64,000 nt of DNA, taken from the NCBI GenBank assembly GCA_016218585.1, contig JACRDK010000030.1:24277-88276 (forward strand). The letters run 5' to 3'. The DNA comes from Candidatus Doudnabacteria bacterium (GTDB lineage: Bacteria > Patescibacteriota > Doudnabacteria > UBA920). Below the pieces are notes generated by a model. That model ran no database searches and was not told the origin of the DNA. It worked only from the letters and a program-made list of their open reading frames with translations. The position numbers were made by a program, and so were the translations under genes. This document shows, piece after piece, positions 1 through 64,000 of the stretch (positions are counted from its first letter, which is position 1; each line of letters begins with the position of its first letter).

Positions 1-10
1 ATCTTCAGCT

Positions 11-1105
11 TTGGTAAAAGTTTTAAAAAGCGCAATTCCTTACGTTGCGGTGTTTGTAGTCGGTTTGTTTTTGTACTATTTCTTTTTTAGCAGCGTAAAT
101 TTTTCTTCCCTTTTGAGCTTTAAAAATAATACGCCGGCAACTCCAAAAGAAACCGCGTTGCAACAGTTGGAAAAGCAGGACTTAACCGCCTATAACAAAT
201 GGATTAGCGGTTTCTACTATGACGTTTCCGACGCAAAGGTTTTAGACCCGGAAACCGACAACTCCGGCAACGGCCTTTCTAACTTTCAAAAATATCTGTT
301 AAAACTCAATCCGAAATCTTACGATACTTTAGGTTTGGGTATGGCAGATAGCCAAGCCCTGGCTATGAATATTAGCCCGGTCTCCGGCGGCCAAATAACC
401 GATGCGCAAAAAGACATTATGTCCAAGTATGTTGATATGGAAGTGGTTATGAACCGCTTGGCCTTGTCTAATATGCAGAATCAGGGACGCGTAGCCGGCG
501 CCGCGGTTGGCAACAACACCTACTATAACGGCAGCACAAGCAGCAATAGCAACATTAACAATAATAACTATAACGGCAACTATAACAATAACAGCAATAG
601 CAATAATAACGGTTATAGCATCACCCCAACATCGGGCAGCGATGACATAGAAGTGAATACTTCTGTTGCGGGACGTTTGGAAATTCCGGACTTGAAAATT
701 TCCGTGCCGATTATGTGGACCTCCGACCCAAAAAACTTTGACAAAGATTTGCAATCCGGCGTTGTCCATTATCCGGGCACAGCTATGCCGGGACAGATTG
801 GCACTACTTATATTTCCGGACACTCCAGCAATTATGTTTGGGCGAAAGGAAGTTACAATAAAATTTTCTCCACCTTAGGAGATTTAGCGGACAACACATC
901 CTTTAAGATTACCGTGGTGCATAAAAACGGCAAAGTCGCCATATTCCATTACGTTGTTACTTCCAGGAAAGAATATTCTCCGACCGATCAGGAGCAGTTT
1001 AAAAATACCGGCAAGTCTATTGTGGCTTTGTCGACCTGCTGGCCGGTTGGTTCTACCGCCAAACGCTTAGTGGTTTTTGGCACCTTAACACAAGTAGAAA
1101 AATAA
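11..1105 (+). CDS. Sortase-family transpeptidase (membrane-anchored; Asn-rich low-complexity linker); possibly 5'-partial since the frame is open to position 2
   Basis: N-terminal TM segment IPYVAVFVVGLFLYYFFF. Sortase hallmarks: conserved His in ISGHSSNYVW, catalytic Cys in the TLxTC-type motif ALSTCWP, downstream Arg (AKRLVVFGTL). Asn/Tyr-rich tract NNNNYNGNYNNNSNSNNNGY between anchor and catalytic domain. TTG start at position 11. Confidence 0.7.
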   Translation: MVKVLKSAIPYVAVFVVGLFLYYFFFSSVNFSSLLSFKNNTPATPKETALQQLEKQDLTAYNKWISGFYYDVSDAKVLDPETDNSGNGLSNFQKYLLKLNPKSYDTLGLGMADSQALAMNISPVSGGQITDAQKDIMSKYVDMEVVMNRLALSNMQNQGRVAGAAVGNNTYYNGSTSSNSNINNNNYNGNYNNNSNSNNNGYSITPTSGSDDIEVNTSVAGRLEIPDLKISVPIMWTSDPKNFDKDLQSGVVHYPGTAMPGQIGTTYISGHSSNYVWAKGSYNKIFSTLGDLADNTSFKITVVHKNGKVAIFHYVVTSRKEYSPTDQEQFKNTGKSIVALSTCWPVGSTAKRLVVFGTLTQVEK

Positions 1106-1115
1106 TTTTTTATCT

Positions 1116-1155
1116 CCCTGACATAAATTACGCGGCCGCGTAATTTATGTCAGGG
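1116..1155. repeat. 40-bp perfect palindrome (ccctgacataaattacgc ggcc gcgtaatttatgtcaggg) centred on GCGGCCGC, at the junction between the sortase gene and a GC-rich island
   Basis: Read directly; the reverse complement of the left arm equals the right arm. No U-tract follows on either strand, so it is not a canonical intrinsic terminator. Confidence 0.6.
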
Positions 1156-1306
1156 ATGAGTTGATTTAAATAATATAGAGCGGGCGCGCCCGTGTTTATA
1201 ATCTGATTGTAAAAGGGTATTGTAAACATCGCGTGCTCGGCTCTCGGCCGACACATTCGTCGGCTCAGGCCGAGAACAATACAACAAAAGAAGAGGGGAT
1301 AAGACA

Positions 1307-2668
1307 GTGAATTTTGGACAACTGATTGCGATTCTGATGACCGTTCTGCTAATCGGCGGGGCTTTTCCCGTCGCGGCGCAGAGCCAACCGGTATCCACAC
1401 AAACCGCCCAGCCCCACCCGGGTGTCCGGGTGAGCGTGGAGAAGTTTCCGCTCATTCCGCCGGTACCGGGCCAGCGGCCGATTTATACGATCGGCCAGAT
1501 CGTATTCGCCGCCGAAGAAATATACAAAAGCGGCGTCAACGGCTCGTTTGTGAAGGCTTTTGGCCAGGCCAAGAGCCACGTTGAGCAGGCACAGGCAATC
1601 ATCTCCTTTGCCTCCAAAGAGTTGCTCGCGCAGCTCGAGGAGATGAAGAAGTCACCCGAAGGGCCGTTGCCGGAACCGGAGCAATATCAAGCGCTCAAGG
1701 ACCCGAAAGTGGCTTTGGACTACGCCGCTGTCAAACAATCGTTTGTGCCTTTTTCCGAATGGGGTGAAAGTCCTTTCGGAGAGGAAGTAACGGACTGGAA
1801 AGGTCTCTGTGAGACCTATCAGGATACCATGGCCGCGATGATCCAACGCACTAACTATTCACCTGCAATGAAGGTGGAATGGGCAGACGCGTTGGCTCAT
1901 GTGTGTGCCAACGGCCTTGACGGTCGCTACTCCAAGGTGGTGGATTTGGTTGACTGGCCGCTCTGGCAATGGACTACTGGTCGTACTGTTGGGACATCTC
2001 ATTCTGGAAACAGAATACCTGGTGTCAACGTGATGTACGTCGGTGGCCATGCTTCCGCCCTCTATCTCTACCTGCCCAAGTCGGCTACGGTAGTGATGCA
2101 CGGGTTCAAGTGCAAGGGGAATCCGATTGTTCCTTTCGTCATCGGTTCATTCCAGGTGACGAAGGAGACGACGAGGATTCCTGCCTGTTTGGGGCTTAAT
2201 GGCGATTCAGGCTTTGTCCAAACGGGCAAGACTGTTCGTTTCAGCGCTCACTTTGACAACCCTGCCGGAGTGCCTTTTGACTTCCGCTTCATCCTCACGG
2301 ACAAGCGGACCAGCAAAACCAAAGTGCTTGGTGAAAACCAGCCTGAGGTGACGTTGGAGCAGAAGGAGGCCGGCGAGTACGAGGTAAGTGTAACTGGCGA
2401 ATTCGAAGGGAAGCCAATACCAGCCTTGGGCTGTGTAATGGCTATCACCTTCGTTAAGCCCATTCCGCCGCCTCCGCCGACGTTTGTCACTACCACGCCT
2501 CCGCCGACAAGGCCCGCAATCGTTCCGCCGCCGCCCAAGAAGGGTGGGCACGGATGGATCTGGGTTCTTGTAGCGGCAGGTGCTGGCGCTGGCATTGGTC
2601 TGGCACTGATGGGTGGTGGAATTCGCAAGGATCCGGCAACTGCCGCTGGCACCGGCTGGAGACCGTAA
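1307..2668 (+). CDS. Hypothetical secreted, membrane-anchored protein: signal peptide, about 380-aa unknown domain, Pro-rich stalk (PPPPPTFVTTTPPPTRPAIVPPPP) and C-terminal TM helix; encoded in a roughly 58% GC island
   Basis: Long ORF with GTG start. N-terminal hydrophobic signal LIAILMTVLLIGGAFPVAAQ. C-terminal WIWVLVAAGAGAGIGLALMGG TM segment. Base composition is markedly higher in GC than all flanking genes. The 5' leader (1160-1300) contains several GC hairpins, and a T-tract hairpin follows at about 2680-2735. Confidence 0.6.
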   Translation: MNFGQLIAILMTVLLIGGAFPVAAQSQPVSTQTAQPHPGVRVSVEKFPLIPPVPGQRPIYTIGQIVFAAEEIYKSGVNGSFVKAFGQAKSHVEQAQAIISFASKELLAQLEEMKKSPEGPLPEPEQYQALKDPKVALDYAAVKQSFVPFSEWGESPFGEEVTDWKGLCETYQDTMAAMIQRTNYSPAMKVEWADALAHVCANGLDGRYSKVVDLVDWPLWQWTTGRTVGTSHSGNRIPGVNVMYVGGHASALYLYLPKSATVVMHGFKCKGNPIVPFVIGSFQVTKETTRIPACLGLNGDSGFVQTGKTVRFSAHFDNPAGVPFDFRFILTDKRTSKTKVLGENQPEVTLEQKEAGEYEVSVTGEFEGKPIPALGCVMAITFVKPIPPPPPTFVTTTPPPTRPAIVPPPPKKGGHGWIWVLVAAGAGAGIGLALMGGGIRKDPATAAGTGWRP

Positions 2669-2849
2669 TTCACTGTTCGTAAAAGCATTGGTGGTCGGGG
2701 AGAGGAGCAATCCTCTTTCCGACCTACCATTCATCAATTTTTAACTTTTTGGCTTAATTAAGGCAAGTAGTTAAAAACGGAAGAATAGTAGGTATTAAGA
2801 CAATTAAAAAAATAAACCTCTTATTTATAAGGTAAATCAATAAAAATTA

Positions 2850-2878
2850 TTGACAAACTTATAAAAAAAGTGTATAAT
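2850..2878 (+). promoter_or_regulatory. Consensus sigma-70-type promoter (TTGACA-N17-TATAAT) upstream of the giant surface protein gene
   Basis: ttgaca at 2850-2855, a 17-nt spacer, tataat at 2873-2878, within an extremely AT-rich 250-bp intergenic region. Confidence 0.55.
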
Positions 2879-2957
2879 TATAGGTTAATATAATAATAAG
2901 TAAATTTGTAATAATTAATTGGATAATTTAGAATTAGCTAATTAATAAGGCAAACAT

Positions 2958-5900
2958 ATGAACAACATTTTTTCTAAGTTAAGCATAAAGGTCTCTGGCG
3001 CAATTGGCGTTTCAATTTTTTTGGTTGCCATCGCCGTAATCGGTTTGGCTCCTAGACAAGCCACCATTAGCCGTGCTGATGGTTGCAGTCCGGTTTACAC
3101 CTCGCCGGTTTTTAACCCGTACCCTGTTACCTGGGAAGATTCCGCAGGTTATAACTGTACGGATTTTGCCGTTCTTTCCGGTAATGTCCAAGGCGCAGGT
3201 TTTTGGACTGATAATTTTCAGGCCCAGCCAGGCGACAGTATTAGCATGAGAATTTACGTGCACAACGGCGCGGGCAGCAATTCCGGCGCAGTTATGTACG
3301 GTGTTAATGTTAATACCAATATAGATACCACAACCGGAACCAGCCACGTAATTACTACTACTTTAAGCGCCAGCAATGCCGCTTCTAAAAGCGGTAGTGT
3401 GACTATTAATACTCCGGCCGGCAGCCACTTGGAATTAGTTTCCGGTGATACCAGCTTTGCGGTTGGCGATATGCAGCCGTGCTTTGAGTATTCGAAAGCT
3501 TTTCGGTTTACTTTGAAAGTCGTTGCTGATACTGTTGTTACTCCTCCTCCGGCAGAAACTGTAAGCGGGCAAATTTCCTCTTCTTTGGGAATTTGTAAAG
3601 CCAATGGCTTATACGATGCTAATGTTTCCTGGAATACTAACGCTTCCCAGGCCTTAGTCACTGTTTCCGATCCGAATTTAAACTCCGGCAACTATTACGA
3701 CAATGACAAAGTTTATAGCTACAGCAAAACTAGCAATGAAACCGCAAGTTGGTTAGCTCCTAATACCGCTTACCGTTTTACTTTGTGGTCAATTGACCCA
3801 AGCGGTACAGACCATAGCTTCCGCGACTTAAGCAATAACATTGTTAATGTTAAAGCTGTAAGACTTTATGAAACTTGGGTAACCGCCGGCGCTTCTTGCA
3901 GCCAGGTTACGCCTCCTCCGGCTAATGTTACCGGAACTATTTCCACTTCTCTTGGTATTTGTAAAGCCAATGGTTTATACAATGCCAACGTTTCCTGGAA
4001 TACCAATGCCACTCAAGGTTTGGTTACTGTTTCTGATCCTAACTTAAAATCCGGAGACTACTACGATAACGATAAAATTTATAGCACAGCCGAAACCAGC
4101 AACGAAACTGCTGATTGGTTAGCTCCGTTAACAGCATATCGCTTTACTTTGTGGTCAATTGACCCAAATGGCGTTAGCCACACTTTCCGCGATATGAGCA
4201 ACAATGTTGTAACTTACAAAGTTACCCGTTTGCAGGAATCTTGGGTAACCGCCGGCGCTTCTTGCGACCAGGTTACTCCTCCTCCGGCTAACATTACAGG
4301 AACTATTAATTCTTCTCTTGGCATTTGTAAAGCCAATGGTTTGTACAATGCCAACGTTTCCTGGAATACCAACGCGACTCAGCCGCTTGTTACCGTAAGC
4401 AACCCGCCTGCTAATTCCAATAATAACTACGACAACGATAAATTTTATAGCACCACTAAAACCGGTAATGAAACTGCTGATTGGTTAACCCCAAATACAG
4501 CTTATCGCTTTACTTTGTGGGCTATTGACCCAAATGGCGTAAACCACACTTTCCGTGATTTGAACAATAACGTTGTAACTTACAAAGTTACTCGTTTGCA
4601 GGAAACTTGGGTTACAGCCGGAAATACTTGTATAGATAACCCGCCGACTTATGAAAATGTTGTTTGTAGCGTAAGCCCATCTAACTTAAATGTTGGCCAG
4701 AGCGCTACCTTTACCGCAGACAAAGGCAATGGTACTTATGCTTGGTCTGTTACTGGAGGCTCAGTAACTTCCAGCAATCAAAAAACATTTATTAGCACCT
4801 TCAACAACGCCGGGGCATATATTGCCACCGTGTCCAGCAACGGCAAAACCGCCAGCTGTACTGTTCAGGTAGTTAATGACAATGTTTGTGTAGCAAACAC
4901 CAACTATTATTTAAACGCCACCGCTCCTGCAAAACAAGGAACGGGGTATACTGTAAAATTATCTTGGGGTTTTGATGGTAATCATCAAATTAAATTAACC
5001 CAGGTAAGCTCGGACGGTAGCGAATTAACTTTGGCTACCAGCCCGGACAAAACCGGAAGTTTAAATGTCTTTAATTTACAAGCAGGTAAAACTTATACAT
5101 TTAAAATGTATGATATTGACCCGACTTGTGGAAAGTTTTTAACTTCAACTCAGGTTGTAGTTCAGTCAAATCCGGATCAGTTAGTCTGTACATCCGATAG
5201 CTCTTCCTATAGAGTCGGCGACACCGCTGTCTTTAGAGCCAATGGCGGCAGCGGCAGTTATTCCTGGTCCGGCACCGGCAACCCGGTTTCCGGCACCGGT
5301 TCAGTATTTAATACTTCTTACAACACCGCTGGTAATAAGACTGTTACTGTAACCAGCGCCGACGGGCAAACCGCTCAGTGTAGCACAGTTGTTAATACTG
5401 TTGTTACTGAAAACGGCCAGGTTCGCTTAACCAAAGAAGTAAGAAACATCACCAACAGCGAAACTGCTTTTGCCCACGCGACCTCCGCCAAGCAAAACGA
5501 CACTGTTGAATATCGCATTAAAGTTTGGGCCGGCACTTCCGTAACCTTAACTAATGTTATAGTCAACGACAGCTTTGCTTCCGGTCTTTCTTACATAGAT
5601 AACTCTTTATTTGTAGACGGCACATCTCACGCGGCTGGTTTAACTTCCGGCGGCCTTACCTTTACTTCCGTTGGCCAAACGCCGTTGGTAATTATTTACC
5701 GCGCTAAAGTTACCGCCACTATGGGAACTATTGTAAACACCGCCCAGGCTGTAGCTTCCAACGCTACCAACACTGCTGTTGACCAGGCTTTGGTAAATGT
5801 TGCTTATGTTAATCCGGGACAGCCTTCCTTGTCTATTATTAAACAAGTGAAGAATGTTACCCAGAACACCAACTATGATACTTCGGTTTTGGCTAATAAA

Positions 5901-7289
5901 AATGACGTTGTTAAATACCAGGTCATTATAAAAAATGTCGGCCAAGCTACCGCCAAGAATGTTTTCTTTAACGACAGCAATCCAGCCCAGGTCCAGCCGT
6001 TAACCGGCCTTACTGTCTCCATTGCTTACACCGGCGGCATTCCTGCCGGAGTTGCTTTGGGTGATTTAGCCGCAGGCGCTACCGTGACTATTACTTATCA
6101 GGGAACTGTGAAAGTTGACAGCGGCACTATATTAAACGTAGCCACCGCTTCTTCCGACAACGCAACCAGCCAGAATGCTTCCGCAACAGTAGTTGTTAAT
6201 ACTCAAAACAACAACGGCGGCAACAGCAACTACAACTATTGCGTTAACTATTCCTGCAATACCACAATCAACAACACTACAAACACAACCAACACCACAA
6301 CCACAAATAATAACTACACTTACAACAACTACAGCTACGTTTACATTAACAGCACCGGCAATACTGTACCGGCTAATCAATATAGCCAGTTAAGCATTAC
6401 CAAATCTGTTAGAACTGTAAATAATGGTACTTACCAAAACAGCGTAAACGTAAACAATGGCGATACCGTTGAGTTCGAAATTGTGGTTACTAACTCCGGC
6501 AATCAAAACATAAACAATGTCCGCTTAACCGACAATTTGCCGAGCGGCTTGAATCTGGTAAACGGCAGCGTGCGCGTAGACGGATCTTACGTCTCCAGCA
6601 GCAACCTTTACAGCGGAATGTATTTGGGCAGTTTGTCTACCGGCCAGCAAAAGCGCATTAACTTCCAGGCCACAGTAAACAATTCTAATTCCAGCATTCA
6701 AAATATTGCTATGGTTTCCGGCGACAACGCTTCTTCCGTTCAGGATGATGCCTGGGTGTTTACAAATACGGGTTCTGTCCAGGGCGGCAATGTAAGCCTT
6801 ACTTACAGCAAGCGCGCCATTAACGAAACCAAGAGCCAGGACGCGACTTCTGTAGTTGCCTCCAAGGAAGATTACATTACCTACACCTTAACCGCTTCCA
6901 ACAACGGCAACACTCCGGCCAACAACTTCATTATTACCGATGATTTGTCCCAGGTCTTGCCATATGCCGACATTGTCGACAACGGCGGCGGCAGCGTGAA
7001 CGGAAATGTAATTTCCTTCCCGGGCCTTACTGTTCCGGCTTACGGATCTGTTTCCAGAAGCTTTAAAGTTAGAGTTAAATATTCTTTGGCTGATAACTTG
7101 GCCTATGTTATGACTAATACTTACGGCAACACCTTAAATATTAGAATTAATAACCCGCAGGTTTTGGGAGCCTTTGTTGCTCCGAAGACCGGTGCGGAAA
7201 CCGGCGCCTTTGCTTTCTCCGGATTGTTAACCGCCGCCGCAGCCTTGTTTAAGCGCAGAAAAGAAATTCTAAAGTTAATCTTCACCTAA
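2958..7289 (+). CDS. Giant cell-surface protein (1443 aa): signal anchor, three tandem roughly 120-aa repeats, multiple DUF11-like conserved-repeat domains, Asn/Thr-rich low-complexity region, C-terminal tripartite sorting signal (APKTG/AETG motif, hydrophobic stretch, KRRKE tail)
   Basis: N-terminal TM IGVSIFLVAIAVIGLA. Three near-identical repeats TPPPA..SLGICKANGLY.ANVSWNTNA...AYRFTLWSIDP. DUF11-like units such as VEYRIKVWAGTSVTLTNVIVNDSF, VKYQVIIKNVGQATAKNVFFND and VEFEIVVTNSGNQNINNVRLTDNLP. C-terminus FVAPKTGAETGAFAFSGLLTAAAALFKRRKEILK resembles LPXTG/LAXTG-type cell-wall sorting signals. Confidence 0.85.
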   Translation: MNNIFSKLSIKVSGAIGVSIFLVAIAVIGLAPRQATISRADGCSPVYTSPVFNPYPVTWEDSAGYNCTDFAVLSGNVQGAGFWTDNFQAQPGDSISMRIYVHNGAGSNSGAVMYGVNVNTNIDTTTGTSHVITTTLSASNAASKSGSVTINTPAGSHLELVSGDTSFAVGDMQPCFEYSKAFRFTLKVVADTVVTPPPAETVSGQISSSLGICKANGLYDANVSWNTNASQALVTVSDPNLNSGNYYDNDKVYSYSKTSNETASWLAPNTAYRFTLWSIDPSGTDHSFRDLSNNIVNVKAVRLYETWVTAGASCSQVTPPPANVTGTISTSLGICKANGLYNANVSWNTNATQGLVTVSDPNLKSGDYYDNDKIYSTAETSNETADWLAPLTAYRFTLWSIDPNGVSHTFRDMSNNVVTYKVTRLQESWVTAGASCDQVTPPPANITGTINSSLGICKANGLYNANVSWNTNATQPLVTVSNPPANSNNNYDNDKFYSTTKTGNETADWLTPNTAYRFTLWAIDPNGVNHTFRDLNNNVVTYKVTRLQETWVTAGNTCIDNPPTYENVVCSVSPSNLNVGQSATFTADKGNGTYAWSVTGGSVTSSNQKTFISTFNNAGAYIATVSSNGKTASCTVQVVNDNVCVANTNYYLNATAPAKQGTGYTVKLSWGFDGNHQIKLTQVSSDGSELTLATSPDKTGSLNVFNLQAGKTYTFKMYDIDPTCGKFLTSTQVVVQSNPDQLVCTSDSSSYRVGDTAVFRANGGSGSYSWSGTGNPVSGTGSVFNTSYNTAGNKTVTVTSADGQTAQCSTVVNTVVTENGQVRLTKEVRNITNSETAFAHATSAKQNDTVEYRIKVWAGTSVTLTNVIVNDSFASGLSYIDNSLFVDGTSHAAGLTSGGLTFTSVGQTPLVIIYRAKVTATMGTIVNTAQAVASNATNTAVDQALVNVAYVNPGQPSLSIIKQVKNVTQNTNYDTSVLANKNDVVKYQVIIKNVGQATAKNVFFNDSNPAQVQPLTGLTVSIAYTGGIPAGVALGDLAAGATVTITYQGTVKVDSGTILNVATASSDNATSQNASATVVVNTQNNNGGNSNYNYCVNYSCNTTINNTTNTTNTTTTNNNYTYNNYSYVYINSTGNTVPANQYSQLSITKSVRTVNNGTYQNSVNVNNGDTVEFEIVVTNSGNQNINNVRLTDNLPSGLNLVNGSVRVDGSYVSSSNLYSGMYLGSLSTGQQKRINFQATVNNSNSSIQNIAMVSGDNASSVQDDAWVFTNTGSVQGGNVSLTYSKRAINETKSQDATSVVASKEDYITYTLTASNNGNTPANNFIITDDLSQVLPYADIVDNGGGSVNGNVISFPGLTVPAYGSVSRSFKVRVKYSLADNLAYVMTNTYGNTLNIRINNPQVLGAFVAPKTGAETGAFAFSGLLTAAAALFKRRKEILKLIFT
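3540..4620 (+). repeat. Three tandem roughly 360-bp direct repeats, highly similar at nucleotide level, inside the giant surface protein gene
   Basis: Repeat starts at about 3540, 3900 and 4260 all read gttac(t/g)cctcctccggc...ggaactatt...tctcttgg(t/c)atttgtaaagccaatgg(t/c)ttatacaatgc; the protein units are about 120 aa each. Confidence 0.8.
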
Positions 7290-7299
7290 ACAAAATTGT

Positions 7300-7340
7300 A
7301 AAAACCCCGCCTTTGACTTGCTCAGGGCGGGGTTTTTGTT
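7300..7340 (+). terminator. Rho-independent terminator after the giant surface protein gene
   Basis: aaaaaccccgcc tttgacttgctca gggcggggtttttgttt: a 7-8 bp GC stem followed by a T-run. Confidence 0.8.
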
Positions 7341-7540
7341 TGGGCGCTTGTCAGATGAGTGTAATAACCCTGCCGGTGTCGCCCCGGAATTTTTAGCCTG
7401 CCCGCCGAAGCCTTGGCGAAGTTGGGGGTTGTAAAAATATTCGGGATCCGGAACTTGGCTTAAATACTGGATCCCGGCTCGGGAGCCGGGATGACACCAG
7501 GCTTAGGTTATTGGACTTACGTCTTGCCTGCTTGCATATT
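7341..7540. ncRNA. Candidate structured non-coding RNA of unknown family (GC-rich, multi-hairpin element between a terminator and the next promoter)
   Basis: A roughly 200-nt GC-rich block in an AT-rich intergenic region. Nested helices: cgggatcc...ggatcccg; cccggctc g gagccggg; caggc..gcctg; long-range pairing aataacc/ggttatt and ggtgtc/gacacc enclosing a multi-stem junction. The only ORF (7393-7587 minus) is low-complexity and improbable. No match to SRP RNA, tmRNA, RNase P or tRNA motifs that I could recognise. Confidence 0.35.
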
Positions 7541-7670
7541 TTTTTCCAGATGTTATGATATATACAAATCAAAAAACAAATGAACAAGCGGCAAAATATG
7601 TGCCGTTTTTATTATAAGTAGGATTTTTTTATACCTAGCATCTGTTATCTAATATCTAACATCTAAATTT

Positions 7671-8846
7671 ATGGACAACACATACTTGCAGGAGCTAATA
7701 AACGAAACCAAACTTCGGGGCGGCGGGTTATTGCTTAATTATGAAGATAAGCCGGCTGTGGTTGTTTTAACCGTGGATAAATATAACAGCTTGCTAGAGG
7801 GCCAAGAGTTAGGAATTAAGAATCAAGCGGTTGAAATTCAAACAAGCCCCAAGGCAGAACTAGCCAGTACCCAATCTGTAAAAAAAGTTTTGGTTACCGG
7901 GGGAGCCGGATATATTGGCGGGCATTTGGTTCGGGAGTTAATTAAGCAGAATTATGAAGTGGTGGTTTTAGACAATCTTTCCACCGGCCGCAGGGAGAAT
8001 ATTGATCCGAAGGCAATTTTTGTGGAAGGAGATTTAGCCGATGTAAATTTGCTCCGCGATATTTTTGCCAATAACAACATATCCGCGGTTTTTCATATGG
8101 CCGCCAGCCTGGAAGTGGAAGAGTCTGTTAGGGAACCGGAAAAATATTTTAAAAATAATACCCAAAACACTATCGGACTTTTAGAAGTTATGAAAGAGTT
8201 GGGGATTAACAAAATAATTTTTTCCTCAACCGCCGCGGTTTATGGCGAAAATGCCAAAGTTCCGATTAACGAAAACTCCCCGCTGCATCCCAATAATCCG
8301 TACGGCTCCAGCAAGCTGCTCACCGAAAGGAATATTAAATATTTTTGCGAGTACCTTGGTTTTAAGGCCGTAATTTTCCGCTATTTTAACGCCTGCGGTT
8401 TTGACGAAGAAGCCAATATTTTGCCGACCCACCAGTCTCACTTAATTTACAAAGTTATGCAGGTTGCCAAAGGAGCCGAACCGATTTTAAAAATTTTTGG
8501 CAACGACTACGAAACATTTGACGGTACCTGCATTCGCGATTATGTCCATGTGCTGGATATTGTCTTGCCGCATATTTTGGCTTTGGAAAAGTTAAATGGA
8601 GATTTGAAATTTGAAATTATAAACATTGGCACCGGCACAGGCTTAAGCGTTGCCCAAATTGTCAACGGAGCTTCAGAAATCATCGGCCGCATTATTCCCA
8701 TGGAAACCGCGCCGCGCCGCGCCGGGGACGCGCCGGCAACGGTTGCCGACAACTCCAAACTGGTTAACTTGCTGGGCTATGAGCCTAAATTTAGCAGCCT
8801 AAATAACATACTTACCAGCAGCTGGGAAGTTCTGAAAAAAGATTAA
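7671..8846 (+). CDS. galE: UDP-glucose 4-epimerase / NAD-dependent epimerase-dehydratase with a roughly 70-aa N-terminal extension resembling a Phd/YefM antitoxin fold
   Basis: Rossmann motif VLVTGGAGYIGGHLV, catalytic YGSSKLLTE (YxxxK), C-terminal epimerase domain. N-terminal KPAVVVLTVDKYNSLLEGQEL resembles YefM [20 protein letters not shown]. No in-frame stop or alternative start between extension and epimerase core. Confidence 0.85.
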   Translation: MDNTYLQELINETKLRGGGLLLNYEDKPAVVVLTVDKYNSLLEGQELGIKNQAVEIQTSPKAELASTQSVKKVLVTGGAGYIGGHLVRELIKQNYEVVVLDNLSTGRRENIDPKAIFVEGDLADVNLLRDIFANNNISAVFHMAASLEVEESVREPEKYFKNNTQNTIGLLEVMKELGINKIIFSSTAAVYGENAKVPINENSPLHPNNPYGSSKLLTERNIKYFCEYLGFKAVIFRYFNACGFDEEANILPTHQSHLIYKVMQVAKGAEPILKIFGNDYETFDGTCIRDYVHVLDIVLPHILALEKLNGDLKFEIINIGTGTGLSVAQIVNGASEIIGRIIPMETAPRRAGDAPATVADNSKLVNLLGYEPKFSSLNNILTSSWEVLKKD

Positions 8847-8856
8847 ATTCAAATTA

Positions 8857-8897
8857 AACACCCTTCATAACTATGAGGGGTGTTTAATTTTTTGAAA
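8857..8897 (+). terminator. Rho-independent terminator after galE
   Basis: taaacaccc ttcataactatga ggggtgttta followed by attttttg. Confidence 0.75.
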
Positions 8898-9026
8898 CAA
8901 ATTCACAAGGAAATCGTCATAATAGGAGCAGAGGTTTTTTCTATGTTATAATATATGCAAGGATTTCCTAAAATTTTGGGTAGCTTTGCCCGGGGTTTTA
9001 AGGGCTAGAATAATAAATATAACAAA

Positions 9027-9749
9027 ATGAAAAAACTTTCGGTTATTATACCGGCGTATAATGAAGAACATCGCATAGGCTCCACTTTGGGAGCAATTCA
9101 TAATTATCTTTCCAAGCAAAATTATGAATATGAAATTATCGTTGTTATTGATGGAGCCAAGGACAAGACCGCGGAAGTAGTTTCGGGCATGCAGAGCCAG
9201 ATAAAAAATTTAACGGTTTTAAATAACAAACAAAACCACGGCAAGGGCTGGGTGGTGCGCCAGGGGATGCTTCAGGCTGTTGGCGAGTATAGACTGTTTA
9301 CGGACGCCGACAATTCCACTTCCATTGAGCAAGTAGAAAAGTTTTTTCCGTTTATGAGCCAGGGTTATGATATTGTAATCGGTTCCATAGAAGTTGAGGG
9401 CGCGCAAATAAATGAACACGCCCAGTGGTATAGAAGGTTTTTAGGCCATTGGTCAAAGTTGTTAATTCGCGTGGTTGCCGGAGTCTGGCAAATTCACGAC
9501 ACCCAGCGCGGCTTTAAATTATTTACCGCTAAAGCTGCGGAAAGAATTTTTTTCCAGGCTAAGATTGACCGTTTTGGTTTTGACATAGAAATTCTGGCCG
9601 CTGCCGTAAAGTGCGGCTATAAAATTAAGGAAGTTCCGGTAGTGTGGAATAACGCCGGGGAATCGACAGTTAGTTTAAAAAGTTACCTTGAAGTTTTTAA
9701 AGATTTGCTTCGCGTAAGATGGTACTTATGGACCGGCAAGTATAAATAA
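9027..9749 (+). CDS. Family 2 glycosyltransferase (dolichyl/polyprenyl-phosphate sugar transferase-like)
   Basis: LSVIIPAYNEEHRI at N-terminus, DxD-type motif FTDADNS, typical GT2 (DPM1-like) architecture of about 240 aa. Confidence 0.85.
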   Translation: MKKLSVIIPAYNEEHRIGSTLGAIHNYLSKQNYEYEIIVVIDGAKDKTAEVVSGMQSQIKNLTVLNNKQNHGKGWVVRQGMLQAVGEYRLFTDADNSTSIEQVEKFFPFMSQGYDIVIGSIEVEGAQINEHAQWYRRFLGHWSKLLIRVVAGVWQIHDTQRGFKLFTAKAAERIFFQAKIDRFGFDIEILAAAVKCGYKIKEVPVVWNNAGESTVSLKSYLEVFKDLLRVRWYLWTGKYK

Positions 9750-9753
9750 TTTT

Positions 9754-11640
9754 ATGAAGTTTTTTAGCACACAGCACCAGCATAGTTTCCTTTCAAATTT
9801 GTTAGAAAGTGCGGCAAAGATTTTAAGCTTTGCCGCAGTTTTTGCGTTTATTGCCTCGCCGATTTTTCCCGTAAACTACGCGCTGGCGCAAAAATCCGAA
9901 ACCACTTATATGGTCAAATTAAAAACAGGATTCGGCGAAAACTTGTTAAGCAAAGTCGGCTCAAACATTCGCCACCGTTTTGTTTCCGCCGAGTCGCCGG
10001 TTTTTTATAATATTTATAGTTTTAGTTCCGGTTATTCAGCGGCAGTTTTAACGGACTATTTAAAAAATAAAGCGGAATATTTGGAAGAGCAAAAACCTTT
10101 AGCAGCTTCTTCCGTTTATGTGAACGATCCCGGGTTTTCCACCGATCCGTTAAATATTGATAAACAATGGGCTTTAATAAAGGCGGGTTTTGATAAAGCC
10201 TGGGAAAAAACCACCGGAAGCAAAAGCAATGTTGTGGCGGTAATAGATACAGGAGTAGACGAAACCCACCAGGACTTATCGGCAATTAATTTTGTAAAAG
10301 GTTTTAATTTTATTTCCAACCAGGAAATTGCCACAAGCACCAATTCGGACGACAACGGCCACGGAACATTAGTTACCGGCGTTCTTGGCGCCACCGCAAA
10401 CAACGGTTTGGGAATAATTGGAACCAACTGGCAGATTTCCGTTATGCCTCTTAAAGCGCTTGACGCAAACGGCAAAGGCGAAGCGGCGGATGTGGCCGAA
10501 GCTATTGTTTGGGCCACTGACCACGGCGCGCAGTTTTTAAATATGAGCATTGGCGGCATTGGCTTTGGCCATGACACTACTTTGGCTAACGCCGTTACTT
10601 ACGCCTTTAATAAAAATGTTTTACTGGTGGCGGCCGCCGGAAATGACGTGGCGGCAACAGGCAGCAATTTGGACCAAAGCCCGGTGTTCCCAATTTGCGA
10701 TGATAATAATTTTAATATGGTAATTGGCGTTTCCGCCAGCGATCAAAATGATTTAAAGCCGGACTTTTCCAACTACGGCAGAAATTGCATAGATGTAACA
10801 GCCCCCGGAAAAAGAATTTTGTCCACAATAAATTATGACCCGCTTACAAAAAAAGCATCGCCTAGTTCTTATGCCTATGCTTCCGGAACCTCTTTGGCAG
10901 TGCCTTTTGTGGTCGGCCAAGCCGCTCTAATAAAGGCGCTGTATCCGTTTGCTACTAATATTCAAATACGCGACCGAATAATTACCACTGCAGACCCAAT
11001 TGATAATTTAAATCTTACTCAGTGCGCCGGCGGCCCTTGCCGCGGCCTTTTGGGAACCGGAAGAATTAATGTTTTAAATAGTTTGCAGACCGCGATAGCC
11101 CAGGGGTATGCGGAAGGCGACTTGGTAAAGGAAGAAAGCACCGGGGCAATGTATCAAATAATTGGCGGGCAAAAAAGATTAATTTCCCCATTTGTTTACA
11201 ACCAGCGTTTCAGCGGTTCTAAATTAAAAACTCTTAGCGCCGGGGAATTGGCCTCTTTGCCGGACGGAAGCTATGTTACGCCAAACGACGGCACTCTGGT
11301 AAAGCTGGACTCCGACCCCACGGTATATGTTATTGCCAACGGACAAAAACAGCCCGTGTCGTATCAGGTTTTTTTGCAAAGAAAAATGAATTTTGCCAGC
11401 GTAAACACTTTAAGCTTTTCGGAAGTTAATTCCTGGATTACCGGAAGCTTTTATCCGCCGGAAGAGGGAACCTTGATAAAATCAGATAAAGATAAAACCG
11501 TTTATTGGGTTGTTGGCCAAACCTTGCACCCGATTAACTATGGATTTTTTATGGAGCGGGGTTTGAATGTTTTTCCAATCTTGGTAGTTTCTGAAAAAGA
11601 TATTGTCAGTTTTGCAAAAGGGGAGAGTTATATAAGATAG
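9754..11640 (+). CDS. Secreted subtilisin-like serine protease (peptidase S8) with N-terminal propeptide and three C-terminal roughly 58-aa repeats
   Basis: Catalytic triad motifs VIDTGVDETHQDL (Asp), HGTLVTGVLGA (His), GTSLAVPFVVGQAAL (Ser). Signal peptide. C-terminal repeats GTLVKLDSDPTVYVIANGQKQPVSYQVF... repeated three times. Confidence 0.9.
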   Translation: MKFFSTQHQHSFLSNLLESAAKILSFAAVFAFIASPIFPVNYALAQKSETTYMVKLKTGFGENLLSKVGSNIRHRFVSAESPVFYNIYSFSSGYSAAVLTDYLKNKAEYLEEQKPLAASSVYVNDPGFSTDPLNIDKQWALIKAGFDKAWEKTTGSKSNVVAVIDTGVDETHQDLSAINFVKGFNFISNQEIATSTNSDDNGHGTLVTGVLGATANNGLGIIGTNWQISVMPLKALDANGKGEAADVAEAIVWATDHGAQFLNMSIGGIGFGHDTTLANAVTYAFNKNVLLVAAAGNDVAATGSNLDQSPVFPICDDNNFNMVIGVSASDQNDLKPDFSNYGRNCIDVTAPGKRILSTINYDPLTKKASPSSYAYASGTSLAVPFVVGQAALIKALYPFATNIQIRDRIITTADPIDNLNLTQCAGGPCRGLLGTGRINVLNSLQTAIAQGYAEGDLVKEESTGAMYQIIGGQKRLISPFVYNQRFSGSKLKTLSAGELASLPDGSYVTPNDGTLVKLDSDPTVYVIANGQKQPVSYQVFLQRKMNFASVNTLSFSEVNSWITGSFYPPEEGTLIKSDKDKTVYWVVGQTLHPINYGFFMERGLNVFPILVVSEKDIVSFAKGESYIR

Positions 11641-11712
11641 GGGAAATATTTAGCATATAGCATATAGTATTTAGAATATAGGAGAGAGAATTTAGAATTA
11701 AGAGAGGAGTTT

Positions 11713-13566
11713 ATGAAAAAACAAAAGTACATAAAAATTATTTCCGGACTATTTTTGGTCGTCTTTCCATTTTTGGCAATTGCCCAATCGCCGGACCCAA
11801 ATTTTAATCCAAGCAAGCTTATTGAAGACAAAACTTTTTCCGACACCAAGACTTTTGGCGGCGCTGATGGCATACAAAAATTTTTGGTTGCCAAAAATTC
11901 CGTTCTGGCCAATACCAGCCCGGATTTTTTAGCTAAGCTTAAAGAGCCGCAATCGGTTATGTTAAAAGAAGGTTTGGGAGACCCGCAGCCAAACTTAGGC
12001 CGTTTGCGCACCGCGGCAGAATTAATTTGGGACGCTTCCATTCAGAGCGGCCTTAACCCGCAAGTTATTTTGGTTACCTTAAACAAAGAGCAGGGGTTAA
12101 TAACTTCGGCTAACGATTACGACGCGGCGCGCCTGCAAAAAGCTTTAGATCACGCTATGGGTTTTGATTGTCCGGACTCCAGCGGTTGCGGCAATCTTTT
12201 CCCGGGTTTTTATTTTCAGATTTTTGGCAACTACGATTCGGAAAATAACCGCTATTTAGGCGCGGCAAAATCGTTAATGAAATCTTTTACCACTGTTGGC
12301 GGAAGAGGCCCGGTAGTGGAAGGCGCGGCCGCAAAAGTTGGCCAGGCGATTACTTTAGACAACACTATGGGCGGGTATGAAAATATTATGCCGCAGCAAA
12401 CTTTTATTATTTCCAACAATGCCACGGCCGCGTTGTATCGTTATACCCCGCACGTCTTTAACGGCAACTATAATTTTTGGAAATTTTTTCAAGGCTGGTT
12501 TAAGTATCCAAACGGCACTCTGTTAAAACTTGCCGGCGGCGCGGATTTATACATTATTGAAAATGGCGTTAAGCAGTTGGTGCCGCAATTTGTGGCCCAG
12601 GCCAGGGCGCTAGATGTAAATTCTACCATTACGGTATCGCCAACGGAGTATGACAGCTACACCACAGACAAGCCTTTGGGACCGGTTGATAATACCGTTG
12701 TTCAGGACGCCAGCGGAACAAAGTATGTTTTTATTAGCAACGTCAGGCACCAGGCCTCGGATTTAGTTATTAAACAAAGAGGCTTGGATCCGGCAAAAAC
12801 TTTGAGCATAACCCCGACGGAAGCGGCAATTTTTGACGCCGGTTCGGTCTTGCCGCCTAAAGATGGAACGGTTATTCGCGGCGTTGCAGACCAAAGCGTT
12901 TACTTAGTTGCTAACGGACAAATTAAAATGTTTAGCGCATACACCTTTGCGCAAAATAAAATTAAAGCCAAAGATATTTACACAGTGCCCGACGCGGAAA
13001 TTGCCACCTATAGTAAAAATGGTTTTGTAGCTCCGCTTGACGGCAGCTTGGTAAAGACCGCCTCAAATGGTACGGTTTACTTGGTGGAAAATTCCTTAAA
13101 GCGCCCAATTTTGGCAGACATATTTAAAATTAGAGGGTTTAGCTTTAAAAACGTGAGTGCTATTTCGGAAGATGAAATGAGTTCTTTGCCGATTGGCGCT
13201 TATGCCACGCCGAAGGACAGAACGTTCTTTGCGGTTGATTCCAAAACCGGCCCCTTATATATGTTTAAAGAAGGAACTAAACACAGCATCTCCAGTTTTG
13301 TGGCCAAGCAGCGCGGCATAACTCCGGATTATGTTTTCAGCAACAGCGTGGCAATAGAATGGTATGACGGCATTCCTGTTCCGCCGGCTAACAACACAAT
13401 TATAAAAGGCGATTCCGACCAGACTGTATTCTTGGTTGTTAATGGACAATTAAGGCCGCTCACTTATCAGGCCTTTAAGAATCGCAAAATTACCGCAAAG
13501 AAAATTGTAACTTTGCCTCAAATCGAAGTTGACGCTTACGCCAAAGGCGATACTTTGACCAAGTAG
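11713..13566 (+). CDS. Secreted protein with unknown N-terminal domain and six copies of the same roughly 58-aa repeat found in the upstream S8 protease
   Basis: Signal peptide IISGLFLVVFPFLAIAQS. Repeats begin GTLLKLAGGADLYIIENG, NTVVQDASGTKYVFISN, GTVIRGVADQSVYLVANG, GSLVKTASNGTVYLVENS, RTFFAVDSKTGPLYMFKEG, NTIIKGDSDQTVFLVVNG, each ending in a ...P/PP boundary. Confidence 0.75.
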   Translation: MKKQKYIKIISGLFLVVFPFLAIAQSPDPNFNPSKLIEDKTFSDTKTFGGADGIQKFLVAKNSVLANTSPDFLAKLKEPQSVMLKEGLGDPQPNLGRLRTAAELIWDASIQSGLNPQVILVTLNKEQGLITSANDYDAARLQKALDHAMGFDCPDSSGCGNLFPGFYFQIFGNYDSENNRYLGAAKSLMKSFTTVGGRGPVVEGAAAKVGQAITLDNTMGGYENIMPQQTFIISNNATAALYRYTPHVFNGNYNFWKFFQGWFKYPNGTLLKLAGGADLYIIENGVKQLVPQFVAQARALDVNSTITVSPTEYDSYTTDKPLGPVDNTVVQDASGTKYVFISNVRHQASDLVIKQRGLDPAKTLSITPTEAAIFDAGSVLPPKDGTVIRGVADQSVYLVANGQIKMFSAYTFAQNKIKAKDIYTVPDAEIATYSKNGFVAPLDGSLVKTASNGTVYLVENSLKRPILADIFKIRGFSFKNVSAISEDEMSSLPIGAYATPKDRTFFAVDSKTGPLYMFKEGTKHSISSFVAKQRGITPDYVFSNSVAIEWYDGIPVPPANNTIIKGDSDQTVFLVVNGQLRPLTYQAFKNRKITAKKIVTLPQIEVDAYAKGDTLTK

Positions 13567-13590
13567 ATTAACAAGAGTTGTGAATAAATA

Positions 13591-13624
13591 ACCCCCCCAA
13601 GACAAGTATGTCTTGGGGGGTTTG
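13591..13624 (+). terminator. Rho-independent terminator (12-bp stem) after the repeat-protein gene
   Basis: acccccccaagaca agta tgtcttggggggtttg. Confidence 0.8.
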
Positions 13625-13694
13625 CTTTGACTTTATTGAGGTTTTATAATAAGATTTTGCTACGTTTAGATTTTCAAAAAGGAGGTGTAATCGA

Positions 13695-14282
13695 ATGATT
13701 GCACTGATTAGTGTTACTGACAAAACCGGCATTCAGGAATTTGCCGCCACCCTTTCAGCATTGGGATTCGATCTGGTTTCTACCGGCGGGACAGCAGACA
13801 CTCTTCGCCTCGCCGGGCTTAAAGTAAAAGATGTTTCGGAGCTGACGGGCGTGCCCGCAATGATGGGCGGCAGAGTGAAGACCTTGGATTACCACATTCA
13901 CGCCGGAATCTTGGCGGATCGGGACAATCCGGAGCACATGGCCGATGCCGCAAAGTATGGCATCGAGATGATTGACCTGGTTGTGGTTAACCTCTATGAT
14001 TTTTTGGGTACAGCGGAAGATCCGGATGTTTCTTTGCCGGAACTTACCGAAAGCATCGACATTGGCGGACACACTCTGGTCCGTGCCGCGGCTAAGAACT
14101 GGAAGCATGTCGGTGTGGTGGTTAACCTGCAGGACTACGACCGGATTTCTGAAGAGCTGGTGCAGCGGGGTGGCTGGTTGAGCAGCGGCACCAAGTTAAG
14201 TTTGGCCATTGAGGCCCTCGATGCCGTCGCTTGTTATGACAGGTCTATTCCAGACGTTCTCAGGGACCGTGCCGGCTACTAG
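13695..14282 (+). CDS. purH: Stand-alone IMP cyclohydrolase / MGS-like domain corresponding to the N-terminal half of PurH (AICAR transformylase domain absent); GC-rich, with degenerate conserved motifs, so a possible decaying horizontally acquired fragment
   Basis: ALISVTDKTGIQEFAATLSALGFDLVSTGGTADTL, GRVKTLDYHIHAGILADRDNPEH, VVVNLYDF, IDIGGHTLVRAAAKNWKHVGVVVNLQDY align to the PurH IMPCH domain (actinobacterial-type HAGLLAD). The conserved KTLHP and NLYPF motifs are altered to KTLDY and NLYDF. About 55% GC against about 40% in neighbours. Own promoter-like TTGACT/TATAAT and a strong SD aaggaggtg 7 nt before ATG. Confidence 0.8.
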   Translation: MIALISVTDKTGIQEFAATLSALGFDLVSTGGTADTLRLAGLKVKDVSELTGVPAMMGGRVKTLDYHIHAGILADRDNPEHMADAAKYGIEMIDLVVVNLYDFLGTAEDPDVSLPELTESIDIGGHTLVRAAAKNWKHVGVVVNLQDYDRISEELVQRGGWLSSGTKLSLAIEALDAVACYDRSIPDVLRDRAGY

Positions 14283-14305
14283 CAAATCACAGCAGTCTAT
14301 CTAAC

Positions 14306-14345
14306 AAAGCGGTTCCCGGAAATAGTGTTCGGGAACCGCTTTTGC
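14306..14345 (+). terminator. Rho-independent terminator after the purH-fragment cassette
   Basis: aaagcggttcccg gaaatagtgtt cgggaaccgcttttgc. Confidence 0.8.
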
Positions 14346-14385
14346 TATGTATTAGATTCACTAAAGGTGTGGTAAAATAAATGGT

Positions 14386-15825
14386 ATGAGTACACATATT
14401 AGTAAAAATATTTTTTGGCTGACGGCTTCGCGCTTGTTGGCTTTGGTTTTTTTGTTTGTCGCGTACACGAGGCTATTTCGTTATTTAGGGCCTTACTTTT
14501 CCGGACAGTACCAGTTTGTTTTGTCTTATGTCTTAATTTTTGCGACCATTGTCGACTTTGGCATCCAGCAGTTTATTACAAAAAAAATTAGCGAGGAACC
14601 GCAAAATACAAAAAAATATTTTCAGGATTTCTTCAGCTTTGAAGTTTTGGCCGCGGCAGGGCTGTATATAATTTTGGTGTCTTTGGCTTACTTTAAGGCC
14701 TACGACAGGGAAGTCTTTTACGCAATTTGCGTTGCGGGTTTGGGACTGGTGGCAAATGCCTTAACTTATCCGTACTTAGCGGTAATGGCCGCATTTCAGG
14801 ATATGCGCAAAGTGGCTTTAATAAACTTTTTAAATTCTCTGGTCAATATTGCCGTAATTTTTTCCGCTATAATTTTTCATAAGCATATTGTTTTTTTGGC
14901 CAGCGTGCAGCTGGTTTTTGGCCTGTTAGACTTAATTTTATATAGATTTTTTGTTACTAAACACTTGCCTGAGCCGGAAGTGCTTAAAGCCGTATTTAGC
15001 TTTAACTTAAAACCTATTTGGGAAATTCTGCGGCAGGGCTGGCCATTTGCTTTATTGGTTGGCTTTAGTGCGATATATAACCGCATCGATGTTTTGTTAA
15101 TTACCTTTTTAAAAGGTTTTGAACAAACGGGTTATTATACCGCGGCTTACAAAATTTTTGATCTGTTGGGCTTTTTTCCTTCCGTTGTATCTTATACTTT
15201 ATTTCCTTTCTTTGCCGGCTTAATGTCTAAAAAAGCATTGGGCGAAGTTAAAATTAATTTAGAAAAATATTTAAAGTTAATGATTCTGGCAGCGCTGCCA
15301 ATGGCGGTGGGCGGCAGCGTGCTTTCGGCTAAGTTAATTGCCTTAGTTGCCGGTCCGGAATACGCGCCGGCGGCTTCTGTGTTGGCAATTTTAATTTGGG
15401 CTCCGGCGATTCTGTTTATTTACATTCCCGCTAATTCTTTGGTCATTTCCCAACTGACCAAAAAAGCTTTAATGGTAACAGGGGCTAATGTGGTAATAAA
15501 TACAATCGGCAATTTGCTGCTCTTGCCCCATTACGGAATAAAAGCGGCGGCTATTATGACTGTTGTTTCCGAAGCCTTGCAGGGGATATTTTATTTTTAT
15601 TTCATTAGAAAAAATATTACACACTTCAGCTTTAAAGGTTTGTGGGCAAAACCATTGCTGGCCGCCGCGGTAATGGGAGCTTGTTTGTGGCCGCTAAGGC
15701 AATTGCCCCTGGTTTACACCATACCGGTCGGGGGAGCGGTTTATTTAATCATGTTATTGCTTACCGGATTTGTCGGCAAAGCCGATTTGGCCATGGCAAA
15801 AAATTTAGTTAAGCCGGCAAATTAA
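14386..15825 (+). CDS. Polysaccharide biosynthesis flippase (Wzx / MOP superfamily), multi-pass membrane protein
   Basis: 479 aa with about 12-14 predicted TM helices; N-terminal SRLLALVFLFVAYTRLFRYLGPYFSGQYQFV typical of the Polysacc_synt family. Confidence 0.8.
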   Translation: MSTHISKNIFWLTASRLLALVFLFVAYTRLFRYLGPYFSGQYQFVLSYVLIFATIVDFGIQQFITKKISEEPQNTKKYFQDFFSFEVLAAAGLYIILVSLAYFKAYDREVFYAICVAGLGLVANALTYPYLAVMAAFQDMRKVALINFLNSLVNIAVIFSAIIFHKHIVFLASVQLVFGLLDLILYRFFVTKHLPEPEVLKAVFSFNLKPIWEILRQGWPFALLVGFSAIYNRIDVLLITFLKGFEQTGYYTAAYKIFDLLGFFPSVVSYTLFPFFAGLMSKKALGEVKINLEKYLKLMILAALPMAVGGSVLSAKLIALVAGPEYAPAASVLAILIWAPAILFIYIPANSLVISQLTKKALMVTGANVVINTIGNLLLLPHYGIKAAAIMTVVSEALQGIFYFYFIRKNITHFSFKGLWAKPLLAAAVMGACLWPLRQLPLVYTIPVGGAVYLIMLLLTGFVGKADLAMAKNLVKPAN

Positions 15826-15830
15826 ACTCT

Positions 15831-16286
15831 ATGCAAAAGAAAAATAATTCACAAACTCGCATTCTGGTTTTTGGCACCTTTGACGTTATGCACCCGGGAC
15901 ATATAAATTTTTTTAAACAGGCCAGAAAGCTGGCAAAAAATCCTTACCTAATAGTTTCGGTAGCCAGAGACGCCAATGTAAAAAGAATAAAAGGGAAAAA
16001 GCCTTTTATGAAAGAAAGCCGAAGGCTGGAACATTTGAAAAAAAATAAATTAGTGGATTTGGCGGTATTGGGAGGCAAAAATCAGCACCTGCCACATATT
16101 GTTAAACTTAAGCCCGACTTAATTGCTTTGGGTTATGACCAGAAAGCTTATGTGGATAATTTGCGGGAGGATTTGCTTAAGCTTGGCTTAAAAGTAAGAA
16201 TTAGGCGTATGAAAGCCTACAAACCGAACTTTCATAAGAGCAGCTTGCTTAAATTGAGAAAGCCTAGTAATTATGTTATTCTTTAG
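15831..16286 (+). CDS. Cytidylyltransferase-like nucleotidyltransferase (HxGH-motif family; FAD synthetase / glycerol-3-P cytidylyltransferase-like)
   Basis: ILVFGTFDVMHPGHINFF carries the (H/T)xGH signature; small alpha/beta protein of about 150 aa; located inside a glycan-synthesis cluster. Confidence 0.7.
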   Translation: MQKKNNSQTRILVFGTFDVMHPGHINFFKQARKLAKNPYLIVSVARDANVKRIKGKKPFMKESRRLEHLKKNKLVDLAVLGGKNQHLPHIVKLKPDLIALGYDQKAYVDNLREDLLKLGLKVRIRRMKAYKPNFHKSSLLKLRKPSNYVIL

Positions 16287-16408
16287 ACAGGTGAATTAAA
16301 ATAGACAATATGCCCAGTCTGAAGTGCTGTGGCTAAATATAATAAGTCTTAATTAAAAACAAATAATATAGGAGCATCCCAGTTTTTTTCGGGGATGATG
16401 TACTGCGT

Positions 16409-16648
16409 ATGGACAATATAAAAAATGGCGAAAAAGCCAAATGGAGCAAAAGTTTTTGGCCATTGGCAATAATTGTTATTGTAAGCATGATAGCCGGCGG
16501 TGTAATTTACTCCTTTGCTTACCAAAGCATGCTAAATGACGATATTAGTTCCATGCAATTTTTAATCCATCGTGATCGCCAGGAAAAACCAACTACAACC
16601 CCCGCCGCCAAGTCTGATGTAATGACAGCAAAGAAACCTGCCAAATAA
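16409..16648 (+). CDS. Small hypothetical single-pass membrane protein
   Basis: 79-aa ORF with one TM segment (PLAIIVIVSMIAGGVIYSF); preceded by a hairpin (catccc...ggggatg) abutting the start codon. Confidence 0.4.
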   Translation: MDNIKNGEKAKWSKSFWPLAIIVIVSMIAGGVIYSFAYQSMLNDDISSMQFLIHRDRQEKPTTTPAAKSDVMTAKKPAK

Positions 16649-16656
16649 ACTACCTT

Positions 16657-16700
16657 ATCCGCCCCGCCCTTTACTTTAAAAGAGCGGGGCGGATTTAATT
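16657..16700 (+). terminator. Rho-independent terminator
   Basis: atccgccccgccc tttactttaaaag agcggggcggatttaatt. Confidence 0.8.
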
Positions 16701-16737
16701 TGGTTAACCGGCAAGTTTTAGATATAATATAAGTAGT

Positions 16738-17823
16738 ATGACTATTGGAATTGAAGCAGAGCGAGCCAATAATCCCTTTAAAACCGGCGTGGAGCATTAT
16801 GCCAAACAGTTAATTCTCCACTTAGCCGAGTTAGATAAGGAAAATAATTATATTCTGTATTTGCGCACCAGACCCGAAACCTGGTTTTTTGAGTTGCCTA
16901 AAAACTTTACGGTAAAAGTTTTGCCTTTTCCTCTGTTTTGGACGCAGCTCCGGCTGAGTTGGGAAATGTTTTGGCACCCCGTTGATGTATTATTTATTCC
17001 CGCTTCCGCTATGCCGTTAATCCATCCAAAAAATTCCATTACCACAATTCATGATTTAGCCTGGAAGTTTTACCCGGAAAGTTTTACCTGGTTTAATAGA
17101 AATTTTTTGGAATTTTCCACCAGATTTGCGGTTAAAACCGCCAAGAACATTATTGCCGTTTCTCAGAGCACAAAGAACGATCTGGTAAAATTTTATAAAA
17201 TTCCGCCTGAGAAGATAACCGTAGTTTTGCACGGTTATGAAGAAAGCAAACATCACGAAGTATTTAGCGGAGAAGGCGAGATAAAAAATTTGCCGGAAAA
17301 GTACGTTTTGTTTCTATCCACGCTGCAGCCGAGAAAAAATTTGGAAGGATTAATAGATGCCTTTGCGCTGCTTAAGCAGGAACACCCGGAATTGCCGCAC
17401 AAGCTGGTTGTGGTTGGGCGGCCGGGGTGGAAGTTTGAAAGCATTCTGGATAAAATTAACCGGCACAAAGATTTCGTCGTTTATTTAAATTATTTGTCGG
17501 ACAGTGATCGCCTGGAAGTTTTAGCTAAAGCGGAGATTTTGGTCCAGCCTTCTTTTTACGAGGGCTTTGGCATGCAGATACTGGAAGCTTTTTCTCTCCG
17601 TGTTCCTGTGGCAACATCTAATGTTTCAAGCATGCCGGAAGTTGCCGCCGAGGCCGCTATGTATTTTGATCCGCATAATCCAAAGGATATAAAAAATTCC
17701 CTGAAAATGATGTTGATGGATAAAAGCCTTCGGGATTCGCTGATTGCCAAAGGAAGCGAAAGGCTAAAAGGTTTTAGCTGGAGGAAATGCGCCCAGGAAA
17801 CCCTTGCTGTTTTAAAAAAATAA
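16738..17823 (+). CDS. Family 4 (GT-B) glycosyltransferase
   Basis: EGFGMQILEAFSLRVPVATSNVSSMPEV, a classic GT4 EX7E-region motif; about 360 aa. Confidence 0.85.
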   Translation: MTIGIEAERANNPFKTGVEHYAKQLILHLAELDKENNYILYLRTRPETWFFELPKNFTVKVLPFPLFWTQLRLSWEMFWHPVDVLFIPASAMPLIHPKNSITTIHDLAWKFYPESFTWFNRNFLEFSTRFAVKTAKNIIAVSQSTKNDLVKFYKIPPEKITVVLHGYEESKHHEVFSGEGEIKNLPEKYVLFLSTLQPRKNLEGLIDAFALLKQEHPELPHKLVVVGRPGWKFESILDKINRHKDFVVYLNYLSDSDRLEVLAKAEILVQPSFYEGFGMQILEAFSLRVPVATSNVSSMPEVAAEAAMYFDPHNPKDIKNSLKMMLMDKSLRDSLIAKGSERLKGFSWRKCAQETLAVLKK

Positions 17824-17834
17824 TTACATAAAAA

Positions 17835-19418
17835 ATGAACGAAGAATTTTTAAAAAGATTAAAAGCCTTGCCCAGGCTTAAGCTGTTAATAATTGTTTTT
17901 GTCGTGTGGCAGTATGTAAGTATTTTGGGAATGGCAATTCTAAATTGGTCTACGGCTTTAGTTTGGTTAAATTTGGGTTTGCTGTTAGCTTTTATTTTAC
18001 TTGCGCCAATTTATGAATCTTTGCTGCTGTTAGTTTTATCTATTCCTTTTTTTGTGGCAGTGCCTAACTCGAAATTTGACGCCCTGTCTATGTGGCGAAT
18101 TTTATATTTAGCCTTATTTGCGGTTTGGTTGGTGCGCGAGAAAAAATTAAAAATCCAGGGGATTATTTTTTTACCCTGGGACAAATATCTTGCCTGGTTT
18201 GCTTCGCTAGGCTTGGTGCTGGCTTTAATTTTTGGCAGCTTCCGCCTGGAAGCGGTAAAACAGGTTCTGTTTTGGCTGAATATTTATTTTTTGTATATCG
18301 TTTTAATTAATACCTTAAAAAGCAAACAGCAAATTTTTGAATTTATCCGCTACGCAATTTGGTCGCTGGCAATTATTGTGACCTTGGGGTTCACGCAGCT
18401 GTTCGGCACTTTTTTAACCAACCTAGATGTGTTTTGGGTGTATTGGGCGAATAATATTACCAAGCTATATTATGGCCAAAATTTTTCTTTAGTAGCTTTG
18501 TATTCTAATTCCTGGTTTTCTTATTATGGCGGCAGGGATTTAAGAATGTTCTCCATTATGCCGGACTCCCAGTCCTTCGCTTATATTTGTATTATTGCCC
18601 TGTGTATGGGAACCGCCTTAACCCGCAGCGTCTTTACGCATATTAAAAAATGGCTGTGGTCCGGCATTCGCTTTGCCGGGTTAGCCTTAATTCTTTCCGG
18701 CACCAGAGCCGTCTGGGTGGGGATGGCATTGCCATTTTTGGCTGTTGTTGCGGCTTATGCCAAAGGCATTCAAAAACACCTGGTAAAAAAATATATGTGG
18801 CCGTTTGCCATAATTTTCATCCTGTTTATTATTTCCCCATTTATTAACAAAGCTTTGGGATATTTGCGGGTTGAAAGATTTCAGGAAAATTTTCTGGAGC
18901 GCGCCCAAAGCATTTATAACATTAACGAAACTTCAAATCGCGGCAGAATTGAAATGTGGCAAAATAGTTCGCTGTTCTTTTTAACCCACCCCTGGGGTGT
19001 AGGCTTTAGTAATTTTATTGTGTCATTTAACGAAGTGCAGGATGGCCAAAATTATAACCAGGTCGGCGAAAAATTGAACACCGCTTATAATTTACCGGCT
19101 AAATATATTTCCGCGCATAGTTTGTATCTGCAAATTTTAGTGGAAACCGGAATTGTCGGGTTTTTAATTTTTGCCGCATTTTGGACTTCGGTATTGCAGT
19201 ATCTCTGGCGTTTTATACGCCATTATGAAAAGACTGAAGATTTTTTGGTGTATTTTGTGGCCCAGGCCTTCTTAATGGTGTTGTGGATTTTAGCTTCCGC
19301 AGTTTTTGACATAACTTTATTAAATGACAAAGTGTTAATGTATTTTTTAATTAACCTAGGGCTAGCCGGCTTAATTGTTAAACGCTATCAGGAATACAAA
19401 GAAGAAGGCGAAGTCTAA
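17835..19418 (+). CDS. O-antigen ligase / polymerase-like (Wzy_C-type) polytopic membrane protein
   Basis: 527 aa with about 10-12 TM helices and a large loop containing GTRAVWVGMALPFLAV, similar to the O-antigen ligase family. Confidence 0.6.
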   Translation: MNEEFLKRLKALPRLKLLIIVFVVWQYVSILGMAILNWSTALVWLNLGLLLAFILLAPIYESLLLLVLSIPFFVAVPNSKFDALSMWRILYLALFAVWLVREKKLKIQGIIFLPWDKYLAWFASLGLVLALIFGSFRLEAVKQVLFWLNIYFLYIVLINTLKSKQQIFEFIRYAIWSLAIIVTLGFTQLFGTFLTNLDVFWVYWANNITKLYYGQNFSLVALYSNSWFSYYGGRDLRMFSIMPDSQSFAYICIIALCMGTALTRSVFTHIKKWLWSGIRFAGLALILSGTRAVWVGMALPFLAVVAAYAKGIQKHLVKKYMWPFAIIFILFIISPFINKALGYLRVERFQENFLERAQSIYNINETSNRGRIEMWQNSSLFFLTHPWGVGFSNFIVSFNEVQDGQNYNQVGEKLNTAYNLPAKYISAHSLYLQILVETGIVGFLIFAAFWTSVLQYLWRFIRHYEKTEDFLVYFVAQAFLMVLWILASAVFDITLLNDKVLMYFLINLGLAGLIVKRYQEYKEEGEV

Positions 19419-19438
19419 TCTTTAATATCTATCAGAGA

Positions 19439-20425
19439 ATGCCAAAAGTTGTTATTGTTCAGGTAATATATAATACAAAGAAATTTATTGAGCCGGTGTT
19501 CGGCGCAATTTTTAACCAAACGCACAAAAATTTTGAAGTTGTGGCTGTAATTTCCGGCAACGATGACGGCGGTAAAGAATTGCTCATGCAAAAGTTTCCG
19601 CAGGTAAAGATAATCGATCCCGGCTATAATATAGGTTTTGCCAAGGGCCATAATTTGGTTTTTTCCCAATTTAGCGCGGACTTCTATCAGTTGGTAAATC
19701 CGGATTTTATTATGGAACCGGATTATGTTGAACAGATATTAAAAGTTTTTCAAGATGAAAAAATTGGAGCGGCAACCGGAAAACTGTACCAATTTAAAGA
19801 TTTAAGATTTAAGATTGAAGATTTTAGAAGCAATAAAATTTTAGACACAACTGGGGTCACTATTGGCAAATCAGGAAGAGCAAGGGATAGGGGGCAGCAC
19901 GAAGAAGACAGGGGGCAATATGATAAGAGTACAAATATACAAGCTGTCTCAGCGGCCGGCGCAATGTATCGCGCCTCCGCCCTACAAGCTACAAGCTACA
20001 AGCTACAAACTAGAGTAGAATTTTTTGACGAAGACTTCCATTCTTATTGGGAAGATGTGGATTTGGCCTGGCGGATGAGCAATGCCGGTTGGCAGTGCAA
20101 GTTTGCGCCCTTGGCTGTTGGTTATCATGGCAGGGGAGCAGGGTCTTCCAAAAACGGTTATATGGATGTTGCGGGGTTTGTTAAACACCACAAGACATTG
20201 TCGCCAAGGATCAGGCAGTTAAATTATCAAAACCACATTTTAATGTATGTAAAAAACAGTCCGTGGTTTTATCCGCAGTTTTTTGTCAGGGAATTTTTTA
20301 TGCTTGGCTATATTTTACTTTTTGAAATTAGCACATTAAAAGTTTTGCCGCAGATGCTCCGGCTGCTGCCAAGAATTTGGGAAAAAAGAAAGCTAATAAT
20401 TGATTCCACTCATTCACGGCCGTGA
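19439..20425 (+). CDS. Family 2 glycosyltransferase
   Basis: N-terminal VVIVQVIYNTKKFIEPVFGAIFNQTHKNFEVVAV and D..D motifs; contains an in-frame (tacaagc)x3 microsatellite at about 19983-20006. Confidence 0.8.
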   Translation: MPKVVIVQVIYNTKKFIEPVFGAIFNQTHKNFEVVAVISGNDDGGKELLMQKFPQVKIIDPGYNIGFAKGHNLVFSQFSADFYQLVNPDFIMEPDYVEQILKVFQDEKIGAATGKLYQFKDLRFKIEDFRSNKILDTTGVTIGKSGRARDRGQHEEDRGQYDKSTNIQAVSAAGAMYRASALQATSYKLQTRVEFFDEDFHSYWEDVDLAWRMSNAGWQCKFAPLAVGYHGRGAGSSKNGYMDVAGFVKHHKTLSPRIRQLNYQNHILMYVKNSPWFYPQFFVREFFMLGYILLFEISTLKVLPQMLRLLPRIWEKRKLIIDSTHSRP

Positions 20426-20436
20426 ATGAGTGGAAT
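20401..20436. repeat. 36-bp perfect palindrome gattccactcattcacgg/ccgtgaatgagtggaatc overlapping the stop codon of the GT2 gene
   Basis: Read directly; the reverse complement of the left arm equals the right arm; the TGA stop at 20423-20425 lies inside it. Confidence 0.7.
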
Positions 20437-20457
20437 CAGGGTTAAAAGTTATAAATT

Positions 20458-21363
20458 ATGGATTTATCAATTGTAATTTTATCTTATCGGTCAAAAAAAG
20501 ATTTAGAACGGCTTTTGCCTTCTGTTTTTGCATCGCAGACCAAATATTCATTTGAAGTTATTGTTGTTGATAACGGCTCAAACGACGGAACGTATGAGTG
20601 GGTGCAAGCATATAGCAACCAGCATCTAGCATATAGTATCAAGCTAATTCGAAATACAAACACGGGGTTTTCAGCGGGTAATAACTTAGGGATTAAGCAG
20701 GCTAGCGGAAAATACATTCTGTTGCTTAACCCGGATACTGAAATAGAGAGCAATACTTTTGAGGTTATGCTGGATTTTATGGAAAGCCATCCCGATGTTG
20801 GCATAAGCGGTTGTAAAGTATTAAAGCCTGACGGCAGTTTGGATTTAGCCTGCCGCAGAAAATTTCCAAATCCATGGAATAGTTTTAAAAGATTATTTTT
20901 ACTTTCCAATTCAGACTATAATTTAACCGGGAAAGATGTAAATCAAGAAATGGAAATTGATTCGGTAATGGGAGCATTTTTGTTAATTCGGAATTTTGGA
21001 AAATCAGAAAATCAGAGAGTTGGAGAGACGGACTTCCGACTTCCGAGTGGTGATTATCTAGATGAAGAGTTCTTTATGTATGGCGAGGATTTAGATTTAT
21101 GCTGGCGCTGCAAGGAGGCTGGCTGGAAAGTTTGGTATTATCCAAAAACTTCCATTACCCACTATAAGGGCTCGTCTTCCGCTAAAATTGCCTTTCGCGC
21201 CTTAAAGTGGTTTCATGACGCGATGTGGATTTTTTATCGCAAGCACTATAAAAATAAATATCCTTTTTTCTTCAATTGGCTGGTCTTTTTGGGGATTTAC
21301 GCAAGGCTTGGGGTGTTGTGGGCAATAAACTCTTTAAAAAGCAAACCGCGGGTAAGCAGCTAA
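20458..21363 (+). CDS. Family 2 glycosyltransferase
   Basis: LSIVILSYRSKKDLERLL...VIVVDNGSNDGT, a typical GT2 N-terminus; DxD. Confidence 0.85.
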   Translation: MDLSIVILSYRSKKDLERLLPSVFASQTKYSFEVIVVDNGSNDGTYEWVQAYSNQHLAYSIKLIRNTNTGFSAGNNLGIKQASGKYILLLNPDTEIESNTFEVMLDFMESHPDVGISGCKVLKPDGSLDLACRRKFPNPWNSFKRLFLLSNSDYNLTGKDVNQEMEIDSVMGAFLLIRNFGKSENQRVGETDFRLPSGDYLDEEFFMYGEDLDLCWRCKEAGWKVWYYPKTSITHYKGSSSAKIAFRALKWFHDAMWIFYRKHYKNKYPFFFNWLVFLGIYARLGVLWAINSLKSKPRVSS

Positions 21364-21421
21364 TTTCACATTTTAGGCAAAACTTTGTTATAATAATAGA
21401 ACTAAAAATTATCAAAATATA

Positions 21422-22693
21422 ATGGATTTACAAGAAAATCAAACAGAAGAAAAACAGCAGCTCGCAGGACATAAAGCGGCAGGGCTTGCTTTGCGCTGGT
21501 TAATTATTTTATTGGTTGTTTGCGGAGCGTACTTTTCCGGTTTTCAGAGCGGCAAAAAGGGTTTTAGCTTTGACCCAAAAGAATTTAAAGTTATTAATCA
21601 GAGCGAAGCTCCGGCCACGGTAGACTACAGTTTGCTATGGAAAGCGCTGGACGTGGTTCAGGCAAAATATATTGAAAAGAATTCCATAAATCAGCAGAAA
21701 GTTTTATATGGTGCAATTAAAGGGGCGGTGGAATCTTTGGGAGATCCTTACACAACTTTCTTTGAGCCAAAAACTTTGGAGAGTTTTAAAACAGACTTGA
21801 AAGGAAGTTTTGGCGGCATAGGCGCGGAGGTGGGGAAGAAAGATAACAATATTGTGATTGTCGCCCCGCTCGACGACACTCCGGCAAAAAAAGCCGGGCT
21901 GCAGGCTAAAGATATAATTGTTTCGGTGGATGGGCAGTCTACCGCTGACTGGTCGGTAGACCAGGCGGTAGATAAAATTCGCGGAGAAAAAGGCACGGCT
22001 GTTACCTTAAGCATTTATCGGCAAGGCAAAGACAAGCCTTTTGATGTAAAAATCGTCCGCGATATTATTGCGGTAAAAAGCGTAAAGCTTAGTTACAAAG
22101 AAACCGAAGTTAACGGGCAAAAGAAGACCGTGGCCGTTATTACCTTAAGCCGTTTTGGCGATGATACTTTAAATTTATTTACAAAAGCGGTCAATGAAAT
22201 TTTAAGCAAGAATGTCTCCGGCATTGTTTTGGATTTAAGAAATGATCCGGGCGGATATTTGCAAACCGCGGTAGACGTTGCTTCCAGCTGGTTAAATTCC
22301 GGCGACCTAGTGGTTTCCGAAGCTAAGAGCGACGGCACTTCCAACAAATACAATGCTGAAGGGAATAATCGGCTTAAAGGAATTAAAACTGTTGTCTTAA
22401 TTAATGGCGGTTCCGCCTCTGCCGCGGAAATTTTATCCGGCGCGCTCCACGACCATAATATTGCGAAACTTATTGGAGAAAAATCTTTTGGTAAGGGAAG
22501 CGTGCAGGAATTGGTGGACTTGCCCGGCGGCAGCGCTGTTAAGGTTACAGTGGCCAAGTGGATTACCCCAGGCGGCAAGAATTTGAACCATGACGGCTTA
22601 GAACCGGATATCCCGGTTAAACTTACGGACGAAGATTTTACCGCCGGCAAAGACCCGCAAATGGACAAAGCGGTGGAAGAGTTAAGTAAATAA
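21422..22693 (+). CDS. ctpA: Carboxyl-terminal processing protease (S41 family) with PDZ domain
   Basis: PDZ segment (GLQAKDIIVSVDGQS), catalytic region NGGSASAAEI...GKGSVQE, N-terminal TM anchor. Confidence 0.9.
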   Translation: MDLQENQTEEKQQLAGHKAAGLALRWLIILLVVCGAYFSGFQSGKKGFSFDPKEFKVINQSEAPATVDYSLLWKALDVVQAKYIEKNSINQQKVLYGAIKGAVESLGDPYTTFFEPKTLESFKTDLKGSFGGIGAEVGKKDNNIVIVAPLDDTPAKKAGLQAKDIIVSVDGQSTADWSVDQAVDKIRGEKGTAVTLSIYRQGKDKPFDVKIVRDIIAVKSVKLSYKETEVNGQKKTVAVITLSRFGDDTLNLFTKAVNEILSKNVSGIVLDLRNDPGGYLQTAVDVASSWLNSGDLVVSEAKSDGTSNKYNAEGNNRLKGIKTVVLINGGSASAAEILSGALHDHNIAKLIGEKSFGKGSVQELVDLPGGSAVKVTVAKWITPGGKNLNHDGLEPDIPVKLTDEDFTAGKDPQMDKAVEELSK

Positions 22694-22833
22694 ATTTCTA
22701 ATTACCTAATTTACCTAAGTGCTCTAAAAAAACCCAAAAGTTATGGCTAAGCACAGAAGTATGCCAGTATTGAGTATTAAATTATTAGATATTATTTAGG
22801 TTAATTAGAAATTAGAATAATTAGAAATTATCA

Positions 22834-24630
22834 ATGCCAAATATCACAGCGCAAGAATTAAGAAATAAATACCTTAATTTCTTCAAATCAAAAAACCATA
22901 CCATCATTCCTTCGGCGTCTTTGGTGCCAGAAAATGATTCCAGCGTGCTGTTTACAACCGCAGGAATGCATCCACTGGTTCCATATCTTTTAGGACAACA
23001 GCATCCGGGCGGAACCCGTGTAACCGACGTGCAAAAATGCATACGCACCGGCGACATTGAAGAAGTTGGCGACAACACCCATTTAACATTCTTTGAAATG
23101 TTGGGCAATTGGAGTTTTGGCGACTACTTTAAAAAAGAAGCGATTACCTGGAGCTTTGAATTTTTAACCGGCAAAGAAAATTTAAACATTCCGCTTGAAC
23201 GTTTGGCGGTATCAGTTTTTGCCGGAGACAATGATGCTCCGCGCGACGAAGAAGCCGCGGCAATTTGGAAATCTTTAGGCGTGGCGGAAGATCGCATTGC
23301 TTATTTGCCAAAAGCAGATAACTGGTGGATTGCCGGCACAACCGGACCATGCGGGCCGGATACAGAAATGTTTTATTGGATAGACGACGGGACTCCGGCG
23401 CCAAAAAATTTCCAGGAAACCAAGGAAGATAAGCGTTGGGTGGAAATCTGGAATGACGTGTTTATGCAATTTGAAAAGCATGAAGACGGCACGCTTACCC
23501 CTTTGCCAAAACCAAATGTGGATACCGGAATGGGCTTAGACAGAACTTTGGCAGTTTTAAACGGCCAAACCTCGGTTTATGACACTGAACTATTCAAACC
23601 AATGTTTGATGTTTTAGCGATGGACCAGGAAATAATGACTAATGACGAAGTTAAAAAAGCCAGAATTATTTTGGACCATATTCGCGCCGCGGTATTTATT
23701 GTGAGCGACGGAGTTGAGCCTTCAAATAAAGATCGCGGGTATGTTCTAAGAAGGCTTCTAAGGCGCGCGATGGTAATGGGCAGGCTTTTAAATTTAAAAC
23801 TCCACTGGCTTAAAGCTTTGGTTGGCCAGGTTATTTTTGCCTATGCTGAAAGTTATCCGGACCTAACCGCAAAGTCAGAACAAATTTTTGCAACAATTGA
23901 AGGTGAGCAAAAGAAGTTTGAAAGCACATTGGAAAAGGGATTAAAACAATTGGAGTCAAGAATCAAGAGTCAGGAATCAGGAATTAGTGGCACGGATGCC
24001 TTCGATTTGTATCAAACCTATGGTTTTCCGAAAGAGTTAACCAAAGAGCTGGCTGTTCAATCGGGGCAAGTTTTTGATGCGGAAAAAGAAAAAGAGTATG
24101 AAACGGAATTCAAAAAGCATCAGGAACTTTCCCGTACGGCTTCTGCCGGACAGTTTAAGGGCGGGCTAGCGAGCCACTCTGACAAGATTGTGCGCTTGCA
24201 TACCGCCACCCACTTAATGAACGCGGCTTTGAGAAAAGTTTTAGGAACAGACGTTTGGCAAAAGGGGAGTAACATTACCGAAGAGCGCACCAGGTTTGAT
24301 TTTACCCACAATCAGAAAATGACAGACGAAGAAAAGAAGCAAGTGGAAGATTTGGTTAATGGCTGGGTGCAGCGCGATTTAACCGTCAAAAAAGAAATTA
24401 TGCCTTACGAAGAAGCCCGCAAGCTTGAAGCCATTGGCGTGTTCGGAGAAAAGTATGCGGAAACCGTTTCTGTTTATACGGTGTTTGACCCCAATACAAA
24501 TGAAGTTGTTTCCCGCGAATTTTGCGGCGGTCCGCATGTTGAACATACCGGGGTAATCGGCAAATTTAAAATCCAAAAGGAAGAAGCTTCTTCCGCCGGG
24601 GTTCGAAGGATCAAAGCGGTGATAGAATAG
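22834..24630 (+). CDS. alaS: Alanine--tRNA ligase, short form lacking the C-terminal C-Ala domain
   Basis: N-terminal class II core FFKSKNHTIIPSASLVP...FTTAGMHPLVPY, WSFGDYFK, editing-domain HTATHLMNAAL and CGGPHVEHTG motifs; ends ...GVRRIKAVIE. Confidence 0.9.
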   Translation: MPNITAQELRNKYLNFFKSKNHTIIPSASLVPENDSSVLFTTAGMHPLVPYLLGQQHPGGTRVTDVQKCIRTGDIEEVGDNTHLTFFEMLGNWSFGDYFKKEAITWSFEFLTGKENLNIPLERLAVSVFAGDNDAPRDEEAAAIWKSLGVAEDRIAYLPKADNWWIAGTTGPCGPDTEMFYWIDDGTPAPKNFQETKEDKRWVEIWNDVFMQFEKHEDGTLTPLPKPNVDTGMGLDRTLAVLNGQTSVYDTELFKPMFDVLAMDQEIMTNDEVKKARIILDHIRAAVFIVSDGVEPSNKDRGYVLRRLLRRAMVMGRLLNLKLHWLKALVGQVIFAYAESYPDLTAKSEQIFATIEGEQKKFESTLEKGLKQLESRIKSQESGISGTDAFDLYQTYGFPKELTKELAVQSGQVFDAEKEKEYETEFKKHQELSRTASAGQFKGGLASHSDKIVRLHTATHLMNAALRKVLGTDVWQKGSNITEERTRFDFTHNQKMTDEEKKQVEDLVNGWVQRDLTVKKEIMPYEEARKLEAIGVFGEKYAETVSVYTVFDPNTNEVVSREFCGGPHVEHTGVIGKFKIQKEEASSAGVRRIKAVIE

Positions 24631-24677
24631 CTTCTAGTTAGTTGGGGGTAGTTTGTAGTTAGTAGAAGGGAGCCAAA

Positions 24678-25043
24678 ATGCAAATCAAAAGTTATAAAGA
24701 CTTAATTGTCTGGCAAAAATCAATGGATTTGGTAGTGGATATATATAAAATTTCTGAAAAGTTTCCTAAGGAAGAACTGTATGGGCTTACTTCGCAAATT
24801 CGAAGATGTGCAGTTTCAATCCCGTCAAATATCGCCGAAGGAAACAGAAGAGGTAGTAAAAAAGATTTTAGTCATTTCTTAACAGTTTCGTTTGGTTCGG
24901 GGTCTGAACTAGAAACGCAGATAGAAATTGTAAAGCGTTTACCATTTGGAAGTAATCTAGATTTTACAAAGATTGACGCATTATTATTAGAAATAATGAA
25001 AATGCTAAATAAGTTAATTGCAAGCCTACAACCTACTAACTAA
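24678..25043 (+). CDS. Four-helix-bundle protein of the 23S-rRNA intervening-sequence (TIGR02436-like) family, flanked by imperfect inverted repeats
   Basis: YKDLIVWQKSMDLVVDIYKISEKFPKEELYGLTSQIRRCAVSIPSNIAEG matches the four-helix-bundle family. The left flank gtagtttgtagttagtag (about 24646-24664) is inverted relative to the right flank ctactaactaattactac (about 25033-25052). Confidence 0.8.
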   Translation: MQIKSYKDLIVWQKSMDLVVDIYKISEKFPKEELYGLTSQIRRCAVSIPSNIAEGNRRGSKKDFSHFLTVSFGSGSELETQIEIVKRLPFGSNLDFTKIDALLLEIMKMLNKLIASLQPTN

Positions 25044-25060
25044 TTACTACAACCTAGCAA

Positions 25061-26293
25061 ATGAAACTTGAATTTTACAATTGCCCTAAGCCGGAAGAAA
25101 TGCCATCGGTTGGCAACCTCTCCCCATCCCTCTCCCTGCCTACCGGGCAGGCAGGCTCAAAAGGAGAGGGGGCTTTGGTACTGCCGGAGGCTCCGGAGTT
25201 TGTTAAGTATGTTCCGGATTTTGCGCAAATGGAAAAATTGGCGCAGGAATATAAAGACATAAAAAATATTTTAGTCATTGGCCATGGCGGGAGTATTACC
25301 AGTTTTTACGGAATTTATGGGGCGCTAAAAGAGTATGCTACCAAGAAAGCTTATTTTTTAAGCACCGTAGACGCGGATTATATTTATGAGCTTAAAAAAA
25401 CTTTAAGCCCGCAGGATACTTTGGTTATTGCCATTAGCAAGTCCGGCGAGACAATGACGCAAATAGAAATGCTTGCGCAGTTTTTGGAATTTCCGCTTCT
25501 GTTTATTACCGGCAAAAGCAGCCCGCTCCGCGCTATGGCGGATAAATTAAAAGCAAAAATTATAATGCATCCGCCAATCGGCGGACGCTATACTGCCATG
25601 ACAGAGGTTGGCTTGCTTCCCGCGGCGATTGTTGGCCTAGACGTAAAGAATTTGTACGAAGGCGCGAAGCTGTTTTATTATCGCTACGACAAAGATAATT
25701 TGGCTTTTAAAGCAGCCTCTGTATTATATAAGCTGGAAGCGCAAGGTTATGTAGATGTCTTTATGCCTTTTTATACTTCTAGGGTTTTTCCGCTTAGCAA
25801 TGTAATTGTCCAGCTGTGCCATGAAAGCTTTGGCAAGAACGGCAAAGGCCAAACTTATTTTGCCCACGAAGCCCCGGAAAGCCAGCATCATACTAACCAA
25901 AGGTTTTTTGGCGGCATAAAAAATATTTGCGGTTTCTTTACTTCTGTGGATAATTTTGACCACAAATTGGTCTCCGTATTTCCGCCTCAGCTGCATAGCG
26001 TACAGTTAAAAGGCCATGCGCTTTTTGACGTAAATAAAATTCCTCTCCAGGCGGCAATGGAGTATGAATTGCTCGGCACAATGGAAGACGCCCGCATTCA
26101 GGGCATTCCAATGCTTCATATGTCGCTTGCCTCGGTTACCCCGTTTGAAATTGGCGGACTTCTGGCTTTTTGGCAGCTTTATGCGGTTTATGCGTCAGTT
26201 TTGCGCGGCGTTGACCCTTTTGACCAGCCTCAAGTGGAAAGCAGTAAAAAAATTAGCTTTAATAAGAGGTTGGCTTTTAAAGGGTTGCTATAA
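25061..26293 (+). CDS. pgi: Glucose-6-phosphate isomerase, short (about 410 aa) form
   Basis: ILVIGHGGSITSF (GxGGS region) and C-terminal VDPFDQPQVESSKK (the PGI FDQxGVE signature). The N-terminal 45 aa is non-conserved and partly GC-rich. Confidence 0.8.
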   Translation: MKLEFYNCPKPEEMPSVGNLSPSLSLPTGQAGSKGEGALVLPEAPEFVKYVPDFAQMEKLAQEYKDIKNILVIGHGGSITSFYGIYGALKEYATKKAYFLSTVDADYIYELKKTLSPQDTLVIAISKSGETMTQIEMLAQFLEFPLLFITGKSSPLRAMADKLKAKIIMHPPIGGRYTAMTEVGLLPAAIVGLDVKNLYEGAKLFYYRYDKDNLAFKAASVLYKLEAQGYVDVFMPFYTSRVFPLSNVIVQLCHESFGKNGKGQTYFAHEAPESQHHTNQRFFGGIKNICGFFTSVDNFDHKLVSVFPPQLHSVQLKGHALFDVNKIPLQAAMEYELLGTMEDARIQGIPMLHMSLASVTPFEIGGLLAFWQLYAVYASVLRGVDPFDQPQVESSKKISFNKRLAFKGLL

Positions 26294-26451
26294 TTCAAAC
26301 TTTTTGTTTTGATTTAAGACTGTTTTGGAAATTGGGTCTTAGAAATTGTTTAGGTAAATTAGAAATTAGCATAATTTGGTTAATTTAATAGTAGGTTGAT
26401 AAATATCACTTTTTGGCTTAGAATGCCATTGTAACAGTCTATCGTTATTTA

Positions 26452-28131
26452 ATGTCCACCCCCAGCGTTTATATAAATTTAGAGGACGATGTCTCAAAAA
26501 TCGTTACCCGCCTCAAACATCAGTCTGCCAAGCAGATAGTTTTGGTTTGTCCAAAACGTTGTTTCCTTTTTAATGACAGCATAAATCTACGGCTGCTTAA
26601 AAAGCAGACCGATATGCTGGGCAAGGAAATTTTTATTTTAACAATGGACGAACGGGGACAGTTATATGCCAAAGAAGCCGGGTTTGGCTTAAAGTTTTTA
26701 CCAAAGAGCCATGGCTCTTCTGCCTTTTCCGATGTAAAAATTTCCAAAAAACAGCCATTAACCCAGCAGGAGCCGGAAGAAGCCGAAACAAAGGCTAATC
26801 CGATTACTGAAGTTGTTGGCGAGATAAAACATTTTGCCCAAAATATTTTACCGGAGAAACAACCGGTAAAACGTTCGGCTATTGTAAAATCTCCGGTTCC
26901 AAAAGTTGCAACTTTAGATAGAATTTTTGAAAATGAAGATTTTGCCCAAAATACAGATCCAAAAGCTGCTAAAAGCAAAGTATATAAAAGTTTGGTTGGC
27001 TTGTTGGTAATTTCCGTGATGGTTATTTTAGTTGTTTACTTTTTAGTTTTACCAAAGGCCACCGTTGTGGTTTATCCCAAAAGCGAACCTGTAACAAGGG
27101 ATATGGAAATTAGCCTAAGCAGCAACATAAAAGAACTGGACCCAAGCAAATTAGTCTTGCCGGCAACGGCAGTTTCAGAGACGGTAAATGTCAGCCACAA
27201 GTACGAAAGCCAAGGGAAAAAGCAAATGGGAAATAAGGCTTCGGGTATGGTAAAAATTTACAATTTTACCAAGTTGCCGATTAATTTAAAAACTTCAACC
27301 ACAATTTTAACAGTGGGCAGCAAGACTTATAGCCTGGTTAATGACGTGTCGGGCATAAAGCCAACTTCATACTCCAATGCAAAAACTAAGGAAATAGACC
27401 AATCAAGTTTGGGAGAGCCGGTGGAAATTGTGGCAACAAGCGGCGGCGATGATTTTAACTTACCGGCCGGCACCCGCGTTGAAATTACTAACCAGGTTTT
27501 TGGCAGCAACCCCCAGCTGCTTTATGCAAAAACTGAAACTGAAATTAGCGGCGGCACTACCAGGTACTTGTCGGTAATTTCCCAGGATGATGTGGATAAA
27601 AGCAAGGAAGAATTGCTGGCGGAAGCAATGGATGATATAAAAACTAAATTGGCAGGCTCAGGACAGAGCTTGGCCGATAAATCTTATACCTTGGAGGTTT
27701 TACAATTTACCACGGACAACCAGGTCGGGACCGAAACCCCAAGTTTCCAGGCATCTATGCAAATAAAAGTTACCGGGCTGGCTTATGCCACCAAGGATTT
27801 AAAGGATTTAATTACCCAAAGAATCGGCCAAACTTTGGCTTCAAACAAGAGTTTGGTGTACAAAGACCCGGAAAGCACCACTGTTAAAATAAAGAGCTAT
27901 GACGCAACCGCTCAGTTGGCTGTTTTAAACGTTCATTTTGAAGGCCAGGCTGTCTTTAATATTGAATTGCCATACTTAGCTCCGGAACTGGTAGGGAAGA
28001 GTAAAACCGAGGTTTATGAGATCTTAAAATCCAAAGCGGAAATAGACCGGGTAGATATGACTTTGGCTCCGTCTTGGCAAAAGAAATTTCCATATTTGGC
28101 AAGTAAAATTAAAGTAACTGTCGGAGAATAG
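26452..28131 (+). CDS. Hypothetical bitopic membrane protein (cytoplasmic N-domain, one TM, about 360-aa extracytoplasmic domain)
   Basis: 559-aa ORF with normal local codon usage; TM LVGLLVISVMVILVVYFLVL at about residue 180; no recognisable catalytic motifs. Confidence 0.6.
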   Translation: MSTPSVYINLEDDVSKIVTRLKHQSAKQIVLVCPKRCFLFNDSINLRLLKKQTDMLGKEIFILTMDERGQLYAKEAGFGLKFLPKSHGSSAFSDVKISKKQPLTQQEPEEAETKANPITEVVGEIKHFAQNILPEKQPVKRSAIVKSPVPKVATLDRIFENEDFAQNTDPKAAKSKVYKSLVGLLVISVMVILVVYFLVLPKATVVVYPKSEPVTRDMEISLSSNIKELDPSKLVLPATAVSETVNVSHKYESQGKKQMGNKASGMVKIYNFTKLPINLKTSTTILTVGSKTYSLVNDVSGIKPTSYSNAKTKEIDQSSLGEPVEIVATSGGDDFNLPAGTRVEITNQVFGSNPQLLYAKTETEISGGTTRYLSVISQDDVDKSKEELLAEAMDDIKTKLAGSGQSLADKSYTLEVLQFTTDNQVGTETPSFQASMQIKVTGLAYATKDLKDLITQRIGQTLASNKSLVYKDPESTTVKIKSYDATAQLAVLNVHFEGQAVFNIELPYLAPELVGKSKTEVYEILKSKAEIDRVDMTLAPSWQKKFPYLASKIKVTVGE

Positions 28132-28258
28132 GATTTTTACAACTAAAACCCCTTGTTTAAGCCATTTTTAAGTATTTAAATAACGGCTATATTTTTTAGT
28201 TGACACAGGGCCAAACCTTGTGTTAAAATAGCCGAAGATAAGTTAAATAATTAGTTAT

Positions 28259-28513
28259 TTGTCTACCAGTAATCAAGACTTTGGGAAGTCTGGAAAAAAC
28301 AATAAGGAAGTCATTGAACTCGAGGGCAAAGTGATAGAGAATTTGCCTAACGCTATTTTTCGCGTCCAATTGGACTCAGGCCAGGTTGTCACAGGACATT
28401 TGGCCGGAAAAATGAGAGTTAATATGATTCGTGTACTGCCGGGAGACCGTGTTGTCATCGAAATGACCCCTTATGACCTTACAAAAGGCCGGATTACCAG
28501 GAGAATGCGTTAA
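28259..28513 (+). CDS. infA: Translation initiation factor IF-1 (start codon uncertain; TTG per ORF track)
   Basis: [69 protein letters not shown] is the S1-like IF-1 fold sequence. Confidence 0.85.
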
Positions 28514-28619
28514 CCGCAGAAAATGCGGAATCTAACGCGGAAATTCGCAGAAAAATTAATAAATTTGTTGCAGTCTTTCCGCGGTCTTCCGCGTTAAGTT
28601 CAGCACCATTCAGCAATAT

Positions 28620-28733
28620 ATGAAAGTAAGAGCAAGCGTAAAACCAATGTGCAAAAAGTGTAAAGTGGTTCGCCGTTTTGGCAGAATTTACATTATTTGC
28701 GAAAACCCAAAGCATAAACAGAGACAGGGATAA
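28620..28733 (+). CDS. rpmJ: 50S ribosomal protein L36 (37 aa; absent from the ORF track because it is under 60 aa)
   Basis: Manual translation from ATG at 28620 gives [37 protein letters not shown], stop TAA at 28731-28733; canonical L36 with a C-x2-C...C zinc ribbon. Confidence 0.85.
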
Positions 28734-28829
28734 TAATTTTAACACTTGGTGAAAGTTATTAAGTTATCCAGCTCATCAAGTTTGTGCGTATTAACTTTAT
28801 AAACTTTATAAATTTTAAGAACTATTTTT

Positions 28830-29219
28830 ATGGCTCGTATCGCAGGAATTAACATACCAAACGAAAAACGCATCGAAGCGTCTTTGCCTTACATTTACGG
28901 AGTCGGCTTAAGCCTTTCCAAAAAAATTCTGGCCGCTGCAAAAGTTGATCCGAACAAGCGCACCAAAGATTTAAGCGAAGCAGAACTCGGACGCATTCGC
29001 GAATTTATTGAAAAGAGCTTCAAAGTCGAAGGTGAATTAAGACAGCAGGTTCTGTTAAACATCAAGCGCTTAAAAGAAATCGGCGCTTATCGCGGTATTC
29101 GCCACATTAGAGGTTTACCGGTAAGAGGACAGAGAACCAAGACCAATTCCCGCACCCGCCGCGGCAACGTTCGTAAGACCGCCGGATCCGGACGCAAGAA
29201 CGCATCGGAAAAGACCTAA
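28830..29219 (+). CDS. rpsM: 30S ribosomal protein S13
   Basis: [26 protein letters not shown]...[18 protein letters not shown]. Confidence 0.95.
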
Positions 29220-29253
29220 AGCTTTAGCAATTTCAATTTTAATTTAATTTTCA

Positions 29254-29718
29254 ATGCCCGAAGAAATTTTAACCAAAACTGAAGACCAAGCAGCAGCCTC
29301 GGATAAAACCGAAGGTCTTGCTGATATGTCCGCAAAAATTAAGACCAGCAAGAAAAAGAAAGCCAAGGCGAAGATTACCAAAGGAAAAATTTTCATTAAC
29401 TCGACTTACAACAATACAATTGTTGTGCTTACCGATTTAATTGGAAATGTTTTAATTTGGAGCAGCGCAGGAAAAATTGGTTTTAAGGGTTCTAAAAAAT
29501 CCACTCCATACGCCGGCCAGAGAACTATGGAAGACGTTTTGGCCAGATTAAAAGAACGCGGCGTTTCCGAAGTTGATGTTTTAATTAAAGGCATTGGCTC
29601 CGGCAGAGAATCCGCAGTCAGAGCTCTTCAGGGAAGCGGTTTGAATGTGCTTACTATAAAAGACAAGACCCCAATTCCTCATGGCGGAGTAAGGCCAAAG
29701 AAACCGAGAAGAGTATAA
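29254..29718 (+). CDS. rpsK: 30S ribosomal protein S11 (about 25-aa N-terminal extension)
   Basis: KGKIFINSTYNNTIVVLTDLIGNVLIWSSAGKIGFKGSKKSTPYAGQ. Confidence 0.95.
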   Translation: MPEEILTKTEDQAAASDKTEGLADMSAKIKTSKKKKAKAKITKGKIFINSTYNNTIVVLTDLIGNVLIWSSAGKIGFKGSKKSTPYAGQRTMEDVLARLKERGVSEVDVLIKGIGSGRESAVRALQGSGLNVLTIKDKTPIPHGGVRPKKPRRV

Positions 29719-29800
29719 ACTTCCAAGATTTAGGGTTTAAGATTGCAAATTTACCGCATAATAAATCTTAATTCATTATTCATAATTCTTAATTCTATTT

Positions 29801-30409
29801 ATGAGATATACAGGACCAAAAGCCAAAAAAGCCAGACGCCTTGGAATGGCATTCACTGCCAAAGATGCCAAGATTCTTCAAAAAAGAAACTTTGCTCCGG
29901 GACAGCACGGCCAAAACCGCGTTAGACTTTCTGAATACGGACTTCAGCTTCGCGAGAAGCAAAAAGCCAAAATTTCCTATGGCGTTTTGGAAAAGCAGTT
30001 TGAAAACTATTTCAAAAAAGCATTAAAGCAAGCCGGCGTTACCGGTGACAATTTGTTGAAAATGCTGGAAACCAGACTGGATAACATTGTTTACAGAATG
30101 GGTTTTGCGGAAACCAGAGCGCAGGCCAGACAGCTCGTCAACCATGGTTTTTTTGAAGTTAACGGTAAAAAAGTTGACATTCCTTCCTATCAGGTAAAAG
30201 TAGGCGATACAGTTGCCATAAGAGCGGTAAAGCAGAAGAAAGCCTATCTCGATAAGATTAAAGACAAATTAAAAGCTTTTCAGTCATTGGACTGGATTCA
30301 GGTTAATCCAAGCAGCTTCTCCGGCAAAGTTTTAAGTTCTCCGGTGGTAGACAGCTTAGGCACACAGATTAACACCCAGTTAATTGTTGAACACTACAGC
30401 CGCACTTAA
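29801..30409 (+). CDS. rpsD: 30S ribosomal protein S4
   Basis: MRYTGPKAKKARRLG...LETRLDNIVYRMGFAETRAQARQLVNHGFFEVNGKKVDIPSYQVKVGD. Confidence 0.95.
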   Translation: MRYTGPKAKKARRLGMAFTAKDAKILQKRNFAPGQHGQNRVRLSEYGLQLREKQKAKISYGVLEKQFENYFKKALKQAGVTGDNLLKMLETRLDNIVYRMGFAETRAQARQLVNHGFFEVNGKKVDIPSYQVKVGDTVAIRAVKQKKAYLDKIKDKLKAFQSLDWIQVNPSSFSGKVLSSPVVDSLGTQINTQLIVEHYSRT

Positions 30410-30517
30410 TTAGTCGGCAAATTAAAACAAAAATTTAAAAATTTATTTAATAATTTTTTCGGATCATTCGCCGCGAGGCGAATAAAGTCCGCATTTAATC
30501 CTTGGAGGTTAAATTTT

Positions 30518-31459
30518 ATGGAAGCAATCTCTCTGCCAAATCGTGCTAAAGTTACAGATTTAGGCAATAACAAATATAGCCTAACATTAGAGCCTCTTTA
30601 TCCTGGTTATGGTGTTACCATTGGCAACGCTATGCGCAGGGTCTTGTTGTCTTCTATGCCGGGTGCCGCGGTTACTTCGGTTAAGATTAAATTTGTTGAC
30701 CACGAATTTTCAACTATCCCGAATGTTAAGGAAGATGTTATCCAAATTATTTTGGCTTTAAAACAGCTTCGCGTTAAAAGCTTTAGCGCTGAGCCGGTAA
30801 AATTGAGCGTAAAAGTTAAGGGTGAAAAGGTTGTTACCGCCGCTGATATTAAAGAAACCGACCAGGTCCAGGTAATTAACAAAGACCTCCACATTGCTAC
30901 CTTAGACAACAAAAATTCCGAATTCGATATGGAATTAACAGTTGAACAAGGCCGCGGTTATGTTCCGGTAGAAGCTCGCGAAAATTTGAAGCCGGAAGTC
31001 GGAGTAATTGCCATAGACGCAATTTTTACCCCGGTAAAATCCGTTCACTTTGATGTTTCTAACGTCCGCGTTGGTCAGTTAACCAACTTTGATAAGCTGG
31101 AAATTGTAATGGAAACCGACGGCAGCTTAGGCGGCCAGGAAGCAGTAGATATTTCCGCTCATATTTTGGTAGACCACTTTGCAATGATGTTCTCCAACGA
31201 ATTTACCAAAGAAGAAGCGGTAATTGCTCCGGAAATCCCAAGCATGGATGATTCTATGGAAGCTGAAGAAGCAGTTGCTTCAGGCGAAGAAAACGAAATC
31301 CAGGCCTCCACTCTTTCCACCCGCGCCAAGAACGCGCTGGTAAAAAATGATATAACCACTATGGCCGCTTTGGAAGCATTGTCCAACGAACAGATTAACA
31401 CTATGGCGGGTTTGGGCGATAAAACTATTAAAGAAATTCTTGAATTTTTGAAAAGATAA
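30518..31459 (+). CDS. rpoA: DNA-directed RNA polymerase alpha subunit
   Basis: LEPLYPGYGVTIGNAMRRVLLSSMPGAAVTSVKI; C-terminal alpha-CTD (LSTRAKNALVKNDITTMAAL). Confidence 0.95.
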   Translation: MEAISLPNRAKVTDLGNNKYSLTLEPLYPGYGVTIGNAMRRVLLSSMPGAAVTSVKIKFVDHEFSTIPNVKEDVIQIILALKQLRVKSFSAEPVKLSVKVKGEKVVTAADIKETDQVQVINKDLHIATLDNKNSEFDMELTVEQGRGYVPVEARENLKPEVGVIAIDAIFTPVKSVHFDVSNVRVGQLTNFDKLEIVMETDGSLGGQEAVDISAHILVDHFAMMFSNEFTKEEAVIAPEIPSMDDSMEAEEAVASGEENEIQASTLSTRAKNALVKNDITTMAALEALSNEQINTMAGLGDKTIKEILEFLKR

Positions 31460-31477
31460 TTAGAAGTTTTTAATTTT

Positions 31478-31822
31478 ATGAGGCATCAAAAGAAGAAAAA
31501 AATCGGCAAAGGAATGGATCACAGAAGAAAGCTGCTTAGAACATTGGCTTCCTCTCTGATTTTGTATGAAAAAATCGAAACCTCTTACGCCAACGCGCGT
31601 GGAGCTAAAAGCTATGTGGAAAAGGCAATTACCAGAGCCAAAGAAAACACATTGCATAACCACAGAATTTTGCTGAGCCTTCTTTCCCCGATGGCCGTTA
31701 AAAAAGCCCTGGAAGTTGTCGGACCGAAGTATAAAGAAAGAAAAGGCGGCTATACCAGACTTACTAAGTTAAACAATCCGAAAGCCGGAGCCTCTAAAGC
31801 CTTATTAGAATTAGTCGACTAA
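31478..31822 (+). CDS. rplQ: 50S ribosomal protein L17
   Basis: MRHQKKKKIGKGMDHRRKLLRTLASSLILYEKIETSYANARGAKSYVEKAIT. Confidence 0.95.
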   Translation: MRHQKKKKIGKGMDHRRKLLRTLASSLILYEKIETSYANARGAKSYVEKAITRAKENTLHNHRILLSLLSPMAVKKALEVVGPKYKERKGGYTRLTKLNNPKAGASKALLELVD

Positions 31823-31846
31823 ATTTACGGGAGTTAACATAATTTT

Positions 31847-32254
31847 ATGAAATCTCAAACACTCACATTACCAAAGAAAGTCCAGCGCAAATGGCACGAA
31901 GTTGATTTGTCCAAGAAACCCTTGGGCAGAGCAGCTACCGAAATTGCTAATTTTTTGCGCGGCAAACACAAGAGAGATTTTGTCCCTCACGTGGATATGG
32001 GCGACTATGTTGTTGCTATTAACGCCGACAACCTGCAGCTTTCCGGACGCAAAGTCCAGCAAAAACTTTATTTCCGCCACTCCGGTTACCTGGGAGGCAT
32101 AAAGCAGACAGCGCTGAAAGATTTAATCCAAACCAATCCAGAAGAAGTTGTTAAAAAAGCAGTCTTTAGCATGATCGACGACCTAAAATTCCGCAAGAAG
32201 ATTATGTCCCGTTTGAAAATTGTTAAAGGTTCTAAACACGAATATAAAGTTTAA
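31847..32254 (+). CDS. rplM: 50S ribosomal protein L13
   Basis: KWHEVDLSKKPLGRAATEIANFLRGKHKRDFVPHVDMGDYVVAINAD. Confidence 0.95.
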   Translation: MKSQTLTLPKKVQRKWHEVDLSKKPLGRAATEIANFLRGKHKRDFVPHVDMGDYVVAINADNLQLSGRKVQQKLYFRHSGYLGGIKQTALKDLIQTNPEEVVKKAVFSMIDDLKFRKKIMSRLKIVKGSKHEYKV

Positions 32255-32268
32255 TTAATATCAGATTC

Positions 32269-32823
32269 ATGCCTACTAAGTCTACAACACCCAAAACAGC
32301 TACCAAGGCTGTAAAAAAGCCAAAAGCACCGGTTCATAAAAAACCGGCAGCAGTTGCTGAAAAAGCAGTTGCCGAAGAAGTCGTAACAACAGCACCGGCT
32401 GTTTTAGAGCTGGGCGAAAAGAAACATTTGGCCAAAGGTAAATATATTTTTGCCACCGGCAGAAGAAAGACCGCCATTGCCAATGTTCGCTTGTTCGAAG
32501 GAAAAGGGGACAGTATGGCTAACAAAAAGCCAGTTGAACAGTATTTCGGCTACGCTTTCTTTAATGAAGAAATTAAGAAACCATTTGAAGTTACAGGTTT
32601 GCTGAATAACTACCACTACGTTTCTCATTTAAACGGCGGCGGTATGCACTCTCAGGCCCAAGCTTTAAGACATGGAATTTCCATTGCTTTGAGCAAGTTG
32701 TCTGAAGAAGTCCGCAAAGTGTTAAAGAAGAATGGTTTGCTTACCCGCGATGACCGTAAAAAAGAAAGAAAGAAGCCAGGCTTGAAAAGAGCCCGCCGCT
32801 CCCCACAGTGGGCAAAACGTTAA
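32269..32823 (+). CDS. rpsI: 30S ribosomal protein S9 with about 55-aa Lys/Ala-rich N-terminal extension
   Basis: YFATGRRKTAIANVRL...GGGMHSQAQALRHGISIAL...RDDRKKERKKPGLKRARRSPQWAKR. Confidence 0.95.
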   Translation: MPTKSTTPKTATKAVKKPKAPVHKKPAAVAEKAVAEEVVTTAPAVLELGEKKHLAKGKYIFATGRRKTAIANVRLFEGKGDSMANKKPVEQYFGYAFFNEEIKKPFEVTGLLNNYHYVSHLNGGGMHSQAQALRHGISIALSKLSEEVRKVLKKNGLLTRDDRKKERKKPGLKRARRSPQWAKR

Positions 32824-32876
32824 TTTTGACCACCCTGAGCAGAGTCGAATGGATGGGCAAAACGTTAATCTACATT

Positions 32877-32908
32877 CAAAACCACCCGAGAAATCGGGTG
32901 GTTTTTTG
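32877..32908 (+). terminator. Rho-independent terminator closing the ribosomal-protein/rpoA operon
   Basis: aaaaccacccga gaaa tcgggtggttttttgg. Confidence 0.85.
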
Positions 32909-32992
32909 GCTTTACATTACTAGTTTTTAGTGATATCATTTAATGTCTTTCAAGATGTAAGCTTGAATGACCGTTTGGACAAGGAGTGGTAA

Positions 32993-33343
32993 ATGAAGAC
33001 TTGGCATATCGCGTTTTTTGTAATAGCCGCTTCGGTTGCTGTGCTTCTCTACTATCATCAACCGATGCATGCCAGACCCGTCAACCAAGAAGTTGCGGAA
33101 GAGCTCCGATCGCTGAACACTGGGGATCTTCTCGTCGACAATGTCGGGGAAGTTTCTGCTGTTATGGGTCATGTCGGCCACGACATGATTGAACTGCGGA
33201 ACACCCGCGATACTCGTTATGAGATGAACGTCGACACTCTGGCGATGTTGCCGGAGAGGATACAGATTGTCCGCCGGGGCACCGCCAGCTATGAAAACTG
33301 CGCCGCGGCCTATATCAAGAAGGAGCGGTGCAAAATCCAGTAG
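32993..33343 (+). CDS. Hypothetical small protein (116 aa) with N-terminal signal/TM segment, in a GC-rich cassette
   Basis: ORF with about 53% GC against an AT-rich background. Upstream TTTACA-N17-TATCAT promoter-like element and SD aaggag 8 nt before ATG. N-terminal IAFFVIAASVAVLLYY hydrophobic segment. Followed by a 9-bp GC-stem terminator. Confidence 0.5.
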   Translation: MKTWHIAFFVIAASVAVLLYYHQPMHARPVNQEVAEELRSLNTGDLLVDNVGEVSAVMGHVGHDMIELRNTRDTRYEMNVDTLAMLPERIQIVRRGTASYENCAAAYIKKERCKIQ

Positions 33344-33373
33344 TCCGGCGCTTTACGCCAGCTGTCTCGCTTT

Positions 33374-33415
33374 AACACCCCCTTTGCCGCAAGGCTCTGG
33401 GGGTGTTACTTTTTG
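33374..33415 (+). terminator. Rho-independent terminator after the GC-rich small ORF
   Basis: aacaccccc tttgccgcaaggctct gggggtgtt actttttg. Confidence 0.8.
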
Positions 33416-33475
33416 CTCAAATTTGAGTATGATATAATGTAGATAATAATTAAAAAACTAAAAACAACAAAATCT

Positions 33476-34246
33476 ATGGAAAATGTCTTGCCAAAATGGC
33501 TGGTTACAGGCTTGGGCGGTTTGCTTATCGCCTTTGTCGCTTTACTAGTCATCCAACAGTCTTACAATGTTAAGACTTTAGTCAAAAATCAAAAGCCAAC
33601 CAATACCATCTCAGTTTCCGCTGAGGGTAAAATAAAAGCAGTGCCGGATTTGGCCACTGTAAGCATTGGTGTTATGTCGCAGGGCGCAACAGCCGCTGCG
33701 GTTAAAGATTCCAACAATGGAAAAATCAACAAAATTATAGACTTTATAAAAGCGCAAGGAATACCAGCCGAAGACATTACCACTTCCCAGTTCAGCTTTT
33801 ATCCGCAGCAGGATTGGCAGAACGGCAAGGGGACTATTATTGGCTACCAAAGCGACCAGACTGTTTCTGTAAAAGTAAAAGGCGTAGATAAAACCCAGGA
33901 CGTTTTAGAAAAAGTTTTGGATGGCGCGGTAAATAACGGCGCAAACCAAATCCAGGGTGTTTCTTTCAGCTTTGAGAAGCCGGAAGATGTGCAGCAGGAA
34001 GCCAGAAAACAGGCTATAGACAACGCAAAAACCAAAGCTCAAGGATTGGCTCAGGAAGCCGGCTTAACTCTTGGAAAAGTTGTGAGCATTTCCGAAACCA
34101 ACTCCGCTATGGGTTCTCCTGTTATGTATAATGCGGTTGCCAGCGGCTTAGGCGGCGGCGGAATGGACAAATCCATTGCTCCTAATGTTGAACCTGGAAG
34201 CCAGGACATTACTGAAAGCATGACTGTGGTGTTTGAAGTCAAATAA
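33476..34246 (+). CDS. SIMPL-domain (DUF541) periplasmic / immunogenic protein family
   Basis: N-terminal TM; KIKAVPDLATVSIGVMSQGATAAAVKDSNNGKINKIIDFIKAQGIPAEDITTSQFSFYPQ and the C-terminal region are typical of the SIMPL family. Confidence 0.8.
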   Translation: MENVLPKWLVTGLGGLLIAFVALLVIQQSYNVKTLVKNQKPTNTISVSAEGKIKAVPDLATVSIGVMSQGATAAAVKDSNNGKINKIIDFIKAQGIPAEDITTSQFSFYPQQDWQNGKGTIIGYQSDQTVSVKVKGVDKTQDVLEKVLDGAVNNGANQIQGVSFSFEKPEDVQQEARKQAIDNAKTKAQGLAQEAGLTLGKVVSISETNSAMGSPVMYNAVASGLGGGGMDKSIAPNVEPGSQDITESMTVVFEVK

Positions 34247-34287
34247 AAAACAGATTTACAGATACCTACAGATAAAAACTACCACCC

Positions 34288-34650
34288 TTTTGGGGTGGTA
34301 GTTTTTATTGCGCCAAGCAAACTCATAAGCCGAATTCTGTTTTAAAATAATCATCTATCTTGTCCCGATGTTGCCATCGGGATCGAGCAGCCTACCAAAT
34401 TTGGCCTTGCACTCAAGTAAGGATTTGGCCGTTTCACTCCCGCATTGCTGCGGGAACAGTCCAGCTCTTTTTTGCAAAAGGGTTGGACTACTTAGCCTTT
34501 CGGCATCAGTCGTTTCTGTTCGCACCTCTAGGATTACTCCCGACGGGAATTACCCGCTACCATTCTTGATAACTCTATAGAGGTTATCAAATAAGTGTTC
34601 GGACTTTCCTCCCCGCCCTTTGGATTGCATTAAAGACAATTTTGAATGCG
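34288..34650 (-). ncRNA. rnpB: RNase P RNA (bacterial type), minus strand; exact ends approximate
   Basis: The reverse complement contains the universally conserved P4 strand GGGCGGGGAGGAAAGUCCGAAC, GGGAGUGAAACGGCC, GCAAGGCCAAAU...GGUAGGCUGCUCGAUCC and the 3' P4 partner ACAGAAUUCGGCUUAU, in canonical order. GC-rich relative to its surroundings. The track ORFs at 34360-34580 lie within it and are non-coding artefacts. Confidence 0.8.
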
Positions 34651-34941
34651 CTTGCGTAAGTGCCCCCACGAGCTACCATATTGCTTAAGCTTAATTTCTC
34701 TTATTAGCGCATCCTTTTTATTAGCGTACGCTTCGTAATAAACTAATTTAAACGGAGCGTAAGCTTTTGTCGCTGTTTCTTTAGAAGCATTATGTTGAGA
34801 AAATCTTGCTTTTAAATCACCGGTTTGACCGATGTAAATAAAATCAGACTTTATACTCTTAATTATGTAAACATAATGCATATGCAATCCAAAGAGCGGG
34901 GCGATTATTCGGTTTGCTTGGAGCAACCAGTATAATAGCAT
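34630..34941 (-). CDS. GIY-YIG nuclease-domain small protein
   Basis: YVYIIKSIKSDFIYIGQTGDLKARFSQHN (GIY..YIG..R..H.N core); 103 aa; its 3' end abuts or overlaps the 5' end of rnpB on the same strand. Confidence 0.7.
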   Translation of the reverse strand: MLLYWLLQANRIIAPLFGLHMHYVYIIKSIKSDFIYIGQTGDLKARFSQHNASKETATKAYAPFKLVYYEAYANKKDALIREIKLKQYGSSWGHLRKRIQNCL

Positions 34942-35016
34942 TATTTGACATTAATGTCAATATATAGTGTAATATAACCCTTTTTCTTAAGAAAAAGACG
35001 TGGTATAATAAGGAGT

Positions 35017-36450
35017 ATGAAAAAGACCGAACTTCTTTTTAACTTAATTTCCATTCCGGTGGACGCTATTTCCTTGCTTTGTGCGGGAATTGCGTCTTTT
35101 TATTTGCGCCAAAAAACCACCACCATTGTCGGGCCAATTATTTACCAATTGGAAATAAACAGTTTCCTGTCCGTGGTCTACAAAATAATTTTGTTTTTAA
35201 TTATCCTGTTTGCGCTGCTTGGTTTGTATAACTTAAAGGGCACCCGCAAATTTATTTCTGAGTTGGGCAGGATTGTCGTCGGCGAGTCGCTCGGGCTTTT
35301 GCTAGTTATATTATTATTCTTTTTTAATCAAAATATTTTCCCATCCAGGTTCATAATTTTGGCTACTTGGGGTTTAGGGATAGTTTTTGTTATTTGCGGC
35401 CGTTTAATTTTAAAACTTTTCCAGACATTTTTGTTTGCTAAAAATATCGGCCTGCATAAATTAATTGTTATAAAAGGCGGCGTGGAGCAGCCGGTTATTG
35501 AGAGCGTTTATAAAAACAGGCGCAATGGCTACGAAATTGTAGCCGAATTGCCGGTCAATGAAAAACTTTTGGAAAAACTGGAAGAGTTTTACAACCGCGG
35601 ACAAATAGACGAAATTCTCCAAACTAACGCCGGATTGGGTGACGCTGATAATTTAAAATTGGTTCAGTTTGCCCGCGGCAAAGGGCTAAAGTTTAGTTTT
35701 GTTCCAAATTTGTTCGAGGTGCAGCGCAACATTATTGAAACAGAAAGCGTGAATGGCTTGCCGGTAATTAGTTTAAAAAATACCCCGTTGGACGGCTGGG
35801 GAAAAGTTATAAAAAGAATTTTGGATGTTGTTGTGAGTTTTGTTTGCCTGTTGTTAACCTCGCCGCTTTTTTTAATAATTACAATTGCAATTAAACTTGA
35901 TTCCAAAGGCAAAGCAATATACTCCGCCTTGCGCGGAGGCCGCGGAAAAGATTTTCGGTTTTACAAATTCCGCAGCATGTATCAGCACTTAAGCGTTGGA
36001 AAAGAATATGGCGGGGAAAACGCGGAAAAAATCAGGCAGGAGCTGTGGCATAAAAATGACCGCGGCGGGGAAAATGGCCCGTTCTTAAAAATTAAGGACG
36101 ACCCCAGGGTTACTAAAGTTGGGAAGTTTTTGCGCCGCAGCAAGTTAGACGAAATTCCGCAGTTTTGGAATGTATTAAAAGGGGATATGAGCATGGTTGG
36201 TCCCAGGGCTCATGTTTTGGACGAAGTTGAACGTTATAGGAACCGCTATCCAAGAATGTTTAGCATTAAGCCGGGAATTTTTGGGCTTTCCCAAATTGCC
36301 CAGGTATCCTGGCCGGACTTGCCGTTTGAAGAAGAAATTCGCCTAAATACTTTTTACATAGAAAATTGGTCCGTCTGGCTGGACATAAAAATTTTGGCAA
36401 AGACTTTTTGGCTGTTATTTTTTGCCAAAAAACCAAAAACCGATTATTAA
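35017..36450 (+). CDS. Polyprenyl-phosphate sugar phosphotransferase (initiating glycosyltransferase, WbaP/WcaJ-like)
   Basis: N-terminal TM bundle, CoA-binding-like central region, C-terminal bacterial sugar transferase domain (MSMVGPRAHVLDE..., PGIFGLSQIAQVSWPDLPFEEEIRLN...YIENWSVWLDIKIL). Confidence 0.85.
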   Translation: MKKTELLFNLISIPVDAISLLCAGIASFYLRQKTTTIVGPIIYQLEINSFLSVVYKIILFLIILFALLGLYNLKGTRKFISELGRIVVGESLGLLLVILLFFFNQNIFPSRFIILATWGLGIVFVICGRLILKLFQTFLFAKNIGLHKLIVIKGGVEQPVIESVYKNRRNGYEIVAELPVNEKLLEKLEEFYNRGQIDEILQTNAGLGDADNLKLVQFARGKGLKFSFVPNLFEVQRNIIETESVNGLPVISLKNTPLDGWGKVIKRILDVVVSFVCLLLTSPLFLIITIAIKLDSKGKAIYSALRGGRGKDFRFYKFRSMYQHLSVGKEYGGENAEKIRQELWHKNDRGGENGPFLKIKDDPRVTKVGKFLRRSKLDEIPQFWNVLKGDMSMVGPRAHVLDEVERYRNRYPRMFSIKPGIFGLSQIAQVSWPDLPFEEEIRLNTFYIENWSVWLDIKILAKTFWLLFFAKKPKTDY

Positions 36451-36459
36451 ATTTTAAAC

Positions 36460-37617
36460 ATGAATGTTGCCTTAGCTCATGATAGTTTAACGCAGTTGGG
36501 GGGTGCTGAGCGCGTGCTGGATGCTTTGCACGAAGTTTATCCAGACTCTCCGGTTTTTGTTTTAGTGATGGACAAAAAGCTTAAGCAAAAATATCAGGCC
36601 TGGGATATTCGCACTTCGTGGCTGCAGGTTATTTATAATTTTTTGCCAAAACTGCAGTATTTGTTGCCGTTAATTCCTTTGGCTGTTTCCTCTTTAGATT
36701 TTAGCGGCTACGACGTGGTAATTTCTTCCAGCTCAGGGTTTATTAAAAATATAAAAACCCCCAAAAATAGCATTCATATAAATTATTGCCATACTCCTAC
36801 CAGATTTTTGTGGAGCGAACCGGAATATGTTGACCAGGAAGTGCCAAAAATTTTAAGGCCGCTGGCAAAATTATTTTTAGCCTGGATGAAAAAATGGGAC
36901 TTTAAGGGCGCGCAAAGAGTAAATTATTTTTTAGCCAATTCCAAAGAAGTGCAAAAAAGAATTACTCAATATTATAAACGCGGAAGCGAAGTAATTTATC
37001 CATTTGTTGATACAGCTTTCTGGAAGCCAAGTAAGTGGCGTCATTCTGAGGGATTGCAGCCGACCGAAGAATCCCAAAATGGAAATCCAACGAATCTCGT
37101 TCAAAATGCCGCAGCAGGCAAAAGCAACTATTTTTTGTTAGCCGGACGGCTGCAAGCGCACAAAATGAATGAATTGATAATAAATATTTTTAATAAACTA
37201 AAACTGCCGCTCCATGTAGTTGGAACCGGCAGGCAGGAAGAATATTTAAAATCAATTGCCGGCCCCAATATTACTTTTTTAGGCCGGGTTACCGATGAGC
37301 AGTTAAGAAGTGAATACAGCTCGGCATTGGCTTTTATTTACCCCCAGGTGGAAGATTTTGGCCTTATGCCGCTGGAAGCTGCCGCTTGTGGGACCGCAAC
37401 GATTGCTTACGGCAAAGGTGGCGCGCTTGAGACAGTTATGCAGAATGCCACAGGAGAGTTTTTTTATTCATATAATCCGGAAGAGATTTCCAAACTAATA
37501 ATTTCCTTTAATCCGGAAAAATATTCTCAAGAAGTCTTCCGCCGCCAGGCAGAAAAATTTAGTAAGGATAAATTTAAAAGCGAAATTGTAAATTTTATTA
37601 ATTCTTTAAATTTATAA
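36460..37617 (+). CDS. Family 4 glycosyltransferase
   Basis: FIYPQVEDFGLMPLEAAACGTATIAYGKGGALETV. Confidence 0.85.
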   Translation: MNVALAHDSLTQLGGAERVLDALHEVYPDSPVFVLVMDKKLKQKYQAWDIRTSWLQVIYNFLPKLQYLLPLIPLAVSSLDFSGYDVVISSSSGFIKNIKTPKNSIHINYCHTPTRFLWSEPEYVDQEVPKILRPLAKLFLAWMKKWDFKGAQRVNYFLANSKEVQKRITQYYKRGSEVIYPFVDTAFWKPSKWRHSEGLQPTEESQNGNPTNLVQNAAAGKSNYFLLAGRLQAHKMNELIINIFNKLKLPLHVVGTGRQEEYLKSIAGPNITFLGRVTDEQLRSEYSSALAFIYPQVEDFGLMPLEAAACGTATIAYGKGGALETVMQNATGEFFYSYNPEEISKLIISFNPEKYSQEVFRRQAEKFSKDKFKSEIVNFINSLNL

Positions 37618-37618
37618 T

Positions 37619-38311
37619 ATGGAACTTAAAAATAAAGTAATTGTTATAACTGGTTCTAGTAAAGGCTTAGGTAAGGGTTTGGCTAAGGCATTTATTCAAC
37701 ATGGTTCCATTGTTGTTTTAAATGGCAGAAATAAAACCGAGTTAGATTCAGCCGCTAAAGAGCTTAATTGCTTTGCGCTAGTTGGTGATGTCTCCAAAGA
37801 GCAGGAGCTTGAAAGTTTAAAAGATAAAGTGTTAGAGAAATATGGAAAAATTGACGTATGGATTAACAATGCGGGCTTTTGGATTCCGCGTTCTACGGTG
37901 GAAGATACTGACTGGGCCGGGGTTGCTCACAAATTGTTTGAGGTTAATTTTTTCGGAACAGTTTTTGGCTCTAAAGTTGCCCTAACACAAATGAGGCGTC
38001 AAGGTTCCGGCGTTATTATAAATATTTTATCAACTGGGGCATTGGATGGCAGAGAAAAATCTTCGGCTTATCGTTCAAGTAAATTTGCTGCTGCTGGCTT
38101 TACCAAGTGTTTAAGGAGAGAGCTTGCTGGCAGCGGAATATCAGCGCTTTCAATTTATCCCGGTGGAATGAAAACTAATTTATTTGATGCAGAGATTCCA
38201 GAAGACTTTGATAAATATATGGAAGTCGATTTTGTAGCAGACAAGATTCTAAATAATCTTTTGAGTGACAAATCGGAAGAAGAATTAATTATTGCCAGGC
38301 CAAATAGATAA
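37619..38311 (+). CDS. Short-chain dehydrogenase/reductase (SDR) family oxidoreductase
   Basis: KVIVITGSSKGLGKGLAKAF (TGxxxGxG), NNAG, catalytic YRSSKFAAAGF (YxxxK). Confidence 0.85.
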   Translation: MELKNKVIVITGSSKGLGKGLAKAFIQHGSIVVLNGRNKTELDSAAKELNCFALVGDVSKEQELESLKDKVLEKYGKIDVWINNAGFWIPRSTVEDTDWAGVAHKLFEVNFFGTVFGSKVALTQMRRQGSGVIINILSTGALDGREKSSAYRSSKFAAAGFTKCLRRELAGSGISALSIYPGGMKTNLFDAEIPEDFDKYMEVDFVADKILNNLLSDKSEEELIIARPNR

Positions 38312-38317
38312 TTTATT

Positions 38318-39439
38318 ATGAAAATCGCGATTGATTTAAGAAGCTTGTCCAGCGGCAGCATATCGGGCGTAGAAAATTACTGTATAAACCTGGTAGACAG
38401 CCTGCTAAAACTGGATAAGGAAAACCAATACATACTATTTTACAATGCTTTTTCCAAAAAACTTTTGGGTGATTTTCACTTTGTAAATTCGCAAGTTAAA
38501 CACTCCAAGCTGCCAAATAAAGTTTTAAACTTGCTATTTAAAACAGGCATGATTAATGTGGAAAAATTGGCAGGGGAGTTTGACTTGTTTTTTATGCCAA
38601 ACTTAAATCAGTACAACATTTTGCCCGGCGCCAAGCTGGCAATAACCGTGCACGACCTGTCCCCGGTAATCACCCCGGAATTTTATGATGCGAAAAGGCG
38701 GCTCTGGCATAAATTTTTAAATTATAAAAAAGCATTTAACCGCGCCGATAAATTATTCGCGGTTTCCGAATACACCAAGAATGATCTTATAAAAGTTTTT
38801 GGCATAAATGAGGAAAAAATTAAAGTAATCTACCCTGGGCTAGACCACGGCTTATTTAACGAAAATATATCCGAAGAAAAACAAAGACAGGTTCGCAACG
38901 AATACGGCTTGCCGGGAAATTTCTTTTTGTTTTTAAGCACCGTTGAACCAAGGAAAAACCTTGCCGGATTAATTAAAGCGTTTGAGCAGGTTAAAAGCCC
39001 TGCCTCTTTGGTTGTGGCCGGGCGCTTGGGGTGGAAATACAGAAAAGATTTTGAGTTAATTAAACACAGCAAAAAAAGTGCAAAAATTAAGTATATTGGC
39101 TATATTAAAGAGAGCGACAAGCCGGCGCTAATAAAGTTAAGCAAGGCTTTGGTCTACCCGAGTTTCTACGAAGGGTTTGGCTTCCAACCCTTAGAAGCAA
39201 TGGCCATAGGCACTCCGGTTGTAGCTAGCCAGGTCACCTCTTTGCCCGAAGTTAGCAACGGCGCGGCTTTTTTGGTTAATCCATATAATGTTGGCGATTT
39301 AACTGCGGCTTTAGAAGCTGTCTCTGAAAACGAAAGTCTAAGGCAGTCTTTAATTTCAAAAGGCCTGGACAGAGCCCAAAAGTTTACTTGGCAAAAAGCG
39401 GCCGCAGAGGTTTTGGAAAATTTTAAATCTATAAAATAA
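38318..39439 (+). CDS. Family 4 glycosyltransferase
   Basis: EGFGFQPLEAMAIGTPVVASQVTSLPEV. Confidence 0.85.
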   Translation: MKIAIDLRSLSSGSISGVENYCINLVDSLLKLDKENQYILFYNAFSKKLLGDFHFVNSQVKHSKLPNKVLNLLFKTGMINVEKLAGEFDLFFMPNLNQYNILPGAKLAITVHDLSPVITPEFYDAKRRLWHKFLNYKKAFNRADKLFAVSEYTKNDLIKVFGINEEKIKVIYPGLDHGLFNENISEEKQRQVRNEYGLPGNFFLFLSTVEPRKNLAGLIKAFEQVKSPASLVVAGRLGWKYRKDFELIKHSKKSAKIKYIGYIKESDKPALIKLSKALVYPSFYEGFGFQPLEAMAIGTPVVASQVTSLPEVSNGAAFLVNPYNVGDLTAALEAVSENESLRQSLISKGLDRAQKFTWQKAAAEVLENFKSIK

Positions 39440-40566
39440 TGGCGAAAAGAATTGGTCTAGACATTAGAATATTTGGCAGCATGAATGGCGGAATTGGCCG
39501 CTATGCTTTTGAATTATTTACCAGAATTTTGGAGCTGGATAAAGAGAATCGCTACTTTTTATTTTACAACAAGAAAAATGTTGACTTTAAAGATTTGGAA
39601 AGTTTTAAGAAATTTCCAAACGCCGAGCCGGTGGAAACTTCGGTGCGCCATTACTCAATAGCCGAACAAAGTTTATTTGTAAAAACATTGAATGATTTAA
39701 ATTTAGATTTGGTTCATTTTCCAAATTTTAATGTCCCGTTTTTTTATAAAAAACCTTATGTGGTAACTATTCACGATATGGTTCACCATAAAATCAGCGG
39801 CAATAAAAAAAGCCATTTATTGCATTTTTATGCCTATAAAAAAATTATAGAAAACGCGGCAATAAAAGCTAAAAAAATTATTACCATTTCGGATTTTTCC
39901 AAGCAGGAAATAATTAAGTATTTAAACGCGGACCCGCAAAAAATAAGCGTTATTTATGAAGGAACGTCATTGGGGACTAATGTGGAAGAGTCTTTTGTGG
40001 CGGAAGTAAAAAAACGCTATTTGCTTAGCCGTCCTTATTTTTTGTTTGTCGGAGTTTTAGAGAGAAAAAAGAATATTATAAATTTAACCAGAGGGTTTGA
40101 TTATTTTTTACAGAAATATAAATTAAACGTTGATCTGGTTATTGCGGGAAAAATAGACAAACACTATCCGGAAATTAAGCATAAAGCAATGGACATTAAG
40201 CATCAAAACCATTTGGTTTTTACCGGCTACGTGGATGACGACGAACTGCGCGCTCTATATAAAGGGGCATATGCCTATGCCTCGGCTTCGCTGCATGAGG
40301 GTTTTGGTTTGCCCGGAGTGGAAGCCTTGTCTTTTGGCTTGCCCTTGCTTGTCTCCAACTTGCCGGTTTTTAATGAAGTTTATGACAACGCGGCTCTTTA
40401 CTTTAATCCGCTTGACCCAAAAGATATTGGTGAAAAAATGAATTTGCTTGTAAGAGACAATCAATTTTATTCCCAGGTTCAGGAAAAAAGCCATTCAAGA
40501 AGTTTGTTCTTTGACTGGAACAAAACCGCGCGCGAAACTTTGGCAATTTATAAACAAAATTTATGA
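39439..40566 (+). CDS. Family 4 glycosyltransferase
   Basis: EGFGLPGVEALSFGLPLLVSNLPVFNEV. Confidence 0.85.
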   Translation: MAKRIGLDIRIFGSMNGGIGRYAFELFTRILELDKENRYFLFYNKKNVDFKDLESFKKFPNAEPVETSVRHYSIAEQSLFVKTLNDLNLDLVHFPNFNVPFFYKKPYVVTIHDMVHHKISGNKKSHLLHFYAYKKIIENAAIKAKKIITISDFSKQEIIKYLNADPQKISVIYEGTSLGTNVEESFVAEVKKRYLLSRPYFLFVGVLERKKNIINLTRGFDYFLQKYKLNVDLVIAGKIDKHYPEIKHKAMDIKHQNHLVFTGYVDDDELRALYKGAYAYASASLHEGFGLPGVEALSFGLPLLVSNLPVFNEVYDNAALYFNPLDPKDIGEKMNLLVRDNQFYSQVQEKSHSRSLFFDWNKTARETLAIYKQNL

Positions 40567-41669
40567 GAATATTGTTGGTTGGCGGCGGCAGCGGCGGGCC
40601 GGTTTCACCGCTTCTGGCGGTCGCCGAAAAAATTAAATTAACGCACAGCCAGGCAAAATTTTTGCTGGTCGGCACTAAGACTGGCCCGGAAAAGGGGATG
40701 GCGGAAAACTACCGCATCCCGTTTTTGGCAATTCATAGCGGTAAGCTGCGGCGCTATTTTTCCTGGCAAAATTTTCTTTCCCCGGTTTTTATTATTGCCG
40801 GATTTTTCCAGTCCATAAAAATAATAAAAGATTTTAAGCCCGATTGTGTTTTTGGGGCCGGCAGTTTTGTCCAGGTGCCAATGGTTTGGGCGGCTTGGTT
40901 TTTGCGCGTGCCGGTTGTTATCCATCAACAGGATGTTTTTCCCAGCTTGGCAAATAAGCTTTGCCAATTGGCCGCAAGTAAAATTACCGTAACATTTTCC
41001 TCAAGCCTGTCCGCCTTTGCCAGCAACTTAGGGTTTTTTTATAAAAAAAAGCAGGACAAAGTAGTTCTTACCGGCAATCCATTTCGGCAGGAATTAGACC
41101 AGGGCTTAAAACTTCAAGCTTTAAAAGAGTTTAACTTAAAACCCGATATGCCAACCCTGCTGGTTTTAGGCGGAGGCACGGGAGCGGAATTCTTTACCAA
41201 GCTAATGTCGGAAGCTATGCCTATTTTGGGAAAAACCGCCCAGGTTATTCATTCTACCGGCAAGGGGAAAATGCCCAAAGAAAATTTTGAAAACTATTAT
41301 AAAACTGAATTTCTAAACTCAGGCCAGCTGGCTAACGCCTACGCGGCCGCGGATATTGTGCTTTCCCGGGCAGGGCTCGCGACTATTACCGAGTTGTCAT
41401 TTTTGGAAAAATTAAGTATAATTGTCCCCATGCCGCAGAGCCATCAGGAAATAAACGGAGCATATTTGTTAGGCAAAGAAGCGGCTATAGTTTTGCCCCA
41501 GGAAAAAATAAATGCGCGGAATTTTACTAATTTAATACGCAAATTAATTTTTGACGTAGAAGCGCAGAAGTTTTTTCAGAAAAATATGGGCAAACTAATG
41601 CCAAAAGAAGGCGCAAAAAAAATTGCGGAGATTATAATTAAAATTGCGGAAACTAACAATGCAGATTAA
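40563..41669 (+). CDS. murG: Undecaprenyldiphospho-muramoylpentapeptide beta-N-acetylglucosaminyltransferase
   Basis: MRILLVGGGSGGPVSPLLAVAEKI (the G-loop of MurG); a roughly 370-aa GT28 architecture; overlaps the upstream GT4 stop by 4 nt. Confidence 0.85.
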   Translation: MRILLVGGGSGGPVSPLLAVAEKIKLTHSQAKFLLVGTKTGPEKGMAENYRIPFLAIHSGKLRRYFSWQNFLSPVFIIAGFFQSIKIIKDFKPDCVFGAGSFVQVPMVWAAWFLRVPVVIHQQDVFPSLANKLCQLAASKITVTFSSSLSAFASNLGFFYKKKQDKVVLTGNPFRQELDQGLKLQALKEFNLKPDMPTLLVLGGGTGAEFFTKLMSEAMPILGKTAQVIHSTGKGKMPKENFENYYKTEFLNSGQLANAYAAADIVLSRAGLATITELSFLEKLSIIVPMPQSHQEINGAYLLGKEAAIVLPQEKINARNFTNLIRKLIFDVEAQKFFQKNMGKLMPKEGAKKIAEIIIKIAETNNAD

Positions 41670-42588
41670 TACAGCAAAACCGACTTTAGGACTGGCTTTT
41701 TCCGGCAGCGGCAACCGCAGTTCGTTTTATGTTGGATTTTTGGAAGTATTGGATGAGCACAGCATCACGGTTGACCATATTGCAGCCTGCAGCGGAGGGG
41801 CACTGGCAGCCGCGGCTTATGCTTGCGGCACATTGCCGGAATTTAAAGAGAAAATATTTAGCCTTACCAGAGATTCTTTGAAAAGCTATTTGGTTAGAAC
41901 GTCCAATAATGGGGGATTGTATAATATAGATTTATTTGAAGAGCTTATGAGGGAGTTCACCAAAGGCCAAAATTTTGAAGATGTCCGCCCATTAATGTCG
42001 TTCGTGGCTATTGATATTGAAACCGGAGAGAAAGTGGTTTTGTGCATGGGTGACATAGCAAAAGCCGCCAGGATTTCCTGCACCTTACCCGGGGTATTTG
42101 AACCGGTAAAGTGGGGAGGAAAAACTTTGGTAGACGGCGGTCTTCTCACAATGGTTCCCGGTTTTGCTTTAAAACGGGCTGGAGTGGATGTAAGTGTTGG
42201 AATAAATATGCGAGGCACTAAACATATTTTTACCGAATCGCAAATTAACGCAAAAAAAGTTTTAAACTTTTTCAAAAAAATATTGTTTATAAACGAACTG
42301 GAAGAACTGTTTGGAAATTTGTTAAAATTAGAAGAATTGGACTTTGAAAAAAACCCAAATTTTTTCCAGGTAGTGGGCAAGAGCTTGGATTTAGCCATTA
42401 AGGCAAATAAAAATCCAAAACCGGAAGACGAAGAATGCACGCTGGTAATTGAGCCAAAACTTCCAAGGCTAAAACAAAGCGAATTTAGCCCGGAAGCGGT
42501 TAAATATTATTATGAAATGGGGCGTGAAGTAGCGCTGCAGTATGTGCCAAAAATTAACGAATTATTAAAGGTAGGGGTAAAACAATGA
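41644..42588 (+). CDS. Patatin-like phospholipase
   Basis: GLAFSGSGNRSSFYVGFLEVL (oxyanion G-G-x-R/K), ACSGGALAAAAYA (GxSxG nucleophile), VDGGLL (catalytic Asp, DGG). Overlaps murG by 26 nt and murC by 4 nt. Confidence 0.8.
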   Translation: MRKLTMQINTAKPTLGLAFSGSGNRSSFYVGFLEVLDEHSITVDHIAACSGGALAAAAYACGTLPEFKEKIFSLTRDSLKSYLVRTSNNGGLYNIDLFEELMREFTKGQNFEDVRPLMSFVAIDIETGEKVVLCMGDIAKAARISCTLPGVFEPVKWGGKTLVDGGLLTMVPGFALKRAGVDVSVGINMRGTKHIFTESQINAKKVLNFFKKILFINELEELFGNLLKLEELDFEKNPNFFQVVGKSLDLAIKANKNPKPEDEECTLVIEPKLPRLKQSEFSPEAVKYYYEMGREVALQYVPKINELLKVGVKQ

Positions 42589-44054
42589 ACGAACTTATAA
42601 ATTTGGAAGAAATTTTACAGCCCGGAGGAAAAATTTATTTTGTGGGAATTGGCGGCATTGCAATGTCTGCCGTTGCCGGTATGGCTGCCAAGCTTGGGTT
42701 TGAAGTGGCGGGGTCAGACAGTAAAGAGCTTTACTCGCCCTCAAAGGAGATTTTGGCCGAGCATAAAATAAATTGTTTTCTTGGTTATAAAGCGGAGCAG
42801 GTTGCGGAGGCAAAAGCTAATGTTTATGTTTTGTCGGCCGGGGAGAATGAAAATAATCCGGAAGTGGACTACATAATAAAAAACAATTTGCCTCGGGTGT
42901 CCTTTGCCGAGCTGCTCTATTTTTTTAGCAAAGACAGCTTAAGAGTTGTTGTTGCAGGCACGCACGGCAAATCCACCACTACCGGCCTGTTAGGGCATTT
43001 ATTTAAAAATTTGGACAACAGTTCCTTTTTAGCCGGAGGAGTTTTGCAAAATTACCAAAGCAATTTTTATTTGGGAGACGGCCACTATTTTGTTTTTGAG
43101 GGAGATGAATACAAGGCTCAGTTCGACGATCCGAGCCCGAAGTTCCATTATTACAAACCGGATATTTTAGTGCTTACCAATTTGGAGTATGACCACCCGG
43201 ATTTGTTCCCGAACTTTGAAAGTTTGCAAAGCGAGTTTAGGCTGCTAATTGAAAAAATGCCGGAAGACGGGCTGATTGTTTATAATGCGGATGACGCCGA
43301 ACTAAGCAAACTCGTTCACGAGTCCAATATTTCTACTGTGAGTTTTGGCATAGATAATGAGGCGGATGTAAAAACAGAGCAGATTCAGTTTGGCTCCGAT
43401 TTTACAACTATTGAAGTGCTAAATAAATTTTCAAAAAATGTCGCCACGCATTTAATGGGGCAAACCGAGCAGTATAAAATTCAGCTCCCAGGTAAAATAA
43501 ATGTTTATAATGCCTTGGCGGGAATTGCCCTGCTGCGTTCTTTAGGTTTTGCCCAGGAGCAAATTGCGTTGGAACTTTTAAGCTACCTAGGAATTAAAAG
43601 AAGATTTGAAGTCGTTTCTAAAAAGGGCGGCATTACCATTATTGACGACTACGCGCACCACCCAACCGCGGTAAGCGAAACGCTAAAAGCCGCTAAATTA
43701 AAGTACCCTGATTCTAAAATTTGGGCTGTATTTGAGCCTCACACCTTTAGCCGCACCAAAGCAACAATAAACGAGCTGGCGGCAAGTTTTGACCAGGCAA
43801 ATGAAGTGCTGTTGTCCGAAATTTATCCGGCCAGAGAAAAAGCCAGTACGGGCGGAATAACTTCCGGAGATGTAATAAATGCAATTAAGGAGCATAATAC
43901 AAAACACAAAATACATAATACAATAAGGCATGTTGCCGACAAAGAGCAGGCACTAAATATTTTGCGAGAAGAATTAAAATCCGGAGATGTTGTCATTATT
44001 ATGGCCGTTGGCGCCTTTAACCGCCTGGCCTATGAATTAAAGGAGATTATATGA
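42585..44054 (+). CDS. murC: UDP-N-acetylmuramate--L-alanine ligase (MurC; Mpl-type ligase not excluded)
   Basis: IYFVGIGGIAMSAVAGMAAKLGFEVAGSD, GTHGKSTTTGLL (P-loop), YNADDAEL; position between murG and murB. Confidence 0.8.
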   Translation: MNELINLEEILQPGGKIYFVGIGGIAMSAVAGMAAKLGFEVAGSDSKELYSPSKEILAEHKINCFLGYKAEQVAEAKANVYVLSAGENENNPEVDYIIKNNLPRVSFAELLYFFSKDSLRVVVAGTHGKSTTTGLLGHLFKNLDNSSFLAGGVLQNYQSNFYLGDGHYFVFEGDEYKAQFDDPSPKFHYYKPDILVLTNLEYDHPDLFPNFESLQSEFRLLIEKMPEDGLIVYNADDAELSKLVHESNISTVSFGIDNEADVKTEQIQFGSDFTTIEVLNKFSKNVATHLMGQTEQYKIQLPGKINVYNALAGIALLRSLGFAQEQIALELLSYLGIKRRFEVVSKKGGITIIDDYAHHPTAVSETLKAAKLKYPDSKIWAVFEPHTFSRTKATINELAASFDQANEVLLSEIYPAREKASTGGITSGDVINAIKEHNTKHKIHNTIRHVADKEQALNILREELKSGDVVIIMAVGAFNRLAYELKEII

Positions 44055-44542
44055 ACGAATTTGGTGGAACCATAAATGAAGAAAATATCAAAAACAATAA
44101 GCCAGCAAATAGAGCTGAGGAGCTGTATTCGGAGATGTTTACTGGAGAAGAGGATAAATTCCTCAAAAGCTACAAAACTTTAAGCAGAGAAGTTCCAGAA
44201 AAAATACAAAATGATAAACTAAAATATAATAGATTATCAAATGCGATATCCATTTTTGAGGAAAAATATTCTCACGACAAAGAAAAAACAATTAGAGATT
44301 TTGAAGATCATCTTTCAATAGAGTTAAGCGGGTTACTTACCTCAACCCCTGCTGGCAAGAGAGATAGTGATTATTTTAAATTAGTTGAAGTTATAAAATC
44401 AATAATTGATTCAACAAAAGACTTTAATGAGTTTGGCCTTAATGATTCCGACCATCTCTCTAAGGCAAAAGAAGAACTTAAAAGGCATCTGGAGGATATT
44501 GATAGAGATTTGAATCTGATAAACAAAAAGCAAAATAAATAA
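44051..44542 (+). CDS. Hypothetical acidic coiled-coil protein inserted between murC and murB (translationally coupled on both sides)
   Basis: 163-aa ORF, Lys/Glu/Asp-rich, no recognisable motif; ATGA overlap with murC and its stop immediately precedes the murB ATG. Confidence 0.5.
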   Translation: MNEFGGTINEENIKNNKPANRAEELYSEMFTGEEDKFLKSYKTLSREVPEKIQNDKLKYNRLSNAISIFEEKYSHDKEKTIRDFEDHLSIELSGLLTSTPAGKRDSDYFKLVEVIKSIIDSTKDFNEFGLNDSDHLSKAKEELKRHLEDIDRDLNLINKKQNK

Positions 44543-45601
44543 ATGCAAATCCAGGAAAATGTTATTTTAGCCCCATATACAACATTTAAAATTGGCGGAC
44601 CGGCCAGGTATTTTTGCATTGTAAAAGACCAGTTCGACGCCCTGGAAGCCTATGAATTTGCAAAAGAAAAAAAGTTGAAAACTTTTGTGTTAGGCGGCGG
44701 CAGTAATTTGCTTATTAGCGACGAAGGTTTTGACGGTTTGGTAATAAAAGTAGTTAATAAAGGCATTGAGGTGCTCAAAGAAGACGAATCTCGCGTTTTA
44801 TTGCGCGTAGCAAGCGGCGAAGTTTGGGACGAAGTGGTGCGTTTTGCCGTTACCAATAATTGGTGGGGAATAGAAAACTTGTCCCATATTCCGGGTTCCA
44901 GCGGAGCCATTGCCGTGCAGAATGTTGGAGCTTACGGACAGGAAGCCAGCAGGGTAATTGAATCTGTTACGGTTTTTAATAAAGACACCCACCAAATAAT
45001 TTCCATTAATAATCAGGATTGCAAATTTGCATATCGTAAAAGTATTTTTAACAGCGAGGAAAAAGGAAAGTATATTATTTTTAATATAGATTTTAACTTA
45101 TCAAAAATACCGGCTCCGGTTTTATCGTATCGCGATTTAAGCCAAAAATTTACAAACAGCATTCCTTCCTTGTCGGAAATTAGGAGCGCAGTTATAGAAA
45201 TTAGAAATAAAAAATTCCCGTTTCCGGTGGAAGCAAAAAATGGCAATGCCGGATCGTTTTTTAAAAATCCAATTTTAGAAGGCAGAAGTTATCAGGAGTT
45301 AAAAAATAAATTAGCCAATTCGTTTGGCGCCTCGGCCGTGGAAGCTTTGGAAAAAAAGAAATTTGAGGAAGGGAACGTAATTAAAGTCCCCGCAGCTTAT
45401 TTAATAGATATTTGCGGACTTAAAGAACTTAAAAATGGCGGCGCGGCAATAAATAAAAATCAGCCTCTGGTTATTATTAACCACAGCGGCAAAGCTACGG
45501 CAAAAGACGTGCTTGGCCTTGCGGAAAAAGTTAAAGAAGAGGTTTATTCTAAAACCGGAATAAGTTTATTTTTTGAACCGGAGTTAATAGGCTTTAACTA
45601 A
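44543..45601 (+). CDS. murB: UDP-N-acetylenolpyruvoylglucosamine reductase
   Basis: ILAPYTTFKIGGPARYF, FAD-binding PCMH domain (FVLGGGSNLLISDEGFDGLVIK), C-terminal MurB domain. Confidence 0.9.
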   Translation: MQIQENVILAPYTTFKIGGPARYFCIVKDQFDALEAYEFAKEKKLKTFVLGGGSNLLISDEGFDGLVIKVVNKGIEVLKEDESRVLLRVASGEVWDEVVRFAVTNNWWGIENLSHIPGSSGAIAVQNVGAYGQEASRVIESVTVFNKDTHQIISINNQDCKFAYRKSIFNSEEKGKYIIFNIDFNLSKIPAPVLSYRDLSQKFTNSIPSLSEIRSAVIEIRNKKFPFPVEAKNGNAGSFFKNPILEGRSYQELKNKLANSFGASAVEALEKKKFEEGNVIKVPAAYLIDICGLKELKNGGAAINKNQPLVIINHSGKATAKDVLGLAEKVKEEVYSKTGISLFFEPELIGFN

Positions 45602-45705
45602 AGGGGTATTTATTTTAGTCCTTATAAATAGGTTATTTAACCCCAGGGCAATTATTATCTCATGCTATAATAAAGAAGTAGATATTTAAGCAAAAAACTA
45701 AAATT

Positions 45706-46026
45706 ATGAAATTCAACCTAAAGGCCACCAATACCACCGCCACGCCGGCAATTAAAAATTTTATTGACGAAAAACTCCAGTCAATAGAAAAATTTATTAA
45801 ATCGGAAGACAAGATTAGGGTAGAAATTGAAGTTGATAAAAAAAGAAGCAAAGAGCCGCCATTTCGCGCGGAAATTGATATTCAGCCAAAAGGACACTAC
45901 GCGGAAGCCAGGGGTATGGACGTTTATGCGGCATTTGACCTTGTTTTGCCAAAAATCAAGGAACAGCTTACCAGAAACAAGGACAAGCAGGTAAGTATGC
46001 GCCGAAGACGCGCTAAGGTTATGTAG
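45706..46026 (+). CDS. hpf: Ribosome hibernation-promoting factor / RaiA family
   Basis: [31 protein letters not shown]...[43 protein letters not shown]. Confidence 0.85.
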
Positions 46027-46045
46027 TTGAACAAAAATTGATATT

Positions 46046-46084
46046 TCTGTCCGCCAGTTAACATTTGACTGGCGGGCTTTTCAG
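46046..46084 (+). terminator. Rho-independent terminator after hpf
   Basis: ctgtccgccagt taacatttg actggcgggcttttcag. Confidence 0.75.
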
Positions 46085-46162
46085 ATTCGTGGATTTTTGG
46101 TATAATTTAACCACTGTTTTGTGGGGAAATTCAAGAATTTTAGCATAAAAGAAAGGATATTA

Positions 46163-48901
46163 ATGTCATTTTTAACCAAACTTTTTACCGGAGAAACCAG
46201 TCCTTTAGAGAAGTATGCCAAAGAATTGCAGGAAGCAAACTCCTATAAAGAAGAAATTGCTGCGCTTACCCAGGATCAGATTAAGGCAGAAATTGAAAAA
46301 TTTAAGCAAGAACTTAAAAAGCTTGAGTCTGATAAAGAAGTTTTTGCTCATTTAACAAAAATTTCACCGCGGGTATTTGCAATAACCAGAGAAGCATCTA
46401 AAAGAAGCATTGGCCAATTCCATTACGACGTACAAATGGTTGGCGGCTTTGCTTTGGCCAGCAGCAAAATTGCTGAAATGAAAACCGGTGAAGGTAAAAC
46501 CCTTACCGCGACTTTGCCATTAGTGCTTTATGCCTTAGCAGGACGCGGCGCTCATTTGGTTACAGTTAACGATTATTTGGCCAGGTGGCAGGCTTCTTTA
46601 ATGGGGCCAATTTATAAGTACTTAGGCATGTCCGTAGCTTCCATTCAGCATGAAGCGTCTTTTATGTTTGACGACGGCTACCAGCCGGAAGCGGAAGAAA
46701 TAGAAAGGCTGGAAGGGGAGACGCAAGGATTGGTGCTGGACGTAAAACATATGCGCCCCATATCCAGGCGCGAAGCTTATGCCGCGGATATTACTTACGG
46801 CACGAACAACGAATTTGGTTTTGATTATTTGCGCGACAATATGGTGCAGAGCGTTCAGCAGCTGGTGCAGCGCGAATTATTTTTCTCTATTGTGGACGAA
46901 GTCGACAGTATTTTAATTGACGAGGCCAGAACCCCGTTAATTATTTCTATGCCGGACTCAGAGCCAACCAGCAAATATTATGAATTTGCTAAATTAGTTG
47001 ACCGCCTGCAGGAAGAAACAGATTACACGGTAGATGAAAAACATAAAGCCGCCTCTTTAACCGACGCCGGCATAAACAAAATTGAAGGTATTTTAAAAGT
47101 GCCTAATATTTATGACACCTCCAAGGGCGTAACCACTATTCACCACATTGAGCAGGCTTTGCGCGCCAGGACTTTGTTTAAAAAAGATCGCGACTACGTG
47201 GTTAGCGAAGGTGAAATTATTATTGTAGATGAATTTACCGGCAGATTAATGTTTGGCCGTCGTTATAGCGAAGGTTTGCACCAGGCAATAGAAGCTAAAG
47301 AAAATGTGCAAATTCAGCAGGAAAGCAAAACCTTAGCCACAATTACCTTCCAAAACTTATTCCGTTTGTATAAAAAACTTTCCGGTATGACCGGTACCGC
47401 TAAAACGGAAGAAGAGGAATTCTTTAAAATTTATCAGCTTACTGTAGAACAGATTCCAACCAATAAGCCAAATGTCAGGCAAGATTTGTCCGACGCGGTT
47501 TATAAAACGGAAACCGCCAAATTTAAAGCTATTGCCCAGGAAGTAAAGGCTCGCTACAAAAAAGGCCAGCCAGTGTTAATTGGTACAGTTAGTATTGCTA
47601 AAAATGAAATTTTGGCAGACTTCTTAAAACAGGAAGGCTTGCCCTTTGAAATTTTAAACGCCAAAAACCACGAACGTGAAGCGCATATTATTTCCCAAGC
47701 AGGACGCCCGGGGCAAATAACGCTTGCCACCAACATTGCCGGACGCGGGGTAGACATTTTGCTTGGCGGCAACCCGGTAGACCAGGAAGAGGCCGCAAAA
47801 GTCAGGGAAGCCGGCGGTTTGCATATTTTAGGAACAGAGCGCCATGAGTCGCGCCGTATAGACAACCAGTTGCGCGGACGCGCCGGACGCCAAGGCGACC
47901 CCGGAAGTTCTCAGTTCTTTGTGTCTATGGAAGACGACCTAATGAGGCTATTCGGCGGCGACCGGATGAAGAGCTTAATGAATACTTTGGGTTTGCCCGA
48001 TGACCAGCCGGTAGAAGCTAAAATGGTTTCCAGAAGCATTGAACAGGCGCAAAAGAAGATTGAAGGATTGAACTTTGATACCAGAAAACATGTTTTGGAA
48101 TTTGACGATGTTTTAAACCATCAACGCAATATAATTTATAAAAAGCGCCGCGGTTTTTTGGTTGGCACCGAAGAGAGCAAGAAGACAGATTTGAAACAGG
48201 AAATTCTAGGGATGGCCAAGGACGAACTGGTTGAAGTCGCTGAATTTAACTTAAACCAGTTAGACGAGCACGGAGGGAAAAAAGAAGACTGGGCGAATTT
48301 GTTTAAGACTGTTGGCACAATGGTGCCGGTTGATCAAAAATTGATAGATAAGGTTAAGGAAGCCGCTAAGGACGCGGCAGACAGAGAATTTGCGGTTGCC
48401 GATACCTTCTACAAAGCGGTAGAAGAAAACTGGGAAGCCAAAGAAAAAGAAATGGGCAAAGAAGTGTTTGAGGGAGCACAGAGATTTGTTGCCCTGCAAT
48501 CTTTAGACAATCTTTGGATGGAACATTTGGACACAATGGATCATTTGCGCGACAGCGTCCGCCTTCGCGGTTATGGGCAACGCGATCCGTTGGTGGAATA
48601 TAAAAAAGAAGGCTATGTAATGTTCCAGAATTTGGTAAAGGAAATGAATAAACAAATTGTTTATACCATTTTCCATATTACCGTTCAGGTAAACCAGCAG
48701 CCAAACCAGCAAAAACCGCTTAAGGATTTGGTAACCAGTTCAGCGAGTGGCTCAATGCAAACCGGCGGGCAAACAGATCCAAAATACGAAGGCGTAGGCC
48801 GCAACGACCCCTGCCCATGTGGAGCGATAAATCCTGAAACAGGCAAGCCATATAAGTTCAAGCGTTGTGGGATGATAAACGCTAGCTACCATAAAAAATA
48901 G
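46163..48901 (+). CDS. secA: Preprotein translocase ATPase SecA (start placed at MSFLTKLF; the ORF track gives an upstream ATG at 46121)
   Basis: MSFLTKLFTGE... N-terminus typical of SecA, DEAD-like motor (MKTGEGKTLTATLP, VDEVDSILIDEARTPLIIS), C-terminal Zn finger CPCGAINPETGKPYKFKRCG. Confidence 0.95.
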   Translation: MSFLTKLFTGETSPLEKYAKELQEANSYKEEIAALTQDQIKAEIEKFKQELKKLESDKEVFAHLTKISPRVFAITREASKRSIGQFHYDVQMVGGFALASSKIAEMKTGEGKTLTATLPLVLYALAGRGAHLVTVNDYLARWQASLMGPIYKYLGMSVASIQHEASFMFDDGYQPEAEEIERLEGETQGLVLDVKHMRPISRREAYAADITYGTNNEFGFDYLRDNMVQSVQQLVQRELFFSIVDEVDSILIDEARTPLIISMPDSEPTSKYYEFAKLVDRLQEETDYTVDEKHKAASLTDAGINKIEGILKVPNIYDTSKGVTTIHHIEQALRARTLFKKDRDYVVSEGEIIIVDEFTGRLMFGRRYSEGLHQAIEAKENVQIQQESKTLATITFQNLFRLYKKLSGMTGTAKTEEEEFFKIYQLTVEQIPTNKPNVRQDLSDAVYKTETAKFKAIAQEVKARYKKGQPVLIGTVSIAKNEILADFLKQEGLPFEILNAKNHEREAHIISQAGRPGQITLATNIAGRGVDILLGGNPVDQEEAAKVREAGGLHILGTERHESRRIDNQLRGRAGRQGDPGSSQFFVSMEDDLMRLFGGDRMKSLMNTLGLPDDQPVEAKMVSRSIEQAQKKIEGLNFDTRKHVLEFDDVLNHQRNIIYKKRRGFLVGTEESKKTDLKQEILGMAKDELVEVAEFNLNQLDEHGGKKEDWANLFKTVGTMVPVDQKLIDKVKEAAKDAADREFAVADTFYKAVEENWEAKEKEMGKEVFEGAQRFVALQSLDNLWMEHLDTMDHLRDSVRLRGYGQRDPLVEYKKEGYVMFQNLVKEMNKQIVYTIFHITVQVNQQPNQQKPLKDLVTSSASGSMQTGGQTDPKYEGVGRNDPCPCGAINPETGKPYKFKRCGMINASYHKK

Positions 48902-49035
48902 AGTGAAATCGGCCGGAGCTTTAGCGAAGGTGGACGGCAGCGGAAAAAAGTTTAAGAAATGCCACGGGAAGTAGGAGACAGGTAAAATGGTAAAATGAAA
49001 GAGAGGTCAGACGACTGTCCAACCTCCCCAGTTTT

Positions 49036-49215
49036 CTACCGATGTTCGGTTATGGCGACACACGTGTGTTCACCTATGAGTTTCGAGTAATACATCGCCG
49101 TTACCCGTAACTCCGCGTGTTTGCCGCAAAATTGCGACATCGCTTCGGCGAGAGTTTTACCGCTCCATCTAACTTCCCACACGCCATTACCGTAGTCCTT
49201 CTCGATATAATCCAT
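49036..49215 (-). CDS. Hypothetical 59-aa protein encoded on the minus strand inside a GC-rich cassette with a perfect sigma-70 consensus promoter
   Basis: Manual translation: MDYIEKDYGNGVWEVRWSGKTLAEAMSQFCGKHAELRVTAMYYSKLIGEHTCVAITEHR. Upstream on the minus strand: TTGACA-N17-TATAAT and SD aaaggag 7 nt before ATG. About 55% GC. Preferred over the overlapping + strand track ORF 49117-49359. Confidence 0.45.
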   Translation of the reverse strand: MDYIEKDYGNGVWEVRWSGKTLAEAMSQFCGKHAELRVTAMYYSKLIGEHTCVAITEHR

Positions 49216-49334
49216 TTCCCGCTCCTTTTAGATTTTCATATAATTATAGCATATAATTATAAATCTGTCAATATGAGGGAAAAGCCCCTTAAAAAATGGG
49301 TAAATCGTGTGTTTAAGGAAAAAATGGAAAAAAT

Positions 49335-49886
49335 ATGCAATTTAATGAAGATAAGCTAATTGAAATAGCAAAACCCTACTTTAATAGAGCCAGGGCAGGT
49401 GATTGGAATCATGCTGTTAGAGTGGTAAAATGGGTAAAAGAACTTGGAAAAGGCAGGGCAGACTTGGATACTTTGGTTACCGCCGCCTATCTTCATGATG
49501 TTGGTTGGTCGAGCGTTGCCCCCAAAGATAAGCTGAACTTAGATGAAATGTTGTTGCTGGAAAATCAGGCAAATAAAAATTCGAGTATAAAAGTAAAAGA
49601 AGTGCTAGGGCAATGTGCTTTTGCGAGCATAGATATTAATTCTGTAATTAGGCTAATTGGAGCGGCTGATAAACACTCATCTGAAAAGGAAGACGAAGCC
49701 ATTATTGTTGATGCTGATAGTTTAAGCAAATTATGCATAGAACATCTTCAAGAAAAGTATCAAAAAAACAGCTTCATAAAAGTGCTAAAACTGTGGGATG
49801 ATGAACTAAAAACCAGAGTAAAGACAGAAAAGGCCAAAGAGTTGTTTCCAAAATTGCTAATTGATTTGAAAGGTAAGTTAATTTAA
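49335..49886 (+). CDS. HD-domain metal-dependent phosphohydrolase
   Basis: NHAVRVVKWVKELGK...LVTAAYLHDVGW (H...HD motif); 183 aa. Confidence 0.8.
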   Translation: MQFNEDKLIEIAKPYFNRARAGDWNHAVRVVKWVKELGKGRADLDTLVTAAYLHDVGWSSVAPKDKLNLDEMLLLENQANKNSSIKVKEVLGQCAFASIDINSVIRLIGAADKHSSEKEDEAIIVDADSLSKLCIEHLQEKYQKNSFIKVLKLWDDELKTRVKTEKAKELFPKLLIDLKGKLI

Positions 49887-49933
49887 TATCGTATAAGCCT
49901 AATATGAAAGTTTTTTGACTTCGAGTCATAAAT

Positions 49934-50329
49934 ATGTCAAATGTAATGGAAAAAATAGGTAATGCAGACAATTTAATAAAAGAAGCTAAATCAATTATTG
50001 ATTTGAGGTATAAAAAAGGTGCGCATTCAGTGGGTGCAGCCTTAAGAACAAAATCGGGAAAGATTTACACAGGCATAAGCATAAAAGGTTTAAAGTTGGA
50101 TTTGTGCTCAGAATGGACTGCAATAGGCAGAGCATTTGTTGAAGGAGAAACGGAAATTGAATCTATCGTTGCGGTTCACAGAAAAGAAGATGGAACTTTT
50201 GAATTTTTCCCGCCTTGCGGATTATGCAGAGAGCTGTTAACTAAATATTGTCCCGATGCTTTGGTCATATTTTCAGAAAATGAATTTAAAAAAGCATCAG
50301 ACTTATTGCCGTCAGCCTGGAAAAGATAA
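49934..50329 (+). CDS. cdd: Cytidine deaminase (small tetrameric CDA-type zinc deaminase)
   Basis: CSEWTAIG (the C/H-A-E motif equivalent) and PPCGLCRELL (PCxxC zinc ligands); 131 aa. Confidence 0.75.
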   Translation: MSNVMEKIGNADNLIKEAKSIIDLRYKKGAHSVGAALRTKSGKIYTGISIKGLKLDLCSEWTAIGRAFVEGETEIESIVAVHRKEDGTFEFFPPCGLCRELLTKYCPDALVIFSENEFKKASDLLPSAWKR

Positions 50330-50331
50330 AT

Positions 50332-50979
50332 ATGAATAACATACCAGTTGAACAACTAGCAAAAAAGATATGGGAGTATCATCATCTTAATCACAAACTT
50401 TCAAAGGCAGATTGCATACTAGTTTTGGGGAGTCATGATATTAGGGTTGCTGTTCGGGCCGCAGAATTATTTTTAGAAGGGTATGCGCCATTAATGGTAT
50501 TTTCTGGAGGTTATGGACGACTAACTCAAGGTTTGTGGAATGAACCGGAAGCAATTGTTTTCTCAAAGATTGCTATTGAAATGGGGGTGCCAAAAGATCA
50601 AATAATTATTGAGGATAAATCTACAAACACGGGAGAGAATATAGTATTTACAAAAAAGTTGTTAGAAGAGAAAGGCATAAATCCCAAAACAATCATCTTG
50701 GTTCAAAAGCCGTATATGGAGCGAAGAGCTTACGCAACGTTTAAGAAATTTTGGCCGGAAAAAGATTGCATTGCAACTTCCCAGCAAGTTTCGTTTGATG
50801 ATTATCCGACAAAAGATATTAGTAAGGATGATTTAATTAGCATTTTGGTTGGCGATTTACAGCGAATCAAAACGTATCCGGAAAAAGGTTTTCAAATTCA
50901 TCAGGAAATTCCGGATGACGTATGGAGTGCATATGAACTATTAGTTAAAGCAGGTTACAATAAATACTTAACAAATTAA
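50332..50979 (+). CDS. DUF218 / YdcF-SanA family protein
   Basis: CILVLGSHDIRVAVRAAELFLEGYAPLMVFSGGYG... matches the YdcF-like Rossmann fold family. Confidence 0.7.
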   Translation: MNNIPVEQLAKKIWEYHHLNHKLSKADCILVLGSHDIRVAVRAAELFLEGYAPLMVFSGGYGRLTQGLWNEPEAIVFSKIAIEMGVPKDQIIIEDKSTNTGENIVFTKKLLEEKGINPKTIILVQKPYMERRAYATFKKFWPEKDCIATSQQVSFDDYPTKDISKDDLISILVGDLQRIKTYPEKGFQIHQEIPDDVWSAYELLVKAGYNKYLTN

Positions 50980-50999
50980 TTAATTTATAAAGGAAAAAT

Positions 51000-51299
51000 A
51001 TGGGAAACGATTATTTGAAGAGAGAACCAAGCAAAACAGAAAAAATGATTTACGAGCTTGTAATGGCGCAGAACTCTATGGAAAAGGGTTTGTGGTCTAC
51101 TTCCAGCTTAGTTATGGTTTTAGCAATTTTAACCAAGCAAGATCCAAAAGCTATTGCTGAATTAATGGTAAATGGCGACGAAAAATTAAGAGAATTTAGC
51201 GGGAAAATTAACGAAGAAATTAAAAAGTTAGAAGAAGAAAAGCATAAAGGCCACGATCACGCTAAAGAAGAAAAACCAGCCGAAGAAGCCAAGGCCTAA
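51000..51299 (+). CDS. Hypothetical small protein (Lys/Glu-rich C-terminus)
   Basis: 99-aa ORF, no motif recognised. Confidence 0.45.
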   Translation: MGNDYLKREPSKTEKMIYELVMAQNSMEKGLWSTSSLVMVLAILTKQDPKAIAELMVNGDEKLREFSGKINEEIKKLEEEKHKGHDHAKEEKPAEEAKA

Positions 51300-51313
51300 C
51301 CAAAAATTAAACC

Positions 51314-51401
51314 CACTATATTACTATATTGTAATATAGTGAAAATAAAAAAATTCACAACAAAATTAACAGGCACTCTATTACTCCAGTGTAATAGACT
51401 G
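51314..51401. promoter_or_regulatory. Pair of related palindromic operator-like sites (CAC-T[A/C]TATTAC-N6-GTAATA[T/G]A[G/C]-TG), centres 60 bp apart, immediately upstream of the NUDIX gene
   Basis: Site 1 at 51314-51341 cactatattac tatatt gtaatatagtg is perfect. Site 2 at 51374-51401 cactctattac tccagt gtaatagactg has one mismatch. Both are 11-6-11 inverted repeats. Confidence 0.55.
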
Positions 51402-51411
51402 ATAAGAAAAT

Positions 51412-51840
51412 ATGGAGCAAGGAAATCAGCAAAGACCAATAGTCGGTATAGGCGTGATGCTTTTTAAAGATGGAAAAATTTTATTGGGTAAAAGAAAGGG
51501 TCATGTTGGTTTTGGCACGTATGGCTGGCCAGGTGGCAAGCAAGAGTTTAAGGAATCTTTTGCAGCTTGTGCCAAGCGAGAGGTTATGGAAGAAGCCGGA
51601 ATCGAAATTAGCGATATAAAATTTTTAAGGCTGATGAACTACATTTCTGAAAACGGAACTCATTTTTGCGATATTCAATTAACTGCTCAATGGTTTTCCG
51701 GAGAGCCTAAAACATTAGAATCAGACAAATGCGAAGGCTGGCAATGGTATAATATAAATAATTTACCCGAGCCGATGTTTGAACCGACGATAACCGCCAT
51801 CGAAGCGTATAAAACAGGAAAAAACTTTTTTGACAACTAA
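51412..51840 (+). CDS. NUDIX hydrolase
   Basis: Nudix box GWPGGKQEFKESFAACAKREVMEEAGIEI (Gx5Ex7REUxEExGU). Confidence 0.85.
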   Translation: MEQGNQQRPIVGIGVMLFKDGKILLGKRKGHVGFGTYGWPGGKQEFKESFAACAKREVMEEAGIEISDIKFLRLMNYISENGTHFCDIQLTAQWFSGEPKTLESDKCEGWQWYNINNLPEPMFEPTITAIEAYKTGKNFFDN

Positions 51841-51842
51841 TT

Positions 51843-52421
51843 ATGAAATACATAATTTTTTCAGGGACAACAGGCTCGGGAAAAGATACTATAATTAACA
51901 GGTTGCATGAAGATTTAAAAAACCTTCAAATTGAGCCAGTTAAAAGAGCTTGGTATTATACAACAAGAAAGGTTGACCGAAAGGGTGAAAACCCTAATAG
52001 GAAAGACAAAATTAGCGATGAGGAATTCAATGAAAAAGTATCAAAGGGTGAAATTATTTTAGATCATAAAAATTCAAATTATCAAGTTGGTTATCCGTCA
52101 GAAATTCTAAACGAAAAGTCAGGAATTATTATATTTAATATAGCTGTGTGGGCGGCAAAGCAACTTCAGGATTATGCTTTACAAAATGATGGACGTGCCG
52201 TAACTATTTTTTTAGATGCTCCTAAGGAACAGCGGATTGGTAGAATTAAACATCGGGATGGGTTGAGCGCTGACGAGTCCGTGATTTTTAAGGTTGAAAA
52301 CGATATAACAAAATCTGAACATGCAACAGGATATAATTTAGTAGTTCAAAATAAAGATGGCGATTTGGAAAAAAATTACGAGATTATTTTAAGTAAGGTT
52401 AAAGAATTTTTAAATGCTTAA
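51843..52421 (+). CDS. Guanylate-kinase-like P-loop nucleoside monophosphate kinase (paralog 1)
   Basis: P-loop FSGTTGSGKDT; YTTRKVDRKGENPNRKDKISDEEFNEKVSKGEIILDH...NYQVGYP parallels the guanylate kinase TTR.pR.gE..G.dY.F.s.eeF...GeflE.a...gn.YGT region. Confidence 0.65.
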   Translation: MKYIIFSGTTGSGKDTIINRLHEDLKNLQIEPVKRAWYYTTRKVDRKGENPNRKDKISDEEFNEKVSKGEIILDHKNSNYQVGYPSEILNEKSGIIIFNIAVWAAKQLQDYALQNDGRAVTIFLDAPKEQRIGRIKHRDGLSADESVIFKVENDITKSEHATGYNLVVQNKDGDLEKNYEIILSKVKEFLNA

Positions 52422-52959
52422 ATTTATTACCGGAAATAAAACAAAGTTTAATGAGGTGCAAGCGGCTCTCGCGCCTATTAAGGTTGAACAAATTAATATA
52501 GATTTACACGAAATTCAAGAAGTTGATCCTAAAAAGATAATTGAACACAAGCTAAAAGAAGCCTTTAATCATTATAAGGGCGAATTTATTATAGATGACA
52601 GCTCTTTATTTTTAAGCTGTTTTAATTACAAGCTTCCCGGCCCGTTGATAAAATGGTTTAATGATTCTATTGGCACAAAAAAGATTTATGAAATGTGCAA
52701 AAAAATGGGTGACCAAAAAGCCAGAGCCACAACCTTTATTGGGTACGCAAAAAGTCCTAAAGAAATTGAATTTTTTGAAGGAACGATGAATGGCAAAATT
52801 ATAAAACCAAAAGGTAAATATAATTTTGGCTACGACCCGATTTTTGTGCCAAACGGCAAAAAAGAAACCCTCTCGCAAATGAAAGCGTCTGGAAATTTTT
52901 TTAGTAGCCCCCGCGGGTTAGCGGTATTAAAGTTGAAAAAATATTTAAGTGTTAAATAG
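52414..52959 (+). CDS. rdgB: Ham1/RdgB-family non-canonical purine NTP pyrophosphatase (ITPase)
   Basis: FGYDPIFVPNGKKETLSQMKASGNFFSSPRGLAVLKL matches the ITPase C-terminal signature (FGYDP.F.P.G...T.AEM....K...SHRG.A); N-terminal ITGNKTKF. Confidence 0.8.
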   Translation: MLKFITGNKTKFNEVQAALAPIKVEQINIDLHEIQEVDPKKIIEHKLKEAFNHYKGEFIIDDSSLFLSCFNYKLPGPLIKWFNDSIGTKKIYEMCKKMGDQKARATTFIGYAKSPKEIEFFEGTMNGKIIKPKGKYNFGYDPIFVPNGKKETLSQMKASGNFFSSPRGLAVLKLKKYLSVK

Positions 52960-52962
52960 AAT

Positions 52963-53562
52963 ATGAAGATTATTATTATTTGTGGTCCTACAGCCTCGGG
53001 CAAAGATTCTGTAATAGATGAAATGTATAGGGAACTAAATCAAGAGTATCCTGGAAAAGTATCACAGGCAACTTACTTTAAAACAAGGGCTGCCAGACCA
53101 CAGGAGAAAATAGACAAATATTTTATTTCTGAAGAAGAGTTTGAGAAAAAAAGAGGTTCAGGGGAAATTCCAGATGAATTTTGGGGAGAGGTAAGTAATT
53201 ATCGCGTGGGGTATTCAATTAATGAGTTTACAAAATCAGAAATTGTTTTAGTAAATATTGATGACAAAAAAGCTAGAAATTTAAAAGAAGTTGCCCAACA
53301 AAGCAACAACGAAGTTCTTTCTATATTTTTACATGCCCCGGAGGAAGTAAGAAAACAAAGATTTATGTCCCGTGAAGGATGGCTAATTTACGAACCTGCT
53401 GAATATAGGTTAAGTCATGATGTCACAGACCCTAATCCTGAAAATCACAAAGATTTTGATCTGATTGTGGAAAATAAAGAAGGTGCGTTGGCGGAAACAA
53501 TGAAGGAAATTATGCCCGCGGTAAAAGAGTTTGTTGAATCAAATAAAACAATTAAAAATTGA
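52963..53562 (+). CDS. Guanylate-kinase-like P-loop nucleoside monophosphate kinase (paralog 2)
   Basis: P-loop CGPTASGKDS; FKTRAARPQEKIDKYFISEEEFEKKRGSGEIPDEFWGEVSNYRVGYS; divergent paralog of 51843-52421. Confidence 0.65.
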   Translation: MKIIIICGPTASGKDSVIDEMYRELNQEYPGKVSQATYFKTRAARPQEKIDKYFISEEEFEKKRGSGEIPDEFWGEVSNYRVGYSINEFTKSEIVLVNIDDKKARNLKEVAQQSNNEVLSIFLHAPEEVRKQRFMSREGWLIYEPAEYRLSHDVTDPNPENHKDFDLIVENKEGALAETMKEIMPAVKEFVESNKTIKN

Positions 53563-53567
53563 GATAA

Positions 53568-56168
53568 ATGAAATCAGTTAGACTTTCAAGCCATATAAAG
53601 CCCGAACGATACCGATTGTTTATTAAACCAGATTTAAAGAGGTTTATTTTTGAGGGTGAAGAAACGATTTATCTTAATATTGAAAAACCGGTAAATGAGA
53701 TTACACTTCATACTAAAGAGCTTAAAATTTTGCAGGCAAAATTTAGAATCAAAAATTATGAATTAAGAATTAAGAATAGGGACATACGGTACAACGAGCA
53801 GAATCAAACCGTAACATTTAAGTTAAAACAAACAGTTAAAGCGGGGAAAGGGGAGTTGTCTTTAAAGTTTACCGGCATTTTAAACGATAAAATGAGAGGT
53901 TTTTACAGAAGCCAGTATAAGTCCAAAAACCAGCAAAAACACCTTGCTACAACGCAATTTGAGGCCACAGATGCACGCAGGGCTTTCCCATGCTTTGACG
54001 AGCCCAGCGCCAAGGCTATTTTTGACGTCACCTTAATGGTTCCAAAAAAGTTAGCTGTGGTTTCCAACACAATTGAATCTGAAGTTTTAGAGCACCAAGG
54101 TGAATATAAAACCGTTAAGTTCGCGCCAACGCCAAAAATGTCTACCTATTTATTAGCGTTCATTGTTGGCGACTTGGAATATATTGAAGGCAGAACGCGG
54201 AACAGCGCGGAAAAGGCCGGCAGCGCGGAACAGCGCGGAAAAAATACAAATTCCGGTACGCTAGTTAGAGTCTTTACCACGCCGGGCAAAAAGCACCAGG
54301 CAAAATTCGCGCTCGACACCGCAATCCGCTGCTTGGAATTTTATAACAGCTATTTTGATATTCCATATCCGCTGCCGGTTTTGGATTTAATTGCCATTCC
54401 GGATTTTAACAGCGCCGCTATGGAAAATTGGGGCGCGATAACTTACCGCGAGTCAGCCTTGCTGATTGACGAAAAGAATTCATCTCTGTCTTCTAAACAG
54501 TGGGTGGCAATTGTAATTGCCCACGAAATTGCGCACCAATGGTTTGGCAATTTGGTAACAATGGAGTGGTGGACGCATTTGTGGCTAAACGAAGGCTTTG
54601 CTTCCTATATGGAATATTTATGCACCGACAAATTATTCCCGCAATGGAATATGTGGGAGCAATATGTGGCGCAAAGATTCAACACCGCGCTGGAACTGGA
54701 CTCGCTTACCAACACCCATCCAATTGAAGTTGAGGTTCACCACCCGGAGGAGATTAGCGAAATTTTTGACGCGGTGTCTTATGCTAAAGGTTCGGTAGTT
54801 ATCCGCATGCTGGCAGAATATTTGGGCGAGAAAACTTTTCGCGACGGTTTAAGATATTATTTAAAAAAACATTCCTACCAAAATGCTTCAACCATACATT
54901 TGTGGGAAGCGTTTGAAAAAGTTTCCGGAAAACCGGTAAAAAAGTTAATGCTTAATTGGACTTCCGCGCCCGGATATCCGCTAGTTCGAGTTGTGGAAAA
55001 AGAAAAGCAGTTAGTATTAATGCAGTCTCGCTTTTATTCCAGCGCGATTTCCAAAGCATCGTCTACAGACAAAACCATTTGGCAAATTCCTGTTACCATT
55101 AAAAACGGCAAAAAAATTTCCAAACATTTATTGGGGGCGAAGTCAATTAAAATTCCTAAAACCTCCAAAACCTGGATTAAATTAAACGCCGGGGAAACTT
55201 CGTTTTTTAGAACCGATTATCCGGCGCAAATGCTTGGCGCTTTGAGCAATGGGTTGCCCCAGCTTTCAGCCATAGACAGGCTTGGCGTGGTAAGGGATGC
55301 GTTTACTTTGTCCGAGTCGGGAGATTTACCCGCCACGCAAGCTTTGGAGTTGGTTAAACATTTTAAAAATGAAAAAGACTACAATGCCTGGCTAATGATT
55401 TGTTTTGGCCTTGGGAACATTGGCGGCCTGGCCCGCAACTTAAAATCTTACCCGCTCTATGAAAAGTTCGCTTTAGGAATAATTCAAAATATTTTGCAGA
55501 CGGTCGGGGTCAAAGAGGCAAAAGGCGAAACCGGCGCCCAGGTGCTTTTGCGCAGCTTAATTTTGCAGCAAGCGGTAAAATGGGGCGATAAAAAAACAGT
55601 TGCCTGGGCTTTGGCGCAATTTAACAAAAACTCTCCGGTCCCCGTAAATTTGCGTTCTGTTGTTTATTTTGCCGCCGCCCAGTTTGGTTCAAGCAAGGAG
55701 CATGCAAAGTTAGTTAAAATGTACACCCAAGAGGAGATGCAGGAAGAAAAAGACCGAATAGGCAGAAGCCTGGCGCATTTTAAAAATCCGGAATTATTAA
55801 AAAAGACTTTGGCCTTTGCTTTAAGCAAACAGGTAAGAGACCAGGACGCGCCGTTTATTATTGCCGCGGTTTTCCGCAACTGGGCAGGAAGCGCCATTGC
55901 CTTGGATTTTGTTAAAAAGCATTGGGGTGAGCTGCTTAAGCGCTACGCTTCTGGCTTGAGCATGATTTCCAGAATAATCGGCACAATGGATAATTTTTAC
56001 TCGGAAGAAAAAGCAAAAGAAATAGAAAAGTTTTTTAAAGCACATAAAGCTCCAGGAGCGAAGCGTTCTATTAAACAAACCTTGGAAAAAATTCGCTCAC
56101 AGGCGGCCTGGCTTAAGCGCGACGGCAAACCATTGGACAACTGGTTATTAAAACAAAATGAAAAATAA
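53568..56168 (+). CDS. pepN: Aminopeptidase N (M1 family zinc metallopeptidase)
   Basis: GAMEN exopeptidase motif (AAMENWGAITY), HEIAHQWFGNLVTMEWWTHLWLNEGFASY (HExxH-x18-E), ERAP1-like C-terminal domain. Confidence 0.9.
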   Translation: MKSVRLSSHIKPERYRLFIKPDLKRFIFEGEETIYLNIEKPVNEITLHTKELKILQAKFRIKNYELRIKNRDIRYNEQNQTVTFKLKQTVKAGKGELSLKFTGILNDKMRGFYRSQYKSKNQQKHLATTQFEATDARRAFPCFDEPSAKAIFDVTLMVPKKLAVVSNTIESEVLEHQGEYKTVKFAPTPKMSTYLLAFIVGDLEYIEGRTRNSAEKAGSAEQRGKNTNSGTLVRVFTTPGKKHQAKFALDTAIRCLEFYNSYFDIPYPLPVLDLIAIPDFNSAAMENWGAITYRESALLIDEKNSSLSSKQWVAIVIAHEIAHQWFGNLVTMEWWTHLWLNEGFASYMEYLCTDKLFPQWNMWEQYVAQRFNTALELDSLTNTHPIEVEVHHPEEISEIFDAVSYAKGSVVIRMLAEYLGEKTFRDGLRYYLKKHSYQNASTIHLWEAFEKVSGKPVKKLMLNWTSAPGYPLVRVVEKEKQLVLMQSRFYSSAISKASSTDKTIWQIPVTIKNGKKISKHLLGAKSIKIPKTSKTWIKLNAGETSFFRTDYPAQMLGALSNGLPQLSAIDRLGVVRDAFTLSESGDLPATQALELVKHFKNEKDYNAWLMICFGLGNIGGLARNLKSYPLYEKFALGIIQNILQTVGVKEAKGETGAQVLLRSLILQQAVKWGDKKTVAWALAQFNKNSPVPVNLRSVVYFAAAQFGSSKEHAKLVKMYTQEEMQEEKDRIGRSLAHFKNPELLKKTLAFALSKQVRDQDAPFIIAAVFRNWAGSAIALDFVKKHWGELLKRYASGLSMISRIIGTMDNFYSEEKAKEIEKFFKAHKAPGAKRSIKQTLEKIRSQAAWLKRDGKPLDNWLLKQNEK

Positions 56169-56748
56169 GCTTACAATTTTTTTGCTGGTAATTTTTGGGG
56201 TTTTGCCGTCACTGGCTAAAGCCCAGGTTTCTGCCGCGGACTCAGACGGAGACGGTTTAACCGACGCGCAGGAAACAAATATTTATCACACCAATCCCCA
56301 AAATCCGGACACTGATAATGACGGTTTTTTAGACGGAGATGAAATAAAATATAATTACGATCCAAATAAAAATTCCGAAGACAAATTACAAAAGAAAATT
56401 TTTATAGCATTAGCCGATCAAAGCCTGAGCTATCGCCTCGGCGATTACATTGTTGGCAGCATAAAAATTTCCAGCGGTTTGCCGGCCACGCCGACGCCAA
56501 CGGGAAGTTTTGAAATTGAATCTAAGAAGCCTTTGGTGGATTACATTGGAGCTGATTACAATTTTAAAAACACCCGCTGGAATATGCTGTTTAAAAAACA
56601 CTCGCCTTTGAATTACTACATTCACGGGGCTTTTTGGCATAACAATTTTGGCCAGCCAATGAGCCATGGGTGCATTAATGTTTCTTATAAAGACATTGAG
56701 CCGCTGTATAACTGGGCGGATGTCGGAACTCAGGTAATCATCCAGTAA
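56158..56748 (+). CDS. L,D-transpeptidase (YkuD domain) with N-terminal thrombospondin-type-3-like Asp-rich calcium-binding repeats
   Basis: Catalytic HGAFWHNNFGQPMSHGCINVSYKD (H...SHGC); N-terminal DSDGDGLTDAQETNIYHTNPQNPDTDNDGFLDGDE. Confidence 0.85.
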   Translation: MKNKLTIFLLVIFGVLPSLAKAQVSAADSDGDGLTDAQETNIYHTNPQNPDTDNDGFLDGDEIKYNYDPNKNSEDKLQKKIFIALADQSLSYRLGDYIVGSIKISSGLPATPTPTGSFEIESKKPLVDYIGADYNFKNTRWNMLFKKHSPLNYYIHGAFWHNNFGQPMSHGCINVSYKDIEPLYNWADVGTQVIIQ

Positions 56749-56752
56749 TTAA

Positions 56753-57448
56753 ATGAATATTCAATTTAAAATTTTTAAAAACTTTCCCGAAGTTCGCTGC
56801 GGCTTGTCGCAAAAAGTAGACGGCAGTATGGGTTTGTCGTCCCAAAAAATGTCCGGCAATTTTAAAACCTTTTTTCGCAAGCAGGGGATTAGCCCCGACC
56901 AGGTTGTCCGCGCGGGGTTGGAGCATAAAGACCGGGTTGCTAAATCGGGCCCGGATAGCGCGGGAAAAACCATACCTCACTGCGACGCCCTTCATACAAC
57001 AGAAAAGAATCTTTGCCTTAGCGTAACCGTTGCCGATTGTTATCCAATTTATTTTTTTAATCCCGAAAACGGAAAAGTCGCCATTGCACACAGCGGTTGG
57101 AAAGGCTGCGTAAGCGGATTATTGCCGGCTTTGGTTAAAACTTTATCAACCAATCCGGAAAGGCTGCTTGTAGGAGTTGGCCCGGGAATCGGACCGTGTC
57201 ATTTTGAAATTCAAAATGATATTTTGTCGGAGTTTAATAACTTTTCCAGCGCGGTTAGTTTTAAAGACGGAAAAATATTTGTTGATTTGCCAAAAATTAT
57301 TAGAATTCAGTTAGAAAAAGCCGGCGTCTTGGCCGAAAATATTGAATTTTTTAACGAATGCACTGCTTGCTTGCCCGGAAGCTATTTTTCCTATCGCCGG
57401 GACAAACCAAAAGAGCTGGAAACCATGGTGGCATATATTTATCTTTAA
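56753..57448 (+). CDS. pgeF: Peptidoglycan editing factor PgeF / YfiH (DUF152, Cu-oxidase_4) family
   Basis: CDALHTTEKNLCLSVTVADCYPIYFF...VAIAHSGWKG (ADCxP and HxGWRG-like motifs), C-terminal Cys (ECTACLPGSYFSYRR). Confidence 0.85.
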   Translation: MNIQFKIFKNFPEVRCGLSQKVDGSMGLSSQKMSGNFKTFFRKQGISPDQVVRAGLEHKDRVAKSGPDSAGKTIPHCDALHTTEKNLCLSVTVADCYPIYFFNPENGKVAIAHSGWKGCVSGLLPALVKTLSTNPERLLVGVGPGIGPCHFEIQNDILSEFNNFSSAVSFKDGKIFVDLPKIIRIQLEKAGVLAENIEFFNECTACLPGSYFSYRRDKPKELETMVAYIYL

Positions 57449-57490
57449 TTTTTTGTTAAAATTAAATCAAAGTAATTTGATTTTAAAGCT

Positions 57491-59194
57491 ATGGTAGTTA
57501 ATAGAGAATCAGGGATTCTTTCCGGCTTAAAAGATGAACTCTCAGAAGCAAGTCGAAAGAGCAGGGAAGAGCTCCGGTCTAAAAAACAAAATATTGTTGG
57601 AGAACGCATGCAAGAGCTTGTCGAGGCGCAAAAAAACATGAATGCGCTGCTTGTTAAAATTTATGAAAAAGTATGCGGGAACACCGGCTCTAATAGCTCA
57701 GAAATTCTAATGGAACTAGCCAAAGAGCAAAAAGATAATGTTGCGGCTCTGGGTCCGGGAGCTTCAATCGCCCTTGAAAATGCGCTATTAGAATATTCCA
57801 AGCTACACGACAAGGTCGGGTTTTATTATAGGCAATATGAACAAAAGCCGGAAGAGCTTTTTGAAAAATGTTTTGGCAAAAAACCGGAGGGGAAGGTGCA
57901 ATTAATTTTAGGACCAATGACAATATGTTTTCGTTGTTTTAATGAGCAAGACTACATTTTTGCCTATACAAACTACAAACACGAAGACACAAGCATCAAC
58001 GATGTTGAAAAAGCTAAAAAAAGCCAAGGGGCAGCTTTCCCAACATGTAAAGTTAGTGATTTATCAAATTGTGTAATTATAGAAAAAGCGAGTAATAATT
58101 TTGGATTTGTTGACAAAATAAAACAAAATAAAATTGAAATTAAAAAAGGGTCAAAAACTAGGGTTGAATTTTCAGACTTAAATCTAAACGGGACAGTTTT
58201 TTGGTATGTTGAAGGCGAGATAATGTACCAACTAACTTTTCAAACAAAAAAAGGCAGGGTTAGCGGTGTAAATCTTTATGATCCAAAAAATGACAATTTT
58301 ATTTTTTTGGATAAGCAAATTGATTCGTCGCCCGACGAACGCATAGTTTTTCCGGCCGAGAAGTATAGGGAAACAGAGTACCTTGATATAGAATTTGATG
58401 ACAGAGGTTTTTCAATTGTTGATCATAGCAGGAAAAAGCAACTTTTAAACTATGAGGTTTTAAGCGGAAGAAAAATTGTTGTAAAGGATGAGTCGCTTTC
58501 AAAAAGGGTGAGAAGGCATGAAGAGCAGCATCAGTTTAATAAACTTTTTGTGCCTAAAGAACATTCAGAAATACCCCCAAGCTTAATTAAGAGCCTGAGC
58601 AAAACCGCGTTGATAAATATGGACAGGGCTGAAGCTCAAAGAGCAAAGGTTAAAATTATAGAAGCCTTAGTTAGGCATTACAGGAGAATGTACGTAGATT
58701 TTAGAGCGAGAGATGAAATAATTGCTTATTATAGGGATGGTAGTGATATTAAGGCTATTGAAGATCTGTTAAAAAATAGTTCATTATATGACTACAAATC
58801 TGCAGATATTACGTTAGAAAGTGGAAAAAAAATTCCAATACAGCAATGGTTGGAAAATTTACTTAAAAATGATTTAGGCGCCGGTCGGCTTGCCCGGTAC
58901 ACTGAGTATAGCAAGGACAAAAAGGATTTTGCTAAAAGAAGTAGCTTGAATTTTTACGCAGGTCATTTATTTTTTGAGCGGGAAATTAAAGACTCTCTTC
59001 AGTCAATTTTTGTTTCAGACTACAATCGGTCAATTGATGAGTGGTTAGAACAAATCAAAAATTTAGAAAAACTTGGCTATGGTCGCCAGCAAATTGTTGC
59101 TTTTTGTAACATGTTGCCTGCGAGAGCTTGGAAATCTTTTGTTTTGAGACTTAGCCGTCATGGGCAAAAGGCAAAGAAAGAGCAGGTAGCCTAA
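57491..59194 (+). CDS. Large hypothetical cytoplasmic protein (567 aa), no recognisable domain
   Basis: Long ORF with local codon usage and no TM segments. An isolated HEEQH (HExxH-like) pentad at about residue 350 is of doubtful significance. Confidence 0.55.
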   Translation: MVVNRESGILSGLKDELSEASRKSREELRSKKQNIVGERMQELVEAQKNMNALLVKIYEKVCGNTGSNSSEILMELAKEQKDNVAALGPGASIALENALLEYSKLHDKVGFYYRQYEQKPEELFEKCFGKKPEGKVQLILGPMTICFRCFNEQDYIFAYTNYKHEDTSINDVEKAKKSQGAAFPTCKVSDLSNCVIIEKASNNFGFVDKIKQNKIEIKKGSKTRVEFSDLNLNGTVFWYVEGEIMYQLTFQTKKGRVSGVNLYDPKNDNFIFLDKQIDSSPDERIVFPAEKYRETEYLDIEFDDRGFSIVDHSRKKQLLNYEVLSGRKIVVKDESLSKRVRRHEEQHQFNKLFVPKEHSEIPPSLIKSLSKTALINMDRAEAQRAKVKIIEALVRHYRRMYVDFRARDEIIAYYRDGSDIKAIEDLLKNSSLYDYKSADITLESGKKIPIQQWLENLLKNDLGAGRLARYTEYSKDKKDFAKRSSLNFYAGHLFFEREIKDSLQSIFVSDYNRSIDEWLEQIKNLEKLGYGRQQIVAFCNMLPARAWKSFVLRLSRHGQKAKKEQVA

Positions 59195-59270
59195 TATTGC
59201 CAAAAGCTCAGATTTTGCTATAATACTCCAAGCAGGTTTTTTTAGCCTATTTTTTATTGAAATTTAACAC

Positions 59271-60764
59271 ATGCACCCAAAATTAAAACTCTTTGGTTCC
59301 TTGGTGGCAATATTGCTTATTGCCGCAGCAGCGGTTTGGATTATTCTGCCAAGTGGCAGCAAAATTGACTTTAATAAGATTAAAATCCCTTATAGCCAGA
59401 CCTTTAAGGTTCATTTAGGTTTGGATTTACAGGGCGGAAGCCATTTGGTTTATCAGGCTGACTTTAAGGATATTAAGCAGCAGGACCAGGCAGACGCATT
59501 AAATTCTGTTCGCGACACCATAGAACGCCGCGTAAACAGCTTTGGCGTAAGCGAACCGCTGGTACAGGTTGCCGGATCCGACAGAATTATAGTTGAGCTT
59601 CCCGGTATTAAAGATATTAACCAGGCTATTGATCAGATCGGCCAAACTCCGTTTATGGAGTTTAAAACCGAAAATCCAAATGCTAATCAGCTTACCCCGG
59701 ACAAAAACGGCAATGTAACCGTTGACGCTTCTAAAGCCTGGTTGCCAACCGGACTCTCCGGCAAGCAGTTAAAAAAGGCCACTGTGGACTTTGAGCAGGG
59801 CAAGAGCTTGTCCAGCCAGGTTGTTGTTCGCTTGGAATTTAATGACGAAGGCAGAAAACTTTTCTCTGATATAACCTCGGCTAACATTGGCAAACCAATT
59901 GCAATTTTTCTGGACGGCCAAATTCTAAGCGCCCCAACAGTTCAAACCGCAATTACCGACGGTGTGGCTATTATTACCGGAGACTTTACCGTAGACCAAG
60001 CTAAAGCTTTGGCTACCAGGTTAAACAGCGGCGCTTTGCCTGTGCCGATTAGCTTAATTTCCCAGCAAAATGTTGGCGCGACATTGGGCAAAGAATCTGT
60101 GCAAAAGTCAGTGGTTGCCGGATTAATTGGCTTGTTGATGATTGCTTTTTTTATGATTGCTTACTATCGCTTTCCGGGCTTTTTGGCCACTATTGCCTTG
60201 TTAATTTACGCAGTTGTGTCCTTTGCAGTATTTAAAATTGGTATTTCATTTACCGCATTAGCTTTGGTGGGCGCATTTTTCTTCCTTGGCCTTACGGTAA
60301 GTTCCTGGTTTGGAATTTTAGCCTTCTTTAGTTACATTTTGTTAATCTTCTTAAAAGGGCTTTCCCCGGTCACTTTAACTTTAGCGGGCATTGCCGGATT
60401 TATTTTGTCCATTGGTATGGCTGTTGACGCCAACATTTTAATCTTTGAAAGATTAAAAGAAGAAATCCGCGCCGGCAAAGAAATTCACAAAGCCGTTGAG
60501 GATGGTTTTGCCAGAGCCTGGCTGTCTATTCGCGATTCTAACGTCTCCAGCTTAATTACCACAGTCATTCTTTATATTTTCGGCACGCCGTCAATTAAAG
60601 GTTTTGCCGTTACTTTGGGCGTTGGTATTTTAATTTCCATGTTTACCGCCATTACTGTTACCAGAACCTTCTTAAAAGTTTTTGTGGGCAACAATATTTT
60701 AACCCACCCTTGGTTATTTGGCGTAAGCAAAATTAAGACGTCTATTTCCTCTCAAGATAAATAA
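59271..60764 (+). CDS. secD: Protein-export membrane protein SecD
   Basis: LGLDLQGGSHLVYQADF (SecD periplasmic P1 head motif), C-terminal 6-TM RND-like domain. Confidence 0.9.
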   Translation: MHPKLKLFGSLVAILLIAAAAVWIILPSGSKIDFNKIKIPYSQTFKVHLGLDLQGGSHLVYQADFKDIKQQDQADALNSVRDTIERRVNSFGVSEPLVQVAGSDRIIVELPGIKDINQAIDQIGQTPFMEFKTENPNANQLTPDKNGNVTVDASKAWLPTGLSGKQLKKATVDFEQGKSLSSQVVVRLEFNDEGRKLFSDITSANIGKPIAIFLDGQILSAPTVQTAITDGVAIITGDFTVDQAKALATRLNSGALPVPISLISQQNVGATLGKESVQKSVVAGLIGLLMIAFFMIAYYRFPGFLATIALLIYAVVSFAVFKIGISFTALALVGAFFFLGLTVSSWFGILAFFSYILLIFLKGLSPVTLTLAGIAGFILSIGMAVDANILIFERLKEEIRAGKEIHKAVEDGFARAWLSIRDSNVSSLITTVILYIFGTPSIKGFAVTLGVGILISMFTAITVTRTFLKVFVGNNILTHPWLFGVSKIKTSISSQDK

Positions 60765-60777
60765 ACTTATCATTAAG

Positions 60778-60871
60778 ATACAAATATACAAATATACAAA
60801 TGCACAAATGATACAAATAATTACTAATGTCATTATTTGTAGGTATTAGTTCCATCCGTTTATTTGTAGAT
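60778..60871. repeat. Short repeat array in the secD-secF spacer: five direct (A/G)(T/C)ACAAAT units at 8-9-bp spacing followed by two inverted copies (TTATTTGTAG)
   Basis: gatacaaat atacaaat atacaaat gcacaaat gatacaaat ... cattatttgtagg ... gtttatttgtaga, read directly. Confidence 0.7.
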
Positions 60872-60895
60872 TAGTATAGCGTATTAGCACTCTTT

Positions 60896-61789
60896 ATGTT
60901 CAACACTTTAAAATATTATAAACTTTGGTTTGCAATCTCAGGAATTATTTTGCTTTTTGGCGTAATTTCTCTTTCCGTATACGGCTTGCGTTTAGGAATA
61001 GACTTTAAGGGCGGGACTTTTGTAGAGCTGCAATTTAACCAGCCGGTAGATCAGGCTAAAATTAAAACTGTTATTGACGAGCAGGGGATTAAAAACTACC
61101 AGTTGCAGGCTGCGGAAAATAACAGCCTAATTATCAAGACAGAAAATTTGGCAAAAGATAAACATGACAAACTTTTGTCGGAAATCCAAAAACAGGTTGG
61201 CGAGTTTAAAGAAACCCGCTTAGACTCTATTGGGCCGGTAATTGGCAAGGAATTGAAGCAGAATGCCATTTACCAGTTAATTCTTGTCTCTTTAGGCATT
61301 GTAATTTACCTGGGCTATGCCTTTAGAAAAGTTGCCAAGCCGGTTACTTCCTGGCGCTTTGGTTGGTCAGCAATTATTGCATTATTACACGACTTATTGT
61401 TCGTTTTGGGCTTCTTCTCGATTTTAGGACACTTTAGAGGCGTAGAAGTAGACAGCTTGTTTGTTACCGCCATGCTTACTGTTTTGGGCTTCTCAGTCCA
61501 CGATACAATTGTAGTCTTTGACCGTATTAGGGAAAACTTAAAACTTTATCCCGGCCAGAGCATAGAATACGTGGTAAATCACAGCATTTCTCAAACAATT
61601 GTCCGCTCTCTTAACACCAGCTTAACTGTTTTATTTGTTCTTTTGAGCTTATTGCTATTCGGCGGAGAAACAATTCGTTATTTTGTCTTAGCCTTGTTTG
61701 TGGGTATTATTGTAGGAACTTATTCCTCCATATTTATTGCCAGCCCGGTATTAGTTCAGTGGCAAAAGTGGAAAACTAAAAAAGCCTAA
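60896..61789 (+). CDS. secF: Protein-export membrane protein SecF
   Basis: LGIDFKGGTFVELQF (SecF N-terminal signature), 6-TM domain. Confidence 0.9.
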   Translation: MFNTLKYYKLWFAISGIILLFGVISLSVYGLRLGIDFKGGTFVELQFNQPVDQAKIKTVIDEQGIKNYQLQAAENNSLIIKTENLAKDKHDKLLSEIQKQVGEFKETRLDSIGPVIGKELKQNAIYQLILVSLGIVIYLGYAFRKVAKPVTSWRFGWSAIIALLHDLLFVLGFFSILGHFRGVEVDSLFVTAMLTVLGFSVHDTIVVFDRIRENLKLYPGQSIEYVVNHSISQTIVRSLNTSLTVLFVLLSLLLFGGETIRYFVLALFVGIIVGTYSSIFIASPVLVQWQKWKTKKA

Positions 61790-61793
61790 ATTT

Positions 61794-61827
61794 AAAAACC
61801 TCCCTTAATTAAGGGAGGTTTTTTTAT
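61794..61827 (+). terminator. Rho-independent terminator after secF
   Basis: aaaaacctccctta atta agggaggttttttta. Confidence 0.85.
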
Positions 61828-61896
61828 CACAAGTTATTTGACATCTACTATTCTTTATGCTATACTGAAAAAGTTAAAAACAACTCTTGAAAACAT

Positions 61897-62979
61897 ATGG
61901 GAATTTTAGACACAATAATCCATACCAAACAGACAGAGTCTCTTAATCAATTCAAGCCTTCAGAAATTGTGAAGGAAGTTTTGGAATTGCTTAAAGATCG
62001 CGATCGCCAAATTCTTAGCCATCGCTATGGTTTGGAAGGCAATGAAACTAAAACTTTGGCTTCAATTGGCCAGGAACAGAATCTTACCCGTGAAAGAGTT
62101 AGGCAAATTGAAAAAGATTTAATCCGCCACTTAAAGAAAACCAGCCTGCAAAAGGAAAATTTTTCCTCGGCAAAAGACTTTTTAATAAACATCATTACTG
62201 AACACGGCCGCATTATTGCCGAAGAAAATTTGCTAATGCATTTAAACATTTCTGACCCAAAGGAAAAGAACGCTTTGGTGTTTATTTTGCATTTAATTGA
62301 AGAATTAGACAACTTTATTCACGACAACTATAAGAAAAGCTGGGTTGGCGTGCTGTTTAAGCACGATTTGCTGCATGGTTTTATTTCCGAAAGCAAAAAA
62401 ATTATCAGCGGCAAGAATAGCCCGCTGGACGCAGCTGAATTTTTGGAAAACTTTAAGCAAACTCAATTCTACGACGAGAATAAGGCCGAATTGAGCGATA
62501 AAATTATTTTAAATTATTTAGAGCTCACGGTTGAAATTGAAAAAAATGTTTTTGGCCAGTGGGGTTTGGCTGTGTGGAAAGAAGTTAAGCCAAAAGATGT
62601 CGGCGACAAGGCTTATTTGGTTATGAAGCATCATAAAAAACCCGAGCATTATTCAGCTATTACGGAAATGATTAACAAAGCCAAGTTTGACGACCGCACC
62701 GCTTACAAAGAAACCGTACATAATGAACTTATTAAAGACCAACGCTTTATTTTAATTGGCCGAGGTATTTATGCTCTTTCTGAATGGGGTTATAAGCCGG
62801 GCGTTGTTGCCGATGTTATTGTTGAGATTTTAAAACAATCTCCCCAGCCGATGACTAAAGAAAAAATTATTGAAGAAGTTTTAAAGCGCAGAGTAGTTAA
62901 AAAGAACACAATTTTAGTCGGGCTTTCCAACAAAAAAATCTTTAAGAAAGTCGGCAAAAACGCATACGCTTTAGTATAA
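61897..62979 (+). CDS. Protein with N-terminal sigma-70 region-4-like helix-turn-helix fused to a roughly 270-aa uncharacterised domain
   Basis: LELLKDRDRQILSHRYGLEGNETKTLASIGQEQNLTRERVRQIEKDLIRHLKK matches the sigma-70 region 4 consensus (L..RE..VL..RYGL......TL.EIG....VTRERIRQIE.KALRKL). No sigma region 2 is present. Confidence 0.6.
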   Translation: MGILDTIIHTKQTESLNQFKPSEIVKEVLELLKDRDRQILSHRYGLEGNETKTLASIGQEQNLTRERVRQIEKDLIRHLKKTSLQKENFSSAKDFLINIITEHGRIIAEENLLMHLNISDPKEKNALVFILHLIEELDNFIHDNYKKSWVGVLFKHDLLHGFISESKKIISGKNSPLDAAEFLENFKQTQFYDENKAELSDKIILNYLELTVEIEKNVFGQWGLAVWKEVKPKDVGDKAYLVMKHHKKPEHYSAITEMINKAKFDDRTAYKETVHNELIKDQRFILIGRGIYALSEWGYKPGVVADVIVEILKQSPQPMTKEKIIEEVLKRRVVKKNTILVGLSNKKIFKKVGKNAYALV

Positions 62980-63024
62980 TTTTTTTTAATTTTTAGTTTA
63001 CTAACAAAACAAAAAGCCAAAAAA

Positions 63025-64000
63025 TGGAAGTAATAGTCAACCTTGTTCCAAATTTTGCAGTAATTTTTCAAATAGCCTTCCTCTTTATAACTAAAGGCGG
63101 GTGGGTGCTTTTTGTAATTGGTTTAATATATATGCTATGGCGCATGTACTATACGGAAATTCGCCATCAATATGTCCACAACCAGGAATGGATTTTTTTA
63201 AGCATCAAAGTCCCGCGGGAAAATTTAGTTAGCACAATGGCCGTAGACACTATTTTTACCCATATGCATGCCTTACATTCCAGCAAAACTTTTGCGGAAA
63301 CCTATATGGAAGGCCATGATCAGCTCTGGTATAGTTTGGAAATAGTAAGCTTGGGTGGAAAAATTAGCTTTGTTTTGCGCATCCCAAAGAACGCTAAAAA
63401 TTTAGTGGAAGCGGCGTTTTACTCTCATTACCCGCAGGCCGAGATTAATGTAGTTAACGACTATTTGGAAAATGTCCATTATGATCCGGAAACTTCCACG
63501 GATATAGATGTATTTGGCACGGAATGGAAACTGGAAGAAGATGACGTTTTTCCTCTGAAAACTTTTCGCGATTTTGAACATCCGGCCGCCGAAGAAACCA
63601 TTATCGACCCGCTGGCAAATTTATTCGAGAGTTTGACCAAAATAGAACCTCACGAACTTTTTGCCATACAAATAATTATTCAACCATTGGGCGACAACGA
63701 ATGGAAGCCCAGAGCGGAACGAAAAGTCAAAGAATTAATTGGCGAAGAGTTGCCGCACACGGTAGGCTTTTTGGATATTTTGTTGGCGCCATTTAATTGG
63801 TTTGCAAAATTTAGCTACAAAGATGCCTTGCTTGGTGGCGGCCACGGACACGGCCATGAAGAAGAAAAGGCTCAAAAAAATAACTGGATGAGCCTTACGG
63901 AAACCGAAAAAGAGCGGGTGACATTAGTGGAAAAGAAAATGAGCAAGCCAGGGTATAGAACCAAAATCCGTTTCTTGTATATTGCCCCTAAAAATAATTT
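63025..64000 (+). CDS. Hypothetical membrane-associated protein, 3'-partial (runs off the window end)
   Basis: ATG at 63025, open frame to the end of the window; N-terminal hydrophobic hairpin AVIFQIAFLFITKGGWVLFVIGLIYMLW; no recognisable catalytic motif. Confidence 0.5.

What the first reader, a model, noticed from the sequence alone, without database searches (positions are those of the whole stretch)
7671..7890. Phd/YefM-antitoxin-like domain fused in-frame to UDP-glucose 4-epimerase
GalE normally starts at the Rossmann strand (here KKVLVTGGAGYIGG at residue 73). The preceding 72 residues have no ATG/GTG/TTG that could serve as an alternative start close to the core. They contain KPAVVVLTVDKYNSLLEGQEL, which is strongly reminiscent of the YefM/Phd beta-strand-helix core ([20 protein letters not shown]). 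A DNA-binding or antitoxin-like module fused to a sugar-nucleotide enzyme is unusual.
Basis: partly seen in the sequence, partly recalled or inferred. Interest (0 to 1): 0.5.

Follow-up and report, generated by a model that had tools for sequence, protein, structure and literature searches.

The report
Antitoxin-fold domain fused to GalE
A sugar-nucleotide enzyme (GalE) of an uncultured Doudnabacteria bacterium carries a small, strongly conserved N-terminal domain derived from the Phd/YefM antitoxin fold; the fusion is real and shared by more than 100 related sequence clusters, but the domain has lost the parts that make an antitoxin, and it most likely serves as a self-association handle.

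Summary
Window 7671-8846 (+) is one 391-aa ORF with three parts: a folded N-domain (residues 1-49), a disordered linker (50-71) and a complete GalE core (72-391; TIGR01179 369.7 bits, cutoff 262.3).

The same architecture occurs in more than 100 protein clusters and 31 GTDB species genomes, mostly Doudnabacteria-labelled. It always starts M/V-D-N, and it is under purifying selection (pN 0.15-0.35, pS about 0.8).

The Phd/YefM assignment is supported:
- 78 of 83 family members hit PF02604 below threshold.
- hhalign links the family to a bona fide stand-alone member at 97.6% probability.

It is not an antitoxin. Strand beta1, the DNA-reading Arg10/Gln11, the toxin-binding C-terminus and a neighbouring toxin gene are all absent. 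The residues that build the YefM dimer interface are conserved.

My best reading is an exapted dimerisation or tethering module on a flexible linker. This function is inferred, not shown. A DNA- or RNA-binding regulatory role is not excluded.

A conserved terminator-like hairpin sits in the leader of every fused gene checked. I found no description of the architecture in the searchable literature, and interest is moderate.

The parts
7671..8846 (+). Complete ORF (391 aa plus stop): Phd/YefM-like N-domain, linker and GalE
   Evidence: ORF. (identical to P0004, a Candidatus Doudnabacteria MAG GalE). (accession MBI5530868.1).
7671..7817 (+). N-terminal domain, residues 1-49: helix 3-15, strand 19-24, strand 27-33, helix 35-49. 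It is a Phd/YefM-fold core without strand beta1.
7818..7883 (+). Disordered linker, residues 50-71. It varies in length and sequence among orthologues but is always in frame.
   Evidence: pLDDT below 50 for residues 50-65. Linker of 6-64 residues (median 23), rich in K/A/Q/S/T/E/P. Single ORF in 31 of 31 loci.
7884..8843 (+). GalE core, residues 72-391: an extended short-chain dehydrogenase/reductase with GGAGYIG at 77-83, FSSTAAVYG at 184-192 and YGSSK at 211-215
   Evidence: TIGR01179 369.7 bits against cutoff 262.3. PF01370 at 193 bits. Motif positions. Conservation.
7532..7559 (+). Promoter-like site TTGCAT-16 nt-TGtTATGAT. An equivalent site is found in most orthologous loci. It was read by eye and was not called by the consensus scan.
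   Evidence: Sequence. Orthologous upstream regions. The scan tool did not list it because the -35 hexamer matches only 3 of 6 positions.
7565..7622 (+). Conserved leader element: an A/C-rich run, a hairpin (stem 7586-7608) and a U-run. It is terminator-like and lies between the promoter and the start codon.
   Evidence: Terminator-like site 7586-7608. Present in 32 of 32 loci. 89.6% of cells paired, 4 pairs with compensatory changes, 0 of 500 shuffles reach the score. The covariance model hits 6 held-out fused loci and only this site in the window. Not in Rfam.
7645..7667 (+). Heptanucleotide tandem repeat (ATCTGTT ATCTAAT ATCTAAC ATCTAAA) directly 5' of the ATG. This is a genome-wide type of repeat and not specific to this gene.
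   Evidence: TRF array 7646-7666, period 7. Period-7 enrichment: 8 observed against 0.35 expected.

Best explanation
The gene encodes a functional UDP-glucose 4-epimerase. Within the Doudnabacteria lineage of Patescibacteria, it acquired an N-terminal module descended from the dimeric N-terminal domain of Phd/YefM-type antitoxins. The module keeps the helix-strand-strand-helix core and the hydrophobic and strand residues that build the YefM homodimer. It has lost the edge strand beta1, the base-reading Arg10/Gln11 and the whole toxin-neutralising C-terminal region. That region is replaced by a disordered linker of variable length leading into the Rossmann fold. I infer that the module acts as a self-association (dimerisation or oligomerisation) or tethering handle on a flexible leash. 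It would either clamp the GalE dimer or link GalE dimers into higher assemblies near the surface-glycan machinery encoded next door. It would not act as an antitoxin or a YefM-type operator reader. Shown here: the fusion is translated, conserved and under purifying selection; the fold assignment; the loss of antitoxin features; the conservation of dimer-interface positions. Inferred: that the domain actually dimerises, and what this does for the enzyme.
For: Fusion real and selected: 31 of 31 GTDB loci are a single ORF starting M/V-D-N; pN 0.15-0.35 against pS about 0.8.

Fold.

Beads-on-a-string architecture: (N-domain pLDDT about 90, linker below 50, core about 97).

Dimer determinants kept: in S. 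aureus YefM, dimerisation uses beta3-beta3' hydrogen bonds plus L13, L16, V20, V27 and V29, and beta1 is the outer edge strand (PMC7544224). E. coli and S. aureus YefM share the same numbering. With the ungapped offset of 7 given by Pfam and hhalign, these positions map to L6 (83/83), L9 (81/83), A13, L20 and L22 (80/83). Strand beta3 maps to V30-V31-V32-L33, which is invariant or nearly so.

The domain subfamily is exclusive to GalE. An exhaustive HMM search of 1.84 billion representatives gave 24 hits. All were GalE fusions or fragments of them, except one stand-alone Phd-like protein and three giant repetitive proteins.

The enzyme is intact.

The domain is dispensable for catalysis. A close relative (64% core identity, same gene order) lacks it and has no separate upstream ORF.
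Against: No oligomer was modelled or measured; the two structure jobs were monomers. Conserved hydrophobic positions also form the monomer core, so their conservation does not prove dimerisation.

GalE is already a homodimer in the characterised enzymes (established knowledge), so the benefit of a second dimerisation module is unclear.

The nearly invariant surface features MDN (residues 1-3), E12 and R16-G-G-G are not explained by a pure dimerisation role.

A conserved hairpin in the gene's own leader leaves room for a nucleic-acid-binding regulatory role.

Net charge does not discriminate: mean -2.4, while the E. coli YefM N-domain is also acidic.
Confidence: 0.45

Rival explanations
1. Regulatory 'trigger enzyme'. 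The Phd/YefM-derived domain still binds nucleic acid: either DNA at the gene's own promoter or leader, or the conserved leader hairpin RNA. The fusion protein would then feed back on galE expression, possibly depending on UDP-sugar or NAD state.
For: Phd/YefM N-domains are DNA-binding autorepressor domains (PMC7544224). Every fused locus with enough upstream sequence has a conserved element between promoter and ATG, with a nearly invariant CAGC/GCTG stem top. The one unfused close relative lacks the CAGC/GCTG version. The surface residues D2, N3, E12 and R16 are nearly invariant.
Against: The base-reading Arg10/Gln11 of YefM correspond to N3 and a variable residue 4, and strand beta1 is absent. 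The beta2-beta3 loop, which makes minor-groove contacts in YefM, is acidic here ([ED][DN]K-P). The spacing between the CAGC and GCTG arms varies from 6 to 24 nt and the lower stem covaries. This fits an RNA hairpin rather than a dimer operator. The window's own hairpin has a different stem (CGGCA/TGCCG) although its N-domain is typical. The heptamer repeats next to the ATG are a genome-wide feature. The co-occurrence test has only one unfused case.
Confidence: 0.15
2. Docking module for another protein. The truncated domain, which lacks its edge strand, would recruit GalE to a partner by strand complementation or heterodimerisation. The partner could be a component of the neighbouring glycosylation machinery or a genuine Phd/YefM-family protein.
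For: Conserved gene order: CLIPPER-domain surface protein, galE, GT2 glycosyltransferase, S8 peptidase, a protein of about 617 aa, and a flippase nearby. The missing beta1 leaves an open sheet edge. The flexible linker is typical of tethering.
Against: No partner has been identified, and no co-varying neighbour was tested. The unfused relative keeps the same gene order without the domain. The linker, which replaces the toxin-binding region, is not conserved.
Confidence: 0.15
3. Convergent small domain. The N-terminal module is a lineage-specific helix-strand-strand-helix domain unrelated by descent to Phd/YefM, and the resemblance is due to chance or convergence.
For: All Pfam scores are below the gathering cutoff (17.5-25 bits against 29.8). 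The profile search of PDB sequences gave no YefM hit. Foldseek gave no hit at E <= 0.001. hhalign against P1 Phd was insignificant.
Confidence: 0.1
4. Artefact. The start codon is mis-called or the assembly is faulty, the extension is not translated, and the real GalE starts at the Rossmann strand.
For: No Shine-Dalgarno sequence precedes the ATG at 7671. About a quarter of orthologues keep a Met 5-8 residues before the core.
Against: There is no start codon between codon 42 and the core in the window. Selection at the protein level is strong. There are more than 100 independent assemblies. Shine-Dalgarno sequences are rare genome-wide (12 of 50 genes).
Confidence: 0.01

Closest known systems
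YefM / Phd / Mycobacterium RelB1-RelB2-RelJ antitoxins (Pfam PF02604, type II toxin-antitoxin systems)
   Same: The helix-strand-strand-helix core is the same. The sequence register is the same (fusion residue i corresponds to YefM residue i+7). The Y-N motif at the start of the last helix is conserved. The hydrophobic positions and strand beta3, which form the YefM dimer, are conserved.
   Different: There is no beta1 strand. N3 replaces the base-reading Arg10. There is no C-terminal toxin-binding segment and no adjacent toxin gene. The domain is covalently joined to a 320-residue enzyme. Scores are below the Pfam cutoff.
Canonical bacterial UDP-glucose 4-epimerase GalE (TIGR01179), about 325-340 aa
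   Same: The full-length core scores above the equivalog cutoff, with the NAD-binding GxxGxxG motif and the YxxxK motif. It sits in a surface-glycan gene neighbourhood.
   Different: It carries a 71-residue N-terminal addition (folded domain plus disordered linker). This addition is absent from GalE of other phyla and from one close relative (P0110).
Trigger enzymes, meaning metabolic enzymes with an appended DNA- or RNA-binding domain that regulate genes, such as PutA with its ribbon-helix-helix domain (from general knowledge, not tested here)
   Same: An antitoxin- or repressor-type small dimeric domain sits at the N-terminus of a metabolic enzyme, connected by a linker.
   Different: There is no evidence here for nucleic-acid binding, and the key DNA-reading residue of the parent family is lost.

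Membership tests
Phd/YefM antitoxin (PF02604) | Score at or above Pfam's gathering cutoff (29.8 bits) | tested here: not met
   Window N-extension 17.5 bits, E 0.0036. The best full-length relatives score 24.9 and 25.1 bits. 78 of 83 family members hit at E <= 1, best 5.8e-7.
Phd/YefM antitoxin (PF02604) | Fold of the N-terminal domain (helices plus a beta2-beta3 hairpin followed by helix alpha3) | tested here: met
Phd/YefM antitoxin (PF02604) | N-terminal strand beta1 (the outer strand of the six-stranded dimer sheet) | tested here: not met
   The domain starts at about Pfam profile position 8. Met1 aligns with YefM residue 8. In-frame stops lie 1-33 codons upstream in all loci.
Phd/YefM antitoxin (PF02604) | Conserved Arg10 (with Gln11) that reads operator bases | tested here: not met
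   The role of Arg10/Gln11 is taken from PMC7544224. The equivalent positions here are N3 (N in 68 of 83, never R) and the variable residue 4. The stand-alone relative P0144 keeps an Arg at this position.
Phd/YefM antitoxin (PF02604) | C-terminal intrinsically disordered toxin-binding region that is conserved with a cognate toxin | tested here: not met
   After helix 35-49 comes a non-conserved linker of 6-64 residues, followed by GalE.
Phd/YefM antitoxin (PF02604) | Adjacent toxin gene (YoeB, Doc, RelE or ParE type) in the same operon | tested here: not met
   The downstream genes are a GT2 glycosyltransferase and an S8 peptidase. Upstream is a CLIPPER-domain surface protein. This holds in the window and in orthologous loci.
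Phd/YefM antitoxin (PF02604) | Homodimer through beta3-beta3' pairing and a hydrophobic core (L13, L16, V20, V27, V29 in YefM) | tested here: inconclusive
   The equivalent positions L6, L9, A13, L20, L22 and the strand V30-L33 are conserved. No dimer was modelled or measured.
UDP-glucose 4-epimerase GalE (TIGR01179) | Equivalog model score above the curated cutoff | tested here: met
   369.7 bits against cutoff 262.3, residues 72-387 against model positions 1-324 of 332.
UDP-glucose 4-epimerase GalE (TIGR01179) | NAD-binding GxxGxxG motif and the catalytic Ser/Thr...YxxxK motifs of extended SDRs | tested here: met
   G77-G-A-G80-Y-I-G83, FSSTAAVYG at 184-192, and Y211-G-S-S-K215. These positions are invariant or nearly invariant in 100 relatives. 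Assigning T187 as the catalytic hydroxyl is my own motif alignment to E. coli S124.
UDP-glucose 4-epimerase GalE (TIGR01179) | Epimerase activity on UDP-Glc/UDP-Gal (or on the N-acetylated sugars) | not testable with these tools
   Needs an enzyme assay.

The most novel reading that the evidence does not exclude
The antitoxin-derived domain makes GalE a self-regulating trigger enzyme. It would bind the conserved promoter-proximal, terminator-like hairpin of its own leader, as RNA or DNA, and couple UDP-sugar status to read-through. In these reduced genomes, that would replace a dedicated transcription factor.
Probability: 0.1. Interest if true: 0.75.

Novelty: new variant of a known kind. Interest (0 to 1): 0.45.

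Why it matters
It is a clear case of exaptation of a toxin-antitoxin building block. The dimeric N-domain of a Phd/YefM antitoxin has been stripped of its toxin-binding tail and its DNA-reading arginine. It is fixed on a housekeeping sugar-nucleotide enzyme across a whole lineage of ultra-small bacteria (Doudnabacteria, Patescibacteria).

Public annotation calls these proteins plain GalE, and precomputed Pfam lists miss the domain in nearly all of them. I found no paper describing the architecture.

If the domain only adds self-association, this is a modest structural curiosity. If it retains nucleic-acid binding, it would be an enzyme-regulator hybrid in organisms with reduced genomes. The conserved, GalE-specific leader hairpin is an unreported candidate cis-regulatory element that could be tested together with it.

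Tried and rejected
1. Heptamer repeats just 5' of the ATG as an operator for the domain: rejected. Period-7 repeats are enriched genome-wide and occur before and inside many other genes.

2. Missing Shine-Dalgarno sequence as evidence against the start codon: rejected. Only 12 of 50 genes in the window have one.

3. A split gene or a separate small upstream Phd ORF in relatives: none was found in 31 GTDB loci, 7 metagenome loci or the unfused relative.

4. Profile and single-sequence searches of PDB sequences with the N-domain gave no YefM hit. Foldseek E-values were not significant. hhalign against P1 Phd was insignificant.

5. The first homologue search with the 72-aa extension alone found only 3 proteins, a limit of the word index. 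The search with the stand-alone relative P0144 found only itself, so no multi-sequence Phd profile could be built.

6. Net charge or pI as a test for DNA binding was uninformative, because the YefM N-domain is also acidic.

7. Co-occurrence of the CAGC/GCTG hairpin with the N-domain: only one unfused close relative exists in the data, so the test has no power.

8. The afdb50 fold library was unavailable.

9. Rfam gave no family for the leader, and the window contains no tRNA.

10. The whole leader is not unusually structured beyond the hairpin (z -0.42).

Full report
**1. The observation**

Window 7671-8846 (+) is a single 391-aa ORF starting with ATG. The GalE core is complete. NCBIfam TIGR01179 (galE, equivalog) scores 369.7 bits against a cutoff of 262.3 over residues 72-387, and Pfam Epimerase covers residues 73-320. 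The NAD motif GGAGYIG is at 77-83, and FSSTAAVYG and YGSSK are at 184-192 and 211-215.

In front of the core lie 71 residues. In-frame start codons exist at codons 1, 6, 21, 30, 35 and 41, and then not until codon 74, which is already inside the first Rossmann strand. An in-frame stop lies six codons upstream of the ATG. There is no Shine-Dalgarno sequence, but only 12 of 50 genes in the window have one, so this says nothing about the start.

**2. The extension is a conserved, translated part of the protein**

The identical protein is MBI5530868.1, annotated only as "UDP-glucose 4-epimerase GalE" from a Candidatus Doudnabacteria MAG.

- Among the 120 best relatives listed, all but one carry the same N-terminal extension; a dozen of them are called from an internal Met within it. 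The consensus is MDNxYLQELIxEAxxRGGGLxLNxxxKPAVVVLTVEKYNxLL. It is followed by a linker that varies in length and sequence and then by K[VI]LVTGGAGYIG.
- A scan of one genome per GTDB species found 31 loci, mostly labelled Doudnabacteria or Patescibacteria. In all of them the domain and the GalE core are one ORF beginning M/V-D-N, with an in-frame stop 1-33 codons upstream. One locus is cut by a contig end.
- Seven further fused loci came from metagenomes.
- In codons 2-42, the nonsynonymous difference from the window is 0.15-0.35, while synonymous sites are saturated at about 0.8.

An assembly or annotation artefact is excluded.

**3. What the domain is**

- Pfam PF02604 (PhdYeFM_antitox) is the only family hit by the extension: E 0.0036, 17.5 bits, residues 18-47 against profile positions 25-53. 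This is below the cutoff of 29.8 bits.
- Across the family, 78 of 83 N-domains hit PF02604 at E <= 1, with a best E of 5.8e-7. Two full-length relatives reach about 25 bits, aligned from profile position 13.
- A profile of the 83 domains was run against 1.84 billion representative proteins and found 24 proteins. All are GalE fusions or fragments of them, apart from three giant repetitive proteins and one 61-aa stand-alone protein, P0144.
- P0144 passes the Pfam cutoff for PF02604 (39.1 bits). It aligns to the family profile with hhalign probability 97.6%.
- Against E. coli YefM, hhalign aligns residues 20-43 to 27-50 (E 1.3e-4, probability 54%).
- AlphaFold2 on the domain alignment gives a confident model (pLDDT 86.9) with helix 3-15, strands 19-24 and 27-33, and helix 35-51.
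- Foldseek gave no significant E-values for this 52-residue query, but its best TM-scores (0.64-0.66) are with antitoxin chains, including members of the same family.
- Sequence-only searches of PDB failed, and hhalign to P1 Phd was insignificant.

Taken together, remote homology to the YefM branch of the family is well supported. It is not proven by any single significant score.

**4. What it is not**

The ungapped register (fusion residue i corresponds to YefM residue i+7) places Met1 opposite YefM residue 8, so strand beta1 has no counterpart.

In the YefM-DNA complex, Arg10 and Gln11 read the operator bases, and the beta2-beta3 loop touches the minor groove (PMC7544224). Here those positions are Asn3 (N in 68 of 83 sequences, never Arg) and the variable residue 4, and the loop is acidic. 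The stand-alone relative P0144 still has the Arg.

The toxin-binding C-terminal region is replaced by a linker of 6-64 residues (median 23) rich in K/A/Q/S/T/E/P. In the full-length AlphaFold model this linker has pLDDT below 50, while both flanking domains are confident.

The neighbours are a CLIPPER-domain surface protein, a GT2 glycosyltransferase, an S8 peptidase, an unknown protein of 617 aa and a Wzx-type flippase. There is no toxin, and this gene order is conserved. The protein therefore fails the functional membership tests for an antitoxin.

**5. What is retained, and the proposed mechanism**

In S. aureus YefM the N-domains dimerise through beta3-beta3' hydrogen bonds and packing of L13, L16, V20, V27 and V29, and beta1 is the outermost strand (PMC7544224). 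S. aureus and E. coli YefM share numbering.

The corresponding fusion positions are L6 (invariant), L9 (81 of 83), A13, L20 and L22 (80 of 83). Strand V30-V31-V32-L33 is invariant or nearly so, as is the Y38-N39 motif. Loss of an edge strand leaves the dimer interface intact.

I therefore propose that the module is an exapted self-association or tethering handle on a flexible leash attached to an otherwise ordinary GalE. That it dimerises, and what this achieves, are inferences; possibilities include clamping the GalE dimer, linking dimers, or localisation.

One close relative, P0110, shows the domain is not needed for catalysis. It has 324 aa, 64-66% core identity and the same gene order. It lacks the domain and has no upstream small ORF. 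Its identity rank is 52 of 127 among relatives of the window protein, whereas fused members diverge to below 40%. This suggests secondary loss, but it is not a phylogeny.

**6. Rival explanations**

- *Regulatory, nucleic-acid-binding role.* This cannot be excluded. The surface residues D2, N3, E12 and R16-GGG are nearly invariant, and the gene has a conserved leader element (section 7). Against it are the lost Arg10, the variable arm spacing and covariation of the hairpin (which fit RNA rather than a dimer operator), and the window's own divergent stem.
- *Docking to a partner protein.* This is possible, but no partner is known.
- *Convergence rather than homology.* This is unlikely, given several independent signals in the same register.
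- *Artefact.* This is excluded.

**7. Leader element (side finding)**

In every fused locus with enough upstream sequence, the order of elements is: terminator of the upstream gene; a promoter-like TTGCAT/TTGACA-16/17-TGnTATTAT; an A/C-rich run; a hairpin with a nearly invariant CAGC/GCUG top; a U-run; and then 6-290 nt to the ATG.

- In the window the promoter-like site is at 7532-7559. I read it by eye, and the scan tool did not call it.
- The hairpin is at 7586-7608, which the scan tool does call terminator-like.
- On 32 sequences, 89.6% of cells pair, against at most 66.7% when the partners are slid. Four pairs show compensatory changes, and 0 of 500 shuffles reach the covariation score.
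- A covariance model hits six held-out fused loci at 35-46 bits. It hits exactly one site in the 64-kb window and none of about 70 unfused GalE loci from other phyla.
- Rfam has no matching family.

The element could be a promoter-proximal attenuator or a 5' stabiliser. I could not test either idea, nor any link to the N-domain.

**8. Verdict**

The feature is an undescribed but widespread domain architecture built from two known domains. The antitoxin-derived part has been stripped to its dimeric core. The literature searches found no description of it. Interest is moderate at 0.45, and would be higher if the regulatory reading proved true.

Noticed in passing
window 7565-7622 (+); also L005-L035, L038-L043 and L071, upstream of the fused gene: A conserved element sits between a promoter-like site and the galE start: an A/C-rich run, a hairpin with a nearly invariant CAGC/GCUG top, and a U-run. 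It resembles a promoter-proximal terminator. It is supported by covariation, is specific to fused galE loci and is absent from Rfam. It may be an attenuator or a 5' stabiliser.
   Followed up: yes
window 7645, 8597, 11647, 19793, 19980, 23963, 29771, 45195 (also 20607, 22803, 43896, 53740 by TRF): Heptanucleotide tandem repeats are specifically enriched: 8 arrays against 0.35 expected, while other periods are not enriched. Some lie directly 5' of start codons. Others lie inside ORFs without breaking the frame, for example ATTTAAG x5 and CTACAAG x4 in the GT2-like ORF 19439-20425. These may be contingency (phase-variation) repeats.
   Followed up: partly
window, 50 gene starts: Only 12 of 50 predicted genes have a Shine-Dalgarno-like motif upstream, and most starts are preceded by A/T-rich sequence.
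   Followed up: partly
window 2958-15825; L001, L003, L036: Conserved surface-glycan neighbourhood. It comprises a giant CLIPPER-domain protein (1443 aa, with 366-nt internal repeats at 3573-4621 and a C-terminal PKTG-type anchor-like tail), galE, a GT2 glycosyltransferase, an S8 subtilase, an unknown 617-aa protein and a Polysacc_synt flippase.
   Followed up: partly
L036 3001-3975 (protein P0110): A close relative with the same gene order has a plain 324-aa GalE (MNSKKVLVTGG...) with no N-domain and no upstream small ORF. Its leader hairpin has a different stem. This is probably a secondary loss of the domain.
   Followed up: partly
orthologues P0012, P0026, P0041, P0072, P0087, P0094 and others: About 25% of fused orthologues (30 of 120) keep a Met 5-8 residues before the Rossmann strand, and it is most frequent at positions -5 and -7. 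This could be the vestigial ancestral GalE start and might allow an internal start in those species. The window protein has none.
   Followed up: partly
proteins P0133, P0136, P0138 (divergent fused members): The most divergent fused members (about 30-36% identity) have altered nucleotide-binding motifs (for example VLVIGGGGAAITTH and VLVIGGAGRVGS) while keeping the N-domain. They may have a changed cofactor or a changed function.
   Followed up: no
window 7340-7530: A stretch of about 190 nt, relatively G+C-rich and containing inverted repeats (for example ggatcccggctcgggagccgggatg), lies between the upstream gene's terminator and the galE promoter-like site. It has no convincing ORF, no Rfam hit and no tRNA.
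   Followed up: no

Follow-up and report, generated by a model that had tools for sequence, protein, structure and literature searches.

Two adjacent genes for secreted proteins of a Candidatus Doudnabacteria bacterium share a repeat of 58-59 residues, and we consider it fairly probable that this repeat acts as a multivalent cell-wall or wall-glycan anchor on secreted enzymes of Patescibacteria. Four independent, indirect lines of support point to wall binding. The repeat is predicted to fold like the EccB repeats and like the wall-binding domains of PlyCB, LysIME-EF1 and Lys170; it is elsewhere joined to Amidase_2, SpoIID, Glucosaminidase and S8 domains; the second protein of the pair has a predicted GH73/lysozyme-like peptidoglycan-glycosidase fold; and the gene pair is strictly conserved within an envelope-glycan cluster. 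These observations support the common anchoring or target-binding module, directed at a cell wall or a cell surface, that had been proposed in the initial annotation. The genes lie in a 64-kb stretch of DNA that was analysed as a whole (the window), with the following features.

9754-11640, + strand: secreted S8 (thermitase/subtilisin-like) serine protease, open reading frame of 628 aa with three C-terminal repeats
10225-10995, + strand: S8 catalytic domain of the protease (Pfam PF00082, E 6e-46)
11101-11271, + strand: protease repeat 1 (aa 450-506; not in the seed, i-E 1e-8; 68.5 bits with the nine-repeat HMM)
11272-11448, + strand: protease repeat 2 (aa 507-565; source of the single-repeat AlphaFold model)
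11449-11625, + strand: protease repeat 3 (aa 566-624; not in the seed, i-E 5e-12; 81.4 bits)
11713-13566, + strand: secreted 617-aa neighbour protein, open reading frame with signal peptide, GH73/lysozyme-like domain (predicted) and six repeats
11791-12495, + strand: lysozyme-like (GH73-type) predicted peptidoglycan glycosidase domain of the neighbour (aa 27-261)
12496-12672, + strand: neighbour repeat 1 (aa 262-320; 77.6 bits; b-b-b-a-b-a in the full-length model)
12673-12846, + strand: neighbour repeat 2 (aa 321-378; 70.5 bits; in the full-length model)
12847-13023, + strand: neighbour repeat 3 (aa 379-437; 81.1 bits; in the full-length model; partial, sub-threshold DUF7454 match)
13024-13200, + strand: neighbour repeat 4 (aa 438-496; 77.9 bits; in the full-length model; best phrog_9616 stretch at aa 431-489)
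13201-13374, + strand: neighbour repeat 5 (aa 497-554; 69.7 bits; in the full-length model; the most divergent copy)
13375-13551, + strand: neighbour repeat 6 (aa 555-613; 86.4 bits; in the full-length model; 4 residues from the protein end)

As first described, at about 58 aa per copy, the protease carries three repeats (nt 11101-11625) and the next gene six (nt 12496-13551). A seed HMM built from the six neighbour repeats and one protease repeat found the two remaining protease copies (i-E 1e-8 and 5e-12), and an HMM of all nine copies scored each of them at 68-96 bits. With the latter model no other six-frame open reading frame of the window scored better than E 0.37, the best E for residue-shuffled open reading frames, which served as the control, being 0.38. 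Compared in pairs, the nine copies are 15-40% identical, and TRF did not find a DNA-level tandem repeat within the coding repeats. The duplications are therefore ancient, and a recent DNA duplication as their origin was ruled out on the same grounds. Over 196 repeat instances from other proteins, the consensus comprises P/Y4, D6, G7, T8, L9, V/I10, K11, V18 and Y19, followed by G24, K/R26-27, S30, F34, R37, G38, E51, Y55 and G58; the earlier consensus P.(D/N)GTL(V/I)K.. was thus recovered outside the window. The range originally assigned to the repeat, 10960-13566, does span all nine copies, but it starts some 140 nt before the first one and takes in the non-repeat N-terminal domain of the neighbour (11713-12495).

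Residues 158-414 of the protease match Pfam Peptidase_S8 with 157.5 bits, and the catalytic triad is present (D165 in DTGV, H203 in HGT and S380 in GTS), preceded by a hydrophobic N-terminal signal or anchor segment at about aa 22-45. The AK.1 protease, thermitase and subtilisins are the nearest PDB sequences, and the best NCBIfam match is to mycosin (TIGR03921), with 177 bits against a cut-off of 278.75. A link to the T7SS through the protease was considered and rejected, since the mycosin score is far under the cut-off, the nearest solved proteins are thermitase and subtilisins, and no ecc genes flank the protease. Signs of a T7SS were likewise absent from the organisms and loci with the repeat; the genes flanking the pair are glycan-biosynthesis genes and not ecc or myc genes.

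The neighbour matches a 'hypothetical protein' of Ca. Doudnabacteria with 100% identity and begins with a signal-peptide-like segment. Searches of Pfam (including Glucosaminidase PF01832 and SLT), NCBIfam and PDB sequences returned no match for its N-terminal domain, and NCBIfam none for the protein as a whole. A lysozyme-like fold was found for this domain, which is predicted to be a peptidoglycan glycosidase of the GH73/lysozyme-like type. The full-length AF2 model of the protein has pLDDT 88.9 and pTM 0.62. In this model helix 116-127 bears at its end E126, a candidate for the catalytic general acid; the residue belongs to an NKEQGL motif and is unchanged in 103 orthologues.

Both genes are embedded in a cluster of envelope-glycan genes and are closed by a common terminator-like site.

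7671-21363, + strand: cell-envelope glycan gene cluster around the pair (Pfam)
13593-13620, + strand: hairpin terminator-like site closing the gene pair (12-bp stem with 8 G-C pairs, then a T-rich tail)

A site of the latter kind was not found between the protease and neighbour genes. The cluster runs epimerase, GT2, the protease and hydrolase pair, Wzx-like flippase, cytidylyltransferase, GT4, Wzy_C, GT2 and GT2, and an orthologous locus with 65% identity, carried on a contig of 1.2 Mb, has the identical gene order. An S8 protease with three repeats lies directly upstream of the six-repeat protein in all of the approximately 61 orthologous loci, down to 45% identity, a count that covers six- or five-repeat orthologous loci with upstream sequence.

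An exhaustive HMMER search showed that the repeat belongs to a large family, with representatives of 2,838 clusters (50% identity) at E<=1e-3 and of 888 at E<=1e-10, and with up to 16 copies per protein. The proteins begin with signal peptides, and arrays of 3-8 copies typically stop 3-4 residues short of the C-terminus. All named family members are from Patescibacteria. The Pfam partner domains among 47 long hits were Amidase_2 (12), SpoIID (12), Peptidase_S8 (7) and Glucosaminidase (2), to which another search added SNase and PG_binding_1. Some repeat-bearing proteins have RHS, PA14, dockerin, CBM60 or Ig-like domains, partners that fit adhesin or toxin roles, in which the repeat could bind a target other than the producer's wall, and that count against the anchor reading. 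The source annotations of the repeat proteins read 'hypothetical protein' in nearly all cases, so they provide no independent functional name. The module is also present in Streptomyces phages, adjoining tail and lysis genes. Indeed, phrog_9616 (PHROGs v4, function unknown) is a profile of two consecutive repeat copies, represented by a 148-aa protein in about 120 Streptomyces phages. It matches the neighbour with E 2.8e-9 (aa 431-489), the protease with E 0.0067, and the multi-repeat relatives P0129 and P0156 with E 2.8e-86 (7 stretches) and E 1.8e-39, respectively. The phage protein is a stand-alone protein of two repeats and has neither a catalytic domain nor an annotation, whereas the window repeats are attached to secreted enzymes. 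The family is essentially confined to Patescibacteria, plus some actinophages.

Structure prediction of one repeat, which had been suggested at the outset, gave an AF2 model (pLDDT 90.7, pTM 0.72) with an EccB/PlyCB-like fold, and its b-b-b-a-b-a unit recurs six times in the independent full-length model of the neighbour. The repeat is thus predicted to be an independently folding small domain in which a four-stranded antiparallel sheet packs against two short helices. [quoted passage not shown] In its predicted fold the repeat belongs to the EccB-repeat class, and it is probably a distant homologue of the EccB repeats. The predicted fold is also shared with the wall-binding domains of PlyCB, LysIME-EF1 and Lys170, to which the repeat is more distantly alike than to the EccB repeats. 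At the sequence level the relationship to EccB is weak. PF05108 (T7SS_ESX1_EccB) has no match at E<=1 in either window protein and does not reach its gathering score. It matches 4 of the 47 multi-repeat proteins with E down to 4e-10; the 39 bits attained in relatives with many repeats are a total over stretches none of which passes individually. Among 87 single repeats it matches 3 (best E 7e-4). Conversely, the repeat profile finds EccB1 sequences with E 0.07-0.09, R1 being matched in one near-full-length stretch (E 0.07). Profile searches of PDB sequences did not return PlyCB, LysIME-EF1 or Lys170 at E<=10, and phmmer with a 16-repeat relative had no match in the PDB. PDB matches to Pizza/NHL propellers and BurrH were rejected as homology; they cover 15-20 residues of one hairpin or helix and are summed over the target's own repeats.

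The closest known systems include repeats R1-R4 of EccB, an ESX/type VII core component (PDB 3X3M, 4KK7, 5CYU, 6SGY and 7NP7; PF05108). The EccB repeats have a four-stranded sheet and two helices that resemble PlyCB, and they pack pairwise, the first helices giving rise to a continuous hydrophobic core, as part of a periplasmic assembly (PMC4769845). Peptidoglycan binding by EccB has been proposed and is, by the account of that paper's authors, still a proposal. It counts against wall anchoring that EccB repeats act as packed structural elements of that assembly and are not demonstrably wall binders. EccB is a T7SS subunit with an N-terminal TM helix and a core domain placed between 2+2 repeats in quasi-two-fold arrangement, whereas the present proteins have a signal peptide, a catalytic domain and a head-to-tail C-terminal array of 3-16 copies, and lack the EccB core. 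PlyCB, the wall-binding subunit of the streptococcal phage C1 lysin PlyC (PDB 4F87/4F88), is an 8-kDa chain of its own that assembles as an octameric ring. Its ligand is the polyrhamnose backbone of the streptococcal wall polysaccharide (bioRxiv 10.1101/2021.03.19.436156). In contrast, multivalency is covalent here, with 3, 6, 8 and up to 16 tandem copies per chain, and there is no detectable sequence similarity to PlyCB. The CBDs of LysIME-EF1 (6IST/6L00) and Lys170 (7D55) are encoded by enterococcal phages, are directed at the host and share about 6-13% identity with the repeat. That of LysIME-EF1 has a four-stranded sheet and two helices, and lysis needs its tetramerisation (PMC7098653). 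In these lysins extra copies arise through internal translation initiation and assemble as a tetramer, whereas here the copies are in one chain.

If the repeat is indeed a wall anchor, the array would, after Sec export, bind a repeating envelope polymer, either peptidoglycan or a wall-linked polysaccharide, and several weak sites per chain would give avidity. Phage lysins reach avidity by ring assembly of 4-8 separate copies. The module would place two enzymes of one conserved operon on a common substrate, the S8 protease with three copies and the glycosidase with six, and these would probably constitute a wall-remodelling pair of the autolysin type. The glycosidase would cut glycan strands; the protease may act on peptides of the wall, on proteins associated with it or, as a processing enzyme, on its partner.

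An episymbiotic life is common among CPR bacteria, and the repeats could alternatively recognise the wall or a surface glycan of another bacterium, host or prey, instead of the producer's own wall, with the pair locally opening the host envelope for attachment or feeding. The organism is a member of the Patescibacteria, and the relatives PlyCB, LysIME-EF1 CBD and Lys170 CBD all target the wall of a foreign cell (PMC7098653). The occurrence of the repeat on RHS, PA14, nuclease and giant adhesin-like proteins, and that of the module in phage genomes next to tail genes, would also agree with a host-directed role. However, the neighbour is unusually well conserved, its homologues having 60-82% identity across many species and six repeats in 115 of 120 cases, and the pair is syntenic with genes for the cell's own envelope-glycan biosynthesis. 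Such conservation and synteny are what a housekeeping autolysin would be expected to show; modules for host recognition usually diversify fast. We therefore regard a host-directed module as unlikely.

It is quite unlikely, in our judgement, that the repeats are an EccB-like scaffold that packs together or on partners as a rigid stalk or oligomer, possibly joining protease and hydrolase, with no wall binding. In favour of a scaffold, EccB, the closest solved relative, has repeats that pack pairwise in a periplasmic assembly (PMC4769845); against it, the central core and the 2+2 quasi-symmetric arrangement of EccB are absent from the full-length model of the neighbour. The pTM of that model is fairly high for 617 residues, which suggests a defined inter-repeat packing, and PlyCB and the LysIME-EF1 CBD self-associate (PMC7098653). 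However, self-association and wall binding are compatible, PlyCB doing both, and recurrent C-terminal fusion in variable copy number to amidases, SpoIID and glucosaminidases is a hallmark of wall targeting.

Lastly, it is extremely improbable that the repeat is a divergent member of a classical curated family (SLH, LysM, CW_binding_1/2, SH3b, PG_binding or SPOR) or of DUF7454, and permissive Pfam scans ruled these families out as its identity. SLH, LysM, CW_binding_1/2, SH3b, PG_binding_1 and SPOR were not found at E<=1 in the two proteins, and the classical wall-binding families gave no match to the nine repeats at E<=10 or to 87 diverse repeats at E<=1; NCBIfam, as stated, has no match to the neighbour. 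The DUF7454 model (PF24253) is 59 positions long, which equals the repeat period, and it has partial matches in the neighbour and its orthologues. However, the neighbour match (19.5 bits, aa 376-406, profile positions 19-48 of 59) covers about 30 positions, out of register, in one of six copies and below the gathering score. Four of six orthologues had partial matches at 23.6-27.3 bits, with only one at the 27-bit cut-off, and two had none; among the 87 diverse repeats there were no DUF7454 matches at E<=1. The initial statement that the repeat is not SLH, LysM, CW_binding or SH3b is accordingly borne out, and the repeat has no curated family in Pfam. That the repeat was previously unrecognised holds as regards Pfam and NCBIfam models and source annotations, but not as regards its known fold, its weak homology to EccB and its presence in phrog_9616. 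The arrangement shares the logic of the classical wall-anchoring repeats of Gram-positive surface enzymes (LysM, SH3b, CW_binding_1/2, SLH and GW), which are variable-number tandem modules, often C-terminal, that various secreted hydrolases and proteases within an organism have in common and that give non-covalent wall retention. In sequence and fold the present repeat is unrelated to them, and they have no Pfam match here.

One might speculate, with considerable doubt, that the repeat is the patescibacterial counterpart of an SLH-type system, and that a wall-glycan-binding module was the common ancestor of it, of the EccB repeats and of the two-repeat proteins of actinophages. The repeat would then recognise the specific envelope polysaccharide made by the surrounding glycan cluster and would serve CPR surface proteins in general, among them hydrolases, proteases, nucleases and giant adhesins, as a non-covalent anchor. 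If true, a role of EccB in anchoring the T7SS to the wall would gain its first comparative evidence. In a more radical variant the ligand would be on the host cell, and the pair would be a 'can-opener' of the episymbiont.

Much of bacterial diversity belongs to the Patescibacteria, whose surface proteins are for the most part annotated as 'hypothetical'. The repeat represents 2,800 or more protein clusters, a family without a name in curated libraries, and it marks secreted enzymes that probably remain on the envelope. With a name and a model for the repeat, CPR annotation would improve and autolysins, surface proteases and nucleases would be picked out, and its ligand would offer a testable handle on CPR envelope composition. 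The recurrent fusion to peptidoglycan hydrolases provides independent comparative support for the proposed peptidoglycan binding by EccB repeats. The covalent tandem array found here and the oligomeric ring of phage lysins would represent two routes to avidity with one fold, and the covalent array format could serve lysin engineering.

The two adjacent genes for which a common repeat had been proposed both lie on the + strand of the window, which belongs to a Candidatus Doudnabacteria (Patescibacteria/CPR) genome, and the features of this region are as follows.

9754-11640, + strand: S8 protease, ORF of 628 aa, with Pfam Peptidase_S8 at aa 158-414 (157.5 bits)
aa 450-506, 507-565 and 566-624 of the protease, + strand: three repeats located with the repeat HMM
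11713-13566, + strand: neighbour, ORF of 617 aa
aa 262-320, 321-378, 379-437, 438-496, 497-554 and 555-613 of the neighbour, + strand: six repeats located with the repeat HMM
13593-13620, after the neighbour gene: hairpin terminator with a 12-bp stem

The D165/H203/S380 triad of the protease is intact, and both proteins start with hydrophobic, signal-peptide-like segments. A mycosin-like NCBIfam match of the protease was considered as a link to type VII secretion (T7SS), but this match is generic and provides no such link. The neighbour has a 100%-identical counterpart at NCBI, annotated as a 'hypothetical protein' of a Candidatus Doudnabacteria MAG, and is itself a predicted wall hydrolase; we infer E126, located at a helix end within an invariant NKEQGL motif, to be a candidate catalytic acid.

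An HMM built from the seven obvious repeat copies recovered the remaining two protease copies with i-E values of 1e-8 and 5e-12, and an HMM of all nine gave 68-96 bits for each copy, which bears out the three copies in the protease and six in the neighbour reported in the initial annotation. No other six-frame ORF of the window matched better than E 0.37, so that only these two proteins carry the repeat there, and shuffled ORFs gave no match. The nine copies are 15-40% identical in pairwise comparisons and TRF found no DNA-level repeat in their coding sequence, so the duplications are old.

When 1.84 billion cluster representatives were searched exhaustively with HMMER, the repeat was detected in 2,838 proteins (E≤1e-3), of which 888 reached E≤1e-10; a single protein can hold up to 16 copies. 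Arrays of 3-8 copies mostly stop 3-4 residues short of the C-terminus, in proteins with N-terminal signal peptides. All named matches are Patescibacteria (Doudna-, Parcu-, Pace-, Uhr-, Falkow-, Buchanan-, Brenner- and Portnoybacteria), and the consensus proposed earlier was recovered from 196 repeat instances in unrelated proteins. As in the initial annotation, the repeat could not be assigned to SLH, LysM, CW_binding or SH3b: neither these families nor PG_binding matched it in any Pfam scan. The sole Pfam signal on the repeats in the window is DUF7454, which covers 30 of the 59 positions of one copy, out of register, at 19.5 bits. This model scored 23.6-27.3 bits in four of six scanned orthologues, did not match the other two, and matched none of 87 diverse single repeats even at E≤1. 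With the classical families absent and the DUF7454 match only partial, the repeat can be all but excluded from the wall-binding families already catalogued. The description of the repeat as previously unrecognised holds in that it is recognised by neither Pfam nor NCBIfam models and named in no source annotation of the matches; however, phrog_9616 (function unknown) already models two tandem copies, and matches the neighbour with an E-value of 2.8e-9 and relatives with values up to 2.8e-86.

The counterpart of phrog_9616 is a 148-aa hypothetical protein with two repeat copies, found in about 120 Streptomyces phages with genomes of ~130 kb. Its gene directly follows that of a giant minor tail protein, and a holin gene lies ~1.5 kb downstream. 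Possible roles for it are a stand-alone wall-binding subunit like PlyCB, or an accessory protein of the tail. Its positions are:

5947-6393 of L084, from Streptomyces phage Yaboi: two-repeat protein
51090-51536 of NC_048730.1: the same protein in Streptomyces phage Yaboi, gp68

Structure prediction, which the initial annotation had suggested for one repeat, gave a confident AlphaFold2 model of four strands and two helices (protease repeat 2, with an alignment of 86 diverse repeats; pLDDT 90.7, pTM 0.72), in the order three antiparallel strands, helix, fourth strand, second helix. An independent model of the full-length neighbour (pLDDT 88.9) contains this unit six times.

Structural neighbours of the repeat, with their scores
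EccB1: 5.4 (2.1 A over 50/59 residues, 22% identity)
3L9A, Streptococcus mutans C-terminal domain: 4.3
LysIME-EF1 wall-binding domain: 4.0
PlyCB: 3.8
Lys170 wall-binding domain: 3.0

By a separate method, Foldseek, the top 12 included EccB1, EccB3, EccB5 and LysIME-EF1 (probability up to 0.99, query-normalised TM-score about 0.6, 25-28% identity), with PlyCB after these. The EccB1 structure contains four copies of a unit consisting of a four-stranded sheet and two helices, which has been likened to PlyCB and for which peptidoglycan binding has been proposed (PMC4769845). This description fits the predicted repeat unit exactly. PlyCB binds the polyrhamnose backbone of the streptococcal wall polysaccharide (bioRxiv 10.1101/2021.03.19.436156). 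The phage domains form oligomeric rings, whereas the CPR repeat forms a covalent tandem array. At the sequence level the link to EccB is weak but recurrent: the Pfam EccB model matches 4 of 47 multi-repeat proteins (E down to 4e-10, summed over repeats) and 3 of 87 single repeats, and in a search with the repeat profile, its positions 9-59 aligned with repeat R1 of EccB1 (E 0.07-0.09), and EccB3 matched at E 1.1. Homology of the repeat to EccB repeats is probable.

Among 47 long repeat-bearing proteins, the most frequent Pfam partners were Amidase_2 (12), SpoIID (12), Peptidase_S8 (7) and Glucosaminidase (2), with occasional RHS, PA14, Ig-like, CBM60 and dockerin domains; a second search added secreted micrococcal nuclease and PG_binding_1. 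Most partners are therefore peptidoglycan-acting enzymes, together with other secreted enzymes that would gain from surface retention. In some Parcubacteria (P0297-P0299) the array is fused to a micrococcal-nuclease domain (SNase, PF00565), which suggests surface-retained nucleases, of interest for CPR nucleotide scavenging.

At least 292 species-level genomes encode relatives of the neighbour. We fetched 80 of their loci and examined the upstream region wherever enough sequence was available. At such loci, a three-repeat S8 protease directly precedes every six- or five-repeat orthologue on the same strand. The pair is conserved in this way at about 61 loci with identities down to 45%, and in two of them the protease is frameshifted. 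An eight-repeat subfamily of ~720-733 aa (13 loci: L003, L054-L059, L061, L064, L066, L067, L069 and L077) has an S8 protease upstream in none. At L003 it adjoins a two-component system, and several of its contigs carry the labels Gammaproteobacteria, Acutalibacteraceae or Binatia, which probably reflect mis-binning.

The gene order is the same in the window and at L001, an orthologous locus of 65% identity carried by a 1.2-Mb contig: a DUF11 giant surface protein, epimerase, GT2, protease and hydrolase, followed by a Wzx-like flippase, cytidylyltransferase, GT4, Wzy_C and GT2. The pair is therefore embedded in an envelope-glycan biosynthesis cluster. The giant surface protein has 1443 aa in the window (2958-7289, upstream of the cluster; DUF11, DUF7507 and bMG10-like repeats) and is a 1391-aa DUF11/CLIPPER protein at L001. 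Between the hydrolase and flippase genes of the window, a 195-aa ORF (13695-14282) encodes an MGS-like domain and only the first ~60 residues of an AICARFT/IMPCHase (PurH) domain; its absence from the otherwise syntenic L001 suggests an insertion or a purH-like gene that has been truncated.

The GT2 gene (9027-9749) stops 4 nt short of the protease start codon (9754), which makes co-transcription of GT2, protease and hydrolase probable and ties the gene pair to envelope-glycan synthesis. The 72-nt spacer between protease and neighbour contains no terminator-like hairpin. An AT-rich tandem repeat within it (11647-11698; period 7/21 nt, TAGAATA/TAGCATA, ~7 copies) overlaps two promoter-like -10 matches and could be an internal promoter or regulatory element for the neighbour gene.

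The initial annotation had left open whether the repeat targets the cell wall or a host surface. The pair is highly conserved and syntenic with envelope genes of the cell itself, which leads us to favour a housekeeping wall-remodelling role for it, and we consider a host surface an unlikely ligand. An EccB-like structural or protein-protein role seems similarly unlikely. The repeat is rather likely to be an anchor to the cell's own wall or to a wall glycan, the reading with the strongest support. As such it would represent a modular domain for envelope retention, arrayed in tandem and belonging to the EccB-repeat/PlyCB fold class. Its arrays would hold secreted enzymes on peptidoglycan or wall-linked polysaccharide through avidity and, in this operon, would bring a subtilase and a GH73-like glycosidase onto the same substrate. 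The logic of shared tandem wall-binding repeats on hydrolases is already known, as is the fold. What is new is a very large CPR-centred sequence family for which no curated model exists, the covalent tandem arrangement of its copies in place of the phage rings, and its probable homology to the repeats of EccB.

Follow-up and report, generated by a model that had tools for sequence, protein, structure and literature searches.

A stand-alone IMP cyclohydrolase-type gene with remodelled active-site loops in a variable region of a Candidatus Doudnabacteria genome

Genes that code for an IMP cyclohydrolase (IMPCH) on its own are already known as a kind. In bacteria, such genes, called purJ, have been recognised in 50 genomes, where they co-occur with purV in 44 cases and with purH in 4; purH is most commonly replaced by the purV/purJ pair, and 34 of the 50 purJ genes are not adjacent to other pur genes (PMC6486802). 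Among archaea, Archaeoglobus fulgidus has an unfused PurH2 with catalytic activity, which is able to complement E. coli (PMC6797443). Stand-alone IMPCH genes are also found on the mobile genomes of cyanophages (P-SSM2/5/7), where PurH2 has canonical motifs and its gene comes directly after that of the AICAR transformylase (AICARFT). Additionally, the same fold occurs in ForH (PDB 6NKO), which is likewise stand-alone, measures about 200 aa, acts in formycin biosynthesis and is encoded in a C-nucleoside biosynthetic cluster. As for the enzyme itself, it has been described in Cryptococcus ATIC that the loops 56-71 and 103-106, at the rim of the active site, shift inward and close the site upon XMP binding (PMC9525906). 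In CPR bacteria, including Doudnabacteria, most nucleotide-synthesis genes are reported to be missing (PMC8407418), and no relevant publication was found in a literature search on purH or IMP cyclohydrolase in CPR/Patescibacteria. Here we describe a gene from a Candidatus Doudnabacteria genome that, with a probability that we put at about 0.6, codes for a functional stand-alone IMPCH-type enzyme of the purJ/PurH2 kind, belonging to a small, fast-evolving subfamily with a remodelled lid.

The gene lies on a stretch of 64,000 nucleotides (hereafter, the window), at 13695..14282 of the plus strand, and codes for 195 aa plus the stop codon. In Pfam, PF02142 (MGS-like) matches residues 13-127 of the protein with 68.7 bits (cut-off 24.1), and only positions 1-59 of the 311 of PF01808 (AICARFT_IMPCHas) are matched (37.4 bits, cut-off 25). 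The NCBIfam purH equivalogs NF002049 and TIGR00355 are not reached (227.9 vs 402 and 208.7 vs 528, respectively), the match being confined to profile positions 7-195 of about 510, and the PurH/ATIC chains of the PDB align over chain residues about 5-195 (E 1e-46 to 3e-49). As all these matches are limited to the first half, the protein corresponds to the IMPCH half of PurH and ends where the transformylase begins, which upholds the first-pass annotation of an orphan, IMPCH-only ORF. A tblastn search with 25 AICARFT domains against the window and the family loci described below gave nothing below E 0.08. The sole near-identical database protein, P0001 (173 aa), comes from a Candidatus Doudnabacteria MAG; its deposited annotation begins 22 codons late, at a TTG, and consequently loses the conserved SVTDKTG phosphate loop.

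The coding sequence is part of a compact unit on the plus strand that is bounded by two terminator-like hairpins. The upstream hairpin (13593..13620), with a 12-bp stem and a T-rich tail (-24.4 kcal/mol, z -4.4), comes after the upstream gene, which codes for a 617-aa protein, and forms the 5' edge of the conserved unit; it has the same position in five of the six family loci, L008, with its different upstream gene, among them. It is followed by a predicted sigma-70-type promoter (13627..13655), made up of the -35 element TTGACT at 13627-32, a 17-nt spacer and the -10 element TAAGAT at 13650-55, and by the Shine-Dalgarno sequence AGGAGG (13680..13685), 9 nt ahead of the ATG. All six family loci share the promoter, TTGACTT and TA..AT being invariant columns of their alignment, and five share the Shine-Dalgarno sequence: AGGAGG is invariant in the five-locus alignment, and L005 deviates from it in the six-locus one (GAACAGGAA). 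Past the stop codon, a second hairpin with a 15-bp stem (14306..14342; -24.7 kcal/mol, z -5.9) is found, which is also present at other family loci. The region 13591-14345, originally described as a self-contained cassette with a promoter and a strong Shine-Dalgarno sequence, is this whole unit from the upstream through the downstream hairpin, and the elements claimed for it are indeed located between the two. The 195-aa ORF is, then, a separate gene in the same sense as those of PurJ and PurH2, with its own predicted promoter, Shine-Dalgarno sequence and terminator.

The order of genes around the unit is epimerase, GT2, S8 peptidase, 617-aa protein, IMPCH gene and then a block led by a Wzx flippase gene; at L001-L004 and L006, a 453-aa gene on the minus strand is placed between the IMPCH gene and the Wzx-led block. 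The neighbours are surface-polysaccharide and secreted-protein genes. A Pfam scan of the 51 ORFs of the window detected no de novo purine gene, as had been noticed from the start, and neither purV, purH, purP nor any other gene of the pathway was found in the 64-kb window or in the family loci (up to 20 kb). Genes for the salvage of nucleotides and for house-cleaning are grouped at 49.9-57.4 kb of the window. A link to defence systems was considered and discarded, as PADLOC gave no hit. The possibility of a mobile cassette was likewise rejected: the upstream neighbour at L008 differs, but the downstream gene is the same as at L001, L006 and L012, which indicates a local rearrangement, and L005 is the only truly different genomic context among the family loci.

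Homologues of the 617-aa neighbour number in the hundreds in Doudnabacteria and Patescibacteria, and in four relatives in which the slot lacks the IMPCH gene (L039, L041, L042 and L043) the 617-aa protein is 67-80% identical to that of the window. In these relatives, the slot after the 617-aa gene holds a 478-aa gene only (L039), a putative frameshifted IS200-like transposase remnant, recognised by eye, with a 452-aa gene (L041), genes for Bro-N, aminotransferase, M23 and EamA proteins (L042), or PMT_2 and GT2 genes (L043). A remnant of the IMPCH gene was not found in L039-L041 by tblastn, nor was the gene among those called in the slot of L042 and L043. As relatives carry other cargo in the same slot, the IMPCH gene is accessory: it is one alternative occupant of a variable region, which belongs to a cell-surface polysaccharide cluster.

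The family to which the window protein belongs comprises seven sequences, the other six being P0004, P0005, P0022, P0024, P0071 and P0031 (191-216 aa, one of them N-terminally incomplete as called). All six carry NLYDF and AAKNW, and five of them an altered KTLHP. P0022, P0024 and P0004 occupy the same slot as the window gene, as far as the contigs extend; the same-slot loci are GCA_964477745.1, GCA_020026565.1, CAZFQP01 and three Logan contigs. The orthology of these syntenic members is deduced from their position and shared promoter rather than from the tree. Further members were sought through a profile search of a word-indexed database, an exhaustive HMM search of 1.84 billion cluster representatives and two metagenome motif scans, none of which added to the seven. 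When one genome per GTDB species was scanned (185,579 species), the motif NLYDF...RAAAKNW was found as a stand-alone gene in two CPR MAGs only, and the remaining 18 matches were of the canonical KTLHP type, mostly full-length PurH, chiefly of Bryobacterales, with three of the 18 short or running off the locus. So far, the subfamily has been seen only on CPR-like contigs related to the Candidatus Doudnabacteria genome.

Within this family, the gene is intact and maintained by purifying selection. There are no internal stops in any of the seven sequences, the frame is intact in the six members examined at the DNA level, and dN/dS among P0022, P0005 and P0024 is 0.09-0.22, with synonymous sites near saturation. 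In the four syntenic genomes, the same-slot members share 50-56% amino acid identity (70% in one pair), whereas their neighbours diverge less (78-84% for the 617-aa protein and 65-75% for the S8 peptidase). The IMPCH gene thus evolves faster than its neighbours, which fits a relaxed or changed constraint. A selective sweep was also considered, as the gene differs by 0-1 nt among L001-L004 vs 77-94 in the 617-aa gene; however, a sliding comparison revealed a mosaic of a near-zero baseline and recombined patches, so that the comparison of these four loci is uninformative on a sweep.

The translation confirms that the ORF contains the two altered motifs first pointed out, KTLDY and NLYDF. KTLDY (13878..13892, plus strand) corresponds to codons K62-Y66 and to K66-P70 of human ATIC, where the canonical sequence is KTLHP; it retains the catalytic Lys and Thr, and the changes from H to D and from P to Y are in the rim loop 56-71. 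NLYDF (13989..14003, plus strand; codons N99-F103, human N102-F106) retains the catalytic Tyr and has Asp for A/P in the rim loop 103-106, and the residues that follow it change from E-K-T to L-G-T. In the segment D122-W136 (14058..14102, plus strand; DIGGHTLVRAAAKNW), the catalytic Asp (human D125) and Lys (K137) are retained, Trp stands in place of F/H/Y, and AAKNW is at 14088-14102. The window protein alone has His126 instead of the 99%-conserved Pro after DIGG. Both canonical motifs had been regarded as invariant. For NLYPF this does not stand, as the fourth residue, among 334 canonical IMPCH domains, is most often A (55%), followed by P (39%), with D in 1%. For KTLHP it stands in part: H (97%) and P (100%) are nearly fixed in the same 334 domains, but KTLHH, KTLTH, KTLNP, KTLSP and KTLQP exist in full-length PurH. 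In any case, the window protein has neither KTLHP nor NLY[A/P]F; A or P is present in 94% of the canonical domains at the latter motif.

By contrast with these motifs, the catalytic apparatus is untouched. S6, D9, K10, G12, S29-T33, R60, K62, T63, N99, Y101 and F103, as well as D122-G125, R130, K134 and N135, do not vary among the seven members. Every catalytic or ligand residue listed for ATIC (PMC9525906) is retained in the family: Arg64, Lys66, Thr67, Tyr104, Asp125-Ile126-Gly127 and Lys137 in human numbering, together with the phosphate loops SVSDK and STGGT (S6-K10 and S29-T33 here). What distinguishes the seven from the 334 canonical domains (in human numbering) is a set of coordinated changes, most of which fall in loops 56-71 and 103-106. 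F57 is replaced by I/V/L, D62 by G, H69 by D/S, P70 by Y/H and H73 by A, the window protein departing from the family in that it retains H73; P70, present in 100% of the canonical domains, is Y or H in six of the seven members. D takes the place of A/P105, a hydrophobic residue that of E107, a small one that of K108 and A that of T109. Further changes are N123 to Q/S/K and F/H/Y139 to W. The substitutions may touch one another. Some of them are known from elsewhere, as NLYDF and AAKNW together are typical of full-length Bryobacterales PurH, and KTLHH is found in the full-length PurH of L031, L032 and L038. As each change occurs singly in full-length PurH, each is probably compatible with activity; the combination of lid substitutions is peculiar to the seven-member family.

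An AlphaFold2 model built from 60 sequences (pLDDT 95.0, pTM 0.90) predicts with confidence an ATIC-like IMPCH-domain fold. In Foldseek comparisons, the model superposes on human ATIC with XMP (1PKX) with a TM-score of 0.95 and an rmsd of 1.1-1.4 A, and on the human, avian and fungal ATIC structures with TM-scores of 0.92-0.96 over the same range of rmsd. With the IMPCH domain of ATIC (1PKX/1P4R, avian 1G8M), the window protein shares 49-50% identity and every listed active-site residue; it differs in having no AICARFT domain, nor the intertwined dimer of that domain, and in the replacement of H69, P70, P105 and H139. The best sequence match in the PDB is the full-length archaeal PurH of M. 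acetivorans (PDB 9OU7; 170 bits, 50% identity). The cyanophage PurH2 proteins are 41-42% identical, below cellular PurH, and phrog_30501 gives an end-to-end match (E 3.6e-44) to the window protein. ForH is 36-38% identical and more distant than ATIC in both sequence (109 bits vs 162-170 for PurH/ATIC) and structure (TM 0.88 vs 0.95).

Among these systems, the closest to the gene of the window is PurJ/PurH2 (A. fulgidus AF1811; Desulfovibrionales, Thermodesulfobacteria, Prevotellaceae), with which it shares its unfused state, its size of about 200 aa, an IMPCH/MGS-like domain only, the catalytic residues and a location that is often away from pur genes. Canonical purJ, however, has KTLHP and NLY[A/P]F and is nearly always accompanied by purV or purP, while in the present subfamily both lid loops are remodelled, the gene is accessory and aberrant in GC content, there is no partner gene in the window or the family loci, and the organisms belong to a group reported to be without the pathway. 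It is the combination of lid changes that sets the subfamily apart within a known kind of protein. According to the reading that we prefer, that of a functional IMPCH-type enzyme, the gene would be transcribed as a monocistronic unit from its own strong predicted promoter, and the protein would bind a ribonucleotide 5'-phosphate in the same pocket as ATIC and, most likely, close the ring of FAICAR, or of a close formamido analogue, to give IMP. As it is the two rim loops closing over the ligand that carry the family substitutions, the behaviour of the lid or the specificity of the enzyme is probably altered. Several observations speak against this reading, namely the lack of a partner gene in the window and the family loci, the accessory distribution, the divergence, faster than that of the neighbours, and a combination of lid substitutions found in this family alone. 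The point of interest is that a rare subfamily that keeps the full catalytic machinery, with both active-site lids rebuilt, is under selection in bacteria of a group in which de novo nucleotide synthesis is reported to be missing. As CPR are reported to lack most nucleotide synthesis, the canonical substrate of the protein may not be made; if the organism cannot produce FAICAR, either late purine intermediates are salvaged from hosts or the fold serves another purpose. In both cases, something concrete and open to testing would be added to what little is known of how CPR episymbionts manage their nucleotides.

The strongest alternative, which we see as possible though rather doubtful, is that of an ordinary split purH, in which purV and the rest of the pathway are encoded elsewhere in the genome and the gene is an unlinked purJ partner with drifted motifs. 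The prevalence of the purV/purJ replacement and the location of 34 of 50 purJ genes away from pur genes (PMC6486802) are in line with this idea, the canonical purJ of Dissulfuribacter is also outside a pur context, and the view presented here spans 64 kb of the genome. Nevertheless, the loss of most nucleotide-synthesis genes reported for Doudnabacteria and other CPR (PMC8407418) speaks against a complete pathway, and the absence of the gene from the slot in similarly related genomes would be unexpected for an essential step unless those genomes lack the pathway. The presence of the stand-alone NLYDF...RAAAKNW type in just two CPR MAGs among 185,579 species genomes points in the same direction. 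A true purJ orphan would, in turn, be atypical given the co-occurrence of purJ with purV or purH.

Another explanation, which we judge unlikely, is that the IMPCH fold has been repurposed for a new substrate or a non-catalytic role, serving an episymbiont as an accessory function rather than in purine synthesis. The possibilities would include the cyclisation or hydrolysis of other host-scavenged formamido- or C-nucleotides, the sensing of IMP, XMP or AICAR, and protein binding. The orphan state of the gene, with no pathway genes nearby in the window or the family loci, its accessory distribution within a variable region, its divergence, faster than that of its neighbours, and the coordinated family-specific changes in both rim loops, including Y/H at P70 in six of seven members, would all suit such a role. 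There are also precedents for it, such as ForH, the MGS-like domain of CarB, which binds IMP as an effector (1CE8), and the complex of M. acetivorans PurH with aEF2, in which PurH takes part in dimerising 50S with its active sites empty (PMC12605026). The last example illustrates that roles other than purine synthesis are open to the PurH fold, although no observation here connects the CPR protein with ribosomes. By contrast, a strictly invariant catalytic apparatus would be needless in a mere binding protein, and the lid substitutions are singly tolerated in full-length and presumably active PurH. Additionally, the context is neither biosynthetic nor defensive: the polysaccharide genes are separated from the unit by terminators, PADLOC is negative, and no formycin/pyrazofurin-type cluster is found near the gene, whose neighbours are polysaccharide and secreted-protein genes; ForH itself is, as indicated above, a more distant relative than ATIC. 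A more specific proposal, in which the coordinated remodelling of both lid loops fits the IMPCH fold of an accessory unit of episymbiotic CPR to a new nucleotide substrate, for example an AICAR/FAICAR-type compound or a C-nucleotide derived from the host, or to nucleotide sensing, with its GC-rich codons actively maintained, seems improbable to us.

That the gene is a decaying remnant of a purH recently acquired from a high-GC, actinobacterial donor, as the first-pass annotation proposed, is very hard to sustain: its composition (GC 0.54 vs 0.41, A3 0.12 vs 0.26), its altered signature residues and its place in a variable region, occupied in relatives by an IS200-like remnant (by eye) and a Bro-N gene, speak for it, but the ORF is intact in every member, selection is purifying (dN/dS 0.09-0.22), the catalytic residues are invariant, the predicted fold is ATIC-like, no transformylase remnant is left (tblastn), and the split gene is conserved as syntenic orthologues behind a conserved promoter, in the same slot of at least three related CPR genomes.

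The question of origin is partly independent of decay. The composition of the gene is certainly foreign-looking, with a GC of 0.541 and a GC3 of 0.607 vs window gene means of 0.409 and 0.412 (z = 3.1 and 2.7, respectively), and so are its third codon positions, from the low A3 given above. In this respect, the suggestion of a horizontal origin has some basis; recent transfer, however, does not follow from it, as all members have a GC of 0.53-0.57 and a GC3 of 0.59-0.65 in loci of 0.40-0.45. Since this GC-richness is common to members whose synonymous divergence is saturated, it gives no sign of recent transfer, and since the genes share slot and promoter, recent transfer cannot account for it. 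Compositional "foreignness" is here no evidence for recent transfer, and the locus may serve as a cautionary case.

Regarding the donor, the likeness to the actinobacterial HAGLLAD variant holds only for a local HAGxLAD string, and both human ATIC (162 bits) and M. acetivorans PurH (170) score above the PurH of M. tuberculosis (126). Actinobacterial PurH is, thus, not the closest match, and the sister group is unstable between trees, so that the proposed high-GC actinobacterial donor is not supported. In neighbour-joining trees, the seven sequences form a clade in two taxon samplings, with weak bootstrap values of 15% for all seven, 45% for a core of five and 100% for a trio, and the sister group of the family shifts with taxon sampling. 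A donor in Bryobacterales, whose PurH shares NLYDF and AAKNW with the family, was rejected as well, as the family is not nested within that group in the trees.

Two other causes of the GC-richness were considered and set aside. An antisense overlapping gene was rejected because the antisense open frames vary in length across members. Codon bias of highly expressed genes does not fit either, as the ribosomal-protein genes raise C3 only, whereas in the IMPCH gene C3 and G3 are both elevated and A3 is avoided. A second gene of the window, at 1307-2668, has the same composition.

In the deposited assembly, the stand-alone IMP cyclohydrolase (IMPCH) gene is annotated as HY918_05275, a "hypothetical protein" of 173 aa whose start is placed at an internal TTG. 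As annotated, the product is deprived of its first 22 residues (window 13695-13760), among which is the conserved SVTDKTG phosphate-binding loop. The true start is likely the ATG at 13695, which is found with an AGGAGG 9 nt upstream.

The interval in which this gene lies (window 13567-14385), between the gene for a 617-aa secreted protein and that for the Wzx flippase, is a region that varies among Doudnabacteria relatives. When the window was compared with related loci that carry the IMPCH gene (L001, L006 and L012) and that do not (L039, L041, L042 and L043), the cargo of this slot was observed to vary by genome, the IMPCH gene being one of several contents. The other cargoes are a minus-strand gene of about 453-478 aa and of unknown function, a putative frameshifted IS200-like tnpA (L041 6855-7566, identified by eye), a Bro-N gene together with an aminotransferase gene, and the pair PMT_2 and GT2. 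Variation is also found among closely related strains. GCA_964477745.1 and three Logan contigs (L001-L004), compared in 200-nt windows, differ in a mosaic fashion, with 0-3 differences in most windows and steep local rises to 10-25% divergence within the 617-aa and 453-aa genes, the GT4 and GT2 genes, and the 3′ end of wzx with the cytidylyltransferase gene. This mosaic pattern suggests that the surface-polysaccharide cluster recombines frequently. Additionally, the two GTDB-representative MAGs with the IMPCH gene, L012 and L016 (the latter equivalent to L001), were labelled by their submitters as "uncultured Candidatus Saccharibacteria", and their genes at the locus share 65-85% identity with their counterparts in a MAG that bears the label Candidatus Doudnabacteria. 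As such identity spans differently labelled MAGs, one of the two labels is probably loose.

A stand-alone IMPCH-like gene (2997-3626, 209 aa) is also present on an IMG/VR viral contig, IMGVR_UViG_3300018080_000203 (L044). Its product and the window protein share 40% identity, and the same rim loop, reported to close over the ligand, has been rewritten differently from that of the window protein (GRMKTISFNFESALLY, AAKNW and NLYPF). The gene adjoins a dCMP deaminase-like gene, called by eye from its zinc-binding motifs, and the transformylase half of PurH (AICARFT) was not found in the 9.6-kb L044 locus. The best PDB sequence match of the window protein is 9ou7 chain DA, the PurH of Methanosarcina acetivorans, which forms with aEF2 a heterotetramer that dimerises 50S ribosomal subunits while its active sites are empty (PMC12605026). 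In this complex, the PurH fold serves a role outside metabolism.

Elsewhere in the window, genes for nucleotide salvage and house-cleaning, some of them non-adjacent, are grouped at 49934-57448. They encode a cytidine/dCMP deaminase, DUF218 and NUDIX proteins, two guanylate-kinase-like proteins, a Ham1-type ITP/XTP pyrophosphatase and, farther along, a PF02578 (YfiH/LACC1-type) protein, a repertoire consistent with a nucleotide metabolism that relies on salvage and has IMP available.

A second GC-rich outlier gene is located at window 1307-2668 on the plus strand (453 aa, GC 0.56, GC3 0.63), and it shares with the IMPCH gene the same third-position bias, in which A is avoided. No matches to its product were obtained in Pfam, PADLOC or PHROG. 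On reading the translation, it shows an N-terminal hydrophobic, signal-peptide-like segment and, at the C-terminus, a hydrophobic segment that may be transmembrane and is preceded by a Pro-rich stretch. Finally, window 22834-25043 contains an alanyl-tRNA synthetase gene, whose 598-aa product stops past the second additional domain, and immediately after it a gene that encodes a 23S rRNA intervening-sequence protein (PF05635).

Follow-up and report, generated by a model that had tools for sequence, protein, structure and literature searches.

The 433 nt between the alaS and pgi genes of this Candidatus Doudnabacteria contig (positions 24628 to 25060 of the analyzed stretch of 64,000 nt, which is referred to as the window herein) probably make up a single, complete copy of a widespread, hitch-hiking cassette, in which an open reading frame (ORF) of the PF05635 family lies inside two inverted arrays of heptamers, an architecture as in the ORF-bearing intervening sequences (IVSs) of 23S rRNA. 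The gene adds a new member to a known family, and the element is an IVS-type unit located in an mRNA spacer; this single locus is ordinary for its family, and its interest lies in the architecture found across the family. What the PF05635 proteins do and how the rRNA IVSs originated has gone unexplained for about 30 years, and the same holds for the heptamer arrays of cyanobacteria, Xanthomonas, Geobacter, and other bacteria. The data presented here join the PF05635 proteins with the rRNA IVSs and suggest a link to the dispersed heptamer arrays: the unit of an ORF and inverted heptamer arrays, which occurs in rRNA and is much more common at operon junctions, gives rise to hairpins that lack an ORF.

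The gene, its arms, and the predicted stem at the alaS-pgi junction

The gene upstream of the cassette was identified as alaS with the profile NF002436 (773 bits; cutoff, 529), and the downstream gene encodes a divergent member of the PGI family, scoring above the Pfam PGI cutoff and below the NCBIfam cutoffs (Table 1). The cassette spans exactly the distance from the alaS stop codon to the base before the pgi ATG. Neither a sigma-70-like promoter nor an intrinsic terminator was predicted between alaS, the ORF, and pgi, so that an independent promoter or terminator for the ORF was rejected and the cassette is probably cotranscribed with the alaS-pgi operon. No Shine-Dalgarno sequence is visible ahead of the pgi ATG at 25061. 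An Rfam scan of the window found no rRNA; the cassette is located in the mRNA spacer between alaS and the PGI-family gene and is not inserted into a helix of 23S or 16S rRNA.

Table 1 Features of the alaS-pgi junction, with positions given in the window
Feature	Position	Strand	Remarks
alaS, upstream host gene	22834..24630	+	Co-oriented; NF002436
Left arm	24628..24669	+	Six heptamers, TAGCTTC TAGTTAG TTGGGGG TAGTTTG TAGTTAG TAGAAGG; sequence, direct and inverted repeat search
Closing stem, 5' strand	24641..24665	+	Paired segments 24641-46, 24648-52, and 24656-65; predicted RNA fold
Shine-Dalgarno-like purine-rich stretch (AGAAGGGAG)	24664..24672	+	Precedes the ORF by 5 to 13 nt; immediately 3' of the base-paired left-arm segment
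Gene for four-helix-bundle protein (PF05635/TIGR02436, Avd-like)	24678..25043	+	121 amino acids; profile matches
Right arm	25026..25060	+	Five heptamers, CTACAAC CTACTAA CTAATTA CTACAAC CTAGCAA; reverse-complement type of the left arm
Closing stem, 3' strand	25033..25058	+	Paired segments 25033-42 (10 bp with 24656-65), 25046-50 (5 bp with 24648-52), and 25053-58 (6 bp with 24641-46); predicted RNA fold
PGI-family gene, downstream host gene	25061..26293	+	Co-oriented; begins directly after the right arm

The initial annotation of this DNA had placed the gene in the rRNA-intervening-sequence family, and the profile searches bore this out. The ORF matched PF05635 over positions 1 to 106 of the 106 positions of the profile (E value of 2.3e-39, 134.3 bits; cutoff, 33.8), TIGR02436 with an E value of 3e-38 (130.3 bits; cutoff, 24), and NF008911 with 140.1 bits (cutoff, 137), and it is a clear member of the PF05635/TIGR02436 four-helix-bundle family. 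The best solved relative of the 121-amino-acid protein is the Xanthomonas XCC0516 pentamer (2GSC; E value of 3e-25), and a second solved pentamer, 2RLD, matched with an E value of 1e-6; homology to these two structures suggests a pentameric four-helix-bundle fold. The protein is small and basic, with a predicted isoelectric point of 9.0. A protein of identical sequence is known from a Candidatus Doudnabacteria genome, which assigns the window to the CPR/Patescibacteria. None of the PADLOC defense-system models matched it at an E value of ≤0.01, and a reading as an anti-phage defense system was dropped for this reason.

Judged from the codon changes between relatives, the protein is under purifying selection and is kept by selection. 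In the comparison with the related locus L081, 46 codons carried only synonymous changes, versus 19 with nonsynonymous changes, and the identity to the relative at locus L088 was 78% for the protein versus 62 to 63% for the products of the neighboring alaS and pgi genes. The ORFs of L081 and L082 are identical except for 1 of 366 nt; their flanking genes are 89 to 94% identical. The purine-rich stretch AGAAGGGAG is a putative Shine-Dalgarno-like site of the ORF, and AGGA/GGAG stretches are likewise found between array and ATG in the relatives; the ORF is probably translated from this site of its own.

An imperfect inverted repeat of about 19 bp had been reported around the gene. Its two arms (24648-24665 and 25033-25050) are present, with 15 of 18 positions complementary and with five matches of the 18-mer arm at ≤3 mismatches versus 0.03 expected; the repeat actually consists of two inverted heptamer arrays. 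The right arm had also been said to end exactly at the pgi start, which is true of its array, the final base of which (25060) immediately precedes the ATG, and not of the quoted 18 nt, which stop 10 nt before it. The right array starts inside the ORF and encodes its last six codons together with its stop codon (TAA, 25041-25043). On the left side, the alaS stop codon (24628) is the first TAG of the array, and TAG at a period of 7 places a stop in all three frames.

For the RNA from 24622 to 25066 (z = −3.15), the MFE and centroid structures alike predict that the arms pair as an interrupted stem of 21 bp in total with two internal loops. Such a stem would close off the insert and bring the alaS stop codon next to the pgi start codon at its base, and AGAAGGGAG would fall just inside the loop.

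Judged from the window alone, the significance of the inverted repeat is marginal: the complementarity of the flanks ranks second among the 55 genes of the window, with a score that was reached by 10 of 1,000 shuffles (∼0.01), and the alignment score of the arms, 21, is under the family median of 30. The argument from the window alone is weakened further by the frequency of period-7 arrays in other spacers of this genome, several of which are located directly before start codons. It is solely through comparison across the family that the inverted-array feature becomes convincing. As a separate observation, the ctpA-alaS spacer of the window contains an inverted array pair without an ORF.

Flanking arrays in relatives of the gene

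The comparison set comprised 80 metagenomic loci with relatives at 49 to 69% identity, as well as loci obtained by exact-protein look-ups. In 77 relatives, the autocorrelation at a lag of 7 was 0.48 in the 60 nt upstream of the ORF and 0.42 around its 3' end, with values of ∼0.27 for the controls (other lags and the ORF interior). Arrays were found upstream in 69%, downstream in 69%, and on at least one side in 87% of 71 unique loci; the other ORFs in these loci, which served as the control, had arrays in 6.5% (upstream) and 19% (downstream) of cases. TAG begins 82% of the upstream units in the 71 loci, and the sequence of the unit varies by locus (TAGGGAA, TAGCCAC, TAGATTT, TAGGCTT, TAGTTTG, and others). 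At any one locus, the upstream array (units of the type TAGNNNN) and the downstream array (NNNNCTA) are reverse complements, and the four variable positions of the unit co-vary from arm to arm (e.g., GCTT/GCAC, ATTT/ACAT, GGAA/GGAT, and CCAC/CCAA). The median flank alignment score was 30 within a locus, 15 across loci, and 13 in direct orientation; the own-flank score surpassed the cross-locus 95th percentile in 58% of the loci, and arm 14-mers recurred within their own locus about 5 times as often as elsewhere in the set of loci. The comparison of the flanks supports the view that the inverted arrays belong to the gene and not to the locus.

The gene shares its orientation with the upstream neighbor in 56 of 66 cases and with the downstream neighbor in 61 of 65 cases, and the median gaps of 42 and 31 nt, respectively, mean that the spacers are little more than the arms. 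The stop codon of the upstream neighbor is TAG in 43 of 56 loci (77%), versus 26 of 105 for other ORFs, a bias indicating that the stop codon of the host gene is supplied by the array. Since a period of 7 is not divisible by 3, an array phased on TAG ends translation in any frame within 21 nt, and the statistics across the family support the idea that the left array would terminate the upstream reading frame whichever frame is in use. The contexts of the relatives include rpiB-rpe, a pilin operon, T4SS pilin-rho, the region downstream of tyrS, and protease-tsaD.

The initial annotation had described the family as classically encoded inside 23S rRNA. None of 20 related loci that were scanned with Rfam, including those picked for their non-TAG arrays, was located in rRNA, and most relatives lie between co-oriented protein genes, so that this description is misleading. 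The possibility that non-TAG arrays mark rRNA-borne copies was rejected on the same result (0 of 20 scanned loci in rRNA).

The pattern recurs in cultured Riemerella, with GGTTTAA and TTAAACC arrays. The copies on the plasmid pCC7120gamma of Nostoc PCC 7120 and on a Calothrix plasmid have arrays and lack matched inverted arms, and on account of these two cyanobacterial copies the array pattern is to be regarded as frequent and not as universal. At locus L088, the units seemed to be inverted individually, with an equal left-to-right order on both sides; this was taken as chance, as loci L103, L119, and L149 show ordinary inversion of the whole array.

Mobility of the cassette class and possible roles of the arms

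Derivatives of the cassette were found in relatives. At locus L091, the TIM-rpiB spacer beside the cassette holds an empty hairpin with the same units and a 6-nt loop, and on contig L108, three successive spacers hold one copy each: a truncated one, a complete one, and one with an internal deletion, which has kept both arms together with the first 16 and the last 8 codons of the ORF. On this comparative evidence, the ORF-less and internally deleted derivatives represent MITE-like behavior, and cassettes of this class have moved from locus to locus and from genome to genome.

The copy at the alaS-pgi junction is ancient and vertically inherited. The cassette is present in relatives with AlaS proteins that are 93%, 84%, and 62% identical (L081 to L090), and the gene and its flanks being kept in place over this range indicates that the copy has not moved recently; since it is fixed across the whole clade, mobility is shown for the family and not for this copy. 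The left arms of L081 and L082 differ by one heptamer unit. The cassette is absent in one Doudnabacteria relative (L001; AlaS 64% identical), which has an unrelated 83-codon ORF at the junction. No interpretable arm remnant or target duplication was found at this very diverged junction, where TTAGGTT (7 nt) is present at both ends, and none of the relatives found has an empty site near enough to define the insertion boundaries or a target duplication. No transposase was seen among the ORFs of the window that were scanned. No further copy turned up in the window or at the alaS loci of reference genomes, of which 80 were searched. The earlier description of a portable, hairpin-flanked module is upheld to the extent that the arms accompany the gene across contexts, that derivatives exist, and that a junction without the gene was found; it does not extend to a recent movement of this copy.

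By analogy with the rRNA IVSs, the stem is a likely substrate of RNase III, and it may render the insertion tolerable to the host operon by RNase III-type processing and/or by structural bypass. We speculate that the arms or their transcript may be bound by the pentamer, which is mildly basic. Among the arm mismatches in 59 loci, G·U and A·C were equally frequent (35 versus 36, with 109 transversions), giving no RNA-specific signal in a test whose power is limited because the arrays can pair in several registers. In the window, the arm duplex has an energy of −34.7 kcal/mol as sense RNA and of −28.0 kcal/mol as antisense RNA, and over 77 loci, the sense duplex was not the more stable one (32 versus 45; P = 0.19).

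These negative results make a role of the arms at the level of DNA a serious and partly complementary alternative. The arms might function as terminal inverted repeats or as hairpin/cruciform sites for a trans-acting recombinase, or be bound by the pentamer, for the moving or copying of the cassette, with the RNA stem as a by-product. We consider this a real, if minor, possibility; it does not conflict with the cassette reading, the sole difference being the molecule that carries the function. That G·U is not favored over A·C and that the energies show no sense/antisense asymmetry would be expected if both strands or duplex DNA matter, and the same explanation accommodates the ORF-less and internally deleted derivatives that keep both arms in a MITE-like manner, the contig with several copies, and the differences in unit copy number among close relatives. 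The protein is moreover homologous to Avd, a component of diversity-generating retroelements that works with nucleic acids (PMC10053308). What speaks against a DNA function is that no transposase, recombinase, or reverse transcriptase was found in the cassette or within ∼20 kb, that no target-site duplication was identified, and that the equivalent arms in rRNA copies form an RNA stem that is cut by RNase III (PMC4990558); the strong bias toward the strand of the neighbors is also left unexplained by a DNA-level function alone.

It is improbable that the flanks are merely the ordinary heptamer-array leaders and trailers of this genome, complementary by accident, and that the gene is a conserved resident. 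Such an explanation could draw on the many other period-7 arrays in the window, some directly before start codons, on the ORF-less inverted pair in the ctpA-alaS spacer, on the marginal significance of the inverted repeat in the window, and on the retention of gene and flanks in place in relatives. However, the arms accompany the gene into unrelated contexts and phyla, with units that co-vary within the locus, and arrays are rare at the control ORFs of the same loci. The units TAGTTTG and CTACAAC are unlike the most common spacer units of the genome (TTAGAAA and similar) and match units of the closest protein relatives elsewhere, and both arms are retained by the deletion derivatives. By comparison across loci (locus-specific complementarity, co-variation of the units, and array frequencies at control ORFs), this explanation is already largely refuted.

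CPR genomes are rich in diversity-generating retroelements, and the protein weakly matches bAvd PF22296 (E value of 1.4e-4), DivGenRetAVD NF033474 (2e-5), and the PHROG "Avd protein of DGR" (1.4e-7), but it is highly improbable that the gene is the Avd of such an element, split from or orphaned by its reverse transcriptase, as the scores are far under the cutoffs (22.8 bits versus 40 for PF22296 and 24.7 bits versus 80 for NF033474), the 25 ORFs of the window that were scanned (∼11-28100 and 35000-45600) include no reverse transcriptase, and alaS and pgi flank the gene in every relative compared at the locus.

Relation to known elements

Read as a cassette of an ORF within inverted heptamer arrays, the element resembles the 23S rRNA IVSs of Leptospira, Coxiella burnetii, Xanthomonas, and Azospirillum ("S23p" ORFs), in which a PF05635 ORF of ∼120 codons is located in the loop of a stem formed by terminal inverted repeats. 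In the genuine 23S rRNA IVS of Azospirillum lipoferum 4B (L178), both arms are period-7 arrays of 36 nt, with a complementarity of 86%. The Coxiella IVS, which at 428 nt is close in size to the 433 nt of the cassette, carries two to three GACAGAT heptamers upstream of the ORF in a copy number that varies by strain, and RNase III cuts at the first GACAGAT repeat (PMC4990558). From these heptamer arms, it follows that the element in the window and the classical IVSs share both the protein and the construction of the arms. Unlike the IVSs, the cassette lies in the alaS-pgi mRNA spacer and not in rRNA, and its heptamers carry a phased TAG that is the stop codon of the upstream gene. The Coxiella IVS ORF is reported to be decaying and untranslated (PMC4990558), whereas the ORF described here has a good Shine-Dalgarno-like site and is under purifying selection. 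Insertions in CPR rRNA that encode a four-helix-bundle protein have been reported (bioRxiv 10.1101/2024.02.27.582315).

Avd (bAvd; PDB 4DWL) shares the homologous four-helix-bundle fold and the pentamer family and is likewise small and basic. The gene in the window differs in having no adjacent reverse transcriptase among the ORFs scanned and in scoring below the cutoffs of the Avd-specific models, and the components of diversity-generating retroelements listed in PMC10053308 do not include inverted heptamer arrays flanking the gene. MITEs and the REP/RAYT "REPtron" are comparable in that a gene lies between inverted copies of a short repeat, that ORF-less hairpins occur elsewhere in the genome, and that internal-deletion derivatives retain both ends. 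In contrast to these systems, the protein of the cassette is not recognizable as a transposase or an HUH enzyme, tandem heptamer arrays take the place of a unique palindrome, and the cassettes are placed precisely between stop and start codons in operons.

The arrays known as STRR and those of Xanthomonas, Geobacter, and Beggiatoaceae are similar to the arms in having a period of 7 and in being located in spacers, often before start codons and often as inverted pairs ∼100 nt apart. Xanthomonas GGGAATC arrays form 70 to 75 convergent pairs and have been described as G-quadruplex formers (PMC4692102), Geobacter metallireducens has paired "global regulator sites" (PMC2700814), and the TAACTGA repeats of Beggiatoaceae are possible translational regulators (PMC4679880); the roles proposed for the dispersed arrays are G-quadruplexes, IHF/HU binding, or translational control, and none of these papers relates the arrays to four-helix-bundle genes (PMC4692102, PMC2700814, PMC4679880). 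In the loci compared here, ORF-less inverted array pairs adjoin cassettes, and this proximity suggests that the dispersed heptamer arrays may be linked to the four-helix-bundle cassettes. No published tie of four-helix-bundle genes to heptamer arrays outside rRNA was found in a literature search of incomplete coverage, the nearest case being the Coxiella IVS (PMC4990558).

A broader proposal, which we offer as speculation and regard as unlikely to hold in full, is that the four-helix-bundle cassettes with inverted heptamer-array arms are distinct, very widespread mobile elements of transcribed spacers that lack a transposase and reside at operon junctions and, as IVSs, in rRNA helices. The dispersed arrays (the cyanobacterial STRRs, the GGGAATC pairs of Xanthomonas, the "global regulator sites" of Geobacter, and the spacer arrays of CPR genomes) would then be their ORF-less derivatives, and the Avd-like pentamer would serve the element as a nucleic-acid-binding factor of its own in maintenance or spread, perhaps together with a reverse transcriptase in trans. 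The family-wide data turn the vague idea of a "selfish IVS" into testable questions, namely, whether the stem neutralizes the insertion for the host (by RNase III processing or by juxtaposing the stop and start codons), whether the TAG phasing serves to end upstream translation in any frame, and whether the pentamer binds its own arms. The annotation of CPR and other genomes is affected as well, in that cassettes within essential operons supply the stop codons of housekeeping genes.

Integron gene cassettes are a further point of comparison, being small, promoterless, co-oriented ORFs in a transcribed array with one imperfect inverted repeat per ORF. They differ from the element described here, which has neither an integrase nor a single 3' site of the attC type, in that here the two halves of the repeat flank the ORF and the cassettes are scattered among housekeeping operons.

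Small genes flanked by inverted repeats

Among the window ORFs no shorter than 90 aa, the small GIY-YIG nuclease ORF is the sole minus-strand gene noted; it is enclosed by a 20-nt inverted repeat with 95% complementarity (34611-34630 and 34882-34901). It is a second small, selfish-type ORF with hairpin flanks. In the related locus L091, a small PDDEXK_3 gene that shares an operon with a four-helix-bundle cassette is bracketed by inverted octamer arrays (TACGAAAT ×2 and ATTTCGTA ×2). Array-type arms may therefore not be confined to a single family of small hitch-hiking genes.

Features outside the alaS-pgi cassette (window coordinates unless a locus is named)
Feature	Position	Strand	Context
Small GIY-YIG nuclease ORF	34611-34941	minus	Pfam E 5e-17; in 770-nt gap
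PDDEXK_3 (PF13366) small gene, inverted octamer arrays on either side	L091 713-796 and 1205-1270
Inverted pair of short tandem arrays, without ORF	22693-22723 and 22796-22829		ctpA-alaS spacer
Further period-7 arrays	7646-7666, 11651-11698, 22803-22830, 29762-29796, 53740-53777
(ATACAAAT)×5 octamer array	60778-60870		Inverted TTATTTGTAG-type copies ~20 nt farther on
(CTACAAG)×4.4 array	19982-20012		In frame within GT2 glycosyltransferase gene 19439-20425
(ATTTAAG)×5 array	19792-19828		In frame, same GT2 gene, 160 nt upstream of (CTACAAG) array
Three copies of one cassette	L108 240-300, 1046-1470, 2113-2243		Three successive spacers, 2.3-kb contig
22-aa in-frame insert (GNLSPSLSLPTGQAGSKGEGAL)	25115-25180		PGI-family gene

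Tandem arrays in spacers and coding sequence

The ORF-less pair in the ctpA-alaS spacer includes a perfect 12-nt inverted match (AATTTCTAATTA and TAATTAGAAATT) together with a 13-nt pair that has a single mismatch; its CTA-type array comes first and its TAG-type array second, the reverse of the cassette's polarity. This pair is kept in the related locus L081, and similar pairs occupy other spacers in the Doudnabacteria relatives L001, L081, and L088. Many further period-7 arrays are found in the window, with units such as TATCTAA, TAGCATA, AATTAGA, and TAATTCT. Since several of them stop a few bases 5′ of the start codons of genes with no visible Shine-Dalgarno sequence, their placement suggests that heptamer leaders are in use genome-wide. 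The spacer holding the octamer array is among the top-scoring intergenic inverted repeats of the window.

The (CTACAAG) array encodes the amino acids ...LQATSYKLQT..., and its unit and end (CCCTACAAGCTACAAACTA) are those of the 3′ arm of the L081 cassette; it looks like a solitary arm tolerated within coding sequence. A longer-period tandem repeat (366 nt, 2.9 copies, 79% matches; 3573-4621) was observed within a surface-protein-like ORF of 1,443 aa with DUF11/DUF7507 domains (2958-7289).

Cassette copies in relatives

Of the three copies on contig L108, one is truncated and one is full; the third has an internal deletion whose junction shows ATT microhomology. The cassette ORFs of the relatives' loci L081 (4001-4366) and L082 (3655-4020) differ at 1 of 366 nt; the flanking genes of these two lineages are only 89% (alaS) and 94% (pgi) identical. 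Such near identity of the ORF could mean that the cassette recently underwent exchange or gene conversion, or that synonymous sites are constrained.

Hairpin insert in the PGI-family gene

The coding sequence of the PGI insert is a GC-rich hairpin (CCTCTCC...CTGCCTACCGGGCAGGCAG...GGAGAGG; −31.9 kcal/mol); the insert is missing from the orthologues in L001 and L081. The hairpin is present in one copy in the window and is similar to small palindromic elements in the L091 spacers.
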